From an uncultured Bdellovibrionales bacterium (GTDB lineage: Bacteria; Bdellovibrionota_C; UBA2361; J135), in NCBI GenBank assembly GCA_964650155.1, contig CAZYRE010000003.1, positions 1-49,837 of the forward strand: DNA of 49,837 bases, given 5' to 3'. Numbering within the stretch: position 1 is the first letter of the stretch; every line of letters begins with the position of its first letter. Position numbers and translations under genes: made by a program. Shown one piece after another: positions 1 to 49,837 of the stretch. The notes under the pieces are model-generated. The model was not told the DNA's origin and made no database searches. It worked only from the letters and a program-made list of their open reading frames with translations.

Positions 1-444
1 GGCACCAACTCTTTCAAATTCAAAAAGCACTGTATACGGATTTAAGTCTGTACTGACGGATCTTACCAAATCAACAAATTCACTATTGCTTCCCTCAACG
101 GAAAGAACTCTAGGACGACCTAACTTATCCTGAAATTTTTTGGCCTCTCGCCACTGACCAATAATTTTACCAAGTAAACTTACTGAAGAGCCATCAGTAA
201 TTTCACCTTTTAAAATTTTTGTTACATCACGACGATGAACTCCGGTCATTACAGTTATCTTACTAATGCTCTGTTCATGCTGAGACGTATTTAGTTCCTC
301 CAATGCTATGTCTACGAACGCGCCCTTGAGTACTTCAATTAAATCCTGGAGCTTTACCGAATTACGCACGCATAGTCTGACGAATGGCCTAATTAAAAGT
401 CTCAGACTCTTTAAAAAACTTCCCTGATCTAAATAACTGTTCAT
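1..444 (-). CDS. hypothetical protein with an HTH-like segment; the C-terminus runs off the left edge of the window
   Basis: Absent from the ORF track because it is truncated. Hand translation of the minus strand from the ATG at 444..442 gives MNSYLDQGSFLKSLRLLIRPFVRLCVRNSVKLQDLIEVLKGAFVDIALEELNTSQHEQSISKITVMTGVHRRDVTKILKGEI..., open to base 1 (148 codons). The segment ISKITVMTGVHRRDVTKIL resembles a helix-turn-helix. Confidence 0.5.
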   Translation of the reverse strand, partial: MNSYLDQGSFLKSLRLLIRPFVRLCVRNSVKLQDLIEVLKGAFVDIALEELNTSQHEQSISKITVMTGVHRRDVTKILKGEITDGSSVSLLGKIIGQWREAKKFQDKLGRPRVLSVEGSNSEFVDLVRSVSTDLNPYTVLFEFERVGA

Positions 445-598
445 GATGTAATTTATTTACACTAGTTTAACTCATCGTATAAACGCCTATTTAACATAAT
501 AATCTAATATAACTTGACAAGCAAGAGGATTTTCCGCTACCCTTGTTTTATGGTGGTATTTAATTACATTATCACTGCTACTTTCTTGTTAGGATTTT

Positions 599-844
599 AT
601 GTTTAAACAAAATTTCATTCCTCTGGTGGTAGTCACAAATTTATTCCTACTTTTTACTGGCTGCGCTGGTGGTTCATGGGGTACCGGCGTCAAGCCCAAC
701 ACCTTTCAAGAGCAAGAAGGAGAAAATTCGGCCGATGCTGCGGCTAAGAAGCTCAAACTAAAAAATATTTTTGGAGCAAGCAGATCGTCAGAATGCACAC
801 AAGCTGAGCTGACTGCGGATCCGACGCACTGCAAGAGTAATTAA
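599..844 (+). CDS. small lipoprotein (81 aa)
   Basis: Lipobox LFTG-C after a hydrophobic N-terminus (MFKQNFIPLVVVTNLFLLFTGC). AGGA lies 5 nt upstream of the ATG. First of three co-directional lipoprotein genes. Confidence 0.6.
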   Translation: MFKQNFIPLVVVTNLFLLFTGCAGGSWGTGVKPNTFQEQEGENSADAAAKKLKLKNIFGASRSSECTQAELTADPTHCKSN

Positions 845-860
845 TTTAATTGGAGGACAT

Positions 861-1304
861 ATGAAGAATATTTTATTTGCTTTATTATTTCTAAGTGGCT
901 GCACGACAGCAAGTCAACATTCAGCCCAACTACATCCAACTCAAGGAGAACGAATAACAGTTGGTAAAGTTCAAAGTCAGATAAAAAAGGGCATGAGTCA
1001 GGCAGAAGTTGCTTCTGTTCTAGGATCACCAAATATCGTGAGTCGGAATGAAACCGGCAATGAAAGTTGGATTTATGATAAGATTGCTACTGAGAGTAGC
1101 TACTCAAACTCCACAGGTGGATATGGTGGAATATTAGGTGTTGGTGCACCAATCGGATCCGTTCTCCTTGGCGGTGTGGGAGCAGGATCAGTTCAAGAAT
1201 CCGCGGGTGCTGCTGCTACAACTGAGAGGACATTAACTGTCATTATCGCATTTGATCAAACAGGTAGGGTTCAGAATTCAAGCTACCACTCTAGCCATTT
1301 CTAA
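861..1304 (+). CDS. outer-membrane lipoprotein, SmpA/OmlA (BamE)-like domain plus a glycine-zipper segment
   Basis: Lipobox FLSG-C and a GGAGG RBS. GMSQAEVASVLGSPNIV...ESWIY resembles the BamE/SmpA_OmlA fold motif. GGYGGILGVGAPIGSVLLGGVGAGS is a glycine zipper. Confidence 0.6.
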   Translation: MKNILFALLFLSGCTTASQHSAQLHPTQGERITVGKVQSQIKKGMSQAEVASVLGSPNIVSRNETGNESWIYDKIATESSYSNSTGGYGGILGVGAPIGSVLLGGVGAGSVQESAGAAATTERTLTVIIAFDQTGRVQNSSYHSSHF

Positions 1305-1313
1305 GGAGGCATT

Positions 1314-1811
1314 ATGATGAGGTTTGTTGTTTTGGGTCTATGTTTAAGCTTAGCTGGCTGCATGATGCCGCCAGCGATGCCACCAAAAACTCCGCTTCAG
1401 GTAAGAGAGATTCAAAGTCGGGACTTTGATACGACCAACTCTACTTTAGTGATGAAAGCCTTACTCAATGTCCTTCAAGATGAAGGATTTGTAACCCGGA
1501 ACGCGGTTACTGACCTCGGCTTAATTACTGCGACACGCGAAGCTAATGCTCGTGACACTTCAGCAATGGTTTTTGGATCAATAATATTGGGGAACGATGC
1601 CAGCTGGCCTCAGACTAATATCGTTGAGGCAACTGCAAACGTCTCTCCTTATGGGTCCACCCGTACACGTGTGCGACTTACCTTTAAGGAAAAGCAGATG
1701 GATAATCGTGGCGCGGTCTTCAGCGTGAAAGAGATTCAAGATCCTAACTACTATCAAAACTTTTTTGCCAAAGTTGACAAAGGGTTATTTATCGAAAGAA
1801 GTGGGATCTAG
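1314..1811 (+). CDS. lipoprotein, function unknown (165 aa)
   Basis: Lipobox SLAG-C and a GGAGG RBS. No family recognised. Confidence 0.6.
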   Translation: MMRFVVLGLCLSLAGCMMPPAMPPKTPLQVREIQSRDFDTTNSTLVMKALLNVLQDEGFVTRNAVTDLGLITATREANARDTSAMVFGSIILGNDASWPQTNIVEATANVSPYGSTRTRVRLTFKEKQMDNRGAVFSVKEIQDPNYYQNFFAKVDKGLFIERSGI

Positions 1812-3619
1812 CGTTCGATCGCTCCCATGTCAACTCCAACTACCCCATCGGTATTGCCATCTTGCGGTCGCGGTGCTCCATAAATATCCTCCGCTGAAAC
1901 CACTACGGCAGCCGAATCTACGGCGGGACTACTCATAGCAGGCTTGAGAAATGCATTACTTGAAGGATTGATGCTTTCAAATTGAGGGTTAGTCATTAGC
2001 GATTGAGCATCTTTGCCCAAATTCTGCCAATTGGAAAATGAATATGAAGCTCCGGCATATGCAAATATCCAGGAGCTAGGCTGATTCGGAGCGTAGAAAA
2101 GATTGAAGTTCGATCGTATTCGAGAAAGTGGCATATCAAGTAACAACGCAGAACCCCAATTGGTAGAACTGGTTGAGTAATAAATATTATTCTTAAAATC
2201 TATTTTGTTAGACATGCTCTGAGCGTACAAAAAATGATGTTCGTTATTAACAGGAGTATCAGTATTGAAATAAGTATTATTTGCAATCGTGACATTTTGA
2301 CATCCACCAACTAATGGATGATTAGATAATGCAACTGCGGTTGCAGTATTTAGAAAAATATTATTTCTAATCGCAACTCCTCTAGCCGTGCAAAGAAAAC
2401 CTATGTTGGAAGCGGCTTGGCCTGGAGTGTGAATCAAGATGTTTTTTTGGGCTAAAATATTCGTTACATACTCTGTAGATTCATTATTCTGCGGTGCAAA
2501 CGTAGAGATTGCGCCCAAAGTATTCCCGGAAATAACAGCGAGATTATTATTCCCTCTTATTGTCACACTAGTGAATGTTTCCGGTATATTTACAATCTGA
2601 TTATGAGCAATAAATGTTTTTAGCCCGCCTTGAATTCTGATGGCATGCTGATTTAGATGAAGATCATGAATGTAGTTGTCTATCGCGGCAAACCTTGAAG
2701 ATCCGCCGTAAATTGCATACTGTCTTGAGTCCTGAACTTCCGATCCAATAATTGAAACCCCATCACTCGTTGTAGATCCTGCACCTAAATAAAATGCATT
2801 ACCATTCAACTTCTTTAACTCTAAATTACTCAAAGTAACATTTGAGCTTGATACAACAGATACTCCTGAAACTGTCGGGGAAGCTCCACTTTGCCAAGCG
2901 CCACTGATTGAAAAGTCGGCAATTGTGACATCATTAACACTATCGAGCCTTAATACCTCAGTCCAATTATCTCCATTTGAAACTAAATTTGGTTTGATTG
3001 GCTGAGGGGTGTTAGGTGAAGGAAATCCTCCAATAAACAATGGACCATTTAAATTTGAAATTTGCGCGGAATTCTGTTGCCACACCGCACCGCGATCAAA
3101 TAGGAGACGATTATTTACTGCGGCGTACTGTAATGCCTGAGAAAAGTTATCTGTTACGATTCTTCTGTTAGGATTTGTCGTTGGACATCCAACAAAGTTA
3201 TTCCGCAGAGTGGTTGAAAAGCAGTAAGTTTGCCCTTTACGCGGCATATACTCGACCGCTGGATCTAAAACAGTCACCTGAACCGGCACAGCTTCTGCAA
3301 CCACGCCTGTTCTATCTGTCACCGTCATTCTGATCGTGTATGTACCAGGATTTGGATAAACGTGCGCTGAAACAAATCCACTTTCCTGGCTGAAAGCATT
3401 AGTAGGATCTAGATTAGTTGCATCGAAATTAATTTGAATATCTGCATTTACCAAATCATCTCGAGTTAAGCCGGTAGTACCGCTTGCATCTGCAAAGATA
3501 GATAATGGAGCGACTCCTATTGTTCGGCTTAATTGTAAATTAGGGGTAATTAGAGGCTGCGCAAATAGATTAGTACTGAAAAAAAGTACGAAGACATACA
3601 ATAAGCGCCGAACAAGCAT
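1808..3619 (-). CDS. secreted PKD-domain / right-handed parallel beta-helix repeat protein
   Basis: Signal peptide MLVRRLLYVFVLFFSTNLFA. PKD-like NPGTYTIRMTVTDRTG. Many N-x-[ILV] beta-helix rungs (NVTLSNLEL, IHDLHLNQHAIRI, NNIFLN). C-terminal APRPQDG..DGVVGVDMGAIE tail typical of this class. Confidence 0.7.
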   Translation of the reverse strand: MLVRRLLYVFVLFFSTNLFAQPLITPNLQLSRTIGVAPLSIFADASGTTGLTRDDLVNADIQINFDATNLDPTNAFSQESGFVSAHVYPNPGTYTIRMTVTDRTGVVAEAVPVQVTVLDPAVEYMPRKGQTYCFSTTLRNNFVGCPTTNPNRRIVTDNFSQALQYAAVNNRLLFDRGAVWQQNSAQISNLNGPLFIGGFPSPNTPQPIKPNLVSNGDNWTEVLRLDSVNDVTIADFSISGAWQSGASPTVSGVSVVSSSNVTLSNLELKKLNGNAFYLGAGSTTSDGVSIIGSEVQDSRQYAIYGGSSRFAAIDNYIHDLHLNQHAIRIQGGLKTFIAHNQIVNIPETFTSVTIRGNNNLAVISGNTLGAISTFAPQNNESTEYVTNILAQKNILIHTPGQAASNIGFLCTARGVAIRNNIFLNTATAVALSNHPLVGGCQNVTIANNTYFNTDTPVNNEHHFLYAQSMSNKIDFKNNIYYSTSSTNWGSALLLDMPLSRIRSNFNLFYAPNQPSSWIFAYAGASYSFSNWQNLGKDAQSLMTNPQFESINPSSNAFLKPAMSSPAVDSAAVVVSAEDIYGAPRPQDGNTDGVVGVDMGAIER

Positions 3620-3827
3620 AAAACCCTTAGTAAAAAGACAAAAAAATTTATGATCTTACCGAGGATGACCAGACCAACCTGCACAATGAAGTGCAAATAC
3701 TGATCCAGCTGCGGGGCTAATCGTCTCTTGCCAGGGAACGACCTCCAAGCATAGTCGACGCATGACGTAACTCATTGTTTTGTTTAGGCTTTTATAAACC
3801 TAACATATTATGGTCGCTGCTTTGTTA

Positions 3828-4580
3828 CTACTGACTAAGCATCTGGGTTAAAGCTAAGGCTCTCTCAGGACTCATAAGTGCTAAGACCTGTGCAATCCTT
3901 TTCTCAGGCATCCGCTTCAATAGGGACAAAGAGATCGTTATATCAAGCTGCTCCATTAACTTAGCAGCCTCATCTGGAGCCATAGAGCTATAAACTTTTG
4001 AAAGTTGTTCGAGCTGTCCATCACGTCGACGATCTGTTTGATCTCGCTTAATCCTTAATTCATCAGTCAAAGATTTAAGCTCTGTTAATCTTGCAGCCAA
4101 CTCCATCTCTTTACGATCTAAATCCTTTTCTCTGTCTGATAACTTTTCATCACGAGCCTCTAGTTCTGCACGTCTTGAATCAAGTTGAGTTAAGATCTCT
4201 ACCTCTTCCCGACTAAATGTATTTGGAACAGCCAATTCAGATAATGCCGTACGTGGCATAGAAGCTTGAGATGCTTGTGCCACTGGAATCTCGGTAATAC
4301 CTGAGTACTCAATCAAACTGAGCCCAATCTTAGTTAGACCTAATAGCGCAATTAAACCGATTGCAAGATTATTTCCACTCATAGGAAGGGAGATGTTTTT
4401 GAACATATTTATTTTCGTCATCTCTCCAGAGAGCCTGGCTCTAGCAGCGCTTACATACTTTTTCTTTGTAGGAGAAGAAGTAGGAGTGTCCCCTTCGTTC
4501 ATCTTATGTAGAGTTTTTTGAAGATCTTTATATAGCTCAGCCGCTTGTTCTCTCGTTAACCCTTTGTTCTCTTTTGCCAT
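3828..4580 (-). CDS. flagellar MotE/FlbB/YlxF-like protein (single TM helix, coiled coil, MgtE_N-like C-terminus)
   Basis: Lies directly after fliJ, as ylxF does in Bacillus-type fla operons. TM segment LAIGLIALLGLTKIGLSLI, a charged coiled coil, and C-terminal PDEAAKLMEQL...KRIAQVLALMSPERALALTQML resembling the MgtE N-terminal domain. Confidence 0.6.
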   Translation of the reverse strand: MAKENKGLTREQAAELYKDLQKTLHKMNEGDTPTSSPTKKKYVSAARARLSGEMTKINMFKNISLPMSGNNLAIGLIALLGLTKIGLSLIEYSGITEIPVAQASQASMPRTALSELAVPNTFSREEVEILTQLDSRRAELEARDEKLSDREKDLDRKEMELAARLTELKSLTDELRIKRDQTDRRRDGQLEQLSKVYSSMAPDEAAKLMEQLDITISLSLLKRMPEKRIAQVLALMSPERALALTQMLSQ

Positions 4581-4598
4581 ATAACCTACCTCAAAAAA

Positions 4599-5036
4599 TT
4601 ATTCTCGATCTAACCGCCCGTAACGCTGCACAGCCAATTCATCTAACACTTTGGCTTCTTCCTTATTGATGGCTCCTTGATACTCAAGTTGCTTACGAGC
4701 TTTAAGCATCTTCAGTGCCTCATGCTCTTTCACAGCTTCCAAATACTCTTCCTTAACCTTTTCTGCTTCAAATACAAGTAATGCTAACAACTCCTTTGCA
4801 GCATCAATCTCATGCAACAAACGAGCTTCATATTGAGCTGATAGGTGCAATTCCTGTGCCCTTATTACACCTGTTGCACGCCCGGATCCCTGAAGCTGTA
4901 CGTCTAGCTCTGATATTTTCGCTTCGGTCTCTCTAACCGCTGTATTCTTAAGAAATAACTCCTTTTTTTTCTCTTCTCGAATTTGCTCTCTAAGCTCTAG
5001 AACCTTTTCGAGTCTGAATTTAAACTTTTTAGCCAT
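4599..5036 (-). CDS. fliJ: flagellar export chaperone FliJ
   Basis: 145-aa all-coiled-coil protein immediately downstream of fliI. The N-terminus FKFRLEKVLELRE is typical of FliJ. Confidence 0.7.
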   Translation of the reverse strand: MAKKFKFRLEKVLELREQIREEKKKELFLKNTAVRETEAKISELDVQLQGSGRATGVIRAQELHLSAQYEARLLHEIDAAKELLALLVFEAEKVKEEYLEAVKEHEALKMLKARKQLEYQGAINKEEAKVLDELAVQRYGRLDRE

Positions 5037-5056
5037 AACTTAACCTGTTCTAATAC

Positions 5057-6391
5057 CTATTTTGACTTTGTCTCTGTGACACCCTCAGTCAAAATTTTGG
5101 CAAGAGTTAACCAACTATCTTGTAAACCAACCTTTTCATTCACACGTTGTCGCAAAAACTCTGTGACTTTATCATAGAGATTTACCGCTCTATCCACACG
5201 TGGATTGAGTCCTGCCTTGTAAGCTCCAATGGTAATTAAATCTTCGTTTTCTTTATACGTAGCTAATATATCTCGAGTCTGATTTGCTAATTCGATAACT
5301 TCTGGGGGAACAATATCAGGCATTACCCTTGATGTGCTCTCAAGTACCTCTACTGCTGGAAAATGTCCCTTACTTGCTAATCTTCGGCTAAGTACCACGT
5401 GACCATCCAAGATGCCTCTTGTAGAGTCAGCAATTGGCTCATTCATATCATCGCCTTCAACAAGTACTGTATAAAGTCCGGTAATTGAACCTTGACCTTC
5501 TGAAGTACCAGCACGCTCAAGTAATTTTGGTAACATAGAGAATACTGAGGGTGTGTAACCTTTTGTGCTAGGTGGCTCCCCAATTGATAATCCTATTTCT
5601 CTCTGAGCCATTGCCAAACGAGTAACAGAATCGACCATTAAAACTACTTTTTTACCTTGATCGCGATAATATTCTGCAAGTGCGGTGGCATAATATGCTG
5701 CTCTAATTCTCTTGAGTGCGGATTGATCGCCTGTTGCTACAACTACAACAGATCTAGCTAAGCCTTCAGGACCAAGATCTCTTTCTATAAATTCTCTAAC
5801 TTCACGACCACGTTCACCTACTAAGGCAATTACGTTAATATCACTGGTAGAGTTTTTGGCTATCATGCCTAAGAGCGTAGATTTACCAACTCCTGAACCG
5901 GCCATAATACCGATACGTTGCCCTGAACCTACCGTAAGCATAGAATTTAAAACCTTAACCCCTAAATCTAGAGGTGCTTCTATTCGACGTCGCATGACAG
6001 GATTCGGTGGAGCCCTAAAAAGAGGAACCATATCCCCTTGTGTCGGCATCGGTTTTCGATCCATTGGTTGACCAAAAGCATCGATTATTCGACCTAAATA
6101 ATCATTCGAAACGAATACTGAGCTTGCTGCACCACCCACTCTAACTTGTGAACCGGGGCCTACGCCTTGAAGTTCTTCATAGGGCATCATTAAAACTCGA
6201 TCGCCCTTAAAACCTACGACTTGTGCAACGATCGTTTGATTACCACTTTGAACTCTTACATTTGTACCAACTGGCACTGATGGCCCATTACCTTCTATTA
6301 CTAAGCCAGTAACATCCATGACTGAGCCACGTAGTTCGTACCGTGTGGATCTGTTAATATGATTTTCTATCCGATCAGTTCGCGGGCTCAT
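5057..6391 (-). CDS. fliI: flagellum-specific ATPase FliI
   Basis: Walker A GSGVGKST, Walker B VVLMVDSVTR and F1/FliI-type motifs throughout. The ORF track starts it at a TTG at 6430. The ATG at 6391 forms an ATGA overlap with the fliH stop and is my preferred start. Confidence 0.95.
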   Translation of the reverse strand: MSPRTDRIENHINRSTRYELRGSVMDVTGLVIEGNGPSVPVGTNVRVQSGNQTIVAQVVGFKGDRVLMMPYEELQGVGPGSQVRVGGAASSVFVSNDYLGRIIDAFGQPMDRKPMPTQGDMVPLFRAPPNPVMRRRIEAPLDLGVKVLNSMLTVGSGQRIGIMAGSGVGKSTLLGMIAKNSTSDINVIALVGERGREVREFIERDLGPEGLARSVVVVATGDQSALKRIRAAYYATALAEYYRDQGKKVVLMVDSVTRLAMAQREIGLSIGEPPSTKGYTPSVFSMLPKLLERAGTSEGQGSITGLYTVLVEGDDMNEPIADSTRGILDGHVVLSRRLASKGHFPAVEVLESTSRVMPDIVPPEVIELANQTRDILATYKENEDLITIGAYKAGLNPRVDRAVNLYDKVTEFLRQRVNEKVGLQDSWLTLAKILTEGVTETKSK

Positions 6392-7194
6392 TTGACCATA
6401 CGAACCGCTACTGCGGCGATTCGCTCCCAAGCTTTATGAAGGTCGAAATCAACTTCTCCTGCAGAAGTTTCAATTAAGCAACCTGCTTTAACTGATTCAT
6501 CAGCTTCAAATGTCCAGGAACCATCAAATTCCTTTAGTTTCTTGGATAGCCCCATGATCTCTATAAATTCTAAATCTTGCGCGCTTACTTTTACTTTCTT
6601 AATGGTAGCGCTTCCTGCGTGAGTAAGGGCCTGCTTTAAGACCTCGACGATATACTCAGGATTAATTTCAACGGCTTGCTCTATAATTTTCTTGGATAGC
6701 TCGATTGCGATACGGACAGATGTCTTTTCGATCTCATCCTGACTTTTTTGTACAAATTTATTAATTTCTTCAGTTACAGAAATTAAATTACTCTTTAATT
6801 TTTCGATTTCAGCATCTCTTAGAGCCTTAGCTTCTTCTGTGGCAGCCGCTCGACCTTTGGCTTCTGCCTCAGCTAGCATTTTTTTTACTTCTGTTTCAGA
6901 AATAGACTTTTCTGCTGGGGTTGAAGACTCGGCGACCTTCTCTTGAGCGCGCCAGCGCTTTACTGTAGAGGTCTGTGAAGTACCTCCAAAGTCTGCAAAC
7001 ATAGGATCTGTCACGAATTCACTTGATGCAACAACTTCGATGTCAAACGGCTCAAATTGATGCTCTTCTTGGATAGTTCCCAATACTTCCCATTCTTGTC
7101 GTCCAAATTGCGTAGGTCGATACTGCGACTGGGAAATACGAGATGATTTCCCTTGCTCCGAAGACTCTTTATTATCTGCCTGAACCTCTGACAT
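6388..7194 (-). CDS. fliH: flagellar assembly protein FliH
   Basis: Acidic/coiled-coil centre followed by a FliH/YscL-type C-terminus (ELSKKIIEQAVEINPEYIVEVLKQAL...GCLIETSAGEVDFDL). AGGGG RBS. Sits just upstream of fliI. Confidence 0.85.
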   Translation of the reverse strand: MSEVQADNKESSEQGKSSRISQSQYRPTQFGRQEWEVLGTIQEEHQFEPFDIEVVASSEFVTDPMFADFGGTSQTSTVKRWRAQEKVAESSTPAEKSISETEVKKMLAEAEAKGRAAATEEAKALRDAEIEKLKSNLISVTEEINKFVQKSQDEIEKTSVRIAIELSKKIIEQAVEINPEYIVEVLKQALTHAGSATIKKVKVSAQDLEFIEIMGLSKKLKEFDGSWTFEADESVKAGCLIETSAGEVDFDLHKAWERIAAVAVRMVK

Positions 7195-7212
7195 GAGCTA
7201 CCCCTATCTTCG

Positions 7213-8865
7213 TTAGATGCGACCATCGTTTAACCAGTAGCGGATCAAAAGTGCGGCCTGCGATGGATTGTCTTTCACAATCTTAGAATTTTCCGCCATA
7301 AGCGCTTCAAGTTGTTCAATATCTACGTTGTTAGTCTCTACAGCTACAGGAACAACAGCTTTACGCTCCTGCTTTAACTCCTGCTCTAGCTCTTCAATTC
7401 CCGTAGGCAGTAATCGGCTAAGATCAATCTCTGCCTCAGTAGGTGTAACCATAAACTTCACTAGTGGTCTTACTACTACGAAGAAGAAAAGAAGAATAAA
7501 AATTCCAGGAACAACTTTTGAAACAACATTGAAGATAAAGTCTTGAGTCGCCTTACTATCTAACTGCTCTGCGACTGATTCATCCCCAACATGAAATGGG
7601 ATATTCTGTACTGAAAGCGTATCGCCTCTACCTGCGTCAAAGCCTACCGCGCTCTTAGCTACGTCTTCAATTTGCTGTAGCATCTCAGAAGGTAATGGCT
7701 TGTAGACCGGTTTTGCTACGGCGTCCTTGCCAGTCGCTATATCTTCATAAACCCCATCAACGAGCACAGATACGGATAATTTCGTAAGTTTTCCTCGCGG
7801 TAAAACCGTCTTAGAAACCGCTCGCGAAACTTCATAATTCTTAACTGATTCTCTTCGCTTAGAAGTGCTACCTTCTGTCTCAGGATTTGGTAGATTCTGG
7901 GCATCGGTTAAATTAGAAACTACACCTGGGATACCACCTCTCACATTTGCGCCGGAACCCTCTTCAATAGTCCTTTCAGATCGAGCAACTTGGCCCCCGG
8001 GATCAAAGCTTTCCTCTTCTCTTTCACTAGACGAAAAATCAAGGTCAGCTGCTACTCTAGCAATAACTTTACCTGGTCCAAGAACTTTTGAGATCATTTG
8101 CTCTATGCGTTGTGCGTAGTTTTGCTCCATCGATCGTTGGAACTGGATTCTATCGGCATCACCAGTTAAAGCCTCATCATTAGATTGAATTCGTTCAGAG
8201 AGTAGATTGCCATAGATATCAACAATGCTTACATTCTCAATCTTTAATCCTTCAACGCTGCCAGCAACTAAGTGCGAGATGCCTCGAATCTGTTTCTGGT
8301 CTAATTCTCCACCGGGGCGCAATTTAATCATCACTGATGCTGTTGGCTCGCTACCCCTTTTAGCAAAGACTGTCTTTTCTGGTTGAGTTATATGAACGCG
8401 TGCTGATGCTATAGCATCAAGTGATGAAATCGTTCTCTCCAACTCTCCTTGTGTTGCTCGGATAAATTTCAATCTTTCAACAAAACTTGTCGTGCCGAGA
8501 TTATTTGTATCAAACAACTCAAATCCTACCTTGCCACCACGAGGCAATCCTTCTCCAGCTAGAGACATTCTTAGTTCATGAATCATATCTGGAGGGCTAA
8601 TCGCTATGGTGCTTCCATCCCCTCTAACTTCATACTTAATTTTCTGTGATTTTAATTTCTCAACAACCGCAGAAGCATCTGCTGGCTCAAGATCAGAGAA
8701 TAACACGGAGTAGTCTGGACTAGTTGCCCAATTTGAAACGAATACTATTCCCCAAACTGTTCCGACAATTAAAATTGGAAACAGCAACTTCTGAGATAGA
8801 GGCAACTTCATGAAATTGGCCATGAACTGACCGAAAATCGCGCTAGGATCAAATGCCGATGCCAC
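7213..8865 (-). CDS. fliF: flagellar MS-ring protein FliF
   Basis: 550 aa with an N-terminal TM helix, a YscJ/FliF ring domain (LFSDLEPADASAVVEKLKSQKIKYEV, GLPRGGKVGFELFD), a second TM near the C-terminus and a FliG-binding tail. Confidence 0.95.
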   Translation of the reverse strand: MASAFDPSAIFGQFMANFMKLPLSQKLLFPILIVGTVWGIVFVSNWATSPDYSVLFSDLEPADASAVVEKLKSQKIKYEVRGDGSTIAISPPDMIHELRMSLAGEGLPRGGKVGFELFDTNNLGTTSFVERLKFIRATQGELERTISSLDAIASARVHITQPEKTVFAKRGSEPTASVMIKLRPGGELDQKQIRGISHLVAGSVEGLKIENVSIVDIYGNLLSERIQSNDEALTGDADRIQFQRSMEQNYAQRIEQMISKVLGPGKVIARVAADLDFSSSEREEESFDPGGQVARSERTIEEGSGANVRGGIPGVVSNLTDAQNLPNPETEGSTSKRRESVKNYEVSRAVSKTVLPRGKLTKLSVSVLVDGVYEDIATGKDAVAKPVYKPLPSEMLQQIEDVAKSAVGFDAGRGDTLSVQNIPFHVGDESVAEQLDSKATQDFIFNVVSKVVPGIFILLFFFVVVRPLVKFMVTPTEAEIDLSRLLPTGIEELEQELKQERKAVVPVAVETNNVDIEQLEALMAENSKIVKDNPSQAALLIRYWLNDGRI

Positions 8866-8900
8866 AAAAACCTCCCTTCAACAAACCTATAAAAACTTAA

Positions 8901-9236
8901 TTATACTTGTGTCCTCATTACCTCTTCGTAAGCTCTAACGATCTTACTTCGAACCGCATTCATAAGCTGGAATGCGATATCTGCCTTCTCTAAAGCGAGC
9001 ATGGCTTCATGGGAAGTAAATCCTGGCTTATTTAAAACTATCCCCTCAATCTGCTTCTCTGCTTGATTCTGTACCGTATTTACATCTTGAACAGCATCTT
9101 TAAGAAAATCGCCAAAGCCCTTGGTTTTTTGAGAACTGTCTGAAGTCTTAGGCTCGATAGATTGGGACTTCTCAGATGCCTTAGGTCCGACTATCGATTG
9201 AATATCTTGGTATGCTTTTAATCCATTGATGTTCAT
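8901..9236 (-). CDS. fliE: flagellar hook-basal body protein FliE
   Basis: 111 aa. C-terminus MLALEKADIAFQLMNAVRSKIVRAYEEVMRTQV matches the FliE signature. Confidence 0.85.
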   Translation of the reverse strand: MNINGLKAYQDIQSIVGPKASEKSQSIEPKTSDSSQKTKGFGDFLKDAVQDVNTVQNQAEKQIEGIVLNKPGFTSHEAMLALEKADIAFQLMNAVRSKIVRAYEEVMRTQV

Positions 9237-9249
9237 ACCCTATTCTCCT

Positions 9250-9678
9250 TTAAAAGCTCGAAGAAATACGACGAGCTTCTCTAGTCATCTCAGTTACTGC
9301 TCTAGCTGCTGCTACATTTGCTTGATACAGCCTTGTAGCAGTCATTAAATCAGTCATTGACTGCACAACGTTTATATTTGGAAAAGCTACATATCCATTA
9401 GGATCAGCATCTGGGTGGCCTGGCTGAAAAACCATTCGAGGCTGTTGTTGATCTTCCACTACAGCAGCTACACCTGGCTTTGCTAATGACATTTCATCTA
9501 ATGCCGATTGAAATGATGTCGGGGTTTCAGTTGCCGACATAACAACATCTTTTCTCTTGTAAGGTCCGCCTTCAGGTGTTCGAGTCGTTTCCGCATTTGC
9601 GATATTTGAAGCAATTGTATTAACTCTTAAGCGCATTGCGCTCATTCCAGCGGCAAGTACGTCTTGTGCATCAAACAT
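9250..9678 (-). CDS. flgC: flagellar basal-body rod protein FlgC
   Basis: SNIANAETTRT near the N-terminus and NINVVQSMTDLMTATRLYQANV at the C-terminus. Confidence 0.95.
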   Translation of the reverse strand: MFDAQDVLAAGMSAMRLRVNTIASNIANAETTRTPEGGPYKRKDVVMSATETPTSFQSALDEMSLAKPGVAAVVEDQQQPRMVFQPGHPDADPNGYVAFPNINVVQSMTDLMTATRLYQANVAAARAVTEMTREARRISSSF

Positions 9679-9688
9679 AGACTACTCC

Positions 9689-10093
9689 TTAGTTAGCATT
9701 CCTTATCGCTTGTGAAATCACTCTTAATTGTTTTCTTAAGATAGTGGCTGCTTCTGTAAAATCTCCTTGATTTTTTTGTAAACGAATCATCTCTGTATCG
9801 ATATCCACGTTATTGCCATCGGCTTTTGTTGGACCGGAAAGATCGGGAACTAATCGAGCACCAGAATTCGCAACAGTATCCATGTGTAATGGGTTAGTTG
9901 TTTTTAGCTCATTAGGTTTTGCATTAAAGGCGCGTGCAAGCTCGGCTTTAAAATCTAGGTCAACCGCCCTATAACGTGGAGTTTCAGCATTGGCAACATT
10001 ACTCGCTATGGCTTGTCCACGTTGCCAGGCCATATCCAACGCTTTCTCAAGAGCGGGGGTAGTACGGTCAAATATACGATCTACGAAAGACAT
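9689..10093 (-). CDS. flgB: flagellar basal-body rod protein FlgB
   Basis: ASNVANAETPRYRAVDLDF and GNNVDIDTEMIRLQKNQ motifs. First gene of the rod/ring/export operon. Confidence 0.9.
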   Translation of the reverse strand: MSFVDRIFDRTTPALEKALDMAWQRGQAIASNVANAETPRYRAVDLDFKAELARAFNAKPNELKTTNPLHMDTVANSGARLVPDLSGPTKADGNNVDIDTEMIRLQKNQGDFTEAATILRKQLRVISQAIRNAN

Positions 10094-10129
10094 GGGTTAA
10101 ATCCTCTTCTGACTATTCTTCACTAACTC

Positions 10130-10146
10130 TGCAATGCTCATGCAAA
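10130..10146 (-). promoter_or_regulatory. candidate sigma54 (-24/-12) promoter for the flgB operon; the -24 element is imperfect
   Basis: The minus strand reads TTTGCATGAGCATTGCA against the consensus TGGCACG-N4-TTGCW. Spacing is exact and the -12 TTGCA is perfect, but -24 is TG rather than GG. It ends 36 nt upstream of the flgB ATG. Two sigma54 activators are encoded immediately upstream. Confidence 0.3.
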
Positions 10147-10223
10147 CACTTTAAAAATCTCAAGTTGATAAATTTCAAGTACTTAGATTCTCATAAAGAG
10201 ACTTTCTGTCAGGAGTTTGACAT

Positions 10224-11630
10224 CTACTCACCATCCCCCTGACGCGACACCCCATATTCGTGCAGTTTATTTCTGAGAGTTCTAATACTAATACCCAACA
10301 TATCTGCTGCTTTTGTTCGGTTATTCCCGGTTGATTTAAGCGTTTCAAGGATCAGATTCTTCTCCATTTCATGAACTGTCATGCCGGCTTTAATTTGAAG
10401 AGGTATACCTTCGTTCGATGTTGAACTTGGAACTTGAACACGTTCAACAGTGATTTGAGCAGCAAGTCCACGTGGCTCTTCGCTTAGAAGAAAGTGTTGC
10501 GAGGTAGGGCTGACTCCTCTAGATAAAATACTAGCCCGTTGCACTGCGTTCTGAAGCTCTCTAACATTTCCTGGCCAACTATAATTTTCCAAGGCTTGTA
10601 AAACCTCAGACGTTACTTCTGGAGCTTTGTCTCCGAGAAATTGCCTCATAAAATGCTGAGAAAGTAGTTTGATATCTCCCTTTCTTTCTCTAAGCGGCGG
10701 TAGCGTCAGTGGAATAACATTTAAACGATAGAAAAGATCCTCACGAAAGTTACCTGCTTTAACCATTTCGGAAAGATTTCTATTCGTTGTGGCAATCACT
10801 CGAACATCAATTGATATCGGTTCTCGTCCGCCAACACGGTCGAGCTCTCTCTCTTGAAGAACACGCAGGAGCTTAGCTTGTAGTCCAAGATCCATCTCTG
10901 AAATTTCATCCAAGAGAATAGTTCCACCATGAGCTATTTCAAATTTACCTGGCTTACTATTCTGCGCTCCAGTAAATGCTCCCTTTTCATGGCCAAATAA
11001 TTCACTTTCAAGAAGATTCTCAGGGAGAGCTGCGCAGTTAACGGCAACAAATGGCTGCTTGCAACGAGGGCTCATAGAATGAATAAACCTAGATAATCCT
11101 TCTTTACCAGTTCCAGATTCTCCTTGAACCATTACTGTTGCATCACTTTTAGCTACTGCTTCAGCAACCTCAAGAATTCTAATCATTCTTGGATCATTGG
11201 TAACGATAGTGCTTGCTCTACGAGAATCTTCGCGTTGAGCATGCTCACGGAATTCCTGATTTTCAGGGCTTAATACTCTTTCTACGATTCTTAAAAGGTC
11301 TTCTACAGAGAACGGTTTTTGAATAAAATCAGCAGCACCAAGCTGCATCGCTTTTACTGCTGCATCAACTGTTCCATGTGCTGTGATCATTATAAACGGA
11401 GGCTTCTGCTCACGAGCATTAATTGTTTCAAGTAGTTCTTGACCTGACATTTCAGGCATTCTTTGATCTGAAATGACAAGGCTATAGTTCTGAGAATCGA
11501 TCATCTCTAGAGCAATCCGTCCATTCGGTGCTACCTCAACTGCGTAACCCTTGCGAGACAATGCCGTCTTAAGTGCTAACTGCATCTGTGGCTCGTCATC
11601 TACAACAAGTATGCGAATTTCATCTTTCAT
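10224..11630 (-). CDS. sigma54-dependent two-component response regulator (FleR/FlrC-like: REC + AAA+ + Fis-type HTH)
   Basis: Receiver domain (ILVVDDE...ISDQRMPEMSG), AAA+ domain with GESGTGKE, ESELFGHEKGAFTGA and RVIATTNR, and C-terminal NRTKAADMLGISIRTLRNKL. Confidence 0.9.
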   Translation of the reverse strand: MKDEIRILVVDDEPQMQLALKTALSRKGYAVEVAPNGRIALEMIDSQNYSLVISDQRMPEMSGQELLETINAREQKPPFIMITAHGTVDAAVKAMQLGAADFIQKPFSVEDLLRIVERVLSPENQEFREHAQREDSRRASTIVTNDPRMIRILEVAEAVAKSDATVMVQGESGTGKEGLSRFIHSMSPRCKQPFVAVNCAALPENLLESELFGHEKGAFTGAQNSKPGKFEIAHGGTILLDEISEMDLGLQAKLLRVLQERELDRVGGREPISIDVRVIATTNRNLSEMVKAGNFREDLFYRLNVIPLTLPPLRERKGDIKLLSQHFMRQFLGDKAPEVTSEVLQALENYSWPGNVRELQNAVQRASILSRGVSPTSQHFLLSEEPRGLAAQITVERVQVPSSTSNEGIPLQIKAGMTVHEMEKNLILETLKSTGNNRTKAADMLGISIRTLRNKLHEYGVSRQGDGE

Positions 11631-12472
11631 AACCCTCTCCTTGAAACTGGAAGTAAAACCTTAAATTCAGCGCCATTATTATTTCGTGCTTCTATGGTGC
11701 CATTATGTTGCTCAACTGTTTTCTTAACCACTGCTAAGCCTAGCCCTGTACCTTCTGACCTACCTGTTACGAAGGGCTCAAACAATCTTGGCAGAATCTC
11801 CTTGGAGATACCTGGTCCATTATCAGCAACGGTAAGTTCTAAGAGTCGTTCTGTTGAATTAGTTATCTCTTTAGTACTAATCAAAATTTTTCCACGATAA
11901 GACATCGCCTGAGCAGCATTAAGAAAAAGATTTGAGAGCATTTGTCGAAGCAATCCATCATTTGCCAGTACAAATGACCACTCGCAGAGATTCACTTCAA
12001 AGTTAATGCCACCATCGCGATCTAACTTTTTAAATAAAGCCACTTCATCGGCGATAATATTGTTAATATTCGTTGGAGCTAAAATACACTCTTTATCCTT
12101 AGCAAACTGCAACACGTTAGAAATAACTCGATCTAATGTTGTGATACTGCGACCAACCTCATCTACTAACTTCAATGCCTCGGGCATTTCACTTACGTCC
12201 TCTCTTAATAAGGACATAAAAAGCTTAATCGCCCCAAGTGGATTTCTTATTTCATGAGCTAGCGCAGCAGCTGTTTGTCCAAGCACAGCCATCTTTTCAG
12301 CTTTTCTTACCTCAGTTTCTTTCTTCTGCAGTTCGTTTCTAAGCCGCTCGGATTCATCGCGCAGTAATCGATACCGCTCTTCAAGACGGTGACTTGCTTC
12401 TTCAAATCTAGCAAATGCAGCGGTTAAAAATGCTGGGCTTGGGGGCTCGTTGAGCAAAGGTTTATTCTCCAT
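11627..12472 (-). CDS. soluble sensor histidine kinase (FleS/FlrB-like), without a TM or recognisable sensor domain
   Basis: H-box AAALAHEIRNPLGAI, N-box LSNLFLNAAQA, G-boxes DNGPGI and GTGLGLAVV. The track starts it at a GTG at 12481. The ATG at 12472 has AGGAGG 8 nt upstream and is preferred. ATGA overlap with the downstream regulator. Confidence 0.85.
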   Translation of the reverse strand: MENKPLLNEPPSPAFLTAAFARFEEASHRLEERYRLLRDESERLRNELQKKETEVRKAEKMAVLGQTAAALAHEIRNPLGAIKLFMSLLREDVSEMPEALKLVDEVGRSITTLDRVISNVLQFAKDKECILAPTNINNIIADEVALFKKLDRDGGINFEVNLCEWSFVLANDGLLRQMLSNLFLNAAQAMSYRGKILISTKEITNSTERLLELTVADNGPGISKEILPRLFEPFVTGRSEGTGLGLAVVKKTVEQHNGTIEARNNNGAEFKVLLPVSRRGL

Positions 12473-13406
12473 GTGGAGCACCTCCTGATTTAACCTTCAA
12501 GGATGCTCTTGCTGTTGTGCCAAGAGACTTTTGCCATAGTGACTCCTCTGCGGTTGCTTGTAATAAAATCAACCAACCATCAGATGGGGGATATGTTGCA
12601 GTGGCATTCTCATATGCTTTTTTAAGTTGTTCTGAATCGCCAGAAGCGGCATACGCTTTGACAAGAGCAAAATCTACCCAGCTATCTAAGAAAACATCTG
12701 GATACTCTTGTCTGCCTTTAGTTAACCAAAATGTAACTTCATCATATTTTTTATTTTCTAGCGCGAGCATCCCCAATCCCTTCATCGCCAAGCCACTCTT
12801 GGAATGTCTTAACGGAACAGCTGTAAAATGCTCCTCTGCCTTTTCAAGTTGACCTATTGTCATAGCTGCTGTTGCAATCAAATAATGCAAGTCGCCCTCT
12901 CCTTCAGGACGAATCCAATTGAGTGCAGCTTCACATTTTTCTAAAGCGAGTTGTGGCTTGTTAGCTTTTAGTAAAGCTTCACCCCAAAGCTGGAATATTT
13001 CTGCTTTTAATGGTCCTTCGACTTCAATCAGATCTGAAGCTTTTCCAGCAAATACAATTGCTGATTGATAATTGCCCTCTTGAAATTCAATTATTCCACG
13101 TGAGAATAGAATCCGCGATCTGTCAGCATCACTTAGCTCTTGTCCTTCAGGGTCTAGCAACAATGCTCGATCATATTGGGTTTTTGCTTCTTTCACCAAA
13201 CCTAGTGCCCAAGCACTCTTTGCTGCAGCTAATGCAGCTGCTGGTGTTACTCTTCTAGTAGGCAACATTCTGAAAGCACTAAGCGCTTCTAACCACTCCC
13301 CAGCTTGGGCTTTCCTCTCTACATCAATAGGATGTTGTGCAACAGCCTGAGCAGCAACTCCGAGAAATAGAAATATGGTAAGCAGTAGTCGGACTCTCAT
13401 GATCAA
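12462..13406 (-). CDS. secreted TPR-repeat protein
   Basis: Signal peptide MIMRVRLLLTIFLFLGVAAQAVA followed by TPR-like helical repeats. Its stop overlaps the kinase start by 11 nt. Confidence 0.7.
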   Translation of the reverse strand: MIMRVRLLLTIFLFLGVAAQAVAQHPIDVERKAQAGEWLEALSAFRMLPTRRVTPAAALAAAKSAWALGLVKEAKTQYDRALLLDPEGQELSDADRSRILFSRGIIEFQEGNYQSAIVFAGKASDLIEVEGPLKAEIFQLWGEALLKANKPQLALEKCEAALNWIRPEGEGDLHYLIATAAMTIGQLEKAEEHFTAVPLRHSKSGLAMKGLGMLALENKKYDEVTFWLTKGRQEYPDVFLDSWVDFALVKAYAASGDSEQLKKAYENATATYPPSDGWLILLQATAEESLWQKSLGTTARASLKVKSGGAPHGE

Positions 13407-13413
13407 CCTTTAA

Positions 13414-14517
13414 TTAAGCCTCAACAGACATTTCAATTGAGGAGGCTAAGCCCTTCTTCTTAATTTTCTCTACTAACGTTGTGCGATTGAGATTAAGTAG
13501 CTTTGCAGCTGCTTTTTTATTTCCACTTGTTCTCTCTAACGCTGAGGTAATCAATTGAGTTTCAAAATCATCAACAAGTTTGTTGAAATCAATCCCACCA
13601 TCTGGAATTACTGCGTTTGGCATTGAGATAGAACTGCGAGTTGCTTCTCCTGATGTTACGTAGGTAGGCAAATCACTCGGATAAATACAGCTATGGTCAC
13701 AAAGGATTGCTAGTCGTTCGACGAGATTCTCTAATTCACGAACATTTCCTGGCCAATGATAAGTATTAAAGATCGCCTCAGTCTCTGGAGCGAATGTAAT
13801 TGTATTCTTCCCAAACTGTTGACAGAACTGATCCATGAAGTGCTTCGCTAACAACATCACATCATGTCCACGATCAACTAATTTAGGTAGCTCAACCGGA
13901 ACAACTTGCAATCTGTAATAAAGATCTTCACGAAATCGTCCAGCTTTTACTTCTTCTCTAAGATCTTTATTTGTTGCAGCGATGACACGAACATCAAGAT
14001 CAAGGGACTTAGCTGATCCAACTGGCTCTACTTTCCGTTCTTGCAAAACTCTAAGGAGCTTTACTTGTAACTTAGGACTCATATCCCCGATTTCATCAAG
14101 GAATATCGTGCCACCATGAGCTAATTGAAAGCGACCTATTTTATTAGATATTGCTCCAGTAAAAGCTCCCTTTTCATGACCAAATAGCTCACTTTCAAGA
14201 ATATCTTCTGGAATTGCGCCGCAATTTACAGGCACCAACCTACCCATGCGTCCACTTAGTTTATGGATAGCATTAGCAATCAATTCCTTACCTGTTCCAC
14301 TCTCTCCAAGGATTAAGACTGTGGAATTAGTGCGCGCAACTTTCTTAATAAGGTCAAACGCTCTCAACATCTCGGCACAACCACTAACAATGCCCATGAA
14401 GGTATTCTTGGCAGTGTGGTTAGCGCGTTGTTGTCGCTCTTCTGATTCTTGATTGATTAATGATGGCAGAACAGAAACAGAACCCTCAGGTAAGTTGGTA
14501 GCGAGACCACTGTGCAT
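13414..14517 (-). CDS. sigma54-dependent transcriptional activator lacking a receiver or FleQ N-domain (AAA+ + HTH only)
   Basis: GESGTGKE, ESELFGHEKGAFTGA, RVIAATNK and GNKKAAAKLLNLNRTTLVEKIKK. Only about 45 aa precede the AAA+ core. Confidence 0.9.
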   Translation of the reverse strand: MHSGLATNLPEGSVSVLPSLINQESEERQQRANHTAKNTFMGIVSGCAEMLRAFDLIKKVARTNSTVLILGESGTGKELIANAIHKLSGRMGRLVPVNCGAIPEDILESELFGHEKGAFTGAISNKIGRFQLAHGGTIFLDEIGDMSPKLQVKLLRVLQERKVEPVGSAKSLDLDVRVIAATNKDLREEVKAGRFREDLYYRLQVVPVELPKLVDRGHDVMLLAKHFMDQFCQQFGKNTITFAPETEAIFNTYHWPGNVRELENLVERLAILCDHSCIYPSDLPTYVTSGEATRSSISMPNAVIPDGGIDFNKLVDDFETQLITSALERTSGNKKAAAKLLNLNRTTLVEKIKKKGLASSIEMSVEA

Positions 14518-14879
14518 AAGCTCTCCTTGCTTATAAAACCTTCACGACGCAAATCCGTTGCCTCGTGCATGGACCTTAATATTTTGGTCCACTTAAAATT
14601 ATTCTGGGATATAGGAGAGGAAAATTCATCTCTTAAAATCCCTCGCTCTGCAGCGGCTCGGTTCAATGAGAGGCAAAAACTGACAAAACCAATTAGGGGC
14701 ACAAAAACCAGTCTCTCACTGGAACCGAAGCCTAAGGACTCCCAAAGTCTGACCGTTTAACGGTCAATCTTTCGTCGACCTTACTGTCATATCCTTGGCA
14801 AGTTACATACCAAGAAAATTGGCAGGTGCTAGGAATTTGACTCTTAAAGGTAGATGAACGGTGCGCACTAGATAACATT

Positions 14880-14907
14880 TTGAATTAATTAAGGTTATTT
14901 TTACAAT
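14880..14907 (+). promoter_or_regulatory. candidate sigma70 promoter (TTGAAT-N16-TACAAT) reading toward gdh
   Basis: TTGAAT at 14880..14885, a 16-nt spacer, and TACAAT at 14902..14907, in an AT-rich stretch of the 700-bp intergenic region. Sequence match only. Confidence 0.3.
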
Positions 14908-15224
14908 TCTGTTACAATTTGCATACGTATTTCCCAGGTAAAAGGCAGAAAAGATGAAAAAAATTGATCAAAAGTGTACAGTTCTGCACGGGATTAGCCG
15001 ATAAAGTTGCGCACTTCATCGGACGTGAGCAATGTTGCTCATCGCCAACAACCTGACTCCAGGCTCCCAGTCGTGCCAAGGCGCAGCGTCATTGATGTGG
15101 CACGGCTAGTTCTGGAGCTCCGCTAAACTACTATTCGCCCCTATATAAGGCGATGGTTGGTCTAATAAAAGACCATGGCGGTGGTGTCAGTATATATACT
15201 GTATTTAATTTATTGTTAATCACT

Positions 15225-18200
15225 ATGGCTAGTATGAAAATGCAAGATGCTCAATCAAATCCTAAACTTAAAGAGGTTAACTCTTTAATCGCTAAAGCAA
15301 AGAAAGCTGGAATCCTATCTGAACAAGACCTAACTGTTTCACTTTTTGAAGCAGCCCCCTCTACTTTTCTAGAAGCTATGACATCTCAAACACTGGCGGC
15401 AATCACTGAGAACTGCGCTTCCACAGTTGATCGACATAACTCTTCCACTGCTTCAGTTACCGTTAGCTCAGGACAAGGCGAGGATCATTCGTATCTTATA
15501 ATTGCCATGGGCGATCGTCCTTTTATCGTCAATACAGTCGTGCTCTCTGTTAGAGAATGCGGCTCTGATATTCAAACTCTGCTCCATCCACTTCTTAGCT
15601 TAAAAAATGGTCGTCGACTCTCTGTCTTATACGCAAGGATAGACCAATTAGATGACAACACTTTAAATCTTTTAGTTGATCGTGTTGAAAGATCCTTAAC
15701 TGACCTCTCAATAATCACCGAAGATCATCCTTCGATGCTGAGTCAGGTTGAAACTTCTGCCAGATTACTCAAGGAGCGAGTTCCAAGCAGTGGCAACACT
15801 GAACAAGAAAGATTTGAAGCTGCTGAATTTCTGCGCTGGTTATCTGATGGTGGCTTTGTGTTCCTAGGCTTTGCCGAATGGCAAGTTGAAGAAGAAAACT
15901 CTGGTGGCAAAGGAGTACGATTTCTGGATGAAACGCCTAAAGTAGAGTTAGGATTTTTTAGAAGCACAAACACATGGGCACAAGATTTTATTAATGAATG
16001 CCGCAAGGATGTACTCGAGAACCTATCTGGCACATCCCTTGTTACAGTAACGAAACTTTTAACTCGAAGTATCGTGCACCGCGCTGAAAGGATGAACCAT
16101 GTGGTTCTTCCTCAATATGCCGGGGATGGAACTGTCAGATCTCTTATCTCAATTGTAGGGCTGTTTACTTCTAAAACCCTTTCACAGGAAGCTTCTACTA
16201 TCCCCATAATCCGCGAAAAGGTTAAGGCTCTAATAGCTGCGGAAAAGGCTATTCCTAACACCTTCTCTTACAAAAATATTATTAAAATAATTGACAGCAT
16301 GCCTAAGGAACTTTTGCTAAGAGCAGATGCTTCCACGCTTAATTCATGCTTGGCGATGATTACTGGCATTCAGCGTGAATACCAAAGTAGTGCTCTTGTC
16401 CATCAAGATACTTCAGGCAAGGGTGCCTCGGTCATAGTTGCTATGCCGAGAAAGAGATTCAGCGAACAAGTAAGAGCAAGAGTTCAACGCCATGTTGAAT
16501 ATTCTTGTGGTGCCAATCCTGGATCTGGCGATCTGCACGTGGCACTAAATGTAAAGCCATTGGTCATCGTTTATTATCATGTTCCGCTTACACCAGGATC
16601 AAAAAAGAAGTTAGTTCCTCAAACTCTCCAATCCGAGTTGATCGAGCTAACAAAAACTTGGGGCGACGGCTTAAGAGACCGCCTTCTAAATTCTGACATT
16701 ACATCTGCGCCTGAAGCGATGTGGTTCAAGTATCAAAATTCTTTCTCAGAAGAGTATCAGGCCTCAACAACTCCTGAAGCTTGCGTAAGAGACATCGCCA
16801 TTATTGAGACCCTCAGTAAAGATCGGCCTTTGCGTTTAGATATTTCTGCAGGCACTGGCTTAAGTGATGGATTATTCCAGTTGAGCATCTTTCAATGGCA
16901 CCAAGAATTAGCTGTAAGCCATCTTCTTCCGGCCCTAGAAAATGCTGGGCTTCATATATTACGCGAGCAGGCTTTTGAAGTCGGGACTCCAAACTCTGGT
17001 ACAACTTATTTACATAGACTTATTGCTGAAACTAAAGATAAGTCTGTAGGAAAAATAGAAGTATTCAAGAAGAATCTATGTGCTGGTCTAGAGCAGATAC
17101 TTCCAGATCACGCAGACAATGACATCCTTAACTCAATGCTTGTATCTACTGAACTCGATATCCGAGCTTTGTCAGTCTTGCGAGCATACTGCGCTTACCT
17201 ATTCCAATTAAGCCCATTTACCTCAAAAGGAACTATCCGGAATACCTTGGCCGCAGTTCCCTCCGCCGCTACACTCCTTTGGAATATGTTCGAGGTAAAA
17301 TTTAATCCAACACTCGGATTATCAATTGAAAAGAGAATCGAAAAGTTAGAGGCATTAGAGAAACACTATCTACTAACTTTAAGAAATGTCCCAGATATTA
17401 GTCAGGACAGAATTCTAAGAAATTTAGCCAATGTTCTGAACGCAACTGTCAGAACAAATGCTTATACTGGACGCGAAACACTGGCATTCAAGATAGACCC
17501 TTCAAAAGTTGACCTTATCAATACGCCTAAGCCTTACTTTGAAATCTACGTTAGAGGACCACAAACCGAAGGCATTCATATAAGATTTGGCTCTGTTGCT
17601 CGCGGCGGCTTGCGCTGGAGTGATCGTAGAGATGACTTTAGAAATGAAGTTCTGGGGCTAGCAAAAACTCAGAAAGTTAAAAACGTAGTTATCGTACCAA
17701 CTGGTTCTAAGGGAGGTTTTATTGTACGAAAACCTCTCTCTGAGCACGACAAACTTTTAAAGCAAGTAGAAGAGTGCTACCGGGATTACATTCGCTCCCT
17801 TCTTTCTGTAACTGACAATCGCGTCAAAGGACAAATTACAAGACCTACAGATGTAATCTGTTATGACAAAGAAGATCCATACTTAGTTGTGGCTGCTGAC
17901 AAAGGTACTGCTACTTTCTCTGATATAGCAAACAAGATCGCCACAGACGAATTTAAATTTTGGCTTGGTGACGCTTTTGCTTCAGGTGGTTCACAAGGAT
18001 ACGATCATAAATTGTATGCAATTACTGCCAACGGCGGTTGGGAATGCGTAAAACGGCACTTCCGTGACCTCGGCATAAACTTCGAGAAGGAACCATTCAC
18101 AGTTGTCGGCATTGGAGACATGTCAGGAGATGTATTTGGTAATGGCTTAGTTTACAGCGATAAGATCAAATTGCTTGCTGCTTTTAACCATAAGCACATA

Positions 18201-19973
18201 TTTATTGATCCAAATCCTGATCCTACAAAATCGTTTGCTGAAAGAAAACGCTTATTTACTACTCCACGCACACAATGGAGTGATTACAATAAGGATCTAA
18301 TCAGCTCTGGTGGTGGTATCTTTGGTCGTTTCGATAAAGAAATCTCTTTAACACCCGAGATGCGTACGGCACTATCTATCCCAAATGAGATCCCAAATGT
18401 TGTGAACGGAGAGCAACTCATCTCTTTCATCTTAAAAGCCAAAGTAGATCTTCTCTGGAACGGTGGAATCGGTACCTATGTTAAATCTAGCTCCGAAACC
18501 AATGCTGACGTTAATGATGGCACGAACGATGGAGTTAGGGTTGACGCGAAGGAGCTCCGTGCTCGTGTGATCGGAGAGGGCGGAAATTTAGGCTTTACTC
18601 AAAAAGCAAGAATAGAGTTCGAACGGTGTGGTGGCAAACTCAACACTGATGCCATCGACAACTCTGGGGGAGTCGATTTATCTGACCATGAAGTAAATTA
18701 TAAGATCTTCTTCTCTCGGCTTCTTGAGGAAGGGAAGATAACGATTGAGGAACGTAATAAGATTCTCAAAGAGGTATCCTCTTTTGCTTGTACTGATGTA
18801 TTAAAAAATAATGCTAGCCATGCATTACTACTTACTTTAGGTAGTCGCCGCACACTGAAGCGAATGATTCAGGTTCGCGATCTACTGAGAGATCTATCAC
18901 ATACAGGACACATCAATCGCACAGTAGATTCTCTCCCAGATGACGAGGGTCTAGGAAAATTACAATCTGCTGGGCAAGGACTAACTCGGCCTGAACTATC
19001 TAGAATTTACGCTGGTCTCAAGATGTACCTCAAAGAGATAGTTGTTAGCAGTGGTATCACTAACGATCCCGCTCTATCCCCATATCTCCTCAACTATTTC
19101 CCTACTCCGATCCGAGAGCGTTGGCAGAAAGAAGCCTTGGAGCATCCATTACGTCCTCAAATAATAGCCACCAAGCTAGTTAACGAAATGGTCGACTTGA
19201 TGGGGGCAACTTTTGTTCATCGAACTTGCAGATCATTAAAAGTAGATCCAGTTGATGTGGTAAAAGCGTACGTAGTTGCTGCATCATTGATCGATCTGCC
19301 AGCTATAAAAGCAGAAATTAAGAATTTAGATACCTATGAAGGCGCACAGAACTTCTTAGAGTTTTCTGAAGATCTAAACGTATTGATGGCTGGACTACTA
19401 ACTGGAATCGTAGGCAACATGTCTAAGGATACTACCGTTGGTGCTCTAACTAGTTATATTACACCTTTATTCAAAGAAATTTGCTCATCTATCGAGCCAA
19501 TTCTTTCACCTAAAACTTTTGCTCTCGTCAAGGAACGTACTCAACGAGCGCTTCAGGCGGGATTATCCACAAGTTGCGCTCAAACTCTGGCGCTACGAGA
19601 CTGCATCTCAAACCTGTATGAAATTCTTGCCCTCCGTTCTGGAAGCACCGCCTCCATTTCAGAGCTAGCATTGACATACTCGACCGTAATTAACCGATTA
19701 GGTCTTGAAGACATATTACTTCAGATTGAACAGCTTTCGATGCAAAATAGGTGGGAGCAAGAGCTACTTGTTGCCAGTCGATCAAAAATTCAGAGAAGTG
19801 TGCGCGATATAGTTTCTCGCGCTAGTAAATCTCAATCCAAATTAAATTCGCTCTGGGAAGGACATGCTGCCTTTGCGAGAATTAGAGATATTACCGCCGA
19901 CATTAATCAACGAGGGATGAACCTTGCGGCTCTATCACTACTTGCAGATGATTTACCACTGTTGGCTTCTTAA
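15225..19973 (+). CDS. gdhB: NAD-specific glutamate dehydrogenase, large (about 180 kDa) Bac_GDH family
   Basis: Length of about 1580-1606 aa. Catalytic region [49 protein letters not shown], then [10 protein letters not shown] and [11 protein letters not shown]. The track ORF opens at 15153, but codons 1-24 run through an AT-rich promoter-like sequence, so I prefer the ATG at 15225 ([10 protein letters not shown]). Confidence 0.93.
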   Translation: [1582 protein letters not shown]

Positions 19974-21271
19974 TATGCTTTTGCTTGCTCACGTTTTGGT
20001 CGACGCATATCTAGGATCTGCCTAACCACAGTCTCTGCTAAGCTGAAAGCTTCATCTGTGGCTAGTGCTAGAGGCTTAATAACCTCGACAGCAAGTTCAC
20101 GTTTTCCAGCGTTGAGTGCGCCTCTGGCCACTGCTAATCTCAAAATCGTCTCGTTTGGATAGGCTTCCTGTAGACGGCAAAGCATATGGTAGCCATTCAT
20201 GGAGCGTGAAAATCGATCATACTCACTACATGCTAGCACTGCATAAAGGACTAAGTGTTCATGAATTTTTTCAGCCCGCAACAAAGCTTGCTCGATTGAT
20301 TGCAAGGCTCGTGTAAAACACAGTGCGGCATGAGGCATACTTACCTTTTCGTACCGAATGCCTGAATATAAATATGTAACCATTGAAGAGAAAAACTTGG
20401 TAGGTCGTGTTAATTTTTTAAGTTTACTCAGAGCTGCAAAAACGGTTTCTGCTCGCTTTTCTACTGTATGGTGCTTTAAGATCTCTTCAAACCCAGCAAG
20501 CCCTATAGATTTACATTTCTCTGGCTGAGCAAGAAGTTCCTTTATTTTTTGGGCTGCCTCACTAACGTTTCCACGCTCATAAGTTACTAAATGTCTTCCG
20601 TCTTCAAATAATTCAAATAGGCCATTACTACTCCTCTCGGTTAAAACCAAAGAGCCACTAGCTAAAGCCTCAAATACTCGAAAGTTTAGATCACCTTTGA
20701 CTGTCTGATTAATCACTATCCGAGCGTGAGGATAAAATTTCCAAAATTCTCCCCGAAGTAAAGTAACCGGGGCAACACGACATAGTTCATCAAAAAACTG
20801 AACACGATCTTTATTCAAATCGGGATCCATAGTGCCGACGAAAATTGCATCGTATTTCTTTTCATCGCTGGGTTCCATTAATCGCGATGCCCATAATGGC
20901 AGCCACTCGGCATCGACGCCCTCAGATTGAAATTCAGTAAGATAGTCCATATGAGCTACAAAACTCTTATCGCAAACAACGCCTAAATGTTTATGCCAAT
21001 GGGAGTGATGATGTGCGTCAACGGAATAAAATAACGTAGGAATTTCTGTTTCCTCGAGACCTACAACAGAGATAGGCATGCTGTTGTCGTGGTAAACAAT
21101 CAGATCGGGAACTCCGGATAATCCACAATCCCGAACGATATCATTAATCCGTCCTAGCGGCTTTTCGACGATATGATCAAGATGAACAGCGGATCCACTG
21201 GTTACAACTTCATGCCCAGCGGCTCTCCACTCAGCCGCGAACCAATCTTGGTTAAGCATGAGAATTTTCAT
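19970..21271 (-). CDS. CgeB-family (Glyco_trans_1_2) glycosyltransferase-like protein with a helical/TPR-like C-terminus
   Basis: AIFVGTMDPDLNKDRVQFF...INQTVKGDLNFRVFEALASGSLVLTE matches the CgeB-type C-terminal GT motif. The C-terminal 130 aa are helical-repeat-like. Confidence 0.6.
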   Translation of the reverse strand: MKILMLNQDWFAAEWRAAGHEVVTSGSAVHLDHIVEKPLGRINDIVRDCGLSGVPDLIVYHDNSMPISVVGLEETEIPTLFYSVDAHHHSHWHKHLGVVCDKSFVAHMDYLTEFQSEGVDAEWLPLWASRLMEPSDEKKYDAIFVGTMDPDLNKDRVQFFDELCRVAPVTLLRGEFWKFYPHARIVINQTVKGDLNFRVFEALASGSLVLTERSSNGLFELFEDGRHLVTYERGNVSEAAQKIKELLAQPEKCKSIGLAGFEEILKHHTVEKRAETVFAALSKLKKLTRPTKFFSSMVTYLYSGIRYEKVSMPHAALCFTRALQSIEQALLRAEKIHEHLVLYAVLACSEYDRFSRSMNGYHMLCRLQEAYPNETILRLAVARGALNAGKRELAVEVIKPLALATDEAFSLAETVVRQILDMRRPKREQAKAY

Positions 21272-21283
21272 AAATCACTAACA

Positions 21284-24200
21284 TTACGTCATACGTTGCG
21301 GCATGGTTTGTGCGATCCCAAGCTTTTCTATAATCAAGCTTCTCAGTTCAAGAGCATGATTGTTACTAGGCTCAAACATAATCAATCGCTCTAATTCTTC
21401 TAGAGCTTCGTGATATCTCTCCTGAGCGAACAAACACCCAGCAAGAGAGTACATAAAGTTACAATCAGCTGAGTGTAGTTCAAGGTAGCCTCGTACTGCT
21501 TCCTCTACTTCTTTAAGTTTCTTCATTGGATACCCGAGTTCGATTATCCCTAGAACCGCTCTAAGATTTTCAGGGTTTATCTTAAGGGAGGCTCTATAAT
21601 GTTCCCAAGCTTTTTGAACGTTTCGCATTTGTGCAGCACACATTCCAAGCCCGGCATAAGCTACATCAGATCTTGAGTCATATTTCAGAGCCTCACTAAA
21701 TAACTCCTCTGCTTTGAGCCAATCATTAGAGTTAGCTCGAAGAGCCGCTTGCCCACACAATGCCCTAGCGCTGCGAGGATTTGCTCTAACAACCTCTTGG
21801 TAAATGTCAGATGCTTTCTCAAGATTACCTTCAAGAATTGCTGTTTCTGCTATGAGAATCTTAGCAAATTCTATCTGCTCGTTGTTAGCTTCAGGATTTT
21901 TAAGAATCAAATCGCATCCAGACTTAACAGAATCAATCTCACGATTTCTCTTCTTTTCATTCAACTCAGCCAACTGCATATCAATTAAGGTATTTCTCGA
22001 CTTACTTGGTGATATAACCTGCGTTTCAGATTGTTCTTCATCAAGATAAACTACAGAAACATTTTTAGGCATACTTACTGTTGGTACCGATTCAGTTGCC
22101 GTAATGTTAGTAGCAGCTTGCTTTGGTAAGGATCTCTCTTCTTCAGTTATCCTAGAAGAAAGTTCTAATGCTCCTCGGTGAGTGCTATTCTGCGAAAGGA
22201 CTGATTGTAGTTGAGCTCGGGCACCCAAGTAGTTTTGAGACTTATAATAACAACCAGCTAGACAAAACCGCATCTCTAAATCTTGAGGGCTGCTGTTGAG
22301 ATACTTCTCAATGGCAACGGTTACATCAGTGAAGCGATTGAGGACGAAAGCACACTCTATTAATTGGTGTATCGCGACCAATTCAGTTGCCGATGTATTT
22401 AGCGCCTTAACAAAATAATCATATGCCATGGCATGATTCTTATTCATGACTTCGCACATTCCCCTTCCTATGAGCGACTTAGGATCATCAGACTTTATTG
22501 CTAGGGCTCGATCAAAGTATTTCTTCGCTCCTTCGATGTCGCTGGAGGCAAGATTGAGTGCGCCTCTCGCCATCATTAGTCGCACAGATTGTGGATTGAT
22601 CTTTTCAGCTTGGTCGAAAAGGGATCTAGCCTCATCGTTTCGACGATTCTTTGTTGCCAGTTCTCCTCTTTCAAGAAGATCCTGAAATGTCGTTGTTTCA
22701 TTATCCATGTCAAATGTAGGCGCCATAGGTGCTCCTTCCTGTTTCATAAAAACCTTATTATCGTTACTTAAACCAAGAATTTGTTGATATGAATCAAATG
22801 CGATCTGGGCCATATTTTCCCAGCTATATTGTGTCAATTTGGTACGCATTCTTTCATCATATGGTTGCGATAAAGCCTTGAGTACAGCCTCTCTAATTGA
22901 CCTTTCGTCTTTTGGATCACAATAAAATGCTAAATCTCCAAGGTAGTCTTCGATTGTTCCAGAATTTCCTGAAGCCACGACATTGCATCCATAATATGCG
23001 GCTTCTAGGGAAACTAATCCCGGTAGTTCGTAAAAACTAGGTAACGCATGTACCTTGGCTGCACAGTAAGCACTGGCTAGCATTTCATTATCGAGTCGAC
23101 CTAGGATTAATGTTTTCCCTTGACGTTTAAACTTTTGAACTGCTTCAGCGTATTCAGGCTGATATGAGAATCCACTACCAATTATCACCACCGGTATATC
23201 TGTATTCTCAAGCGCTTTGAGTAGCATTAACTGATTCTTTCTTGTCTCAAGCCTACCAACGCATAATACAAAGTCTTTGATGCCATAAGTCTGAATAAAT
23301 TTTTCAGCAGTTGCCGCCTTTGCCACGGTACTACCAAACATCACAGGAAATATTGGCAAATTTTTACCGTAATCACGCTCTAAAATTTTCCCTTCTGATG
23401 GACCACTTACAAACAGTCCGGCACTATTTTGCGCCGTCCAAGTGTTGTTAAAGTGACCAGATGGCTTTACGTCTTTCAGGTTCGGACGATTTGTTTCAAA
23501 CCACTTTTCATCCTGTCCCTTAGAAACATACTCAATTAAACATTTTGAAAGCACGTGTGATTGATAATGAAAATTTGGAACGTCTTCATATAATGTTGTA
23601 ACTACGTACGGGACACCTGCGGCCTTGGCATTTTGTGCAAGAATTTTTACATAATCAGGTAAAGCAAAATTGAAGAGATGAACAATATCGTAGTTTTTCG
23701 GATCTTCTTTTGCTTCTAAATCTACAGTGACCTTTGCTCCTCTCTTCTCAACTCCAACTCTTGTGTGTTCCATTACTACGGTATCACCACCTGGTTGCGT
23801 ATAGGCGTTTGGTCGATTCTGCATTAAAATCTTTATTTGTTTTGTTTGAACTACGCCCCGCCTATCCGTCTTATTCTGTATGTCCTTATTATCCTTCGAC
23901 GTTGCCGACATCCTAATTCCAAGGTCTAAGTAAAGTTTTCGTAAGTCTCTACTTAAGACATTCCATGATCTTGTTTGGGAAAGTTTTTTTACATTATTTT
24001 CTAGAGTCGATCTAAGCTCCTGGTTAAACAAAAGCCTCTCTAACGAAACCGACATTGGATAACCTGAAGTAACTGTCCAAACTGAGTCGCCAAATTCAGC
24101 GAATGCAGGGGCTAGAGAAGTTGCCACGACTTTGCCTAGTGACAACGCAGTAGCACATGCTGCGGATAGTTCATGATGTTGAGACAAGTAATTCAATACG

Positions 24201-26116
24201 ACTACGTCAGCAACAGCTATATATTTTTCAAGCTTTTCTTCAGGTATATACCCTTCAATAAAATGAATTTTGTTCGCAATATTTAATTTTGTAGCATATT
24301 GCTTTAATTGTTCAGAATAACTGCGACTATTAGGATCAGATTCATTTACTCCACCAACAATGTATCCATGAACATCTTGTTTGCTATCCTGTAATTGCTT
24401 CACTCCCTCGATTAAGGCCTCCATGCCCTTATGTGGCTGGATAAAACCGAATGTCAGAGCTACCTTTTGGTCTTGAGGAATTCCTAATTCCTTTCTCACC
24501 AATTCATTAGAATATTTATTTTTGCTGTCAGATATTCCATGTGGAGTGACTAAAATATTGTCATACCTCCATCCATTAGCCACAAGTTGCAACCGATTTT
24601 GCTGAGTATGTACGATTGCTTTATCAACACAACTTCCTAGGTTTACTAAAGCCTCGGTAGTTGTGAATGTTGTGTGCAACTGTGCAATTATCTTAATCCC
24701 ACGGCTACGCAATTCCCTCAGCATCATACAAAATGACGCGGTCGGGAAAATACCAGCTTGATGGATATTGATATGGAGCAGTTTTACTGAATACTTATCA
24801 ATTACTGATTTTAATTTTGTGAAATCGTTACTTCCTTTCTGCCAACACCTCTCTACAAACGCCTCATCTGGTCGTTGCCTTGGACTTGAAGTCTCCTCAG
24901 CTAGAATTACATAGCTATTTTGTGGATACTCAGCTACAAGATGCTCCGCATATCGGGCAATTCCACACTCCTGGTTCCATGTTGAGAGGTATCCGATTAC
25001 ACCCTCCGTCACATCGGAGTATTTTTCTTCATCAATAGAACTACTCTGTGCTAATTCGGTAATCTTCTTGGCTGTATCTTGCCAAGAAGGAATCCGACTA
25101 GAGACTTTTCTAGTTGTAGCAATTAACCTCAGAAGTTTATCTTTATCCCTCAATAACTCTGAAAGGGTGTTAGTTAAACTCTCCAGGCTGATTTCTGGTA
25201 TAACTACTCCACTCTCACAGTTTAAGATTGTCTCCTTCATGCCACCAATATCGAAGGCGACAACAGGACAACCACAACTTTGAGCTTCCAAGGAAGTCAG
25301 TGGATAAGAATCAAACCAAATCGAAGGCAGTACACAGAAAGCCGCATTCTTATAAGCCTTTACCAATGTATCTTGTGAGACAGCGCCGTGAAATTTGATT
25401 CCGGGCACTTCGTTTTCTATCTTCTTTTCGTCTAATATCTTCTCGCGTCCCCACATCGAGGAACTTCCATAAACATCTAGCTTTAATCTAGGGAAGATCT
25501 TCTTTAGTTCAAGAAAGGAATGAATAAGTAACTCGATACCTTTATCTCTTACTAAGGCACCTACAAATATGATTCTATCGAGATCCCGATTTTCATTTGC
25601 AGCACAGATAAATTTACTTTTATCGATGCCATTATTAACAACTGTAATTTTTTGCGCTGGAAACCCGGCATTTACGATCAAACGTTTCTGAGCTTCAGAA
25701 ACCGATATTACTCGATCACAATGTTTCGCCAGTGTTTCGCTTGAGACACCGGTGGCACTTCCAGAAGGATCATGACAGATCAAGGTTTTTGATAAGCAAT
25801 TTTTATCACCAATTGTCATGAGAAAAGGCATTGCTCGACCAGCTGAGATCAGATGGTATGGTCCCTCTTTAGAAACCTGGTCTAAGGCTGGCCTAAGATC
25901 AAAATCTTCCCCTACATCTACAAACTCTACGGTAGATTTAATGTTTAAGGTGTCTTTGATTCTACCGACTAAAGTTACACGATGACCTAATGAGGCTATT
26001 CCTTCAGCAAGGCACAGTGTCGCCCTTTCGGCACCACTATTGACCCCACCCAACGAAAGTTGATGGTCGGTATGTACAATTAAGTACCTAACATTACTCA
26101 CAAAAACCTCAAGCAA
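21284..26116 (-). CDS. giant multidomain glycosyltransferase: three GT4 (GT-B) modules followed by two TPR arrays
   Basis: Module 1 is aa 1 to about 360 (SLGGVNSGAE...YPLTSLEAQSCGCPVVA). Module 2 is about 375-745 (FGFIQPHKGMEAL...HELSAACATALSLGKVV). Module 3 is about 770-1115 (CVGRLETRKNQLMLL...LPGLVSLEAAYYGCNVVAS). TPR repeats run from about 1150 to 1610. The track start is a TTG at 26116; the GTG at 26101 has GAGG 5 nt upstream. Confidence 0.85.
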   Translation of the reverse strand: MLEVFVSNVRYLIVHTDHQLSLGGVNSGAERATLCLAEGIASLGHRVTLVGRIKDTLNIKSTVEFVDVGEDFDLRPALDQVSKEGPYHLISAGRAMPFLMTIGDKNCLSKTLICHDPSGSATGVSSETLAKHCDRVISVSEAQKRLIVNAGFPAQKITVVNNGIDKSKFICAANENRDLDRIIFVGALVRDKGIELLIHSFLELKKIFPRLKLDVYGSSSMWGREKILDEKKIENEVPGIKFHGAVSQDTLVKAYKNAAFCVLPSIWFDSYPLTSLEAQSCGCPVVAFDIGGMKETILNCESGVVIPEISLESLTNTLSELLRDKDKLLRLIATTRKVSSRIPSWQDTAKKITELAQSSSIDEEKYSDVTEGVIGYLSTWNQECGIARYAEHLVAEYPQNSYVILAEETSSPRQRPDEAFVERCWQKGSNDFTKLKSVIDKYSVKLLHINIHQAGIFPTASFCMMLRELRSRGIKIIAQLHTTFTTTEALVNLGSCVDKAIVHTQQNRLQLVANGWRYDNILVTPHGISDSKNKYSNELVRKELGIPQDQKVALTFGFIQPHKGMEALIEGVKQLQDSKQDVHGYIVGGVNESDPNSRSYSEQLKQYATKLNIANKIHFIEGYIPEEKLEKYIAVADVVVLNYLSQHHELSAACATALSLGKVVATSLAPAFAEFGDSVWTVTSGYPMSVSLERLLFNQELRSTLENNVKKLSQTRSWNVLSRDLRKLYLDLGIRMSATSKDNKDIQNKTDRRGVVQTKQIKILMQNRPNAYTQPGGDTVVMEHTRVGVEKRGAKVTVDLEAKEDPKNYDIVHLFNFALPDYVKILAQNAKAAGVPYVVTTLYEDVPNFHYQSHVLSKCLIEYVSKGQDEKWFETNRPNLKDVKPSGHFNNTWTAQNSAGLFVSGPSEGKILERDYGKNLPIFPVMFGSTVAKAATAEKFIQTYGIKDFVLCVGRLETRKNQLMLLKALENTDIPVVIIGSGFSYQPEYAEAVQKFKRQGKTLILGRLDNEMLASAYCAAKVHALPSFYELPGLVSLEAAYYGCNVVASGNSGTIEDYLGDLAFYCDPKDERSIREAVLKALSQPYDERMRTKLTQYSWENMAQIAFDSYQQILGLSNDNKVFMKQEGAPMAPTFDMDNETTTFQDLLERGELATKNRRNDEARSLFDQAEKINPQSVRLMMARGALNLASSDIEGAKKYFDRALAIKSDDPKSLIGRGMCEVMNKNHAMAYDYFVKALNTSATELVAIHQLIECAFVLNRFTDVTVAIEKYLNSSPQDLEMRFCLAGCYYKSQNYLGARAQLQSVLSQNSTHRGALELSSRITEEERSLPKQAATNITATESVPTVSMPKNVSVVYLDEEQSETQVISPSKSRNTLIDMQLAELNEKKRNREIDSVKSGCDLILKNPEANNEQIEFAKILIAETAILEGNLEKASDIYQEVVRANPRSARALCGQAALRANSNDWLKAEELFSEALKYDSRSDVAYAGLGMCAAQMRNVQKAWEHYRASLKINPENLRAVLGIIELGYPMKKLKEVEEAVRGYLELHSADCNFMYSLAGCLFAQERYHEALEELERLIMFEPSNNHALELRSLIIEKLGIAQTMPQRMT

Positions 26117-26567
26117 ACTCCTACTGAATTAATCAAGGCGCTATTAGCCTTACAGTTTATTGTGCAAGAGATGTACGAACGATGAAGTCAGACTAACTTA
26201 CTGATTTAACAATAGAATTGATCTTGTTCGAAATTGATACATCTGAAATTGAGCCAAAAATTTGGCGGTGACATTTAATTTACAATTAATACCGTATCTC
26301 ATTTATTCAAACTGAATCTTAAAACTGTGGGAACATTGATTCTCGATCCCCTGAGTGGAGAACTCTTTAACTCTACTGATGGGATTGAGTGGGACACAGG
26401 TTCCCCATGGTTGAATTAGGTTGATTGAGTTCTTTTCAGGTTGAGGTTTGTATTCGGTTCTAAGCAGCTTAGGTTTGATCTCTTTTTCCTCGTGCTTGTT
26501 CATAATTGGTTTTATAGCTGCGAAAGTTTAAAGTCCCACTTGATTCCACTTCTCATCCTCTGCCAGA

Positions 26568-27179
26568 GTGCTGTCTTCAACTAAACCGAAAACTAAGATG
26601 ATCACAATCTTTCATAGCAATACTCCGCTAAAGCAAAGCAAAGTTTTCGATCTGTCCTTAAGCAAAGTGAATACTAGGTGGGACGGGGCAATGCTCCCTT
26701 GGGAATTCCAATTTTTAATAGCACTAGATCCAAAGACGTTATGGCTAATGGGTGGCTCTGATGTGGTTCAAAAAAATACGCCCCCTTGCACTGCTGGAAG
26801 TTACTTTGACGGGTTGTGGAACTACGACGTTATCGAATTCTTTTTTGCTGGAACAGAAATTAATTATCTTGAGTTTCATATCGCTCCTGAAGGCAGGTGG
26901 TGGTGTCATCGATTTCATGGTCCATTAATCAGAGATCCGAAATATTCGGCTCCGAAAGTAATTAGCCATACATTATCTGGATCAGGTTGGAAAACAGCAC
27001 TCGAAGTTCCGCTAGAACATGTAAAGTCTATTCTCCTAGGTAACCCAACATTGGCAAATGTAACGGCAAAGTTTAATAGTCAAAATCAACAATATGGAAG
27101 TTTTGAACGATTGCCTGGTGAGAAACCAAATTTTCACCAACCTGCATATTTTCCGAAGATAGAACTAGTAAAAATTTAA
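26568..27179 (+). CDS. hypothetical cytoplasmic protein, possibly a CBM9/DOMON-like fold
   Basis: WNYDVIEFFFAG..INYLEFHIAPEGRWW resembles the carbohydrate-binding family 9 core motif. No signal peptide. The start is uncertain (GTG at 26568 or ATG at 26598). Confidence 0.4.
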   Translation: MLSSTKPKTKMITIFHSNTPLKQSKVFDLSLSKVNTRWDGAMLPWEFQFLIALDPKTLWLMGGSDVVQKNTPPCTAGSYFDGLWNYDVIEFFFAGTEINYLEFHIAPEGRWWCHRFHGPLIRDPKYSAPKVISHTLSGSGWKTALEVPLEHVKSILLGNPTLANVTAKFNSQNQQYGSFERLPGEKPNFHQPAYFPKIELVKI

Positions 27180-29887
27180 CCAGCTGCTCTAATCGAATTT
27201 TGATTGTCTACTTTACCTAATACAGTTCTAACAACCGTTAATAAATCTTGTATAGAAAATGGTTTGCTCAGTCTTGCTGCGATTCCAACCTCTTTATCTG
27301 AGGAAGATGACGCAGGGTCGTAGCCGGTACATAAAATAGCTTTAAGGCCCGGTCTAATTTCTTGTGCCCGTTTAATAAGAGTTATTCCATTCATTGAGGG
27401 CATAGTTAAGTCAGAAATTAACAAATCACAAAGTAGGCCATTGCGAAGTTGTTCCAAAGCTAAATTTGCATCTTGTGTCACTGTAATTTTATAACCACTT
27501 CGCGACAAAACTTCCTTGACTAGCTGTGTCACCATCTCTTCATCATCAATAAAAAGAATATGTTCAGAACCAACAACTATTGAACGTTTCTTTTCAGTGA
27601 CAGTTTGGCTATCAATGCCTTCAAAAAGTGGAACGTATAATATAAATTCAGAGCCCTTACCTTCTTCACTTTCTACAACTATTCTACCTCCTAAACTTTT
27701 GACCACCCCGTGAACGACAGACAAACCAAGCCCTGTACCTTCTCCAATAGGCTTTGTTGTAAAAAACGGATCAAAGATTCTTTCTTTGACTTTGTCAGGT
27801 ATTCCTCTTCCTGAATCTAAAACTGATAGCTTAACAAAGTTACGAACTCGTCCTGCTTGCGTTTCTAAATGCCGCACCGCAGAAATTGATAAGGTGCCTC
27901 CACTTTCCCGCATTGAATATATAGCGTTCGTGCAAAGATTCATCACCACCTGATAAACCTGGCTGGGATCAGCGAGAATATTATTTTCCTCTTCTACTTT
28001 TGTAGAGATGTAAATCCCGGGAGGAAGAGAAACCCTTAATAACCTAACAACATCATCTATGATACTTGATACATTTACGATCTCCTTTCTAGCATCGGAC
28101 TGTCTTGTAAATGTGAGAATCTGTTTTACTAGCTCTTTTGCACGATTTGCACCGCTTAGAACCGAGTCGCAATAAGTTTTACTCTCGTCGCTAGAACCGA
28201 TGCCTTCCTTTAGCAATTCTGCATAGCCAATTATAGAGCTTAAAATATTATTAAAATCATGCGCGATACCACCTGCCAGTGAGCCAAGGGCTTCCATCTT
28301 CTGAGTTTGACGAAGTTGCTGTTCCATAATCGCATGTGCTTCTTCAGCTTTCTTTCGGGCAGTTATGTCTTCACAAATTCCAGCGATTCGGAATACAGAT
28401 CCTGAATTATCACGTATCGGAAAAGCCCTATCACGAAGCCACCTTTCTTCACCATCAGGTCTCACGATTCTGAACTCAATATCATAGTTACCACTTTCTT
28501 GTGATGGTAAAGCAGCTTCAACGCGTTTTCTGTCATGTGGATGTACTGTCTCTAGCCAATCAATAGGATTCGCATAGTAGTAATCGCAAGGTCTTCCCCA
28601 GATATCCTCAAATGCAGGACTGATGTAATAGGCGATCTTTTTATCAGGGGAACTTAACCAGAAAACTCCATGAATGTTTTCTGTAAGCTGTCTGAACATC
28701 TCTTCACTTTGTCTCAACGCAAGGAGGGCATCTTCACGTTCTCTGACAATTAATGCTTGTGCTACTTGATCTGCAACATCAGCTGCAAAAGCTATTTCAG
28801 AAGCTGACCACTCCCTCTTAGTACCAATGTGCTCATTACAAACGGCCCCAACAACTTGACCACGTATACGTATTGCTGAGTCAAGCATTGAAGTTATACC
28901 AAGAGGTTTGAGATAAGCTTCGGTAAACTCTGATGTACGTGGATCTGTTTGTGCATCTCCAGCATCCACTGCTCTTCCCATTGTTAAAGCAGCAAAATAT
29001 CTTGGATAATCGGAAGCCTTCAGAACTATTCCAGAAGAGTGCATCTTTTTGTTACTTTCATATAGATCTGAACACTCGATCTTGCTGTAGTCTGATGACA
29101 GCATCCAAATCCCACACCGCTCAACCTTCAATATTTTAGCCGCTGTTTCTGTTACAACCTGCATGGCCTCATTAAATCTTCCACCTACGATAGCTGGATG
29201 AGAAGCTACGTATACTAAAGCAGCTTGCTCTTCCTGCGCCTGTTTAAGTTTGAGTTGCTCGTCGTGTGCTAACTTCAATCGATCAGTCACATCGAGAGCA
29301 GAAGAGGCTATCGCTATTATTTCCCCCTTATCATTCTTTAAAGGAGTGTTGTACCAATCACAAAGAATCCTTCGTCCATCCTTAGTTATGTTTTCATTTG
29401 TACTTCGAAAACCTCCGGTGCCTGAGGTTAACTGATCAAAAATATCATTAATTGGTGGCAGCAACTCAGCTGGTATTATTAAGTCCGATCCTAACTTGCC
29501 CAGGACCTCTTCTCTTTTAAAACCAAATATTCTTTCAGCTGTATCATTCCACTCAACGACCCTAAATGCATGATCCCAAACTATAGTAGCAAGAGGAGTA
29601 TGGCTGGTATGAGCTTTTAACCGCTGCCTTAACGTTATCACTTCATTCCGTTTTATAGGAATAGAACGAAAAATCAGATACAGCAGTGATGCGGTAAGTG
29701 CGAAAAAGATTTGTGGATGGTTGGTTAAAATAAATTCATATACCCAAGGTAGAGTACTTCTAAATTTGCTGATTCCACCTGAGAGATGAAAAGTAAAATA
29801 AGCAGCGATGCAAACTAAAATTGAGGAGATAGCAGCAAATGCTTCTCGTCCTAGGCGCAAGTGTTGCTTCTCGTCATCCTGAACCAA
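27176..29887 (-). CDS. hybrid sensor histidine kinase (2 TM, PAS, GAF, PAS, HisKA, HATPase, REC)
   Basis: H-box GGIAHDFNNILSSIIGYAELL, HATPase motifs DSGRGI and GTGLGLSVV, and a receiver domain ILFIDDE...LISDLTMPSMNG. PAS and GAF segments lie upstream. Confidence 0.9.
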   Translation of the reverse strand: MVQDDEKQHLRLGREAFAAISSILVCIAAYFTFHLSGGISKFRSTLPWVYEFILTNHPQIFFALTASLLYLIFRSIPIKRNEVITLRQRLKAHTSHTPLATIVWDHAFRVVEWNDTAERIFGFKREEVLGKLGSDLIIPAELLPPINDIFDQLTSGTGGFRSTNENITKDGRRILCDWYNTPLKNDKGEIIAIASSALDVTDRLKLAHDEQLKLKQAQEEQAALVYVASHPAIVGGRFNEAMQVVTETAAKILKVERCGIWMLSSDYSKIECSDLYESNKKMHSSGIVLKASDYPRYFAALTMGRAVDAGDAQTDPRTSEFTEAYLKPLGITSMLDSAIRIRGQVVGAVCNEHIGTKREWSASEIAFAADVADQVAQALIVREREDALLALRQSEEMFRQLTENIHGVFWLSSPDKKIAYYISPAFEDIWGRPCDYYYANPIDWLETVHPHDRKRVEAALPSQESGNYDIEFRIVRPDGEERWLRDRAFPIRDNSGSVFRIAGICEDITARKKAEEAHAIMEQQLRQTQKMEALGSLAGGIAHDFNNILSSIIGYAELLKEGIGSSDESKTYCDSVLSGANRAKELVKQILTFTRQSDARKEIVNVSSIIDDVVRLLRVSLPPGIYISTKVEEENNILADPSQVYQVVMNLCTNAIYSMRESGGTLSISAVRHLETQAGRVRNFVKLSVLDSGRGIPDKVKERIFDPFFTTKPIGEGTGLGLSVVHGVVKSLGGRIVVESEEGKGSEFILYVPLFEGIDSQTVTEKKRSIVVGSEHILFIDDEEMVTQLVKEVLSRSGYKITVTQDANLALEQLRNGLLCDLLISDLTMPSMNGITLIKRAQEIRPGLKAILCTGYDPASSSSDKEVGIAARLSKPFSIQDLLTVVRTVLGKVDNQNSIRAAG

Positions 29888-29989
29888 TCTATTCCCCTCA
29901 CAACTGCCGCGGTGATTAAAGTAACAGAAACTGAAACTAAATGTTCAGAAAAAGCTCAAAAAGTTAATTTTATCAATAAAATTAGATAG

Positions 29990-30769
29990 CTAACTAGTTG
30001 CTGTGCCGAGTAATACACCATTCTCAACAAACATATTCAAAGCAATTCGACACATTTGAGAATGGTGCTCAATGTTAGAATTAATACCAAGATCAATAAT
30101 TGAGGCCTCAAAAGCATCCGCCCAGGAGCAGTTCCTACTTATAATTATATCGAGAACATTTAAAACTAGTGGTGAAAGCTCACAATATTTAACAATGTCA
30201 GTAGTAATATCTCTGTAAGTTAATAAAAAATACCTGCCGGAGACCTGAGAAGAATTTTTTAATTCTTCAATGCTCATTCTAAAAACAGGATACATTAAAG
30301 CGCTAACTTGATGCACAGGATTAATTATTATTGCTTCATTCCATGGATCAACAGACTTTTTAAATGAAGGTAATTCTATCTCTGGCATCATGCCTACTTC
30401 AATTTCTACCCACTCAAACTCAAGTAGATCTCTTAAGTATGGGAACTCCGCTGCTTTCCATTCAGAGTTTTCAACAAAATTAAGTAATTCTCTAGGCATC
30501 TGCCATAGCTGGGGCGAAGGACATGGATGTGAAGATACAAATGTACTGATTAAATCATCCCAGATATTTTTACCAAGAACCCGTTTTGCAATTGGATAAG
30601 CTCTCGCTAGAGCATCCTGAAAGCCACCAAATATTAAGTCGCGATATACTGCTACCCGCTCATGCGAAGAAATTCCAGGGATATTGTAAGATTTCTTTGT
30701 TAAACAGAATCTCACCATCTCACGTTGATATCTCTTGAAATCTGAAGAGGAATCACTACTAGGCAGCAT
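29990..30769 (-). CDS. DUF2063-family protein (HvfC/BufC-like partner of MNIO enzymes)
   Basis: RVAVYRDLIFGGFQDALARAYPIAKRVLGKNIWDDLISTFVSSHPCPSPQLWQMPRELLNFV fits the DUF2063 N-terminal pattern (YRN..., FP...LG, ...P). Its start overlaps the DUF692 stop by 11 nt. Confidence 0.75.
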   Translation of the reverse strand: MLPSSDSSSDFKRYQREMVRFCLTKKSYNIPGISSHERVAVYRDLIFGGFQDALARAYPIAKRVLGKNIWDDLISTFVSSHPCPSPQLWQMPRELLNFVENSEWKAAEFPYLRDLLEFEWVEIEVGMMPEIELPSFKKSVDPWNEAIIINPVHQVSALMYPVFRMSIEELKNSSQVSGRYFLLTYRDITTDIVKYCELSPLVLNVLDIIISRNCSWADAFEASIIDLGINSNIEHHSQMCRIALNMFVENGVLLGTATS

Positions 30770-31607
30770 TAGCTAAGCTCCAACGAGTATCAACGATTTT
30801 CTGTAGCCTTAACATCTCATCAGCTAATTCTGCAGCCTCAGGAAAATTAAAATCTCTCTCAAGTAGAACAGGGACCTCTCTTACATACTGTAAGGTCCAA
30901 TCAAATAAATCAAAAACTGGTTCAATTATCGGACGACCGTGTGTGTCAATTATTAGGTCTTCTCCTCTCTTCTCATGTCCTGCCATATGTATATAGGCTA
31001 TCTTTTCGAGTGGCAGCGCTTTCAAAAATTTTCGAGCATCATAATTATGATTAAAGCTATTAACGTAAACATTATTTACATCAAGGAGGAGAAGGCAGCC
31101 TGATTCTTTAACAACGGCAGATATAAATTCTGCTTCATCCAATGTCGGGGCAATGGGTGTATAATATGAAATGTTTTCAACAGCTATTTGCTGACCCAAA
31201 AAATCCTGAACCTCTCTAATTCTATCAGATACGTGTTTGACTGCCTCTTCACAAAATGGAATTGGTAGAAGGTCATATAGATGTGCGTTGTCACATTTAT
31301 TAAAGCTTAAATGTTCTGAATAAAGCTGTACGTTATATACGCTCAAAAAATCTTTAACTTGTTTTAAAAATTCCCAGTCGAGAGGTTCTGGACTTCCCAA
31401 TGATAAGGAAAGGCCGTGGCAGGTTATTGGATATTTCTCTGTCACGGCCTTTAGCGTTTTGCCCCATTTGCCTCCGATATTCATCCAATTCTCAGGTGCC
31501 AGCTCAACAAACCTAGGATTCAGGGCATCCTGAGAAAGTAAACTCTCTGCAAGATCTCTTCTAAATCCTAATCCAACTCCTGAAATTTTTTGCTTTTCGA
31601 TAAGCAT
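30759..31607 (-). CDS. DUF692-family multinuclear non-heme iron oxidase (MNIO; MbnB/HvfB/BufB-like)
   Basis: TIM-barrel DUF692 motifs: VGLGFRRDL, VELAPENW, HGLSLSLGS, YSEHLSF, AVENISYY, LLLDVNNVYVNSFNHNYD, YIHMAGH. AAGGAAG RBS. Confidence 0.88.
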   Translation of the reverse strand: MLIEKQKISGVGLGFRRDLAESLLSQDALNPRFVELAPENWMNIGGKWGKTLKAVTEKYPITCHGLSLSLGSPEPLDWEFLKQVKDFLSVYNVQLYSEHLSFNKCDNAHLYDLLPIPFCEEAVKHVSDRIREVQDFLGQQIAVENISYYTPIAPTLDEAEFISAVVKESGCLLLLDVNNVYVNSFNHNYDARKFLKALPLEKIAYIHMAGHEKRGEDLIIDTHGRPIIEPVFDLFDWTLQYVREVPVLLERDFNFPEAAELADEMLRLQKIVDTRWSLANAA

Positions 31608-31637
31608 TTTCTTCCTTAGGGCAAACTAGATATGGAA

Positions 31638-31952
31638 TTAATGGGAACCAGTCTCACCCTCGCCCATGTCCATATCGCCACATTTACCTTCGCCGCATTT
31701 TCCTTCGGCAGTCTTTTCGTCTTTCTTCTCATCTCCACATTTACCTTCCCCACATTTACCTTCAGCATCCTTTTCATGATGCTCAGCATAAACTGGCACA
31801 TTCTGGGAATCAGAAGTTAAAATTGTAGAGCGAACTTGCATGGCAGCACCAAGATCTCTCACAGCGAATGTTTGTGATGCTTGAGCAACACCTGACATCA
31901 AGACTGAAACTGTGACAGCAGAAACAGCGCCCTTTCCTAATCTAATCTTCAT
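31638..31952 (-). CDS. secreted EGKCG-repeat peptide/protein, putative MNIO substrate (HvfA/oxazolin-like)
   Basis: Sec signal MKIRLGKGAVSAVTVSVLMSGVAQA. Two EGKCGEGKCGD blocks (Cys67, 72, 86, 91) sit in a Glu/Lys/His/Asp-rich tail ending DMDMGEGETGSH. It lies 30 nt upstream of the DUF692 gene on the same strand. AGGAA RBS. Confidence 0.8.
   Translation of the reverse strand: MKIRLGKGAVSAVTVSVLMSGVAQASQTFAVRDLGAAMQVRSTILTSDSQNVPVYAEHHEKDAEGKCGEGKCGDEKKDEKTAEGKCGEGKCGDMDMGEGETGSH
31674..31763 (-). repeat. two 33-nt coding repeats (31731..31763 and 31674..31706), each encoding EGKCGEGKCGD
   Basis: The plus strand shows ccacatttaccttc(c/g)cc(a/g)cat(tt)t(a/t)ccttc twice. The internal half-repeat GKCG-E-GKCG gives four GKCG units in all. 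Confidence 0.9.
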
Positions 31953-32148
31953 ATCTTTATTTCCTTTTTTTCTTCTAGGTACAGTCTACCGCCGAATGCG
32001 TAACTTATACCCTTCTAATGACGTATATTGATCTAAAACATTCACTTCAGCACCCGTAAAATTGAAACCACCTACTTTCCCGAAGCTAGGCCTGATATTA
32101 ATCATCTAATCTATAGTTGTTTAATCAGACTACGTTGGGGATAACTCG

Positions 32149-33315
32149 ATGAACTATCCAATTCAATTAAACAATTTTGAGATTGATGCTCAAAAGGGAT
32201 TCTTGCCAGCCACTGATCCTTTACGAACATTAGGTAGTGAATTTACTCCCTGGGAGGATGCCGCGCAGAACCTTCCTAAACTACTCGTAACAGACCGAAT
32301 ACGAGAAATTTTAAAACGCATGCCGAGTCTGGACCCAACAGATCTGAAAACACGAGCTGAACTCGAACGTGGCATGATGCTTCTCTCGTATCTGGGGCAT
32401 GGATATGTCTGGGGTGAAAAATCTATTGATCCAATCTTACCTTCCAACATAGCTGTACCTTGGCATGCAATCGCCTCAAAACTTGGTCGCCCTCCTGTGC
32501 TATCGTACGCTTCTTACGCGCTGTGGAATTGGCAGAGAATCGATTCATCTGGTCCTATTGCGTTAGGAAATATAGCCCTGCAACAGAATTTCTTAGCCGG
32601 TGTTGATGAAGAGTGGTTTATTTTAATTCATATAGATATCGAAGCAAAAGCTGCGAAAGCTATTACCTCCATCCCTGAGGCACTAACAGCACGGGATCAA
32701 AATGACATTCAGAACATGATTGTGGTGCTGAAAAATATCTCTACGTCTTTAAACGCTATAAACGCCACGATGGATAGAATGCCTGAGCATTGCGATCCAT
32801 ACATTTATTACAATAGAGTTCGTCCTTACATCCACGGTTGGAAAGATAATCCGGCTTTACCTAATGGGTTAATTTACGAGGGAGTCACCGCCTACGCTGG
32901 TAAGCCTCAAAAATTTCGTGGCGAGACTGGAGCTCAAAGCTCTATTGTTCCTGCTATTGATGCGATTCTAGGTATCAGCCACGACGACGACCCGCTCCGT
33001 CAGTATCTTAATGAAATGCGAGAATACATGCCTCCAGCCCATAATAATTTTATTAAAGCAGTCGAATCCGCTGGCTCAATTCGTGAATTGGTCAAAAAAC
33101 ACGCTAGCACTAACGTAGAACTTAGAACGTTATATAATAAGTCAGTTGAAGAGATTGAAAAGTTTAGAACTACGCACCTAACTTACGCTGCTAACTATAT
33201 TAATAAGCAGAAACAAACAAGTGAAGCTAATCCAACAGGTGTCGGAACTGGTGGCACTCCATTTATGGTTTATTTAAAGAAACATCGGGATGAGAGTACA
33301 AAACACTTTCTATAA
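32149..33315 (+). CDS. indoleamine 2,3-dioxygenase (IDO)-family heme dioxygenase
   Basis: Close motif matches to animal/fungal IDO: GETGAQSSIVPAIDAILGI (IDO1 GGSAGQSSVFQCFDVLLGI), MREYMPPAHNNFI (MRRYMPPAHRNFL), proximal-His helix FRTTHLTYAANYI (LRSYHLQIVTKYI) and GTGGTPFMVYLKKHRD (GTGGTDLMNFLKTVR). Confidence 0.9.
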   Translation: MNYPIQLNNFEIDAQKGFLPATDPLRTLGSEFTPWEDAAQNLPKLLVTDRIREILKRMPSLDPTDLKTRAELERGMMLLSYLGHGYVWGEKSIDPILPSNIAVPWHAIASKLGRPPVLSYASYALWNWQRIDSSGPIALGNIALQQNFLAGVDEEWFILIHIDIEAKAAKAITSIPEALTARDQNDIQNMIVVLKNISTSLNAINATMDRMPEHCDPYIYYNRVRPYIHGWKDNPALPNGLIYEGVTAYAGKPQKFRGETGAQSSIVPAIDAILGISHDDDPLRQYLNEMREYMPPAHNNFIKAVESAGSIRELVKKHASTNVELRTLYNKSVEEIEKFRTTHLTYAANYINKQKQTSEANPTGVGTGGTPFMVYLKKHRDESTKHFL

Positions 33316-33323
33316 AAATCGAA

Positions 33324-35888
33324 CTATTTTTTAGTAAATCTGGCTACTAACTCTTGATCAAGAGTTTGATTGGTGAGCTTGAGCTGACATATGGCAATTT
33401 GATTCCTTCGCAATTTAGCTCCTTTCGATCCGGTGGCGCGTTCTTTGATATTCAAACATCCAGAGTCCCAAACAACTTGGGAATTTCGTGCGGCTTTTGC
33501 AGATACAACTACATTGAGTTTTCTGCGAGTCAGCTTATAAGAATAACACCCTTCTCCACATTTTCTTCCTTTCGGTTCTAGAGAAAAATTACCATTACCA
33601 TCTCCGACAGAGTATAGGTGGATTTCAATGCGCTCGTCATCGCTTTCAAGCGGGCTGAAAGTTGCCTTCACTATAGTATCACTAGAAATTGTAACCTGGC
33701 ATATTCCGACACCTGTACAACTATCCCCACTCCAGCCTGAAAATGTGTATCCAGTATCTGGACTAGCAGTAAAAGTCATTATGGTCCCTGAAGTAACTGA
33801 TACTGATTTGCTATCACAATTTTGACCACAAGTTGCACCTGTGACCGAAGCTATGATTCCTCCATTCCCTTCCTTCTGAATACTTACAGTGAATTCTGAT
33901 TCATTGACCGGATTTATATTAACCTTAACTATAGCTACGCTAGAGTTCCCCGCGTTATCTAAAGCTGTTGCTCGTATCTCATAACTCTTACCATGCTGTA
34001 ACAAGATAGATCCCCAGGAAATCATAAATGGAGCGCTAGAATCTGTATTAATGGGTAGGTAAGAGCCACTGCCTACTTCTCTATATTCAAACTGTACATT
34101 TGCAATCCCAGATCCATCATCGAGGGCATTAGCAATTACATTTGGTGCTGATAGATCAGTATCGGAATTATTTGTTGGAGATGTGATTGCTACCGATGGA
34201 TCTACATAATCTATTGAAAATGTGCTCGATACTGCTGTTACTGTATTGTTTCCCTTTTCTAAAGTTAATTTAATCCGCGCATCATTAATTTCCTGATCCT
34301 CATAAGTGGAAGCAATGTTTGAGAATGTAATTGTTCTATTATTGCCGGATGTAACTCGAAGTGCCTTGTACCCATTTTGCACGTCTGTTCCACTTAAGGA
34401 TGTTTGTGGAATTGTAGTGTAGCCACTGCCGGTATTAATTTCCGCTGTAACCCAAACGAAATCAGAAGCAGTATTTGTATCAAAAGTAATAGAAAGATTA
34501 TTTCCTGACTGTTCAGCGACTAGATTGGTAATTGTAGGGAGTGTTGGTGAAGTCCTTGCGGTACTAGTTCCTCCATCATATCCAATATTGATTCGTCCCC
34601 CATTCTGTGATGGCTCGTTACTAAAATCGGAATCAGGATCTCCTTCATCTATTGCAAATGAAGTTGCTCGTAGCGAATAGTCGAAGGCTTCTGGATCATT
34701 AAATCCTGGATCTACTCTCATATTTCCATCAGACCAGGCAAACTGATTCATGTCATTATAATCACCTGAGATCTCATTGTTATAACTGTAAGCTGGCGCG
34801 AGCCCGTTGTGAAGAAAGGCCCCACCTACTGCTGAAGCCAGCATGTTGTATTTTAATGATCCAACTACGGCATTTGAACTCGAATACCCATCAATAGATC
34901 CAGTTATTGAAAGCCCAAAATATCCATTCCCTGTAAAAATATTATTTACAATATCGAATGGGCCCGCATTATTCCCATAAATATGCAGGCCAGCACTACC
35001 GTTATCTGCGGCAACGTTATTAGCGATGCTTGCTGTACCTGGTTTATAGAATACAATTCCATCAACTACATTCTGCACAGACACATTGCCTCGGACAACA
35101 TCATCACCAAGCCAAAGTGATATGCCATTTGTATTACTATAAACTTTGTTTCTTAAAACTTGCGGAGCTACTCCTGCTGAAGCCTGAACATATATCCCTG
35201 TTTTGTTATTATAAGTTTCATTCTCTTCAATAATGTCATCATCATCCGCGCGCTGCACGTAGATGCCCACACAAGATGTACAAGTATGATTAAAGACAAG
35301 GTTTCTTCTAATTATTGCCTGGCCAGTTAGACCATGTGTTCCTGTAGATATTCCACCGTAATCACCATTTGAATATACGGTACAATCTTCGACAGTAAGA
35401 TTATTCACATAGTAAGCATATATGCCGAAAGAAGTTGAATCATGAACAGTACAATTTCTAAGATATAGGCTACTTGATGTTGTCGAGGTTACGACTCCTT
35501 GACTGCTTGATCCTACAAATCCAAGACCATCGACTGTTACGGATCCACTATGAAATGAATTCAAACGAAAATTTGTAAATATACTTTTATTATTAACAGT
35601 ATCACGTGATGTAAAGCTAGAATTATAACCGCCATAAATATCAAGATTTACGGCTCCACCTAAATCTATATTTTCATTATAGGTGCCTCCTTGAATTTCG
35701 ATCCTATCGCCGCTATGGAAATCTAACTGGGCATCAGAAAATGTTGTGTAAGGACATCCGGATGGACAAATTCTTAGTGTTGCACTGAATGAGGAAACAG
35801 GGATCAGAAGCCACACAACCATCAATCCATACAATGAAATGGAAAACCGAAATAATTGGTTGATTGCTTGTATTATTCTCACTGCCAA
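33324..35888 (-). CDS. large secreted right-handed beta-helix protein with Ig-like and InlB-B-repeat-like C-terminal domains
   Basis: Hydrophobic N-terminus ending SSFSA. Long run of beta-helix rungs (NCTVHDS, VEDCTVYSN, RRNLVFNH, NKVYSN, NNIFTGNG). Ig-like block with DDGSGIANVQFEY. GYTFSGWSGDSCTG repeat motif. Confidence 0.7.
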   Translation of the reverse strand: MAVRIIQAINQLFRFSISLYGLMVVWLLIPVSSFSATLRICPSGCPYTTFSDAQLDFHSGDRIEIQGGTYNENIDLGGAVNLDIYGGYNSSFTSRDTVNNKSIFTNFRLNSFHSGSVTVDGLGFVGSSSQGVVTSTTSSSLYLRNCTVHDSTSFGIYAYYVNNLTVEDCTVYSNGDYGGISTGTHGLTGQAIIRRNLVFNHTCTSCVGIYVQRADDDDIIEENETYNNKTGIYVQASAGVAPQVLRNKVYSNTNGISLWLGDDVVRGNVSVQNVVDGIVFYKPGTASIANNVAADNGSAGLHIYGNNAGPFDIVNNIFTGNGYFGLSITGSIDGYSSSNAVVGSLKYNMLASAVGGAFLHNGLAPAYSYNNEISGDYNDMNQFAWSDGNMRVDPGFNDPEAFDYSLRATSFAIDEGDPDSDFSNEPSQNGGRINIGYDGGTSTARTSPTLPTITNLVAEQSGNNLSITFDTNTASDFVWVTAEINTGSGYTTIPQTSLSGTDVQNGYKALRVTSGNNRTITFSNIASTYEDQEINDARIKLTLEKGNNTVTAVSSTFSIDYVDPSVAITSPTNNSDTDLSAPNVIANALDDGSGIANVQFEYREVGSGSYLPINTDSSAPFMISWGSILLQHGKSYEIRATALDNAGNSSVAIVKVNINPVNESEFTVSIQKEGNGGIIASVTGATCGQNCDSKSVSVTSGTIMTFTASPDTGYTFSGWSGDSCTGVGICQVTISSDTIVKATFSPLESDDERIEIHLYSVGDGNGNFSLEPKGRKCGEGCYSYKLTRRKLNVVVSAKAARNSQVVWDSGCLNIKERATGSKGAKLRRNQIAICQLKLTNQTLDQELVARFTKK

Positions 35889-35984
35889 ACTAACTGTTAC
35901 CGGCAGTTTAAGATCGGCAGCTTGTCTTACTATATTACTATTCTGTGTCTCTATAGATCGTAGGAAAAATTCTTAAAAACTCAA

Positions 35985-37394
35985 CTAAAGTCTAGCTACA
36001 CCATCTTTAATGGCAGCCTCTCGCACTCTTTCCGCTACACGCTTAGGAACTTCAAGATTGAACGGATCAGGGATTATATATTCCTCATGAAGTTCTCGAT
36101 CTGGAATTGATTCAGCGATTGCTTTAGCCGCAGCAAGCTTCATATTGTCTGTTATTTTTGTGGCTCGGCAATCAATCGCCCCTTTAAAAATTCCTGGGAA
36201 ACAAAGCACATTATTGATCTGATTTTGATAATCACTTCTACCAGTGGCTACTATTCTGGCAATGCCAGCAGTTTCTTCTGGCATAATTTCAGGTGTAGGA
36301 TTAGCTAGTGCAAATATGATTGGGTCTTTCTGCATTTTTTTAAGATCTTCTCGAGTAATCACACCGGGCTTAGAAACCCCAATGAACATGTGCGCACCTT
36401 TCATGGCATCATGAATACTACCCTGCTCATTTTCCTTATTGGCAAAGAGTAAGATCTCATCCTTCATCGGATTCATCCCACCTTTTCTTCCGCGATAGAC
36501 AATCCCTTCACTATCACACGGTACAATGTTGCCAGCTCCGGCACTATTTAACATTTTAGCTATCGCTACACCGCCAGCACCCGCACCACTAATTACTATT
36601 TTCAAGTCGGATATTTTGCGCCCTATTACTTTTAGAGAATTCATTAGTCCCGCAAGAACCACGCAAGCTGTACCGTGTTGATCATCGTGGAACACTGGAA
36701 TATCGAGCCGTCGCTGCAATTCTGCTTCAATTTCAAAACATCTTGGAGCAGCAATATCTTCTAAATTAATTCCACCAAAATTTGGAGCTAGATAAGTAAC
36801 AGTTTCGATTATTCGCTTCGCATCCTGAGTATCTAAGCAGAGAGGTACGGCATTTAGACCACCAAATTGTTTAAACAACATCGCTTTCCCTTCCATCACT
36901 GGAAGTCCTGCACGTGGTCCTATATTTCCTAAACCAAGCACAGCAGTTCCGTCCGAAACTACTGCAATCGTAGTTCCGCGCATTGTTAAATCAAATGCAG
37001 AATTCGGCTCTTTGGCGATATGAGAACAGATCCTAGCAACACCTGGAGTATACGCTTGAGACAATTGATCTCTAGTTCTTAAATGTATGCGCGGTTCAAT
37101 AGTCAGCTTCCCGCCCTTATGCATCTCGAAAACATCATCCCTAACAGATTCAAAGGTATTTTCTGGGATTGTTTTTATTCTTTCTATTACATGAGCTGCA
37201 TGAGCCTCACTCCTACAATGCATGGTGATTGTGCGTTGCTTGTAGTGAAAATCAGATGAAAGTAGATTTACTTCAGCGACAGAAACACCCTCTTCCCCTA
37301 AGATAGTAACCACCTTTGCTAAGTGTCCAGGTTTATTCTTAACCTTTAGCTGTATCGTATATGAATATGCTGCTGAACTTTTCTCTGAACTCAT
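35985..37394 (-). CDS. NAD(P)-dependent malic enzyme with an N-terminal ACT domain
   Basis: Malic-enzyme core ([46 protein letters not shown]). The first 75 aa or so ([29 protein letters not shown]) look like an ACT domain. Confidence 0.9.
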
Positions 37395-37418
37395 ATCCCT
37401 AAACCTACCAACATTCCT

Positions 37419-37442
37419 AAAAAGGGGTCAGACCCCTTTTTT
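37419..37442. terminator. bidirectional rho-independent terminator hairpin
   Basis: AAAAAGGGG-tcaga-CCCCTTTTTT: a GC stem flanked by an A-run and a T-run, so a U-tract follows the hairpin on either strand. Confidence 0.6.
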
Positions 37443-37444
37443 AT

Positions 37445-37470
37445 AAAAAAGGGCCAGATAAACTGGCCCT
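37445..37470 (-). terminator. rho-independent terminator after the 37500..38099 operon
   Basis: The minus strand reads AGGGCCAG-tttat-CTGGCCC followed by TTTTTT, about 30 nt after the stop codon at 37500. Confidence 0.7.
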
Positions 37471-37499
37471 AAAAGATAGCGTGAGAAATAAATAAAAGT

Positions 37500-38099
37500 T
37501 TATTGAGCAACGCCTAGCTTTCTGAAGTACTGCTCTAATTTATCTAGAGCAGGCTCAAGTCTCTCTTGAATAGTAGTAGCTAATGCCCACCAAGATTGAT
37601 AAAGCTGCTGCTGACAAATGTCTTTGCAGATATTTGTGATCTCTTCAGTCTGTGGAGTAATATCGTATTTTGCTTTCTGTGCAAGCGGAACAACTTCTAA
37701 TAACATGTTGTACCACTCAAAGAAGGCTTTAAGATCTCGAACTGCCACAATAAGAATTTTATTTCCTTCTTGCATGTCGCCAGCTTGAAATGACTGTCGA
37801 GAAGATCGAAAAAGAATATAAGTATTCTCAATTAGGTTCGGGGTAACTTCAGCTCGTCCACGGATGAATTCATCTACAGTTCCAGTCTCTACTTCGAGAA
37901 TGTCTGTCTCCACGAATTGTCCAGGTGAACTCTGCCACTCAGCTTCTGTTAGATCTCTTCCATTAATTCGAAGCCCAGTAATAATTTGATTTGGATCGAT
38001 AGAGCCTTTGATTAACTCAATGACATCCGTCATCCGAGGCAGTGTATTAGCTCTAAGACCGCTTGATTTTCCGTTTAATTGAATCTGGAGCATCGCCAA
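37500..38099 (-). CDS. hypothetical protein; N-terminal ThiS/ubiquitin-like (beta-grasp) segment plus a helical domain
   Basis: MLQIQLNGKSSGL...VIELI...ITGLRINGRDLTEAEWQ...DILEVETG resembles the ThiS/MoaD layout but has no terminal GG. The C-terminal 120 aa are helical. Last gene of a three-gene operon, 4 nt after the GT9 gene. Confidence 0.45.
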   Translation of the reverse strand: MAMLQIQLNGKSSGLRANTLPRMTDVIELIKGSIDPNQIITGLRINGRDLTEAEWQSSPGQFVETDILEVETGTVDEFIRGRAEVTPNLIENTYILFRSSRQSFQAGDMQEGNKILIVAVRDLKAFFEWYNMLLEVVPLAQKAKYDITPQTEEITNICKDICQQQLYQSWWALATTIQERLEPALDKLEQYFRKLGVAQ

Positions 38100-38103
38100 A
38101 CCT

Positions 38104-39762
38104 CTAGTTAAGTTGTTGATAATACTGACCTAATTTAACTCCACGACGCGCTAAATTGGCGTAAACCTCTCCCATTTGAGATGCAAGCACCTCAGGGTCG
38201 GATCCCGAAATATTTTCTTTTGCAAAAACAAACATCCTAGTCAGAAGACCTAATTCTGGGTGGTGGTAACCTAACCCCTCAATAGTCTTATCTATCTCTC
38301 CTAAATTGTACCCTACTTCCTGAATGACAGTTGCAGGTGTGCGCGTGTCCCTAATCGCACTTATTAGCCGAGATATCTCTTGCCTACCTGCTTCGGCAAC
38401 TTTAAGAACTCCATTGAGCCCCTCATAAAACGGGTCATACATTGTAAGCGGTTTCTTACTCTTAGTATCAACAGTCTCATCAACTTTATATTCACCTAGA
38501 TCATCTAACCAAAGTTTCCGATAAGCCTGTCGAAACTTAACCAACCTTACGTCTTCAGTTGCAACATTGAGAGGCTCCATATCAAAAAAGCCTTGTGCAT
38601 CAAAAAAGGTGCGGAAGATCACAAGATTTCTCTGATTTGCTAACTCTTGTGGCAAAACTCGGATATCCCCTTTAATCCTTAACATAGTTAGCTCGGCCAA
38701 GAATTCCGGGTCTATAAGATCATGACAATCGGGACGAGCACATGGCTTATTGGGATTACATGGACCACATGAGATAACGGGCTGAAGTACTATGTTTCCC
38801 TCACTATACGGTCCTGTTTCAAATCCTAAAGCTGATGCTAAGAACATCGATACAACAGGCCGGCCAACTGCCACTGCCATATGCATAGTTCCGGTGTCAC
38901 CGGTTACAAGAATTTCACACTCTTTTAAAAGTCCTCCGAGTTGAGATAGAGATGTTTTCCCCGCAGCAATTCCAATATTCTCAGGTCCAGTTTGCTCGAC
39001 GATTCTATTGATAATCGGAAGCTCTGATTTTGTACCGGTCATTACTATTCTAGCGTTGTATTTATCTCGTAGTGTACGAATAAACGGGGCGAATCTATCA
39101 GGAGACCACTGCCTCTTTCCCTGACTTGCCCCCGCCTGAACAGCAATTAGTGGGCCAGTATTTGTAAAACTAAACTCATTAATTAAGTTGACCGCGTACT
39201 TATGGCTTTCTTCATCTACTCGCATCAATAATGTATTTGGATGAGCTTCAACATCTGCTGAGCACCTAAATACGTCTACGAGGTTCAGAGTATTATAGTG
39301 GCGATTGGTATGAAAAACGCATGAAGCAAACAGTTTCGCCCAATCAGACTCGATAACTCTGTACCCTTCATCATCAGCGGTCCAGCCACCTTGATTATCA
39401 ATTTTTAATAGTTTGAGTAGAAGTGCTGTATAAGCAGAATTAGACATATTAAGACAGTAATCGAAATTCCTTGAGCGAAGATCCTCGACAATTTCCGTTA
39501 CATATTCAAAGGCATCAATTATTCCTTCCCCCTCACGGGCTAGTGCACGAACAGTTGTGCCAAGATCAAGAGGAATTACTTCGTCAATGTTAGGTAAAAG
39601 TTCGCAGATTCCGGAGAATTGCTTTTCAACAAGCACTGTGATTTTACAGTCTGGATTCTCCATCTTCATGCCAGCAATTGTTGGAGTAGCCTGAAGCATA
39701 TCCCCAAGTCTGGTGATGTTTACTAGAAGGATATTTTTTTTATTTGCATGTCTTTTCTTCAT
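38104..39762 (-). CDS. glycosyltransferase family 9 (heptosyltransferase-like) with a 200-aa C-terminal extension
   Basis: ILLVNITRLGDMLQATP, GDTGTMHMAVAVGRPVVSMF and the Cys cluster SCGPCNPNKPCARPDCHDLI are typical of GT9. Residues from about 350 to 552 match nothing I recognise. Confidence 0.8.
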   Translation of the reverse strand: MKKRHANKKNILLVNITRLGDMLQATPTIAGMKMENPDCKITVLVEKQFSGICELLPNIDEVIPLDLGTTVRALAREGEGIIDAFEYVTEIVEDLRSRNFDYCLNMSNSAYTALLLKLLKIDNQGGWTADDEGYRVIESDWAKLFASCVFHTNRHYNTLNLVDVFRCSADVEAHPNTLLMRVDEESHKYAVNLINEFSFTNTGPLIAVQAGASQGKRQWSPDRFAPFIRTLRDKYNARIVMTGTKSELPIINRIVEQTGPENIGIAAGKTSLSQLGGLLKECEILVTGDTGTMHMAVAVGRPVVSMFLASALGFETGPYSEGNIVLQPVISCGPCNPNKPCARPDCHDLIDPEFLAELTMLRIKGDIRVLPQELANQRNLVIFRTFFDAQGFFDMEPLNVATEDVRLVKFRQAYRKLWLDDLGEYKVDETVDTKSKKPLTMYDPFYEGLNGVLKVAEAGRQEISRLISAIRDTRTPATVIQEVGYNLGEIDKTIEGLGYHHPELGLLTRMFVFAKENISGSDPEVLASQMGEVYANLARRGVKLGQYYQQLN

Positions 39763-39764
39763 GC

Positions 39765-41663
39765 TTATCCCCCCTTCTCTTCCCGTTTCATCTGCACGAT
39801 TTGGGTAGTTACATGATGCAAGAAAAGTAGTTTCTGTTCTGTCTCGGTTAACTTTCCTTTTCCGCTCAATATGTCAAAAACAAGGGCATCTAGTTTAGGC
39901 AAATCTCCCCGCTCAAAAGCAGCTTGGCAACGTTCCTTTAGTTCGGAATCTTTAGCGGACCTTCGAATCATATTGATCCACGGATTAGACATCTGTCTTT
40001 CATAGAGATGCTCAAACTTTGCTCCGTAAATCAGTCCAAGCATCTGTTTTAACCGGGCATCATAGGTGTGATCTCTAAGCACCCTGGACCTTCCAGCCTC
40101 AGCGATTTTTGTTCTCTCTTCAGGACGTTCGGAATAGTACGTAATCTTTTCTTTTAAATCCTTACTATCTTTGAAGGTCGCAACTTCCTGTCCTGGAACA
40201 AACACCTCTGGTAGAAGCGTTCTTTCATCAACCAACTGGAATGCTCCACATGCGGCTAATTCAAATGTTCGTGGATTTACGAAATCACCAAATGGATCAA
40301 CATCGTTTCTTTCTGAAGATGAATGTAAGTTTATATTAATATCAGTTGAGTTAAATATCTTTACATATTCCTCAGGAGTTAGTCTTCTGCCACCTTCCTG
40401 AACCATCTTGATGAATGGTTTGCATTCTGGCCACTCTGTTCCCCAGATCTTAAATGGATAATCCACTAATCCAGCAAATACGTGTTGGCGATTATGATAA
40501 CCAGCGCCTACAAATGACAGTGGCGAACCCCAATGTTCTTTCTCTTCTGGGCTTAAAGTCATTGGCCGATGAATCGATGGATCAGCCGCCATTGGAAGAT
40601 AATGTACTTCTCCAGCACCAGCACGCCTTATGGACTCTATGCATGGACCTTTCTGGATCGTAAAGACAAAGTCATAAAACTTCGCCATGTCTCGCCAGTA
40701 AGTAAATCGAAGATAATCTTCAACGAACCATAGTACGGTTACTATCCCTCGACGACGAAGCTCTTGTAGTGCGGATCCGGCAAGCGGTGCTTGAGCCATA
40801 CACAACACGATATCAACAGGATGTTCGTTAATAGATTCAAGGATGACATTGGAAACCATCTGAGCGTAATGGTTTTCAACTACTGCTCGTCGCTGCTCGA
40901 GCTTAAGGAATTTTTTAAGCTCATGATAACCTGGTGAGAAACCACTGACATCTATTTCTCTGGTTAATTGATTCAAATTTCCGAGCGAATTTGCACAGTA
41001 TCCGGCAATAGGCAGAGTACCACCAGCCATTGGTCCCACGATTCCAATTTTTGGTTTCAAGACTGCAAAGCCTCTATGCTCATAAGAGAAGGTTCTTACT
41101 TTGCTTACGTGATCGGTGAATAAAGCTTGTGTTTGAGGCCTTATTAGAAGTTCAACTCGACTCGGAACATTTTCGGGTAGAAACTGTGTTCCCACACATA
41201 GATCAGATAACTGGCTTAAAGCCTGACTAATGTCTCGCGTTTCAATTGCTCTTCTGAAACTTTCTATCGATGGCTCAATTACGATAATTTTAGATTTAGC
41301 TTTACTTATTAAACTCTCAACGTGATATCCAACACCAAATCCGTAAACGATGATAGCTTCCGCATCTGCGATTCTTGGATCTAGTAATGATCTCGTCGCC
41401 CATGCTTCACCTGAGCTTTTTGGTTTAGTTGGGTGATCTTGGCACTGTCCAGAATTAATTATTACAGGACCCTCTTCAGTATCACTGACCACTATATCTG
41501 TATAATTTCTGCGGCTCTCGAGAATTAATCCCGCCGCTCTTGGGAATCTTGCTTTTATGATTTCAATATTTCGATCAAATATAGCTGGAGTTACACTAAC
41601 CCCTGGCAAGGAAGTATCCTCACCATTTCGGCCCCATATTGTCTCAATTCGAGACTCCGTCAT
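39765..41663 (-). CDS. fusion of a Maf_N-like N-terminal domain with a CgeB-family (DUF3880 + Glyco_trans_1_2) glycosyltransferase
   Basis: The N-terminus (FDRNIEIIKARFPRAAGLI...IIVYGFGVGYHVESLI...KIIVIEPSIESFRRAIE) resembles the N-domain of motility-accessory-factor proteins. The C-terminus (NINLHSS...VNPRTFELAACGAFQLVDE) matches the CgeB-type GT motif. Confidence 0.6.
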   Translation of the reverse strand: MTESRIETIWGRNGEDTSLPGVSVTPAIFDRNIEIIKARFPRAAGLILESRRNYTDIVVSDTEEGPVIINSGQCQDHPTKPKSSGEAWATRSLLDPRIADAEAIIVYGFGVGYHVESLISKAKSKIIVIEPSIESFRRAIETRDISQALSQLSDLCVGTQFLPENVPSRVELLIRPQTQALFTDHVSKVRTFSYEHRGFAVLKPKIGIVGPMAGGTLPIAGYCANSLGNLNQLTREIDVSGFSPGYHELKKFLKLEQRRAVVENHYAQMVSNVILESINEHPVDIVLCMAQAPLAGSALQELRRRGIVTVLWFVEDYLRFTYWRDMAKFYDFVFTIQKGPCIESIRRAGAGEVHYLPMAADPSIHRPMTLSPEEKEHWGSPLSFVGAGYHNRQHVFAGLVDYPFKIWGTEWPECKPFIKMVQEGGRRLTPEEYVKIFNSTDININLHSSSERNDVDPFGDFVNPRTFELAACGAFQLVDERTLLPEVFVPGQEVATFKDSKDLKEKITYYSERPEERTKIAEAGRSRVLRDHTYDARLKQMLGLIYGAKFEHLYERQMSNPWINMIRRSAKDSELKERCQAAFERGDLPKLDALVFDILSGKGKLTETEQKLLFLHHVTTQIVQMKREEKGG

Positions 41664-41847
41664 TCAGCAACCACCTCGCAACAGCTCCCAAGATTAGGGA
41701 TAACTGCCTTTGATGTTTGATGCTGATTAGTTCAGTGGGGATCCCGCTAGAAAGCGTCAATTATTTGACATCCTATAGGGCTGTGATTAGAAAATAAGAA
41801 GCCTTGAACAAGGTTCAAATGCGATCTTGTCCAAGGCGACGATGGTT

Positions 41848-42345
41848 TTATTCCAAAGTATCTTCAGTCGTATAACCCTGGCGAGTTACTGTGGCCCCTG
41901 AATCAACTATAAGCGCGCCACTTAATTGTAATTCTTCTAAGACATCAGCAATTGCCAATGCTTCCGGAATGCCTTTTCTCACTTTGTCAGCGCATTGATC
42001 AGTGTTTGAAAAGACAAGGTTTATAATTGCACTACCTTCATCTACGCAATCACAGAAAAGTGTGCCTGTAATTCTACCGCATATTTCAATCCAGATAATA
42101 CTTTTAGACATGCCGCACACTTTACCTTTAGGACACGTAACAGGCTCAGTATCTCCGTAATTACATTTTACGGCGCCAGCTTTATATTGATTTGCGGTAA
42201 AGTCATGTGTTCCATAATTTTTATTGGCAGTAGAACCAGCATTCCCGGTTCCATGAAACCCACACGTATCGGCATTGGCAAATGATGATATGCAAGTAAA
42301 TGCGAAAAGAGACAGAGTAATGAATTTAATTGATTTTCTAGTCAT
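41848..42345 (-). CDS. small secreted Cys-rich protein (8 Cys in the mature part)
   Basis: Signal peptide MTRKSIKFITLSLFAFTCISSFANA, with cysteines spread through the mature chain. No family recognised. Last gene of the Tra-like string. Confidence 0.5.
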   Translation of the reverse strand: MTRKSIKFITLSLFAFTCISSFANADTCGFHGTGNAGSTANKNYGTHDFTANQYKAGAVKCNYGDTEPVTCPKGKVCGMSKSIIWIEICGRITGTLFCDCVDEGSAIINLVFSNTDQCADKVRKGIPEALAIADVLEELQLSGALIVDSGATVTRQGYTTEDTLE

Positions 42346-42521
42346 AACCTTACTTAACTTTATCTAAGTTTATAAAACCGGAGTGTTGATTCAGAAATTT
42401 CAATTCTGATCTAAAAATCCAGTTACAAGTAAGAATGACTAGCTTCCCCCAGCAGCAATATGCTGCCCTCTAAACTGTTATGGTTTATTCACTCAAAATA
42501 GTGACAAATTATTTAATATTT

Positions 42522-43232
42522 TTAAGAAGGATCGCTCTGCAAAATATTTCGCAATCCGGCAGCGTCACCAAAGGGATTATCAAGTCCTTCCACTAACACC
42601 TCACCTTCTGGAAAACCAAAGATCCAAGTCGGAGATCTTTTGATTGCGTACTGAGGTGGTACTGCATTAAGACGGTGAATAAGAGGAAATTGGGGAATTA
42701 CGTCCTTCAGTACACCACTTTCTTTGAGGGCTTTATAGCCATCACCAATAAGATAGATGTTATCTATCCGAGCGTGTGCTTTTTTTGAAAATCTAGCAAG
42801 TTTATCAATATATTTTTGAGCATGAGTACGTCTACTGCCATCAACGATTAGGCCAATTGTTTTAAACTTATAATCACCGGATGAAATCTCAGTTTCTTCC
42901 TCACTCTTCTTGAAAAACCTCTCTAACCTCATCTGTGCTCTATGATCAGATGCTGGATTGTATTCTTTCCGTTTCTCTGCAGCCTTTAACTGAGCCTCTT
43001 TTATTATTGAAAGCGTGTCTCTAGGTTGCTCATCTGCATGTGATACATCTTCTTGGGTAAATTCGTCATCATAAGTAGACTCGACTTCTCTTTCCTTCGC
43101 AATCCCAGTAACAAATCCTGATTCAAAAAAAGTACTTGAGCTATGATCATGGTCATTACTCCGTTCGGCATGAGCAGGTGCGGAAACAACTGCGGTAAAA
43201 AATATAACCTTTATTGGTAACAATTTATCCAT
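42522..43232 (-). CDS. secreted protein, TrbC/TraW-like C-terminal domain (tentative)
   Basis: Signal peptide ending APAHA. TIGLIVDGS...IYLIGDG...LNAVPPQYAIKRSPTWIF parallels F-plasmid TrbC (ALYFVSFS...DPTLFSQYGIRSVPALVV). Confidence 0.4.
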   Translation of the reverse strand: MDKLLPIKVIFFTAVVSAPAHAERSNDHDHSSSTFFESGFVTGIAKEREVESTYDDEFTQEDVSHADEQPRDTLSIIKEAQLKAAEKRKEYNPASDHRAQMRLERFFKKSEEETEISSGDYKFKTIGLIVDGSRRTHAQKYIDKLARFSKKAHARIDNIYLIGDGYKALKESGVLKDVIPQFPLIHRLNAVPPQYAIKRSPTWIFGFPEGEVLVEGLDNPFGDAAGLRNILQSDPS

Positions 43233-43242
43233 ACGATCACCT

Positions 43243-44553
43243 TTAATCTCTACAGCACCCTATAAACTTCCAATGTGTAACTACTGCCGTGCCTGGATTT
43301 CTATTCAAATCAAATGAGGACATTCCTAAAGTTGCAGCCCCAGCCATTCCTGCAGGTAGGCACATATGACCCATCGCCATTGGCCGAAGCCACTGGAGCT
43401 TATCTGCTGGATACGTAAAATCGATTGCTTTGAGCAACCCTTCCACTTTGGCCGAAGTATTAATTGCTTTTATTGCTGCAATTCCAGCTACCGAAAGATC
43501 CGTCATCACATCGTGTCCGTACATAGTTACAGGGCGTGCTCTTCCCCATCCGGGCACACAGGCAAGCTCTCCAGGAGGATTCACAATGGTACCGCCATCT
43601 CCACCAATTACATCCACAAGCGGTTGCAGAAAGTCAGGGCTGTAACCATTATCAATATTTTGCTGAGTACACATGAGCGGATTCTCTTCAAGATCACTCA
43701 TCTCACTGTCGAAGTTCGCTACGCTCCAGCCAACATTACGAGCAGGTTCTGCCATTGCTGCAATATCACTAAACCGTTCAGCTGGTACAATTCCAACGTG
43801 ACAGAGATCTTCGAACTTATCACTCTCATTCATTCTCAATTCTGTTGCAGAATCAGTTGCTAACTCGGATGAATATTCAGCATAGTCTCCGAATGAGGAC
43901 ATGCCGAATGCCCAAGCCATCTGAGCCAACGTTGGGGTTAGGTGGTAATCACGCACTGTCATACCACCATCACTCCCATGTAAGAATCTCATAGACTCAG
44001 GAAGTTCCTCCACTCGGGGATCAATCTCTTGTGCAGTCAATTCCTCTCCCCCTACTAGTCGTGATGCTCGCTTTATCCCATCTACCGCGTATTTTGGAGC
44101 TTTGCCGTAATGCCCATCCCCAGATTTCTTTTCATACTCAGGATTAAACTCTTCATACATATCTTTAGTGGCGTACTGAGTTTCCGAAAAATTACCGATG
44201 TTCACTGTGTTTACTGGCCACCAGTAAAGATGCAGATCAGAAAATTCACACCCCATTGTGATGGTAACTAGACTCATACAAGCATCAAAGTTAGATCCGA
44301 AGTGAATATCAGCATCATCCTCATAGGCCTGCACAACGTCATCACTTTCAGCGCCACCATAGAACTGATTATTAATGGTATTTCTCGCTCTTCCTACAAC
44401 CTTTGCCTTAGTGATCATCTGAGCTTTCTGCTTTGCCATATTTATATAGCTATCAGTGCTGGGAGCAATTCCGCCAAGTCCCTGGGAATGCGCACTGGAT
44501 ATAATAAAAATCGAAAGCACCTGGATCTTGATGACAGCATGTAAGAATTTCAT
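43243..44553 (-). CDS. TraU-family-like secreted protein (tentative)
   Basis: Several blocks parallel F TraU in the same order: LHLYWWPVNTVN against YHVHWYKYPLTYWLN, CVPGWGRARPVTMYGHDV against WCAGSQGSMYPFNGWV, LQWLRPMAMGHMCLPAG against WRYQMVNMYPDSGQCHPFG, and NPGTAVVTHWKFIGCC against NPPNTKKNFGYLMWRKRNC. Preferred start is the ATG at 44553 (MKFLHAVIKIQVLSIFIISSAHS signal), which forms an ATGA overlap with the upstream stop. The track start is 44592. Confidence 0.5.
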   Translation of the reverse strand: MKFLHAVIKIQVLSIFIISSAHSQGLGGIAPSTDSYINMAKQKAQMITKAKVVGRARNTINNQFYGGAESDDVVQAYEDDADIHFGSNFDACMSLVTITMGCEFSDLHLYWWPVNTVNIGNFSETQYATKDMYEEFNPEYEKKSGDGHYGKAPKYAVDGIKRASRLVGGEELTAQEIDPRVEELPESMRFLHGSDGGMTVRDYHLTPTLAQMAWAFGMSSFGDYAEYSSELATDSATELRMNESDKFEDLCHVGIVPAERFSDIAAMAEPARNVGWSVANFDSEMSDLEENPLMCTQQNIDNGYSPDFLQPLVDVIGGDGGTIVNPPGELACVPGWGRARPVTMYGHDVMTDLSVAGIAAIKAINTSAKVEGLLKAIDFTYPADKLQWLRPMAMGHMCLPAGMAGAATLGMSSFDLNRNPGTAVVTHWKFIGCCRD

Positions 44554-45206
44554 TGTGAGACTCCTGCCGATAGAGCATCTGTCCCATACCATCTTTCAAT
44601 TGCATTTCCCGTTAGTCGAATACGATAAGGTAGACACGGTATTTTTTGATCAAGCGCCGTTAAAGTAGGGATGCTGCCGCTCCCACGACTAAACTCCCTA
44701 ATATCTACGCCTTTAAGAAATTCTCTTTCTTGTTCACTAATGGTTCCGCTTCTTACATACAGAACATCATAACTCCCGGTTTTTGATTTTCGTGGAGTAG
44801 CATCTATACGACTCTCATTACAATTTGGGATATCTCTCTTTAGCTTTGCACCAAGTTGCCCTGATGCCTTCTTCTGTTCATACTCTTTGGCGACTTTTCT
44901 TCGCTTTGCTTTAGGTAGGTGATGATTTCTTAGCTTGGGAGTCTTAATGTCTATAACAACTCCTTCATTAAACCGAAATATTTTTAGTATCTTTGTGGAC
45001 CTTGGATTTAAAAGATTATTCAAAATATTGGGGAGGCGAGTTTTAAGACCACTTGAAATCGCAGCAGCATCTTTCTGCTGCATAGCTCCAGTTCTAACCA
45101 GAGCTTCTAGAGTAGTTGTAGGATTCGGAGTATCAGCGAGGACAGTGCCACCAAAGCAGCAAGGTAACTGAACTACGAGTAAGACTAAAACGCCACATAA
45201 CCTCAT
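44550..45206 (-). CDS. secreted protein in the TraW position, TraW-like (tentative)
   Basis: Signal peptide MRLCGVLVLLVVQLPCCFGGTVLA. 218 aa, against about 210 aa for F TraW as I recall it. DVLYVRSGTISEQEREFL...LDQKIPCLPYRIRL loosely parallels TraW TLYFINGDDPAQVAWM...LGIDQVPARV. Lies immediately upstream of the TraU-like gene, as in F. Confidence 0.35.
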   Translation of the reverse strand: MRLCGVLVLLVVQLPCCFGGTVLADTPNPTTTLEALVRTGAMQQKDAAAISSGLKTRLPNILNNLLNPRSTKILKIFRFNEGVVIDIKTPKLRNHHLPKAKRRKVAKEYEQKKASGQLGAKLKRDIPNCNESRIDATPRKSKTGSYDVLYVRSGTISEQEREFLKGVDIREFSRGSGSIPTLTALDQKIPCLPYRIRLTGNAIERWYGTDALSAGVSQ

Positions 45207-45431
45207 TTTGACTAACCTTTAATGTGGGAAATTCTCCCACAGATGTTATGATACGTTACTTTTGAATGTAACTTAGGGCAGCAGCTATGCTGTGCTCATG
45301 TAGTAGCTAGTGTTGAGAAGGAAATAATAAATCCCTAAAGCGCAAATCCATTGTGCAATCAGCATGTTAGGAATATTTATAGTGACCAAACACTATCCTA
45401 GAGTACAAAACTATAGACATACTCATATTTT

Positions 45432-45476
45432 CGGAATATACTCCGAAAATATGTCACTTTTTCGGAGTATATTCCG
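45432..45476 (+). promoter_or_regulatory. perfect 18-bp inverted repeat (9-nt loop) covering the RBS of the ATPase gene
   Basis: CGGAATATACTCCGAAAA (45432..45449) and TTTTCGGAGTATATTCCG (45459..45476). Each arm is itself a near-palindrome (TTCGGA-N6-TCCGAA). The right arm contains the only GGAG upstream of the TTG start at 45479. Confidence 0.5.
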
Positions 45477-45478
45477 CC

Positions 45479-46660
45479 TTGATAGATAGAGCCATTAACA
45501 TCCTAAAAGGACACTCATTTTTCTTGTTTGGCGCTAGAGGAACAGGGAAAAGTACCCTTCTAGATAAGTTGCTCCATGAACAGAGGTGCCTATGGATAGA
45601 CCTTCTTATTGCTAAGGAAGAAGCCCGTTATGCTAGTGACCCAGATCTACTTAGTAAGCAAATCGAGCTACACAAAGGGGAGCTTGATTGGGTAATTATT
45701 GATGAGGTTCAAAAAGTTCCTCGACTATTAGACATCGTCCATCGTGAAATTGAAATAAAGAATAGGAAAGGCGCGATTCCAAACTTTGCACTCAGTGGCT
45801 CTAGTGCCCGCAAGCTCAAAAGACAGGGGGCCAATCTTCTTGCTGGCCGAGCATTAGTCTACCATTTACATCCTTTTACACACTTAGAGTTAGGCAGCAA
45901 TTTTAATTTAGAACAAGCACTTTTTTACGGAACTATTCCTTCAATTAACAAATACGACGACCCACAGGCCAAACAACTAGCACTAGAGGCCTATGTTGAA
46001 ACGTATCTGAAAGAAGAAATCATCGCTGAGCAAATCGTTCGAAATATTCAACCCTTTAGAAGATTTTTGAACATTGCAGCTCAATCAAATGGCGCTATTA
46101 TCAATTATAATCAGATTGCAACCGATGTTAAGGCAGATGATAAAACTGTCAAAACTTACTTCGATATACTTGAAGACACATTACTAGGATTCACTCTGCC
46201 GGCTTACGATAAATCTCTTCGCAAACAACAAGGAAAATCTCCAAAATTCTATCTTTTTGATACTGGAGTTAAACGAATACTCGACCTAAATTTACCTGCT
46301 TCAGGAGAATTTACCTCCCAAGAATTTGGTCTGGCATTTGAGCACTTCGTGATCTGCGAATTTTTTCGACTTAAAAGTTATGCTAGAAGCAAAATGCAAT
46401 TCTCACATTTTAATACGGGAGAGAGTGAAATCGATCTGGTCATAGAAGCTCCTCGTCATCCGGACATTTTTATTGAGATTAAATCCACTGAAGAAGTTCA
46501 AGACAGGCATCTTACAACCTTATTTCGAATGCAAAAAGAATTTCCAAAGTTCGAGTATTACTGTCTCTCACGTGATCCTATCGAAAGAAAAGAAAAGGGA
46601 ATTGTTATTTTACCTTGGCAGATTGGAATCAAAAAAATCTTTGAGAAAATAAATACCTAG
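45479..46660 (+). CDS. AAA-family ATPase with a DUF4143 C-terminal domain (AAA_14/DUF4143 type)
   Basis: Walker A FGARGTGKST and Walker B VIIDEVQKVP. The later layout (YVETYLKEEI...IAAQSNGAIINYNQIA...YLFDTGV) is typical of AAA_14 + DUF4143 proteins. TTG start; no in-frame upstream alternative. Confidence 0.8.
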   Translation: MIDRAINILKGHSFFLFGARGTGKSTLLDKLLHEQRCLWIDLLIAKEEARYASDPDLLSKQIELHKGELDWVIIDEVQKVPRLLDIVHREIEIKNRKGAIPNFALSGSSARKLKRQGANLLAGRALVYHLHPFTHLELGSNFNLEQALFYGTIPSINKYDDPQAKQLALEAYVETYLKEEIIAEQIVRNIQPFRRFLNIAAQSNGAIINYNQIATDVKADDKTVKTYFDILEDTLLGFTLPAYDKSLRKQQGKSPKFYLFDTGVKRILDLNLPASGEFTSQEFGLAFEHFVICEFFRLKSYARSKMQFSHFNTGESEIDLVIEAPRHPDIFIEIKSTEEVQDRHLTTLFRMQKEFPKFEYYCLSRDPIERKEKGIVILPWQIGIKKIFEKINT

Positions 46661-48426
46661 ACTCTAAGCAGGCCCTTTAGCCCTCTGAGTGGTGCCGTAA
46701 TTTTCCAGCTCTTGGAAGATACTACCGTCTTAAATGAAGACTCTGTCATTTCGGCTCTCTCCTCAGCTTCAGCGAAGGCTGCTTGGAGTCTTGTTACTTC
46801 ATTCTGTAGGCGAACATTTCTATCAGCAATAAAAGTTACTGTGTCAGAGATAAGTTCTTTTAGTAATTTAGTTAAATATAAATTCTCTTTTGACGCTTCA
46901 GGTGAATCACTTCCAAAAATATGAGCGTTTAATTTTCGCTCCCACTGAGTAGCGGAGGCAACCTCAGCATCATTGATTGGGTAGTCAATAGCCTTGCCTA
47001 CTTCTTTAATGACATCACCGTACCTCTTGCCGACTAAGGAACCTTTCCGCCTAAGTCCAGCTAATGAATACGCTAGCCCTCGGATAAAAACCCAAGCCAA
47101 CGGAATAGGCTCTGCACTTACCCATTCATTATCTATATAGATAAGTTTTTGGTCATTCTTACGGATCAAATTGTACGGAACACAATCAACAAAATCAGTA
47201 GGCAGGGTACCAGAAATTTCATTTAACTTTAGGAATTCTAAATATTCCCTGCTCCAAGTAGTGAGCTCAGAAAGTCCTCCGCCACTAGATAACTTTCTTT
47301 TTAGTTCATTAAAAAATAGAGTGCCTTCTTCATAATCAACTTCAGTATCGCGCAGGGCAAAAGAAGAGCTTTGCTCAGATGGTAGTTTGTGAGTTTTAGA
47401 AACTATAATCTTACCATCACTCTCTCTAAATCTAGTTTCACTTTCTATTCCGCCTCTATCTGCATGTGGAGCAATCACGGCTAGAAGCTCATTCGGTATG
47501 CTCACTACCCCTCGACCTTTCTGGGCAATGACAATAAAGGAATTTGCTAATTCACCTAAAAGATTATTTGCAGCGATGCCTTCAAGTGCCAATTCTTCAT
47601 CAAAGGTAGGCAGTAAATCTACATCGCCATAAGCACGATTTTTAACTCTGGATAACAAATCTCCTGCTCGGAATGAGTCATGCGTGACTCCTTTCTCAGT
47701 CAGCAACACTGTTGGGATCTTGTAATCAGTATATGGATAAACAAACTGAATATTATTATATCCAGCATTTGACAGAATAATCTCTAATTCTCTGCGGCCA
47801 AAGGTTTGAGGATCTTTGGAGGAATAATTTCCTTCAACTCCTATGAATGGGCGGCTTAGATGATCTTCTGGATATCCGGCTAAATATTTAAGACCTAATT
47901 TATTTTCGATTGCTATTACTAGAGTTCCATCAGATTCAAGAGAGTTATAGATCTTTTTTAGATTCTCAGTAATCGGATCCTTCTTGTCCGAGAACGCAGG
48001 GAAGTACTCCATGACTCCAATTAAAGTAGCCATGCTAAATTTAAGTGGCGAGGAGAAATCTTCTAAGGAAACAGATTCCACAGAAATATTTTGTAGGTCC
48101 CTACATCTTGCCGCACAGATATTTGCTCTGGCTCTACTCCCCTCAACTGAAACAACTTTGAATCCTTTCTCACCAAGAAATCTAGTAACTGCGCCACAGC
48201 CTGCGCCAATTTCAAGAACACTTTGCACTTTTGACAAATCAAATGCTTTGAAAATATTTGCTCTGGCTGGAGTCAGATGATACTCACTCGGCCAATCGCG
48301 AATAGCTGTTCTTAATTCTCTACTCTGAAGAGATAAATCCTTCGCCTCTGAAATAGCAGATAGCAGATACTCCTCAGTATCTATTCCGTCTGAAAATGTA
48401 ACATTCACACTCACTGTATTCTCCAC
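46657..48426 (-). CDS. WbdD-like chain-terminating enzyme: class I SAM methyltransferase + degenerate kinase-like domain + C-terminal coiled coil
   Basis: SAM motif VLEIGAGCGAVTRFL. Kinase-like VDCVPYNLI...LIYIDNEW. Coiled coil NVRLQNEVTRLQAAFAEAEERAE, then a SKSWKITAPLRGL tail. The GTG at 48426 has no RBS; the GTG at 48414 is preceded by GGAG with a 6-nt spacer. Confidence 0.7.
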   Translation of the reverse strand: MENTVSVNVTFSDGIDTEEYLLSAISEAKDLSLQSRELRTAIRDWPSEYHLTPARANIFKAFDLSKVQSVLEIGAGCGAVTRFLGEKGFKVVSVEGSRARANICAARCRDLQNISVESVSLEDFSSPLKFSMATLIGVMEYFPAFSDKKDPITENLKKIYNSLESDGTLVIAIENKLGLKYLAGYPEDHLSRPFIGVEGNYSSKDPQTFGRRELEIILSNAGYNNIQFVYPYTDYKIPTVLLTEKGVTHDSFRAGDLLSRVKNRAYGDVDLLPTFDEELALEGIAANNLLGELANSFIVIAQKGRGVVSIPNELLAVIAPHADRGGIESETRFRESDGKIIVSKTHKLPSEQSSSFALRDTEVDYEEGTLFFNELKRKLSSGGGLSELTTWSREYLEFLKLNEISGTLPTDFVDCVPYNLIRKNDQKLIYIDNEWVSAEPIPLAWVFIRGLAYSLAGLRRKGSLVGKRYGDVIKEVGKAIDYPINDAEVASATQWERKLNAHIFGSDSPEASKENLYLTKLLKELISDTVTFIADRNVRLQNEVTRLQAAFAEAEERAEMTESSFKTVVSSKSWKITAPLRGLKGLLRV

Positions 48427-48428
48427 AG

Positions 48429-48536
48429 GGTTGGATAAGGGTATGAAAAATTTAAGAAGACATTCTGGAGCGGCATTAAAGGATGTTCATGACGCGAAAG
48501 AATGTCTTCTTAAATTTTTCATACCCTTATCCAACC
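48429..48536. repeat. perfect 38-bp inverted repeat with a 32-nt loop between wzt and the methyltransferase gene
   Basis: The left arm 48429..48466 (GGTTGGATAAGGGTATGAAAAATTTAAGAAGACATTCT) is the exact reverse complement of the right arm 48499..48536. The right arm includes the last three codons and the stop of wzt. The left arm ends 2 nt before the GTG at 48426. Confidence 0.95.
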
Positions 48537-49837
48537 ATGGCAAAATCCATCCTAAGATCTGCCAGACCAAAACTCTTAGTTACATTAGTAACGTAAACTT
48601 CAAGCACATCGTACCTCCTATCAAGAGGCACAACCTCAGAGTCTACCTGATCCACCACGCCGAAAGATAGAAGATAGTGTCCAGTCATTAAATGGGGAAC
48701 GACTGAAAAGCGAACAGTAACGATTTCGCCTGATTTTTTGGGCACAAAAAGGGCACGCCCATCCCAATCCCTGGAATTGGTACCATAAATAGTAATACCA
48801 TCTGGGGTCTTTATTGTTAGAGCATAGATGGGCTTAGCAACATTCCGGTTGAACTTAACCTTCATGTAAACAGTTAACTTTTCATCAGCCGCAAAGTTAT
48901 TAAGATTAGTTCGTTCCTGGGTAGCCAAAAGGGCATCCACTATCTCTGCACTCCTATCCCCCCAGCGATACTCATTCCGGTTGAACCCTGGGCGCAATGC
49001 GAGTCCGTCTCCAGCTGGCTCAGTGGCGATAAACTCTCTAACAACAGCATTCTCACTGGCTACAACATTTCCTTTAAAACTCTCATGAGAGGGATGGGCT
49101 TCGTCAACTATCTCCTCAATTTCATTCTTGGCTTGGATCGGTGAAGCACCAAACAACAGATCCAGATATTTATTAACTACATCCTTAGGGCGACCGTCCT
49201 CTTTAACTTTTCCGCCTTCTATCAGAATGGCACGATCACAGTGGCGCACTACCTGATCGGGGGAATGAGTCACAAAAATAATTGTTTTATTTTGTCTCTT
49301 AAATTCTTCAAATTTCCTAAAACATTTTGCTTGGAACTGAACATCTCCGACTGATAATGCTTCATCCACAATTAAAATATCTGGGTCAATATTTATAGCT
49401 ACAGAGAATGCCAATCTAATAAACATTCCACTGGAATATGTCTTTACTGGCTGATCGATGAACGATCCAATATCAGCAAATGCAGCGATATCATCAAACC
49501 GTTCATGAATCTCTGCTTCACTTAACCCTAAGATCGATCCATTCAAGAAAACATTCTCTCGACCAGTAAATTCTGGATTAAACCCTGTTCCTAATTCGAG
49601 AAGCGCCCCTATCCTTCCGCCAACTTTCACCTCACCACTTGTAGGGGCAAGCGTATTACACATTATCTGTAGCAATGTTGATTTCCCGGCTCCATTTCTT
49701 CCCAGGATTCCAACAGTACTACCGCGCTTTATCTCGAGATTCATCTCCCGAAGCGCCCAGAATTCCCGGTAGTACCGCTTCCACCTGCCAAAAAGCATCT
49801 GCTTAAGTCTATCTTCCGGCTTTGTATAAATCCGGTA
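48527..49837 (-). CDS. wzt: polysaccharide/O-antigen export ABC transporter ATP-binding protein (Wzt/TagH type) with a C-terminal carbohydrate-binding Wzt_C-like domain; the N-terminus is off the right edge
   Basis: FWALREMNLEIKRGSTVGILGRNGAGKSTLL, LSGG-equivalent YSSGMFIRLAF and ILIVDEALSVGD. The C-terminal 170 aa look like a beta-sandwich (VTVRFSVVPHLMTGHYLLSFGVVD). The frame stays open upstream of the track ATG (YRIYTKPEDRLKQ-MLFG) to base 49837. Confidence 0.9.
   Translation of the reverse strand, partial: YRIYTKPEDRLKQMLFGRWKRYYREFWALREMNLEIKRGSTVGILGRNGAGKSTLLQIMCNTLAPTSGEVKVGGRIGALLELGTGFNPEFTGRENVFLNGSILGLSEAEIHERFDDIAAFADIGSFIDQPVKTYSSGMFIRLAFSVAINIDPDILIVDEALSVGDVQFQAKCFRKFEEFKRQNKTIIFVTHSPDQVVRHCDRAILIEGGKVKEDGRPKDVVNKYLDLLFGASPIQAKNEIEEIVDEAHPSHESFKGNVVASENAVVREFIATEPAGDGLALRPGFNRNEYRWGDRSAEIVDALLATQERTNLNNFAADEKLTVYMKVKFNRNVAKPIYALTIKTPDGITIYGTNSRDWDGRALFVPKKSGEIVTVRFSVVPHLMTGHYLLSFGVVDQVDSEVVPLDRRYDVLEVYVTNVTKSFGLADLRMDFAMVG

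Follow-up and report, generated by a model that had tools for sequence, protein, structure and literature searches.

Captophorin-type RiPP systems

The oxazolin-type (EGKCG, 'captophorin') RiPP class numbers more than 20,000 clusters in RefSeq, and the chemistry and copper binding of its members have been described for several homologues of the genes discussed here (PMC11252979, PMC13097082, 10.64898/2026.06.05.730506). Formerly given as oxazolone/thioamide, the Hvf modification has since 2026 been assigned as 5-thiooxazole (10.64898/2026.06.05.730506; PMC13097082), the product installed by all characterised MNIO-PME1 clusters, and turnover by FonBC requires two adjacent repeats, the double repeat being the minimal substrate (PMC13097082). 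As class criteria we used paired (E/A)GKCG repeats, a Sec signal and not a classical leader, an adjacent HvfB-family MNIO with its full set of iron ligands, the catalytic Asp, and the Arg-Arg and Phe determinants for Lys-Cys, and a PME1 partner, together with two chemical criteria: formation of 5-thiooxazole at each motif Cys (-4 Da per residue, with a chromophore at 302-305 nm) and Cu(I) binding by the mature peptide. A DoxX (HvfX) membrane protein gene occurs often in the family without being universal. The role of EGKCG peptides is debated even for the type members, with detoxification, acquisition or something else proposed, and some Cu(I) is also bound by unmodified HvfA.

A three-gene EGKCG operon

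The window, that is, the whole 49,837-nt stretch analysed from an uncultured Bdellovibrionales bacterium, carried three co-directional genes that very probably form a self-contained operon of this class. The features of the locus were as follows.

31952..31638, minus strand: precursor gene (HvfA-family / Buf_EGKCG type), 104 aa
31766..31731, minus strand: repeat block 1, AEGKCGEGKCGD, aa 63-74, Cys 67 and 72
31709..31674, minus strand: repeat block 2, AEGKCGEGKCGD, aa 82-93, Cys 86 and 91
31607..30759, minus strand: MNIO gene (HvfB-family multinuclear non-heme iron oxidative enzyme), 282 aa
30769..29990, minus strand: HvfC-type DUF2063 partner gene, 259 aa
29887 (ORF start), minus strand: hybrid kinase gene (PAS-GAF-PAS-HisKA-HATPase-receiver), 102 nt downstream of the partner gene
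31953..32148: 196-nt spacer separating the IDO gene from the precursor gene, presumably the promoter region
32149..33315, plus strand: IDO gene (IDO-type haem dioxygenase), divergent from the precursor gene

The MNIO gene starts 30 nt past the precursor stop, and the partner gene shares its first 11 nt with the end of the MNIO gene, an overlap also present in five related loci (L001, L003, L005, L086, and L088). Each gene of the trio has an intact ORF and a Shine-Dalgarno-like sequence, and among 85 related loci the precursor almost always lies upstream of the MNIO gene. The trio coordinates, 30-nt gap, 11-nt overlap, 102-nt kinase spacing, and divergent IDO gene of the first-pass annotation were all present in the sequence.

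A DoxX gene was found nowhere in the window, either by tblastn and a Pfam search of every ORF of 120 aa or longer or by searching six-frame ORFs with a DoxX HMM built from 52 related loci (best E 0.12). This absence had been noted at first pass as the lack of a fourth gene common in bufferin operons. The absence itself stands, but it is not unusual, as DoxX was also missing in 26 of the 78 related loci. Since the four core genes are reported to occur 'in various combinations' (PMC12452194), DoxX is not a defining feature.

Precursor peptide

The precursor begins MKIRLGK-GAVSAVTVSVLMSGVAQA, followed by SQ, and the three parts of a Sec signal (n-region, h-region, and AXA site) could be recognised there by eye: three basic residues, a hydrophobic stretch of 15-18 residues, and AQA before S at aa 23-26. 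This agrees with the Sec signal first placed on the 104-aa product. The predicted signal peptide, assigned by inspection of the sequence alone, spans aa 1-25 with cleavage between AQA and SQ, and the same layout was seen by inspection in 23 of 23 representative precursor homologues. The predicted mature peptide has 79 aa and a pI of 4.8, is free of Trp, and contains 4 Cys.

The two EGKCG blocks reported earlier were recovered as AEGKCGEGKCGD at aa 63-74 and again at aa 82-93, with two adjacent EGKCG-type repeats within each block. The blocks are identical as peptides and differ at 5 of 36 nt, each difference being synonymous and at a third codon position; because the differences are purely synonymous, the repeat is maintained at the protein level. 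Past the signal, the motif LGAAMQVRSTI (aa 34-44, within the segment DLGAAMQVRSTIL at aa 33-45) was conserved in all 23 representative homologues, and such strong conservation makes it a candidate recognition site for the partner protein.

Against NCBIfam models, the precursor scored 47.9 bits with NF050137 ("HvfA family" repeat domain; cutoff 19.5) and matched KCGExKCG_twice (E 7.6e-13), and its homologues carry the database name 'HvfA family ... RiPP metallophore'. Pfam returned no family match for the precursor, DUF2282 included. With the HvfA equivalog NF050188 it reached 36 bits over the repeat region only (aa 57-92), and because this is far under the cutoff of 95 we regard it as a family-level relative of Haemophilus HvfA and not as its orthologue. 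The peptide had been described as looking minimal, with 4 Cys. That number is at the low end without being minimal: related precursors range from 2 to 10 Cys, with two in L088 and L074 and four in Chitinophaga species, and repeat number changes quickly among relatives.

MNIO enzyme and DUF2063 partner

The gene first recognised by its DUF692 family motifs encodes a clear MNIO, with a Pfam PF05114 score of 335 bits (E 3.5e-100) and a complete set of candidate iron ligands. It passed the cutoff of the HvfB family equivalog NF003818 (390.2 bits; cutoff 360) and failed those of BufB (NF050167; 277.3 bits, cutoff 310), MbnB (TIGR04159; 49.8 bits, cutoff 325), ChrH, and ApyH. The closest solved structure was PDB 3BWW, the Histophilus somni HvfB homologue (E 1.4e-70). 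The candidate Fe ligands are H64, H99, E144, D176, N179, H211 (or H207), D221, H223, and E250; all nine positions, as well as D252, the candidate catalytic base, were invariant across 121 homologues. The Lys-Cys determinants R16-R17 and F253 are also present.

Residues were mapped to FonB and HvfB numbering by sequence motif and not by alignment to HvfB. On this basis N179, D221, and H223 correspond to HvfB N175, D242, and H244, mutants of which abolished activity (10.64898/2026.07.17.739211), and R16-R17 and D252-F253 correspond to FonB R15/R16 and D249/F250, which provide that enzyme's catalytic base and its Lys-Cys specificity (PMC13097082). The MNIO shares ~60-70% identity with annotated HvfB-family members, and the Haemophilus-type insertion of ~21 residues is missing from it. 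Its nearest relatives came from MAGs labelled Bacteroidota, Ignavibacteria, Bdellovibrionales, Calditrichia, and Chlamydiales. An exact-sequence look-up of the MNIO returned no record; homologue searches found 99%-identical copies in three independent read sets.

For the partner, the DUF2063 assignment made at first pass held in an hmmsearch with PF09836 (68.2 bits, cutoff 27.2, E 8e-19), whereas the C-terminal domain was marginal for PF22106 (NGO1945_C/RRE-like; 26.5 bits versus 27). The alignment to the HvfC equivalog NF050145 was full-length at 114.8 bits, under the cutoff of 142, and partner identity between trio-bearing species was just 41-62%. A sequence-only search of the PDB gave just a marginal match to 3DEE (E 0.7), so structure prediction and a fold search were required to confirm the fold; the AF2 model (pLDDT 83.9) had NGO1945 (3DEE; TM 0.73, probability 1.0) and TglI as its best PDB matches.

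Class assignment and proposed mechanism

Paired repeats, a Sec signal, the MNIO with its ligand and specificity residues, and the PME1 partner are thus all found at this locus, and DoxX is not. The E values of the precursor, MNIO, and partner matches lie far outside what chance would give. Curated models and structure support the original suggestion of an HvfABC/oxazolin-kind triad, in which homologues convert Cys into Cu-binding heterocycles. Both oxazolone/thioamide and thiooxazole had been named as possible products. Given the 2026 reassignment of the Hvf modification, 5-thiooxazole is the one to be expected here, and oxazolone/thioamide no longer is.

Gene content, family membership, catalytic residues, partner fold, and operon architecture are established by the present analysis; for the chemistry, the order of export, and copper binding we argue by analogy with the characterised HvfABC, FonABC, NgoABC, and BufABC systems and propose the following sequence of events. 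The 104-aa precursor would be synthesised in the cytoplasm, where the DUF2063/RRE partner would bind the MNIO and, probably, the stretch of the precursor immediately past the signal peptide as well. Using a mixed-valent diiron centre and O2, the MNIO would then oxidise all four Cys of the AEGKCGEGKCGD blocks, each by four electrons, to 5-thiooxazoles; every Cys would lose 4 Da and the whole peptide 16 Da. The modified peptide would be exported by Sec and its signal cleaved after AQA25, and the acidic 79-aa product, periplasmic or extracellular, may bind Cu(I) and serve in copper buffering or sequestration. At about one Cu per thiooxazole pair, a load of about two Cu per peptide would be expected.

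Genomic neighbourhood and regulation

The block of IDO, precursor-MNIO-partner, kinase, and a 203-aa ORF was kept in four species (window/L089, L086, L001, and L003), whose outer flanks differ. In a further relative (L092/L093), IDO, kinase, and the 203-aa ORF are adjacent with IDO facing the kinase directly and no trio, and neither blastn nor tblastx found trio remnants in the L093 spacer. Gene trees of IDO, kinase, and the 203-aa ORF all placed L092/L093 between (window, L086) and (L001, L003). Adjacency of this kinase or IDO to MNIO genes, in line with a comparison suggested at first pass, was looked for and seen in none of ~75 more distant MNIO loci, and MNIO genes were likewise absent from 71 more distant IDO loci. 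A separate observation is that an Hpt-domain gene follows the operon in L005.

Because L092/L093 retain both kinase and IDO without the trio, we place these two genes outside the cluster. From this synteny the kinase and IDO are best read as resident neighbours in a lineage-specific arrangement, not as components of the trio system. Kinase membership was rejected as the main reading on the same loci, and tailoring of the peptide by IDO was rejected as well, given that IDO loci elsewhere are without MNIO genes and that the precursor, having no Trp, offers no obvious IDO substrate.

A cluster of more than three genes, in which the hybrid kinase and possibly IDO and the 203-aa ORF form one functional unit with the trio, is quite unlikely. 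In such a unit the kinase might, for example, sense O2, redox state or copper and control the operon, or the peptide might feed a signalling pathway. Retention of the block in four species while both outer sides change would fit this arrangement, as would the Hpt-domain gene of L005 and the failure of a promoter/terminator scan of positions 26400-33400 to find a terminator-like site in the partner-kinase spacer. Set against these are L092/L093, nested in the clade with no trace of the trio, the lack of any such association among the distant MNIO and IDO loci, a partner-to-kinase spacer that varies from 102 to 301 nt among relatives, and the Trp-free precursor.

A more specific arrangement, in which the PAS-GAF-PAS hybrid kinase has come to control a DoxX-less EGKCG trio and IDO shares the divergent promoter region, is in our judgement quite improbable. 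If true, thiooxazole copper-peptide output would be tied to a phosphorelay, of the O2/redox or small-molecule kind, and such regulation is undescribed for captophorins. An obligate link of kinase and IDO to the trio is disfavoured because the nested relative keeps both genes without it. Promoter and terminator counts in the scan of 26400-33400 were no higher than in shuffles, and Rfam gave no match, and so no riboswitch or leader RNA, in the whole window. Inverted-repeat searches of the two intergenic regions returned just two elements, a weak repeat in coding sequence and a palindrome located at the partner stop codon. Alignment of the IDO-precursor spacers of three species showed a weak nCGAA-N15-TTCGn inverted repeat, degenerate in the window, which is not enough to call an operator. 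Neither a copper-responsive regulator nor a promoter was found near the trio, nor any gene for copper homeostasis.

Returning to the self-contained operon, we consider it very unlikely that the MNIO instead installs another modification (e.g., a methanobactin-like oxazolone/thioamide) or modifies only part of the Cys, leaving something other than a thiooxazole copper binder. MNIO reactions are diverse, the enzyme shares just ~60-70% identity with annotated HvfB-family members and is without the Haemophilus-type insertion of ~21 residues, and outside its repeats the precursor is unlike Haemophilus HvfA. However, the HvfB equivalog cutoff was passed where those of MbnB, ChrH, ApyH, and BufB were failed, the EGKCG substrate motif is identical to characterised ones, the Lys-Cys determinants and catalytic Asp are present, and all characterised MNIO-PME1 clusters give 5-thiooxazole (PMC13097082). 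A decaying or silent operon remnant, its small ORF merely an unmodified low-complexity secreted protein, is hardly credible: no promoter is recognisable, the cassette was lost in one related lineage, and repeat number varies fast among relatives, but the three ORFs are intact with Shine-Dalgarno-like sequences, catalytic residues are invariant, repeat differences are synonymous only, three independent read sets contain copies at 99% identity, and the trio is conserved between species at partner identities of just 41-62%.

Significance

The operon is an ordinary addition to a very large, well-described class, and NCBI models already name its parts. The class had been called one described only recently; recent it is, but it has already been extensively surveyed and is named automatically by NCBI annotation models. 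The locus has little significance beyond its correct annotation. It documents the family in an environmental lineage outside Pseudomonadota, and its compact three-gene form with a 4-Cys precursor would make a convenient small substrate for biochemical work. Comparison with L092/L093 shows the trio to be a separable cassette, one that a conserved neighbourhood can lose cleanly.

Comparison with known systems

MbnABC (methanobactin) resembles the window trio in that an MNIO modifies Cys residues within a ribosomal peptide, yielding a copper ligand, but it differs in its MbnC partner, its leader peptide in place of a Sec signal, and its oxazolone/thioamide product. The bufferins, BufABC (Buf1, DUF2282; Buf2, 6/12 Cys), have in common with the window trio the enzyme/partner pair, a Sec-exported precursor and, by analogy, probably thiooxazole chemistry and copper buffering (PMC12452194). 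Unlike BufABC, the window precursor is without DUF2282, its MNIO falls under the BufB cutoff (277 versus 310), and no sigma/anti-sigma (NrsF) genes lie near the trio.

FonABC/fontiphorin of Fontimonas thermophila and NgoABC/gonophorin share with the window trio the EGKCG Lys-Cys repeats (PMC13097082), as well as a PME1 partner with the 3DEE fold, and the window MNIO matches FonB at R15/R16, D249, and F250. FonA has seven modification sites, compared with 4 Cys in the window precursor, and the Fon/Ngo clusters were surveyed in Pseudomonadota, often with DoxX, whereas the window trio lies outside Pseudomonadota and is without it.

HvfABC(X) comes from a pathogen, nontypeable Haemophilus influenzae, and the window trio from an environmental bacterium. 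HvfA has three blocks with 6 Cys and an N-terminal disulfide pair (C38/C43), whereas the window precursor has two blocks with 4 Cys, no such pair, and a post-signal region (LGAAMQVRSTI) unlike that of HvfA; the Haemophilus cluster also includes the DoxX gene hvfX, missing from the window trio, and the ~21-residue HvfB insertion that the window MNIO lacks. The two systems nevertheless share a Sec-signal precursor with AEGKCGEGKCG blocks, an HvfB-family MNIO with the same Fe-ligand set, a DUF2063/RRE partner, and the gene order precursor, MNIO, partner (PMC11252979; 10.64898/2026.06.05.730506; 10.64898/2026.07.17.739211).

Organization of the operon

The minus-strand genes for the precursor, the MNIO and its partner lie between a hybrid kinase gene and a divergent dioxygenase gene:

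31952..31638, minus strand: precursor, 104 aa
31607..30759, minus strand: MNIO (DUF692), 282 aa, starting 30 nt past the precursor stop
30769..29990, minus strand: DUF2063 partner, 259 aa, with an 11-nt overlap with the MNIO stop
start at 29887, minus strand: PAS-GAF-PAS hybrid histidine kinase, 903 aa, 102 nt beyond the partner gene
32149..33315, plus strand: indoleamine 2,3-dioxygenase-type protein (IDO), 388 aa, divergent, with a 196-nt spacer to the precursor gene

All coordinates, gaps and the overlap in the first-pass annotation agreed with the ORF listing and with direct reading of the minus strand. The precursor-MNIO-partner operon is intact and the translational coupling of MNIO and partner is conserved, with the 11-nt overlap also found in five related loci (L001, L003, L005, L086, and L088). 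Scans around the operon for promoters, terminators and Rfam elements yielded none, and no operator was convincing. Upstream of the precursor gene, L001 (~5235-5260), L003 (~9470-9495) and the window (~32025-32050) share a weak inverted repeat, nCGAA-N15-TTCGn. The repeat is clear in the first two; in the window copy each arm carries one mismatch. With three sequences only, it is not distinguishable from chance.

The trio as a predicted cysteine-modifying MNIO system

The MNIO matched PF05114 (Pfam; E 3.5e-100), covering model positions 1-262 of 263, and exceeded the cutoff of the NCBIfam HvfB family equivalog (390.2 bits; cutoff 360), while remaining below those for BufB (277; 310), ApyH (74.4; 400), ChrH (64.8; 600), and MbnB (49.8; 325). 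The nearest solved structure is 3BWW, a Histophilus somni HvfB homologue (E 1.4e-70). Across an alignment of the MNIO and its 120 best homologues, H64, H99, E144, D176, N179, H207, H211, D221, H223, E250, and D252 were invariant. By motif, N179, D221, and H223 are the counterparts of HvfB N175, D242, and H244, substitution of which abolishes activity (10.64898/2026.07.17.739211). R16-R17 match FonB R15/R16, and D252-F253 match the FonB catalytic base D249 and F250; this Phe separates enzymes with Lys-Cys (EGKCG) substrates from those with Cys-Lys substrates (PMC13097082). The set of catalytic residues is complete.

The partner matched PF09836 (DUF2063; Pfam) with an E value of 8e-19, was marginal for NGO1945_C, and aligned end to end with NCBIfam HvfC at 114.8 bits (cutoff 142). 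Its AlphaFold2 model (nine input sequences; pLDDT 83.9) best matched NGO1945 (3DEE; TM 0.73 on target, probability 1.0) and the MNIO partner TglI in the PDB, establishing the fold at the level of a predicted structure.

The precursor begins with MKIRLGK-GAVSAVTVSVLMSGVAQA|SQ, by eye a typical Sec signal, and carries the correct substrate motif, with AEGKCGEGKCGD present twice (aa 63-74 and aa 82-93). The two 36-nt repeat blocks differ at 5 positions, all of them third codon positions and all synonymous, so the duplication is maintained at the protein level. No Pfam family was matched; among the NCBIfam precursor models, the HvfA-family repeat domain NF050137 recognized the peptide (47.9 bits; cutoff 19.5) and the Haemophilus HvfA equivalog did not (36 bits; cutoff 95). 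The proposal that the trio is a Cys-modifying MNIO system was thus correct, on the basis of Pfam, NCBIfam, structure matches and residue conservation.

A second motif, [LIM]G-x-[GA]-x-x-[LIVM]-R-x-x-[LIVM], lies at precursor aa 34-44 (window 31821-31853), ~8-12 residues past the predicted signal cleavage site. It is kept in 23/23 representative precursors from several phyla, occupies the same position in the L001-L088 precursors, and resembles an L-x-x-G-Y-x-[LV]-A motif in gammaproteobacterial HvfA-family members. This motif is a candidate site for recognition by the partner protein.

By analogy with characterized homologues, on which the modification, export and copper-binding steps are modeled, a partner-MNIO heterodimer would oxidize Cys 67, 72, 86, and 91 to 5-thiooxazoles (-16 Da in total). 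The peptide would be exported by Sec and cut after A25, and the 79-aa acidic product (pI 4.8) would bind about two Cu(I), acting as a periplasmic or extracellular copper buffer.

Cysteine number and DoxX in related loci

Comparison of 85 related loci by tblastn and ORF extraction revealed a signal-peptide precursor directly upstream of the MNIO in almost all. These precursors have 2-10 Cys (2 in L088 and L074; 4 in many Chitinophaga species), so the four Cys in the window are at the low end and not, as first annotated, minimal. The closest relatives have 5 or 6 Cys in differing block arrangements; across these sequences repeat number evidently changes fast. DoxX was indeed not found in the window by Pfam, tblastn or a custom HMM (best E 0.12), but this is not the unusual feature it was taken for: of 78 informative loci, 52 have a DoxX gene 3' of the partner gene and 26 have none. 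Two more distant relatives have a four-gene operon that includes DoxX; the next gene encodes an Hpt-domain protein in L005 (12172-12519) and an NDH-2-like flavoprotein in L088 (11223-12545).

Kinase and IDO neighborhood

The order IDO, trio, hybrid kinase, convergent 203-aa ORF is shared by the window strain (L089-L091, 99% identical) and three other species, with the following identities to the window:

L086/L087: MNIO 87%, partner 62%
L001/L002: MNIO 74%, partner 42%
L003/L004/L006: MNIO 73%, partner 41%

Outside this block, gene content varies among the window strain and the L086, L001 and L003 species. Co-occurrence of the kinase or IDO with MNIO genes, raised in the first-pass annotation, did not extend further: 0 of ~75 more distant MNIO loci had an IDO or window-type kinase beside the operon.

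Searching metagenomes with the IDO protein as query returned 73 loci. In two, L092 and L093 (contigs Ga0172376_10005565 and Ga0172372_10003354; ~2200-7150), the IDO faces the kinase directly, followed by the 203-aa ORF (identity to the window: IDO 77%, kinase 54-57%, 203-aa ORF 42%); in the remaining 71 the IDO is alone. L092 and L093 contained no precursor, MNIO or partner gene, nor any remnant by blastn or tblastx. Neighbor-joining trees of the IDO, kinase and 203-aa ORF all placed them between (window, L086) and (L001, L003). On the simplest reading, the common ancestor already had the trio, a separable cassette, which was lost or moved in the L092/L093 lineage, with the kinase and IDO as resident neighbors of the cassette.

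Regulatory coupling of the trio to the adjacent kinase and IDO is the sole reading of the operon with some novelty. The nested cassette-less relative argues against such coupling, which we consider very improbable. Given the lack of recognizable regulatory elements around the operon, the kinase gene may be co-transcribed with the trio. Action of the IDO on the precursor is disfavored, as the peptide contains no Trp and hence offers no obvious substrate.

The IDO belongs to the bacterial indoleamine 2,3-dioxygenase family (PF01231, E 8.8e-110); most of its 73 metagenomic relatives share 44-56% identity, and several contigs are labeled marine or sediment metagenomes. The 203-aa ORF (window 26568-27179, plus strand) was not assigned to any Pfam family, the one hit being CBM9_2 at E 0.088. 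It overlaps the convergent kinase stop by 4 nt and accompanies the kinase in all relatives, L092/L093 included; L005 has a homologue (27% identity) ~3 kb upstream of the operon. The L093 spacer encodes a 98-aa Cys-containing small membrane ORF (5898..5602) with no similarity to the cassette.

Other genes in the window

33324-35888, minus strand: 854-aa protein with NosD-like right-handed beta-helix, Big_7 and InlB B-repeat domains
3828-14517, minus strand: flagellar export/basal-body cluster (FliJ, FliI, FliH, FliF, rod proteins), then two sigma-54 activators, a histidine kinase and a TPR protein
15153-26116: NAD-specific glutamate dehydrogenase (1606 aa, plus strand); 433-aa glycosyltransferase and 1610-aa protein with three GT4 domains and TPR repeats (minus strand)
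42522-45206, minus strand: three consecutive ORFs (236, 449, and 218 aa), no Pfam family at E <= 0.001

The 854-aa protein gene is present in L086 and L089, with other genes in its place in L001 and L003. The 'NosD copper-binding' family name reflects a match generic to beta-helices and is no evidence of a link to copper.

Comparison with known MNIO systems

The window trio is a new member of a large family that is already named and annotated automatically, and the finding is real. About 2,000 non-redundant Buf_EGKCG/oxazolin precursors have been catalogued, in clusters of precursor, MNIO, DUF2063 and DoxX genes 'in various combinations' (PMC12452194); the wider class, captophorins, exceeds 20,000 RefSeq clusters (PMC13097082). 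The active form of the cofactor, a mixed-valent diiron cluster, is assembled only when the partner is there (10.64898/2026.07.17.739211), and the product groups, once assigned as oxazolone/thioamide, were reassigned in 2026 to 5-thiooxazole (10.64898/2026.06.05.730506; PMC13097082). Oxazolin, the HvfABC product, binds Cu(I), and its three AEGKCGEGKCG motifs hold six Cys, each Cys modified by -4 Da (PMC11252979), whereas the window precursor has four Cys in two blocks. FonBC activity requires two adjacent repeats (PMC13097082), which each of the two blocks in the window precursor provides.

Follow-up and report, generated by a model that had tools for sequence, protein, structure and literature searches.

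In the 49,837-bp contig of an uncultured Bdellovibrionales bacterium, analyzed here in its entirety (hereafter the window), three consecutive genes (g1, g2, and g3) form a conserved unit that is under purifying selection and is not a decayed remnant. This triad is probably a stand-alone periplasmic module, very distantly related to TraU and TrbC and working outside conjugation. TraU is a periplasmic pilus-assembly and DNA-transfer protein of F-type and G-type T4SSs, and Bdellovibrionales is an order known for predatory bacteria. Taken as a whole, our best explanation, to which we give about an even chance, is an autonomous periplasmic operon encoding distant kin of TraU and TrbC, with a non-conjugative role in envelope assembly.

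Organization of the locus

The coordinates of the genes and of the upstream intergenic region are given in Table 1. As described by the first-pass annotation, the four genes are co-directional, and direct reading of the N-termini bore out the Sec signals assigned to all four products, each displaying a basic n-region, a hydrophobic core, and an AxA-like site. The ATGA overlap proposed for the first gene pair is likewise present, being shared by the g1 stop and the g2 start (..CAATGAAA..), and translational coupling is kept as well in another triad locus, L003. The g2-g3 gap is 8 nt, while g4 lies downstream of g3 after a gap of 176 nt.

Table 1. Features of the triad locus in the window
Feature	Coordinates	Strand	Description
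g1	44550..45206	-	218-aa exported protein, first in triad; ORF read from sequence
g2	43243..44553	-	436-aa exported, Cys-containing protein; triad core
g3	42522..43232	-	236-aa exported protein; third in triad
g4	41848..42345	-	165-aa Cys-rich exported protein; neighbor only, outside the conserved module
Divergent intergenic region	45207..45478	.	Between g1 and an oppositely oriented AAA_14/DUF4143 gene

Presumably, the promoter of the triad lies in the divergent intergenic region, which harbors a perfect 18-nt inverted repeat (45432-45476) that is kept in L003, where both arms carry the same substitution. No consensus sigma-70 site was found on the minus strand of this region, and a promoter/terminator consensus scan returned counts no higher than those of shuffled sequence. 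Regarding the gene products, g1 shows the conserved motifs I-x-x-Y-R-G-x-E-G, L-P-x-C, and, near the C-terminus, C-[LV]-P-[YF]-R-[IV]-R. In g3, the signal peptide is followed by a charged, poorly conserved linker (approximately residues 25-120) and by a C-terminal beta-alpha-beta domain of ~110 aa, which carries an S-P-T-W-I motif resembling a cis-Pro loop, without CxxC.

Rarity, conservation, and selection

The g2 family is rare, comprising 8 clusters among 1.84e9 representative proteins in an exhaustive HMMER search, and no more than 2 were recovered from 5.8e9 proteins by a word-indexed search; its carriers are a handful of Bdellovibrionota-like metagenomic lineages. No match for P0009 was obtained by tblastn against 72,556 plasmids at E<=10. 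Moreover, none of nine full-length g2-family members (436-707 aa) matched Pfam or NCBIfam, and single-sequence and fragment scans of g1-g4 against Pfam, NCBIfam, and PADLOC returned nothing.

The triad recurs in all eight loci recovered (8/8), with g2 identity down to ~21%, and g1, g2, and g3 are the only genes common to them. Homologs of g3 sit directly downstream of g2 in all seven other whole-triad loci, and homologs of g1 directly upstream of g2 in L003, L006, L010, L011, L013, and L014 (tblastn E 1e-9 to 2e-4); in L007 the gene upstream of g2 has only 129 aa, matching the N-terminal half of g1. By contrast, g4 was matched by tblastn only in L004, a 97%-identical relative, and is absent from the seven other loci, a different gene occupying its position in L003. 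The conserved unit is consequently one of three genes, and not the four-gene unit that had been suggested.

The first-pass annotation had left open whether the genes were a decayed ICE or F-type remnant or a repurposed periplasmic module. In the window they do look orphaned, lacking T4SS partners, as would be expected of a decayed transfer region. Nevertheless, the reading frames are intact, the operon structure is kept in eight divergent lineages, translational coupling is retained in both the window and L003, and dN/dS against a relative is 0.12 for g1, 0.036 for g2, and 0.20 for g3 (0.04-0.06 for flanking genes), denoting purifying selection. Since conservation across eight divergent loci and these ratios contradict decay, we find a remnant scarcely tenable; a repurposed periplasmic module fits the data.

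Genomic context

Pfam scans of 31 window ORFs, including every ORF >150 aa, detected no T4SS, relaxase, or integrase domain, in agreement with the initial reading of the window. Furthermore, no tra/trb/virB, VirB4/TraC, coupling-protein, relaxase, or integrase gene was found in the eight loci, with 0.7-10 kb of flanking sequence per side covered in the seven other than the window. One triad locus, the sole one with a taxonomic label, belongs to a Bdellovibrionales MAG and lies between tatC/pseudopilin genes and murC-ftsZ, and others adjoin pgpA, PGI, MTHFR, or an aminotransferase. The neighbors are core metabolism and cell-division genes, and they vary between lineages, as expected of a chromosomal gene set rather than of an island.

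In this context, the triad could belong to an F/G-type T4SS or ICE that is complete but scattered over the genome, of which it would be a very divergent traW-traU-trbC block. Such splitting has a precedent in the plasmid R27, where ~17 kb separate trhW, trhU, and trhN from trhC, and the loci are seen as contigs only, the window itself being an entire contig, so that a T4SS could lie elsewhere in the genome. Against this, no tra/trb/virB, relaxase, or integrase gene occurs in any of the eight independent loci over as much as 10 kb to either side, the neighborhoods differ between lineages, and GC shows no deviation across the triad; in addition, divergent TraU proteins are still found at E ~1e-40, whereas g2 is not detectable at all. 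We therefore regard a dispersed T4SS as improbable.

Maf-like and GT9 glycosyltransferases are encoded only a few kb from the triad in the window and in L011, and there are also flagellar genes in the former and FliS in the latter, which could suggest an accessory of a flagellin-glycosylation or flagellar island. This neighborhood is restricted to these two closely related lineages, and the sequence at hand for L003, L006, L007, L010, L013, and L014 contains no flagellar or glycosyltransferase genes. As the synteny is lineage-specific, membership in such an island was rejected, and we see very little likelihood in it.

Comparison with conjugation proteins

The first-pass annotation had likened the four genes to the traW-traU-trbC-traN series of F. 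At the level of curated models this resemblance was not recovered, and neither the TraU, TraW, and TrbC models nor those of ICE PFL_4709-4711 (TIGR03755-03757) in Pfam/NCBIfam scans matched any family member, or any C-terminal fragment tried, at E<=10. In particular, the TraU models were negative at E<=10 for nine full-length g2-family members and eight motif-region fragments, and TrbC_Ftype (PF09673) for the window g3 (E<=1) and for five other g3 proteins (E<=10). BLASTP of g1, g2, and g3 against F TraW, TraU, and TrbC, respectively, gave noise. An AF2 model of g2 (8-sequence MSA, pLDDT 50.5) had no Foldseek match in the PDB at E<1, and PDB sequences searched with TraU and g2 profiles yielded no solved relatives. 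The model of g3 (3-sequence MSA) was poor (pLDDT 44), with secondary-structure order beta-alpha-beta-alpha-beta. Both models were of too low confidence to judge whether the folds are those of TraU and TrbC.

For profile comparisons, a diverse TraU set was obtained via pLPL, R27, and tblastn from R27 TrhU. Among other sources, a homolog listing returned only sequences at least 68% identical, a metagenome scan only F-identical loci, and viral contigs none; pES100 was rejected as a source of F-type TraU, being MPF_T. Across systems of different proteobacterial groups, pairwise identity among known TraU proteins ranges from 29 to 56%, and the most divergent is still found at the E-value quoted above.

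With hhalign, g2 aligned to TraU over the C-terminal 60-115 columns with P 0.006-0.064 and probability 1-8% (median P 0.0225 over eight alignment variants); P shifts tenfold with the alignment used and is highest with trimmed alignments. The score beat 199/200 shuffled-template decoys, and the two g2 sub-families, each aligned independently, fall on one stretch of TraU, its C-terminal 60-115 residues. Moreover, when 255 real ORFs drawn from the triad loci were scored with the TraU HMM, g2 of L013 came first and g2 of L014 second, the best g2 score being 9.0 bits (E 0.008). For g3, hhalign against TrbC gave P 0.0031-0.01 in 8/8 alignment variants (median 0.0056), and the score beat 200/200 shuffled-template decoys; with the TrbC HMM, the top two of the 255 ORFs were g3 of L003 and then that of the window, at E ~1.

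The TraU-like and TrbC-like motifs quoted in the initial reading are present in g2 and g3. The C-terminal ~115 aa of g2 contain, in TraU-like order, C-x4-G-x3-P-h-T, D-K-x-Q-W, C-x-P-x-G, and, at the C-terminus, W-K-x3-C-C; its residues C398-L-P-A-G, N419-P, and W428-K-F-I-G-C-C correspond to C294-H-P-F-G, N309-P, and W322-R-K-R-N-C of F TraU. When 13 TraU and 9 g2 sequences were compared, motif order was the same and spacing was equal for two motifs, C-x4-G-x3-P and W-[KR]-x3-C-C, although this motif set was defined after both families had been seen and its match therefore has no independent statistical weight. In g3, Q194-Y-A-I-K-R-S-P parallels Q157-Y-G-I-R-T-V-P of F TrbC.

The remaining parts of the proposed series fared differently. 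The resemblance of g1 to TraW lacked statistical support (hhalign P 0.2-0.71); the Pfam and NCBIfam TraW models did not match it, and g1 was absent from the top 40 of 255 ORFs ranked with the TraW HMM. TraN is a large (~600 aa), Cys-rich, outer-membrane protein for mating-pair stabilization in F-type systems, and g4 was rejected as its analog, given its hhalign P of 0.32, its length of only 165 aa, and its restriction to L004. Since TraU and TrbC are singled out by profile and HMM ranking, below normal thresholds, while TraW and TraN are not, the claimed synteny reduces at best to a two-gene traU-trbC correspondence, with an upstream partner that is non-homologous or unrecognizable and with g4 left out.

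Across the controls, non-cognate pairs of triad and Tra families gave median P 0.08-0.5 over the eight alignment variants, and comparisons against TraF, TrbB, TraH, TrbI, and TraN gave P 0.18-0.87. The pre-specified pairs, g2-TraU and g3-TrbC, were the two best of all cross-family comparisons, in a gene order that matches traU-trbC; their median P values combine to ~0.001 by Fisher's method in our own calculation, while their hhalign probabilities stay at 1-10%. These profile comparisons point weakly to homology of g2 with TraU and of g3 with TrbC. A generic thioredoxin-like fold could, however, produce the g3-TrbC signal without any specific descent from TrbC.

A lineage-specific three-protein periplasmic module evolutionarily unlinked to Tra, in which the TraU motifs are due to chance or convergence and the TrbC signal to a generic fold, is a competing reading, which we consider less likely than not. 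It would account for the negative result of every curated HMM scan, for the low hhalign probabilities and the upper end of the g2-TraU P values, for the lack of Tra similarity in g1 and g4, and for the fact that only the last ~115 residues align in a protein 100-370 aa longer than TraU. It sits poorly with the cognate pairs being the two best of all comparisons in traU-trbC order, with both HMMs ranking their cognate families first and second of 255 ORFs, and with the equal spacing of several motifs, including the terminal W-[KR]-x3-C-C.

Proposed role and implications

The TraU, TraW, and TrbC proteins of F interact as a group in the periplasm, and both pilus assembly and transfer depend on this group (PMC12999216, PMC4027160), with TrbC binding the N-terminus of TraW and being required for F-pilus assembly (PMC12999216). 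The module that we favor would be an autonomous operon, passed on vertically among Bdellovibrionota-type bacteria, whose three Sec-exported products most likely act as one complex in the periplasm. Within it, g2 would serve as a disulfide-bearing scaffold, putatively a very distant relative of TraU from F/G-type T4SSs, g3 would have a flexible charged linker leading into a thioredoxin-like domain of the TrbC_Ftype kind that lacks CxxC, and g1 may be a lineage-specific partner in the position held by traW in F. By analogy with F, the module as a whole may assemble or stabilize an envelope structure other than a conjugative T4SS.

As to its origin, we tentatively propose, with somewhat less than even confidence, that Bdellovibrionota carry a chromosomal, self-contained module of the TraU-TrbC type without a T4SS, either as a domesticated F/G fragment or as a surviving non-conjugative ancestor. 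In the former case, a piece of an ancient F/G-type transfer system would have been re-used for another envelope machine, e.g., a predation-related pilus or invasion structure; in the latter, the periplasmic assembly proteins deemed F-specific would have been recruited from a non-conjugative ancestor that the triad represents.

Descriptions of TraU, TraW, and TrbC are limited to conjugative T4SSs of the F and G types (PMC4027160), and the molecular roles of these proteins are still unsettled (PMC12999216). If the proposed relationship is true, a TraU/TrbC-type sub-assembly is maintained by strong purifying selection without secretion ATPase, pilin, or relaxase, its function would be separable from DNA transfer, and the triad would offer a simpler system for working out how TraU-like and TrbC-like proteins act. 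Should there be no such homology, the triad is still an uncharacterized, strictly co-conserved envelope module without Pfam families.

Relationship to known systems

Compared with TraU (PF06834) of MPF_F and MPF_G T4SSs, g2 is similarly Sec-exported and Cys-containing, is encoded immediately upstream of a TrbC-like gene, and has a collinear C-terminal stretch of ~115 residues sharing C-x4-G-x3-P, [DK]-[KR]-x-[QR]-[WY], C-x-P-x-G, and the terminal W-[KR]-x3-C-C. However, it is longer than the ~330 aa of TraU, its N-terminal two-thirds are not alignable, and its gene never adjoins traC/virB4 or any other T4SS gene.

The likeness of g3 to TrbC_Ftype lies in a similar size, in an arrangement of signal peptide, variable linker, and C-terminal ~110-aa domain, in the succession of a beta strand, a helix, a "[VI]-x-L-x-G" strand, "x-Y-x-I-x-x-[SV]-P-x-x-[IV]", and "G-x-x-x-V-x-G", in the absence of CxxC from both proteins, and in a gene position directly after a TraU-like gene. 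On the other hand, g3 has S-P-T-W-I where TrbC has V-P-A-h-V, it stays below every curated threshold, and it has neither a recognizable TraW partner nor a T4SS context.

Regarding TraW (TIGR02743/PF12477), g1 resembles it in length (~210-220 aa), in its export signal, and in a gene located upstream of, and overlapping, a TraU-like gene, and it contains a brief C-[LV]-P-[YF]-R-[IV] segment reminiscent of Q-V-P-A-R-V in TraW, but statistical similarity is lacking. Finally, the PFL_4709/4710/4711 genes (TIGR03757/03756/03755, MPF_G) also specify a run of three exported proteins with a TraU-like member; unlike the triad, they sit in ICEs that also encode VirB4, relaxase, and integrase.

Results

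The triad, three minus-strand genes designated g1, g2 and g3, is, as read from the sequence, a translationally coupled operon with three predicted exported products. The stop of g1 overlaps the start of g2 in an ATGA, 8 nt separate g2 from g3, and a gap of 176 nt follows before g4, a Cys-rich neighbour. A Sec signal peptide is readable at the N-terminus of each of g1 to g4, the putative signal peptides of g2 and g3 being MKFLHAVIKIQVLSIFIISSAHS (followed by QG) and MDKLLPIKVIFFTAVVSAPAHA (followed by ER), respectively. The g2 product contains eight Cys, three of them invariant, and the motifs quoted in the first-pass annotation were found where it had placed them.

Genes and sites of the window discussed in the text
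Feature	Position	Strand	Description
g1	45206..44550	minus	218 aa ORF
g2	44553..43243	minus	436 aa ORF
g3	43232..42522	minus	236 aa ORF
g4	42345..41848	minus	165 aa ORF
AAA_14/DUF4143 ATPase	45479-46660	+	Adjoins triad; PADLOC match
Inverted repeat	45432-45476		Perfect, 18 nt, 9-nt spacer
Indoleamine 2,3-dioxygenase homologue, bacterial	32149-33315	+	Pfam IDO, E 8.8e-110
RiPP precursor	31638-31952	minus	104 aa; signal peptide and EGKCGEGKCG repeats
MbnB/TglH/ChrH (DUF692) enzyme	30759-31607	minus	Pfam E 3.5e-100
DUF2063 partner	29990-30769	minus	After DUF692 gene

Pfam scans covered 31 ORFs of the window, which is the entire contig, including all ORFs >150 aa. They identified flagellar genes (FliF, FliH, FliI), sigma-54 regulators, glycosyltransferases (large, Maf-like and GT9), a Wzt ABC ATPase, a methyltransferase, an AAA_14/DUF4143 ATPase, NAD-glutamate dehydrogenase, malic enzyme and IDO. 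None of these 31 ORFs carried a T4SS, relaxase or integrase domain, in agreement with the first-pass annotation, and GC content was flat over the gene unit. The RiPP cluster (29990-31952, minus) is presumably of the bufferin type.

The AAA_14/DUF4143 ATPase matched the PADLOC candidate defence family PDC-S01 (E 4e-58), and such a gene also lies near the triad in loci L003 and L011, and in no others. Directly before its TTG start, inside the divergent region that it has in common with the triad, are the two arms of the inverted repeat (CGGAATATACTCCGAAAA / TTTTCGGAGTATATTCCG). The repeat is kept in L003 (2983-3027), where both arms carry the same T-to-C change, and these matched changes suggest an operator or an RNA hairpin.

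The family proved to be rare. A word-indexed search of 5.8 billion proteins returned g2 itself and one relative at 46% identity, and exhaustive HMMER searching of 1.84 billion cluster representatives gave eight clusters in total. The loci compared were contigs encoding g2-family proteins and one GTDB genome match, an uncultured Bdellovibrionales MAG. Wherever sequence suffices (L003, L006, L007, L010, L011, L013 and L014), a g1-like gene (~220-300 aa, except 129 aa in L007) precedes and a g3-like gene (~200-240 aa) follows the g2 homologue, with junctions mostly overlapping or almost abutting. All-against-all BLASTP of 255 ORF segments revealed that g1, g2 and g3 alone were common to all eight loci, other neighbour genes being common to the nearest relatives only.

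The first-pass annotation had described a four-gene string; g4, however, was detected only in the 97%-identical L004 and is replaced by other genes in L003, so that the unit is a three-gene operon. It is surrounded by ordinary chromosomal genes, different at each locus: tatA/tatC, pseudopilins and murC-murB-ftsQAZ in the MAG, and pgpA and PGI, MTHFR, or an aminotransferase elsewhere. That the triad is an accessory of a flagellar glycosylation island is thus very improbable, since this neighbourhood is not conserved among the loci. The triad recurs in eight loci with no T4SS gene in the flanks available, and we regard it as improbable that it is a piece of a complete, dispersed T4SS encoded elsewhere in the genome.

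Some loci differed in detail. Downstream of the triad in L003 (6819-8024, minus), Cys-rich secreted proteins of 187 and 186 aa occupy the place taken in the window by g4, which is Cys-rich and unrelated to them; non-homologous small Cys-rich exported proteins repeatedly adjoin the triad. In L007 (3616-4005), similarity of the 129-aa gene to g1 is confined to the N-terminal half; the C-[LV]-P-[YF]-R-[IV]-R end is absent, and the C-terminal half of g1 may thus be dispensable there. The g2 homologue of L011 (P0008, 10001-12124) reaches 707 aa, with ~270 aa inserted behind the conserved YHLTPT motif, and its g1 is likewise longer (304 aa). A divergent sub-family (P0009 and P0010, from L013 and L014) is ~22% identical to the window g2 and is the g2 group nearest TraU. 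Divergent and window-type copies share sequencing runs (SRR12358676 for L002 and L013; SRR14271375 for L004 and L014) at similar GC (0.39-0.41), and some genomes may harbour two paralogous triads.

Between the window and L003 (dS ~0.7-1.0), dN/dS was 0.12 for g1, 0.036 for g2 and 0.20 for g3, and 0.04-0.06 for the two genes flanking the triad. Reading frames were intact over eight lineages, at identities as low as ~21%. Constraint was strongest on g2, and these results together effectively rule out the decaying ICE or F-type remnant that the first-pass annotation had offered as one option. The triad is strictly co-inherited, strongly constrained and independent of T4SS loci.

Regarding Tra homology, no curated family covers g1, g2 or g3. 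In Pfam and NCBIfam, the latter with its TIGRFAM ICE models, no relevant match (E<=10) was obtained for the window proteins, all nine g2-family members, motif-bearing fragments or ten g1/g3 homologues. Judged by the refutation criterion of the first-pass annotation, a lack of profile-level similarity, the proposed homology fails at HMMER sensitivity. BLASTP against F TraW, TraU and TrbC was at noise level, and the most TraU-like g2 member had no tblastn match in 72,556 plasmids. The g2 and g3 models had pLDDT of 50.5 and 44; Foldseek of the g2 model against the PDB gave no match, and TraU sequence relatives were not found in the PDB.

Profile-profile comparison (hhalign, eight alignment variants) used Tra alignments from F, Legionella pLPL, R27, an IncC plasmid and plasmids of Burkholderia, Bermanella, Acinetobacter, Leisingera and Enterobacter. 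The lowest median P values were those of g3 with TrbC (0.0056, range 0.0031-0.01) and g2 with TraU (0.0225, 0.006-0.064). For g3 with TraW (0.08, 0.03-0.12) the value fits the known TraW/TrbC relationship, since these two have a short motif region in common (P=1.7e-4), and the median was 0.415 (0.2-0.71) for g1 with TraW and 0.34-0.5 for each of the remaining pairs (0.021-0.75 overall). P values of 0.18-0.87 were obtained in 20 additional controls with TraF, TrbB, TraH, TrbI and TraN. The g2-TraU score (31.1) exceeded 100/100 block-shuffled and 99/100 fully shuffled template decoys, and the g3-TrbC score (24.7) exceeded 200/200 decoys. Moreover, each of the two g2 sub-families, taken independently, aligned with the same C-terminal part of TraU (P 0.0055 and 0.0042). 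Among the 255 ORF segments, the top two places for the TraU HMM went to g2 proteins, led by that of L013 with 9.0 bits and E 0.008, and those for the TrbC HMM to g3 proteins; the TraW HMM did not pick g1. Combining the median P values of the two cognate pairs specified beforehand (g2-TraU and g3-TrbC) by Fisher's method gave ~0.001.

Discussion

Of the TraW-TraU-TrbC-TraN likeness first proposed, the TraU and TrbC parts are retained below threshold, while g1-TraW and g4-TraN are unsupported. The evidence for g2-TraU and g3-TrbC is directionally specific and suggestive, and we consider it somewhat more likely than not that this very remote homology is real. A plausible but less likely reading is an unrelated novel module whose resemblance to Tra proteins arose by chance or from a generic fold. 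The homology is sub-threshold; with that caveat, the triad is best classed as a putative new, T4SS-independent form of the periplasmic TraU/TrbC module. Its rarity and the way it is conserved are striking, and it may be linked, intriguingly, to F-specific assembly proteins; both the homology and the function are proposals.

TraW/TraU/TrbC homologues have been reported from MPF_F and MPF_G systems only (PMC4027160), and no TraU/TrbC-like genes outside T4SS loci were described in the literature searched. In F, TraW, TraU and TrbC form a periplasmic interaction group required for pilus assembly and transfer, with TraW bound by TrbC (PMC12999216). The three products would join in a periplasmic complex that, by analogy, would help to assemble or stabilise some envelope structure. 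Within the complex, g2 would be a scaffold stabilised by disulfides and of TraU descent, g3 would supply, as TrbC does, a thioredoxin-like domain for binding that lacks CxxC and is carried on a flexible, charged linker, and g1 would be the third partner. In the aligned region, g2 and TraU have their motifs in the same order, two with identical spacing: C-x4-G-x3-P-h-[TNS], a K-[AL] helix, [DK]-[KR]-x-[QR]-[WY], C-x-P-x-G and, at the extreme C-terminus, W-[KR]-x3-C-C.
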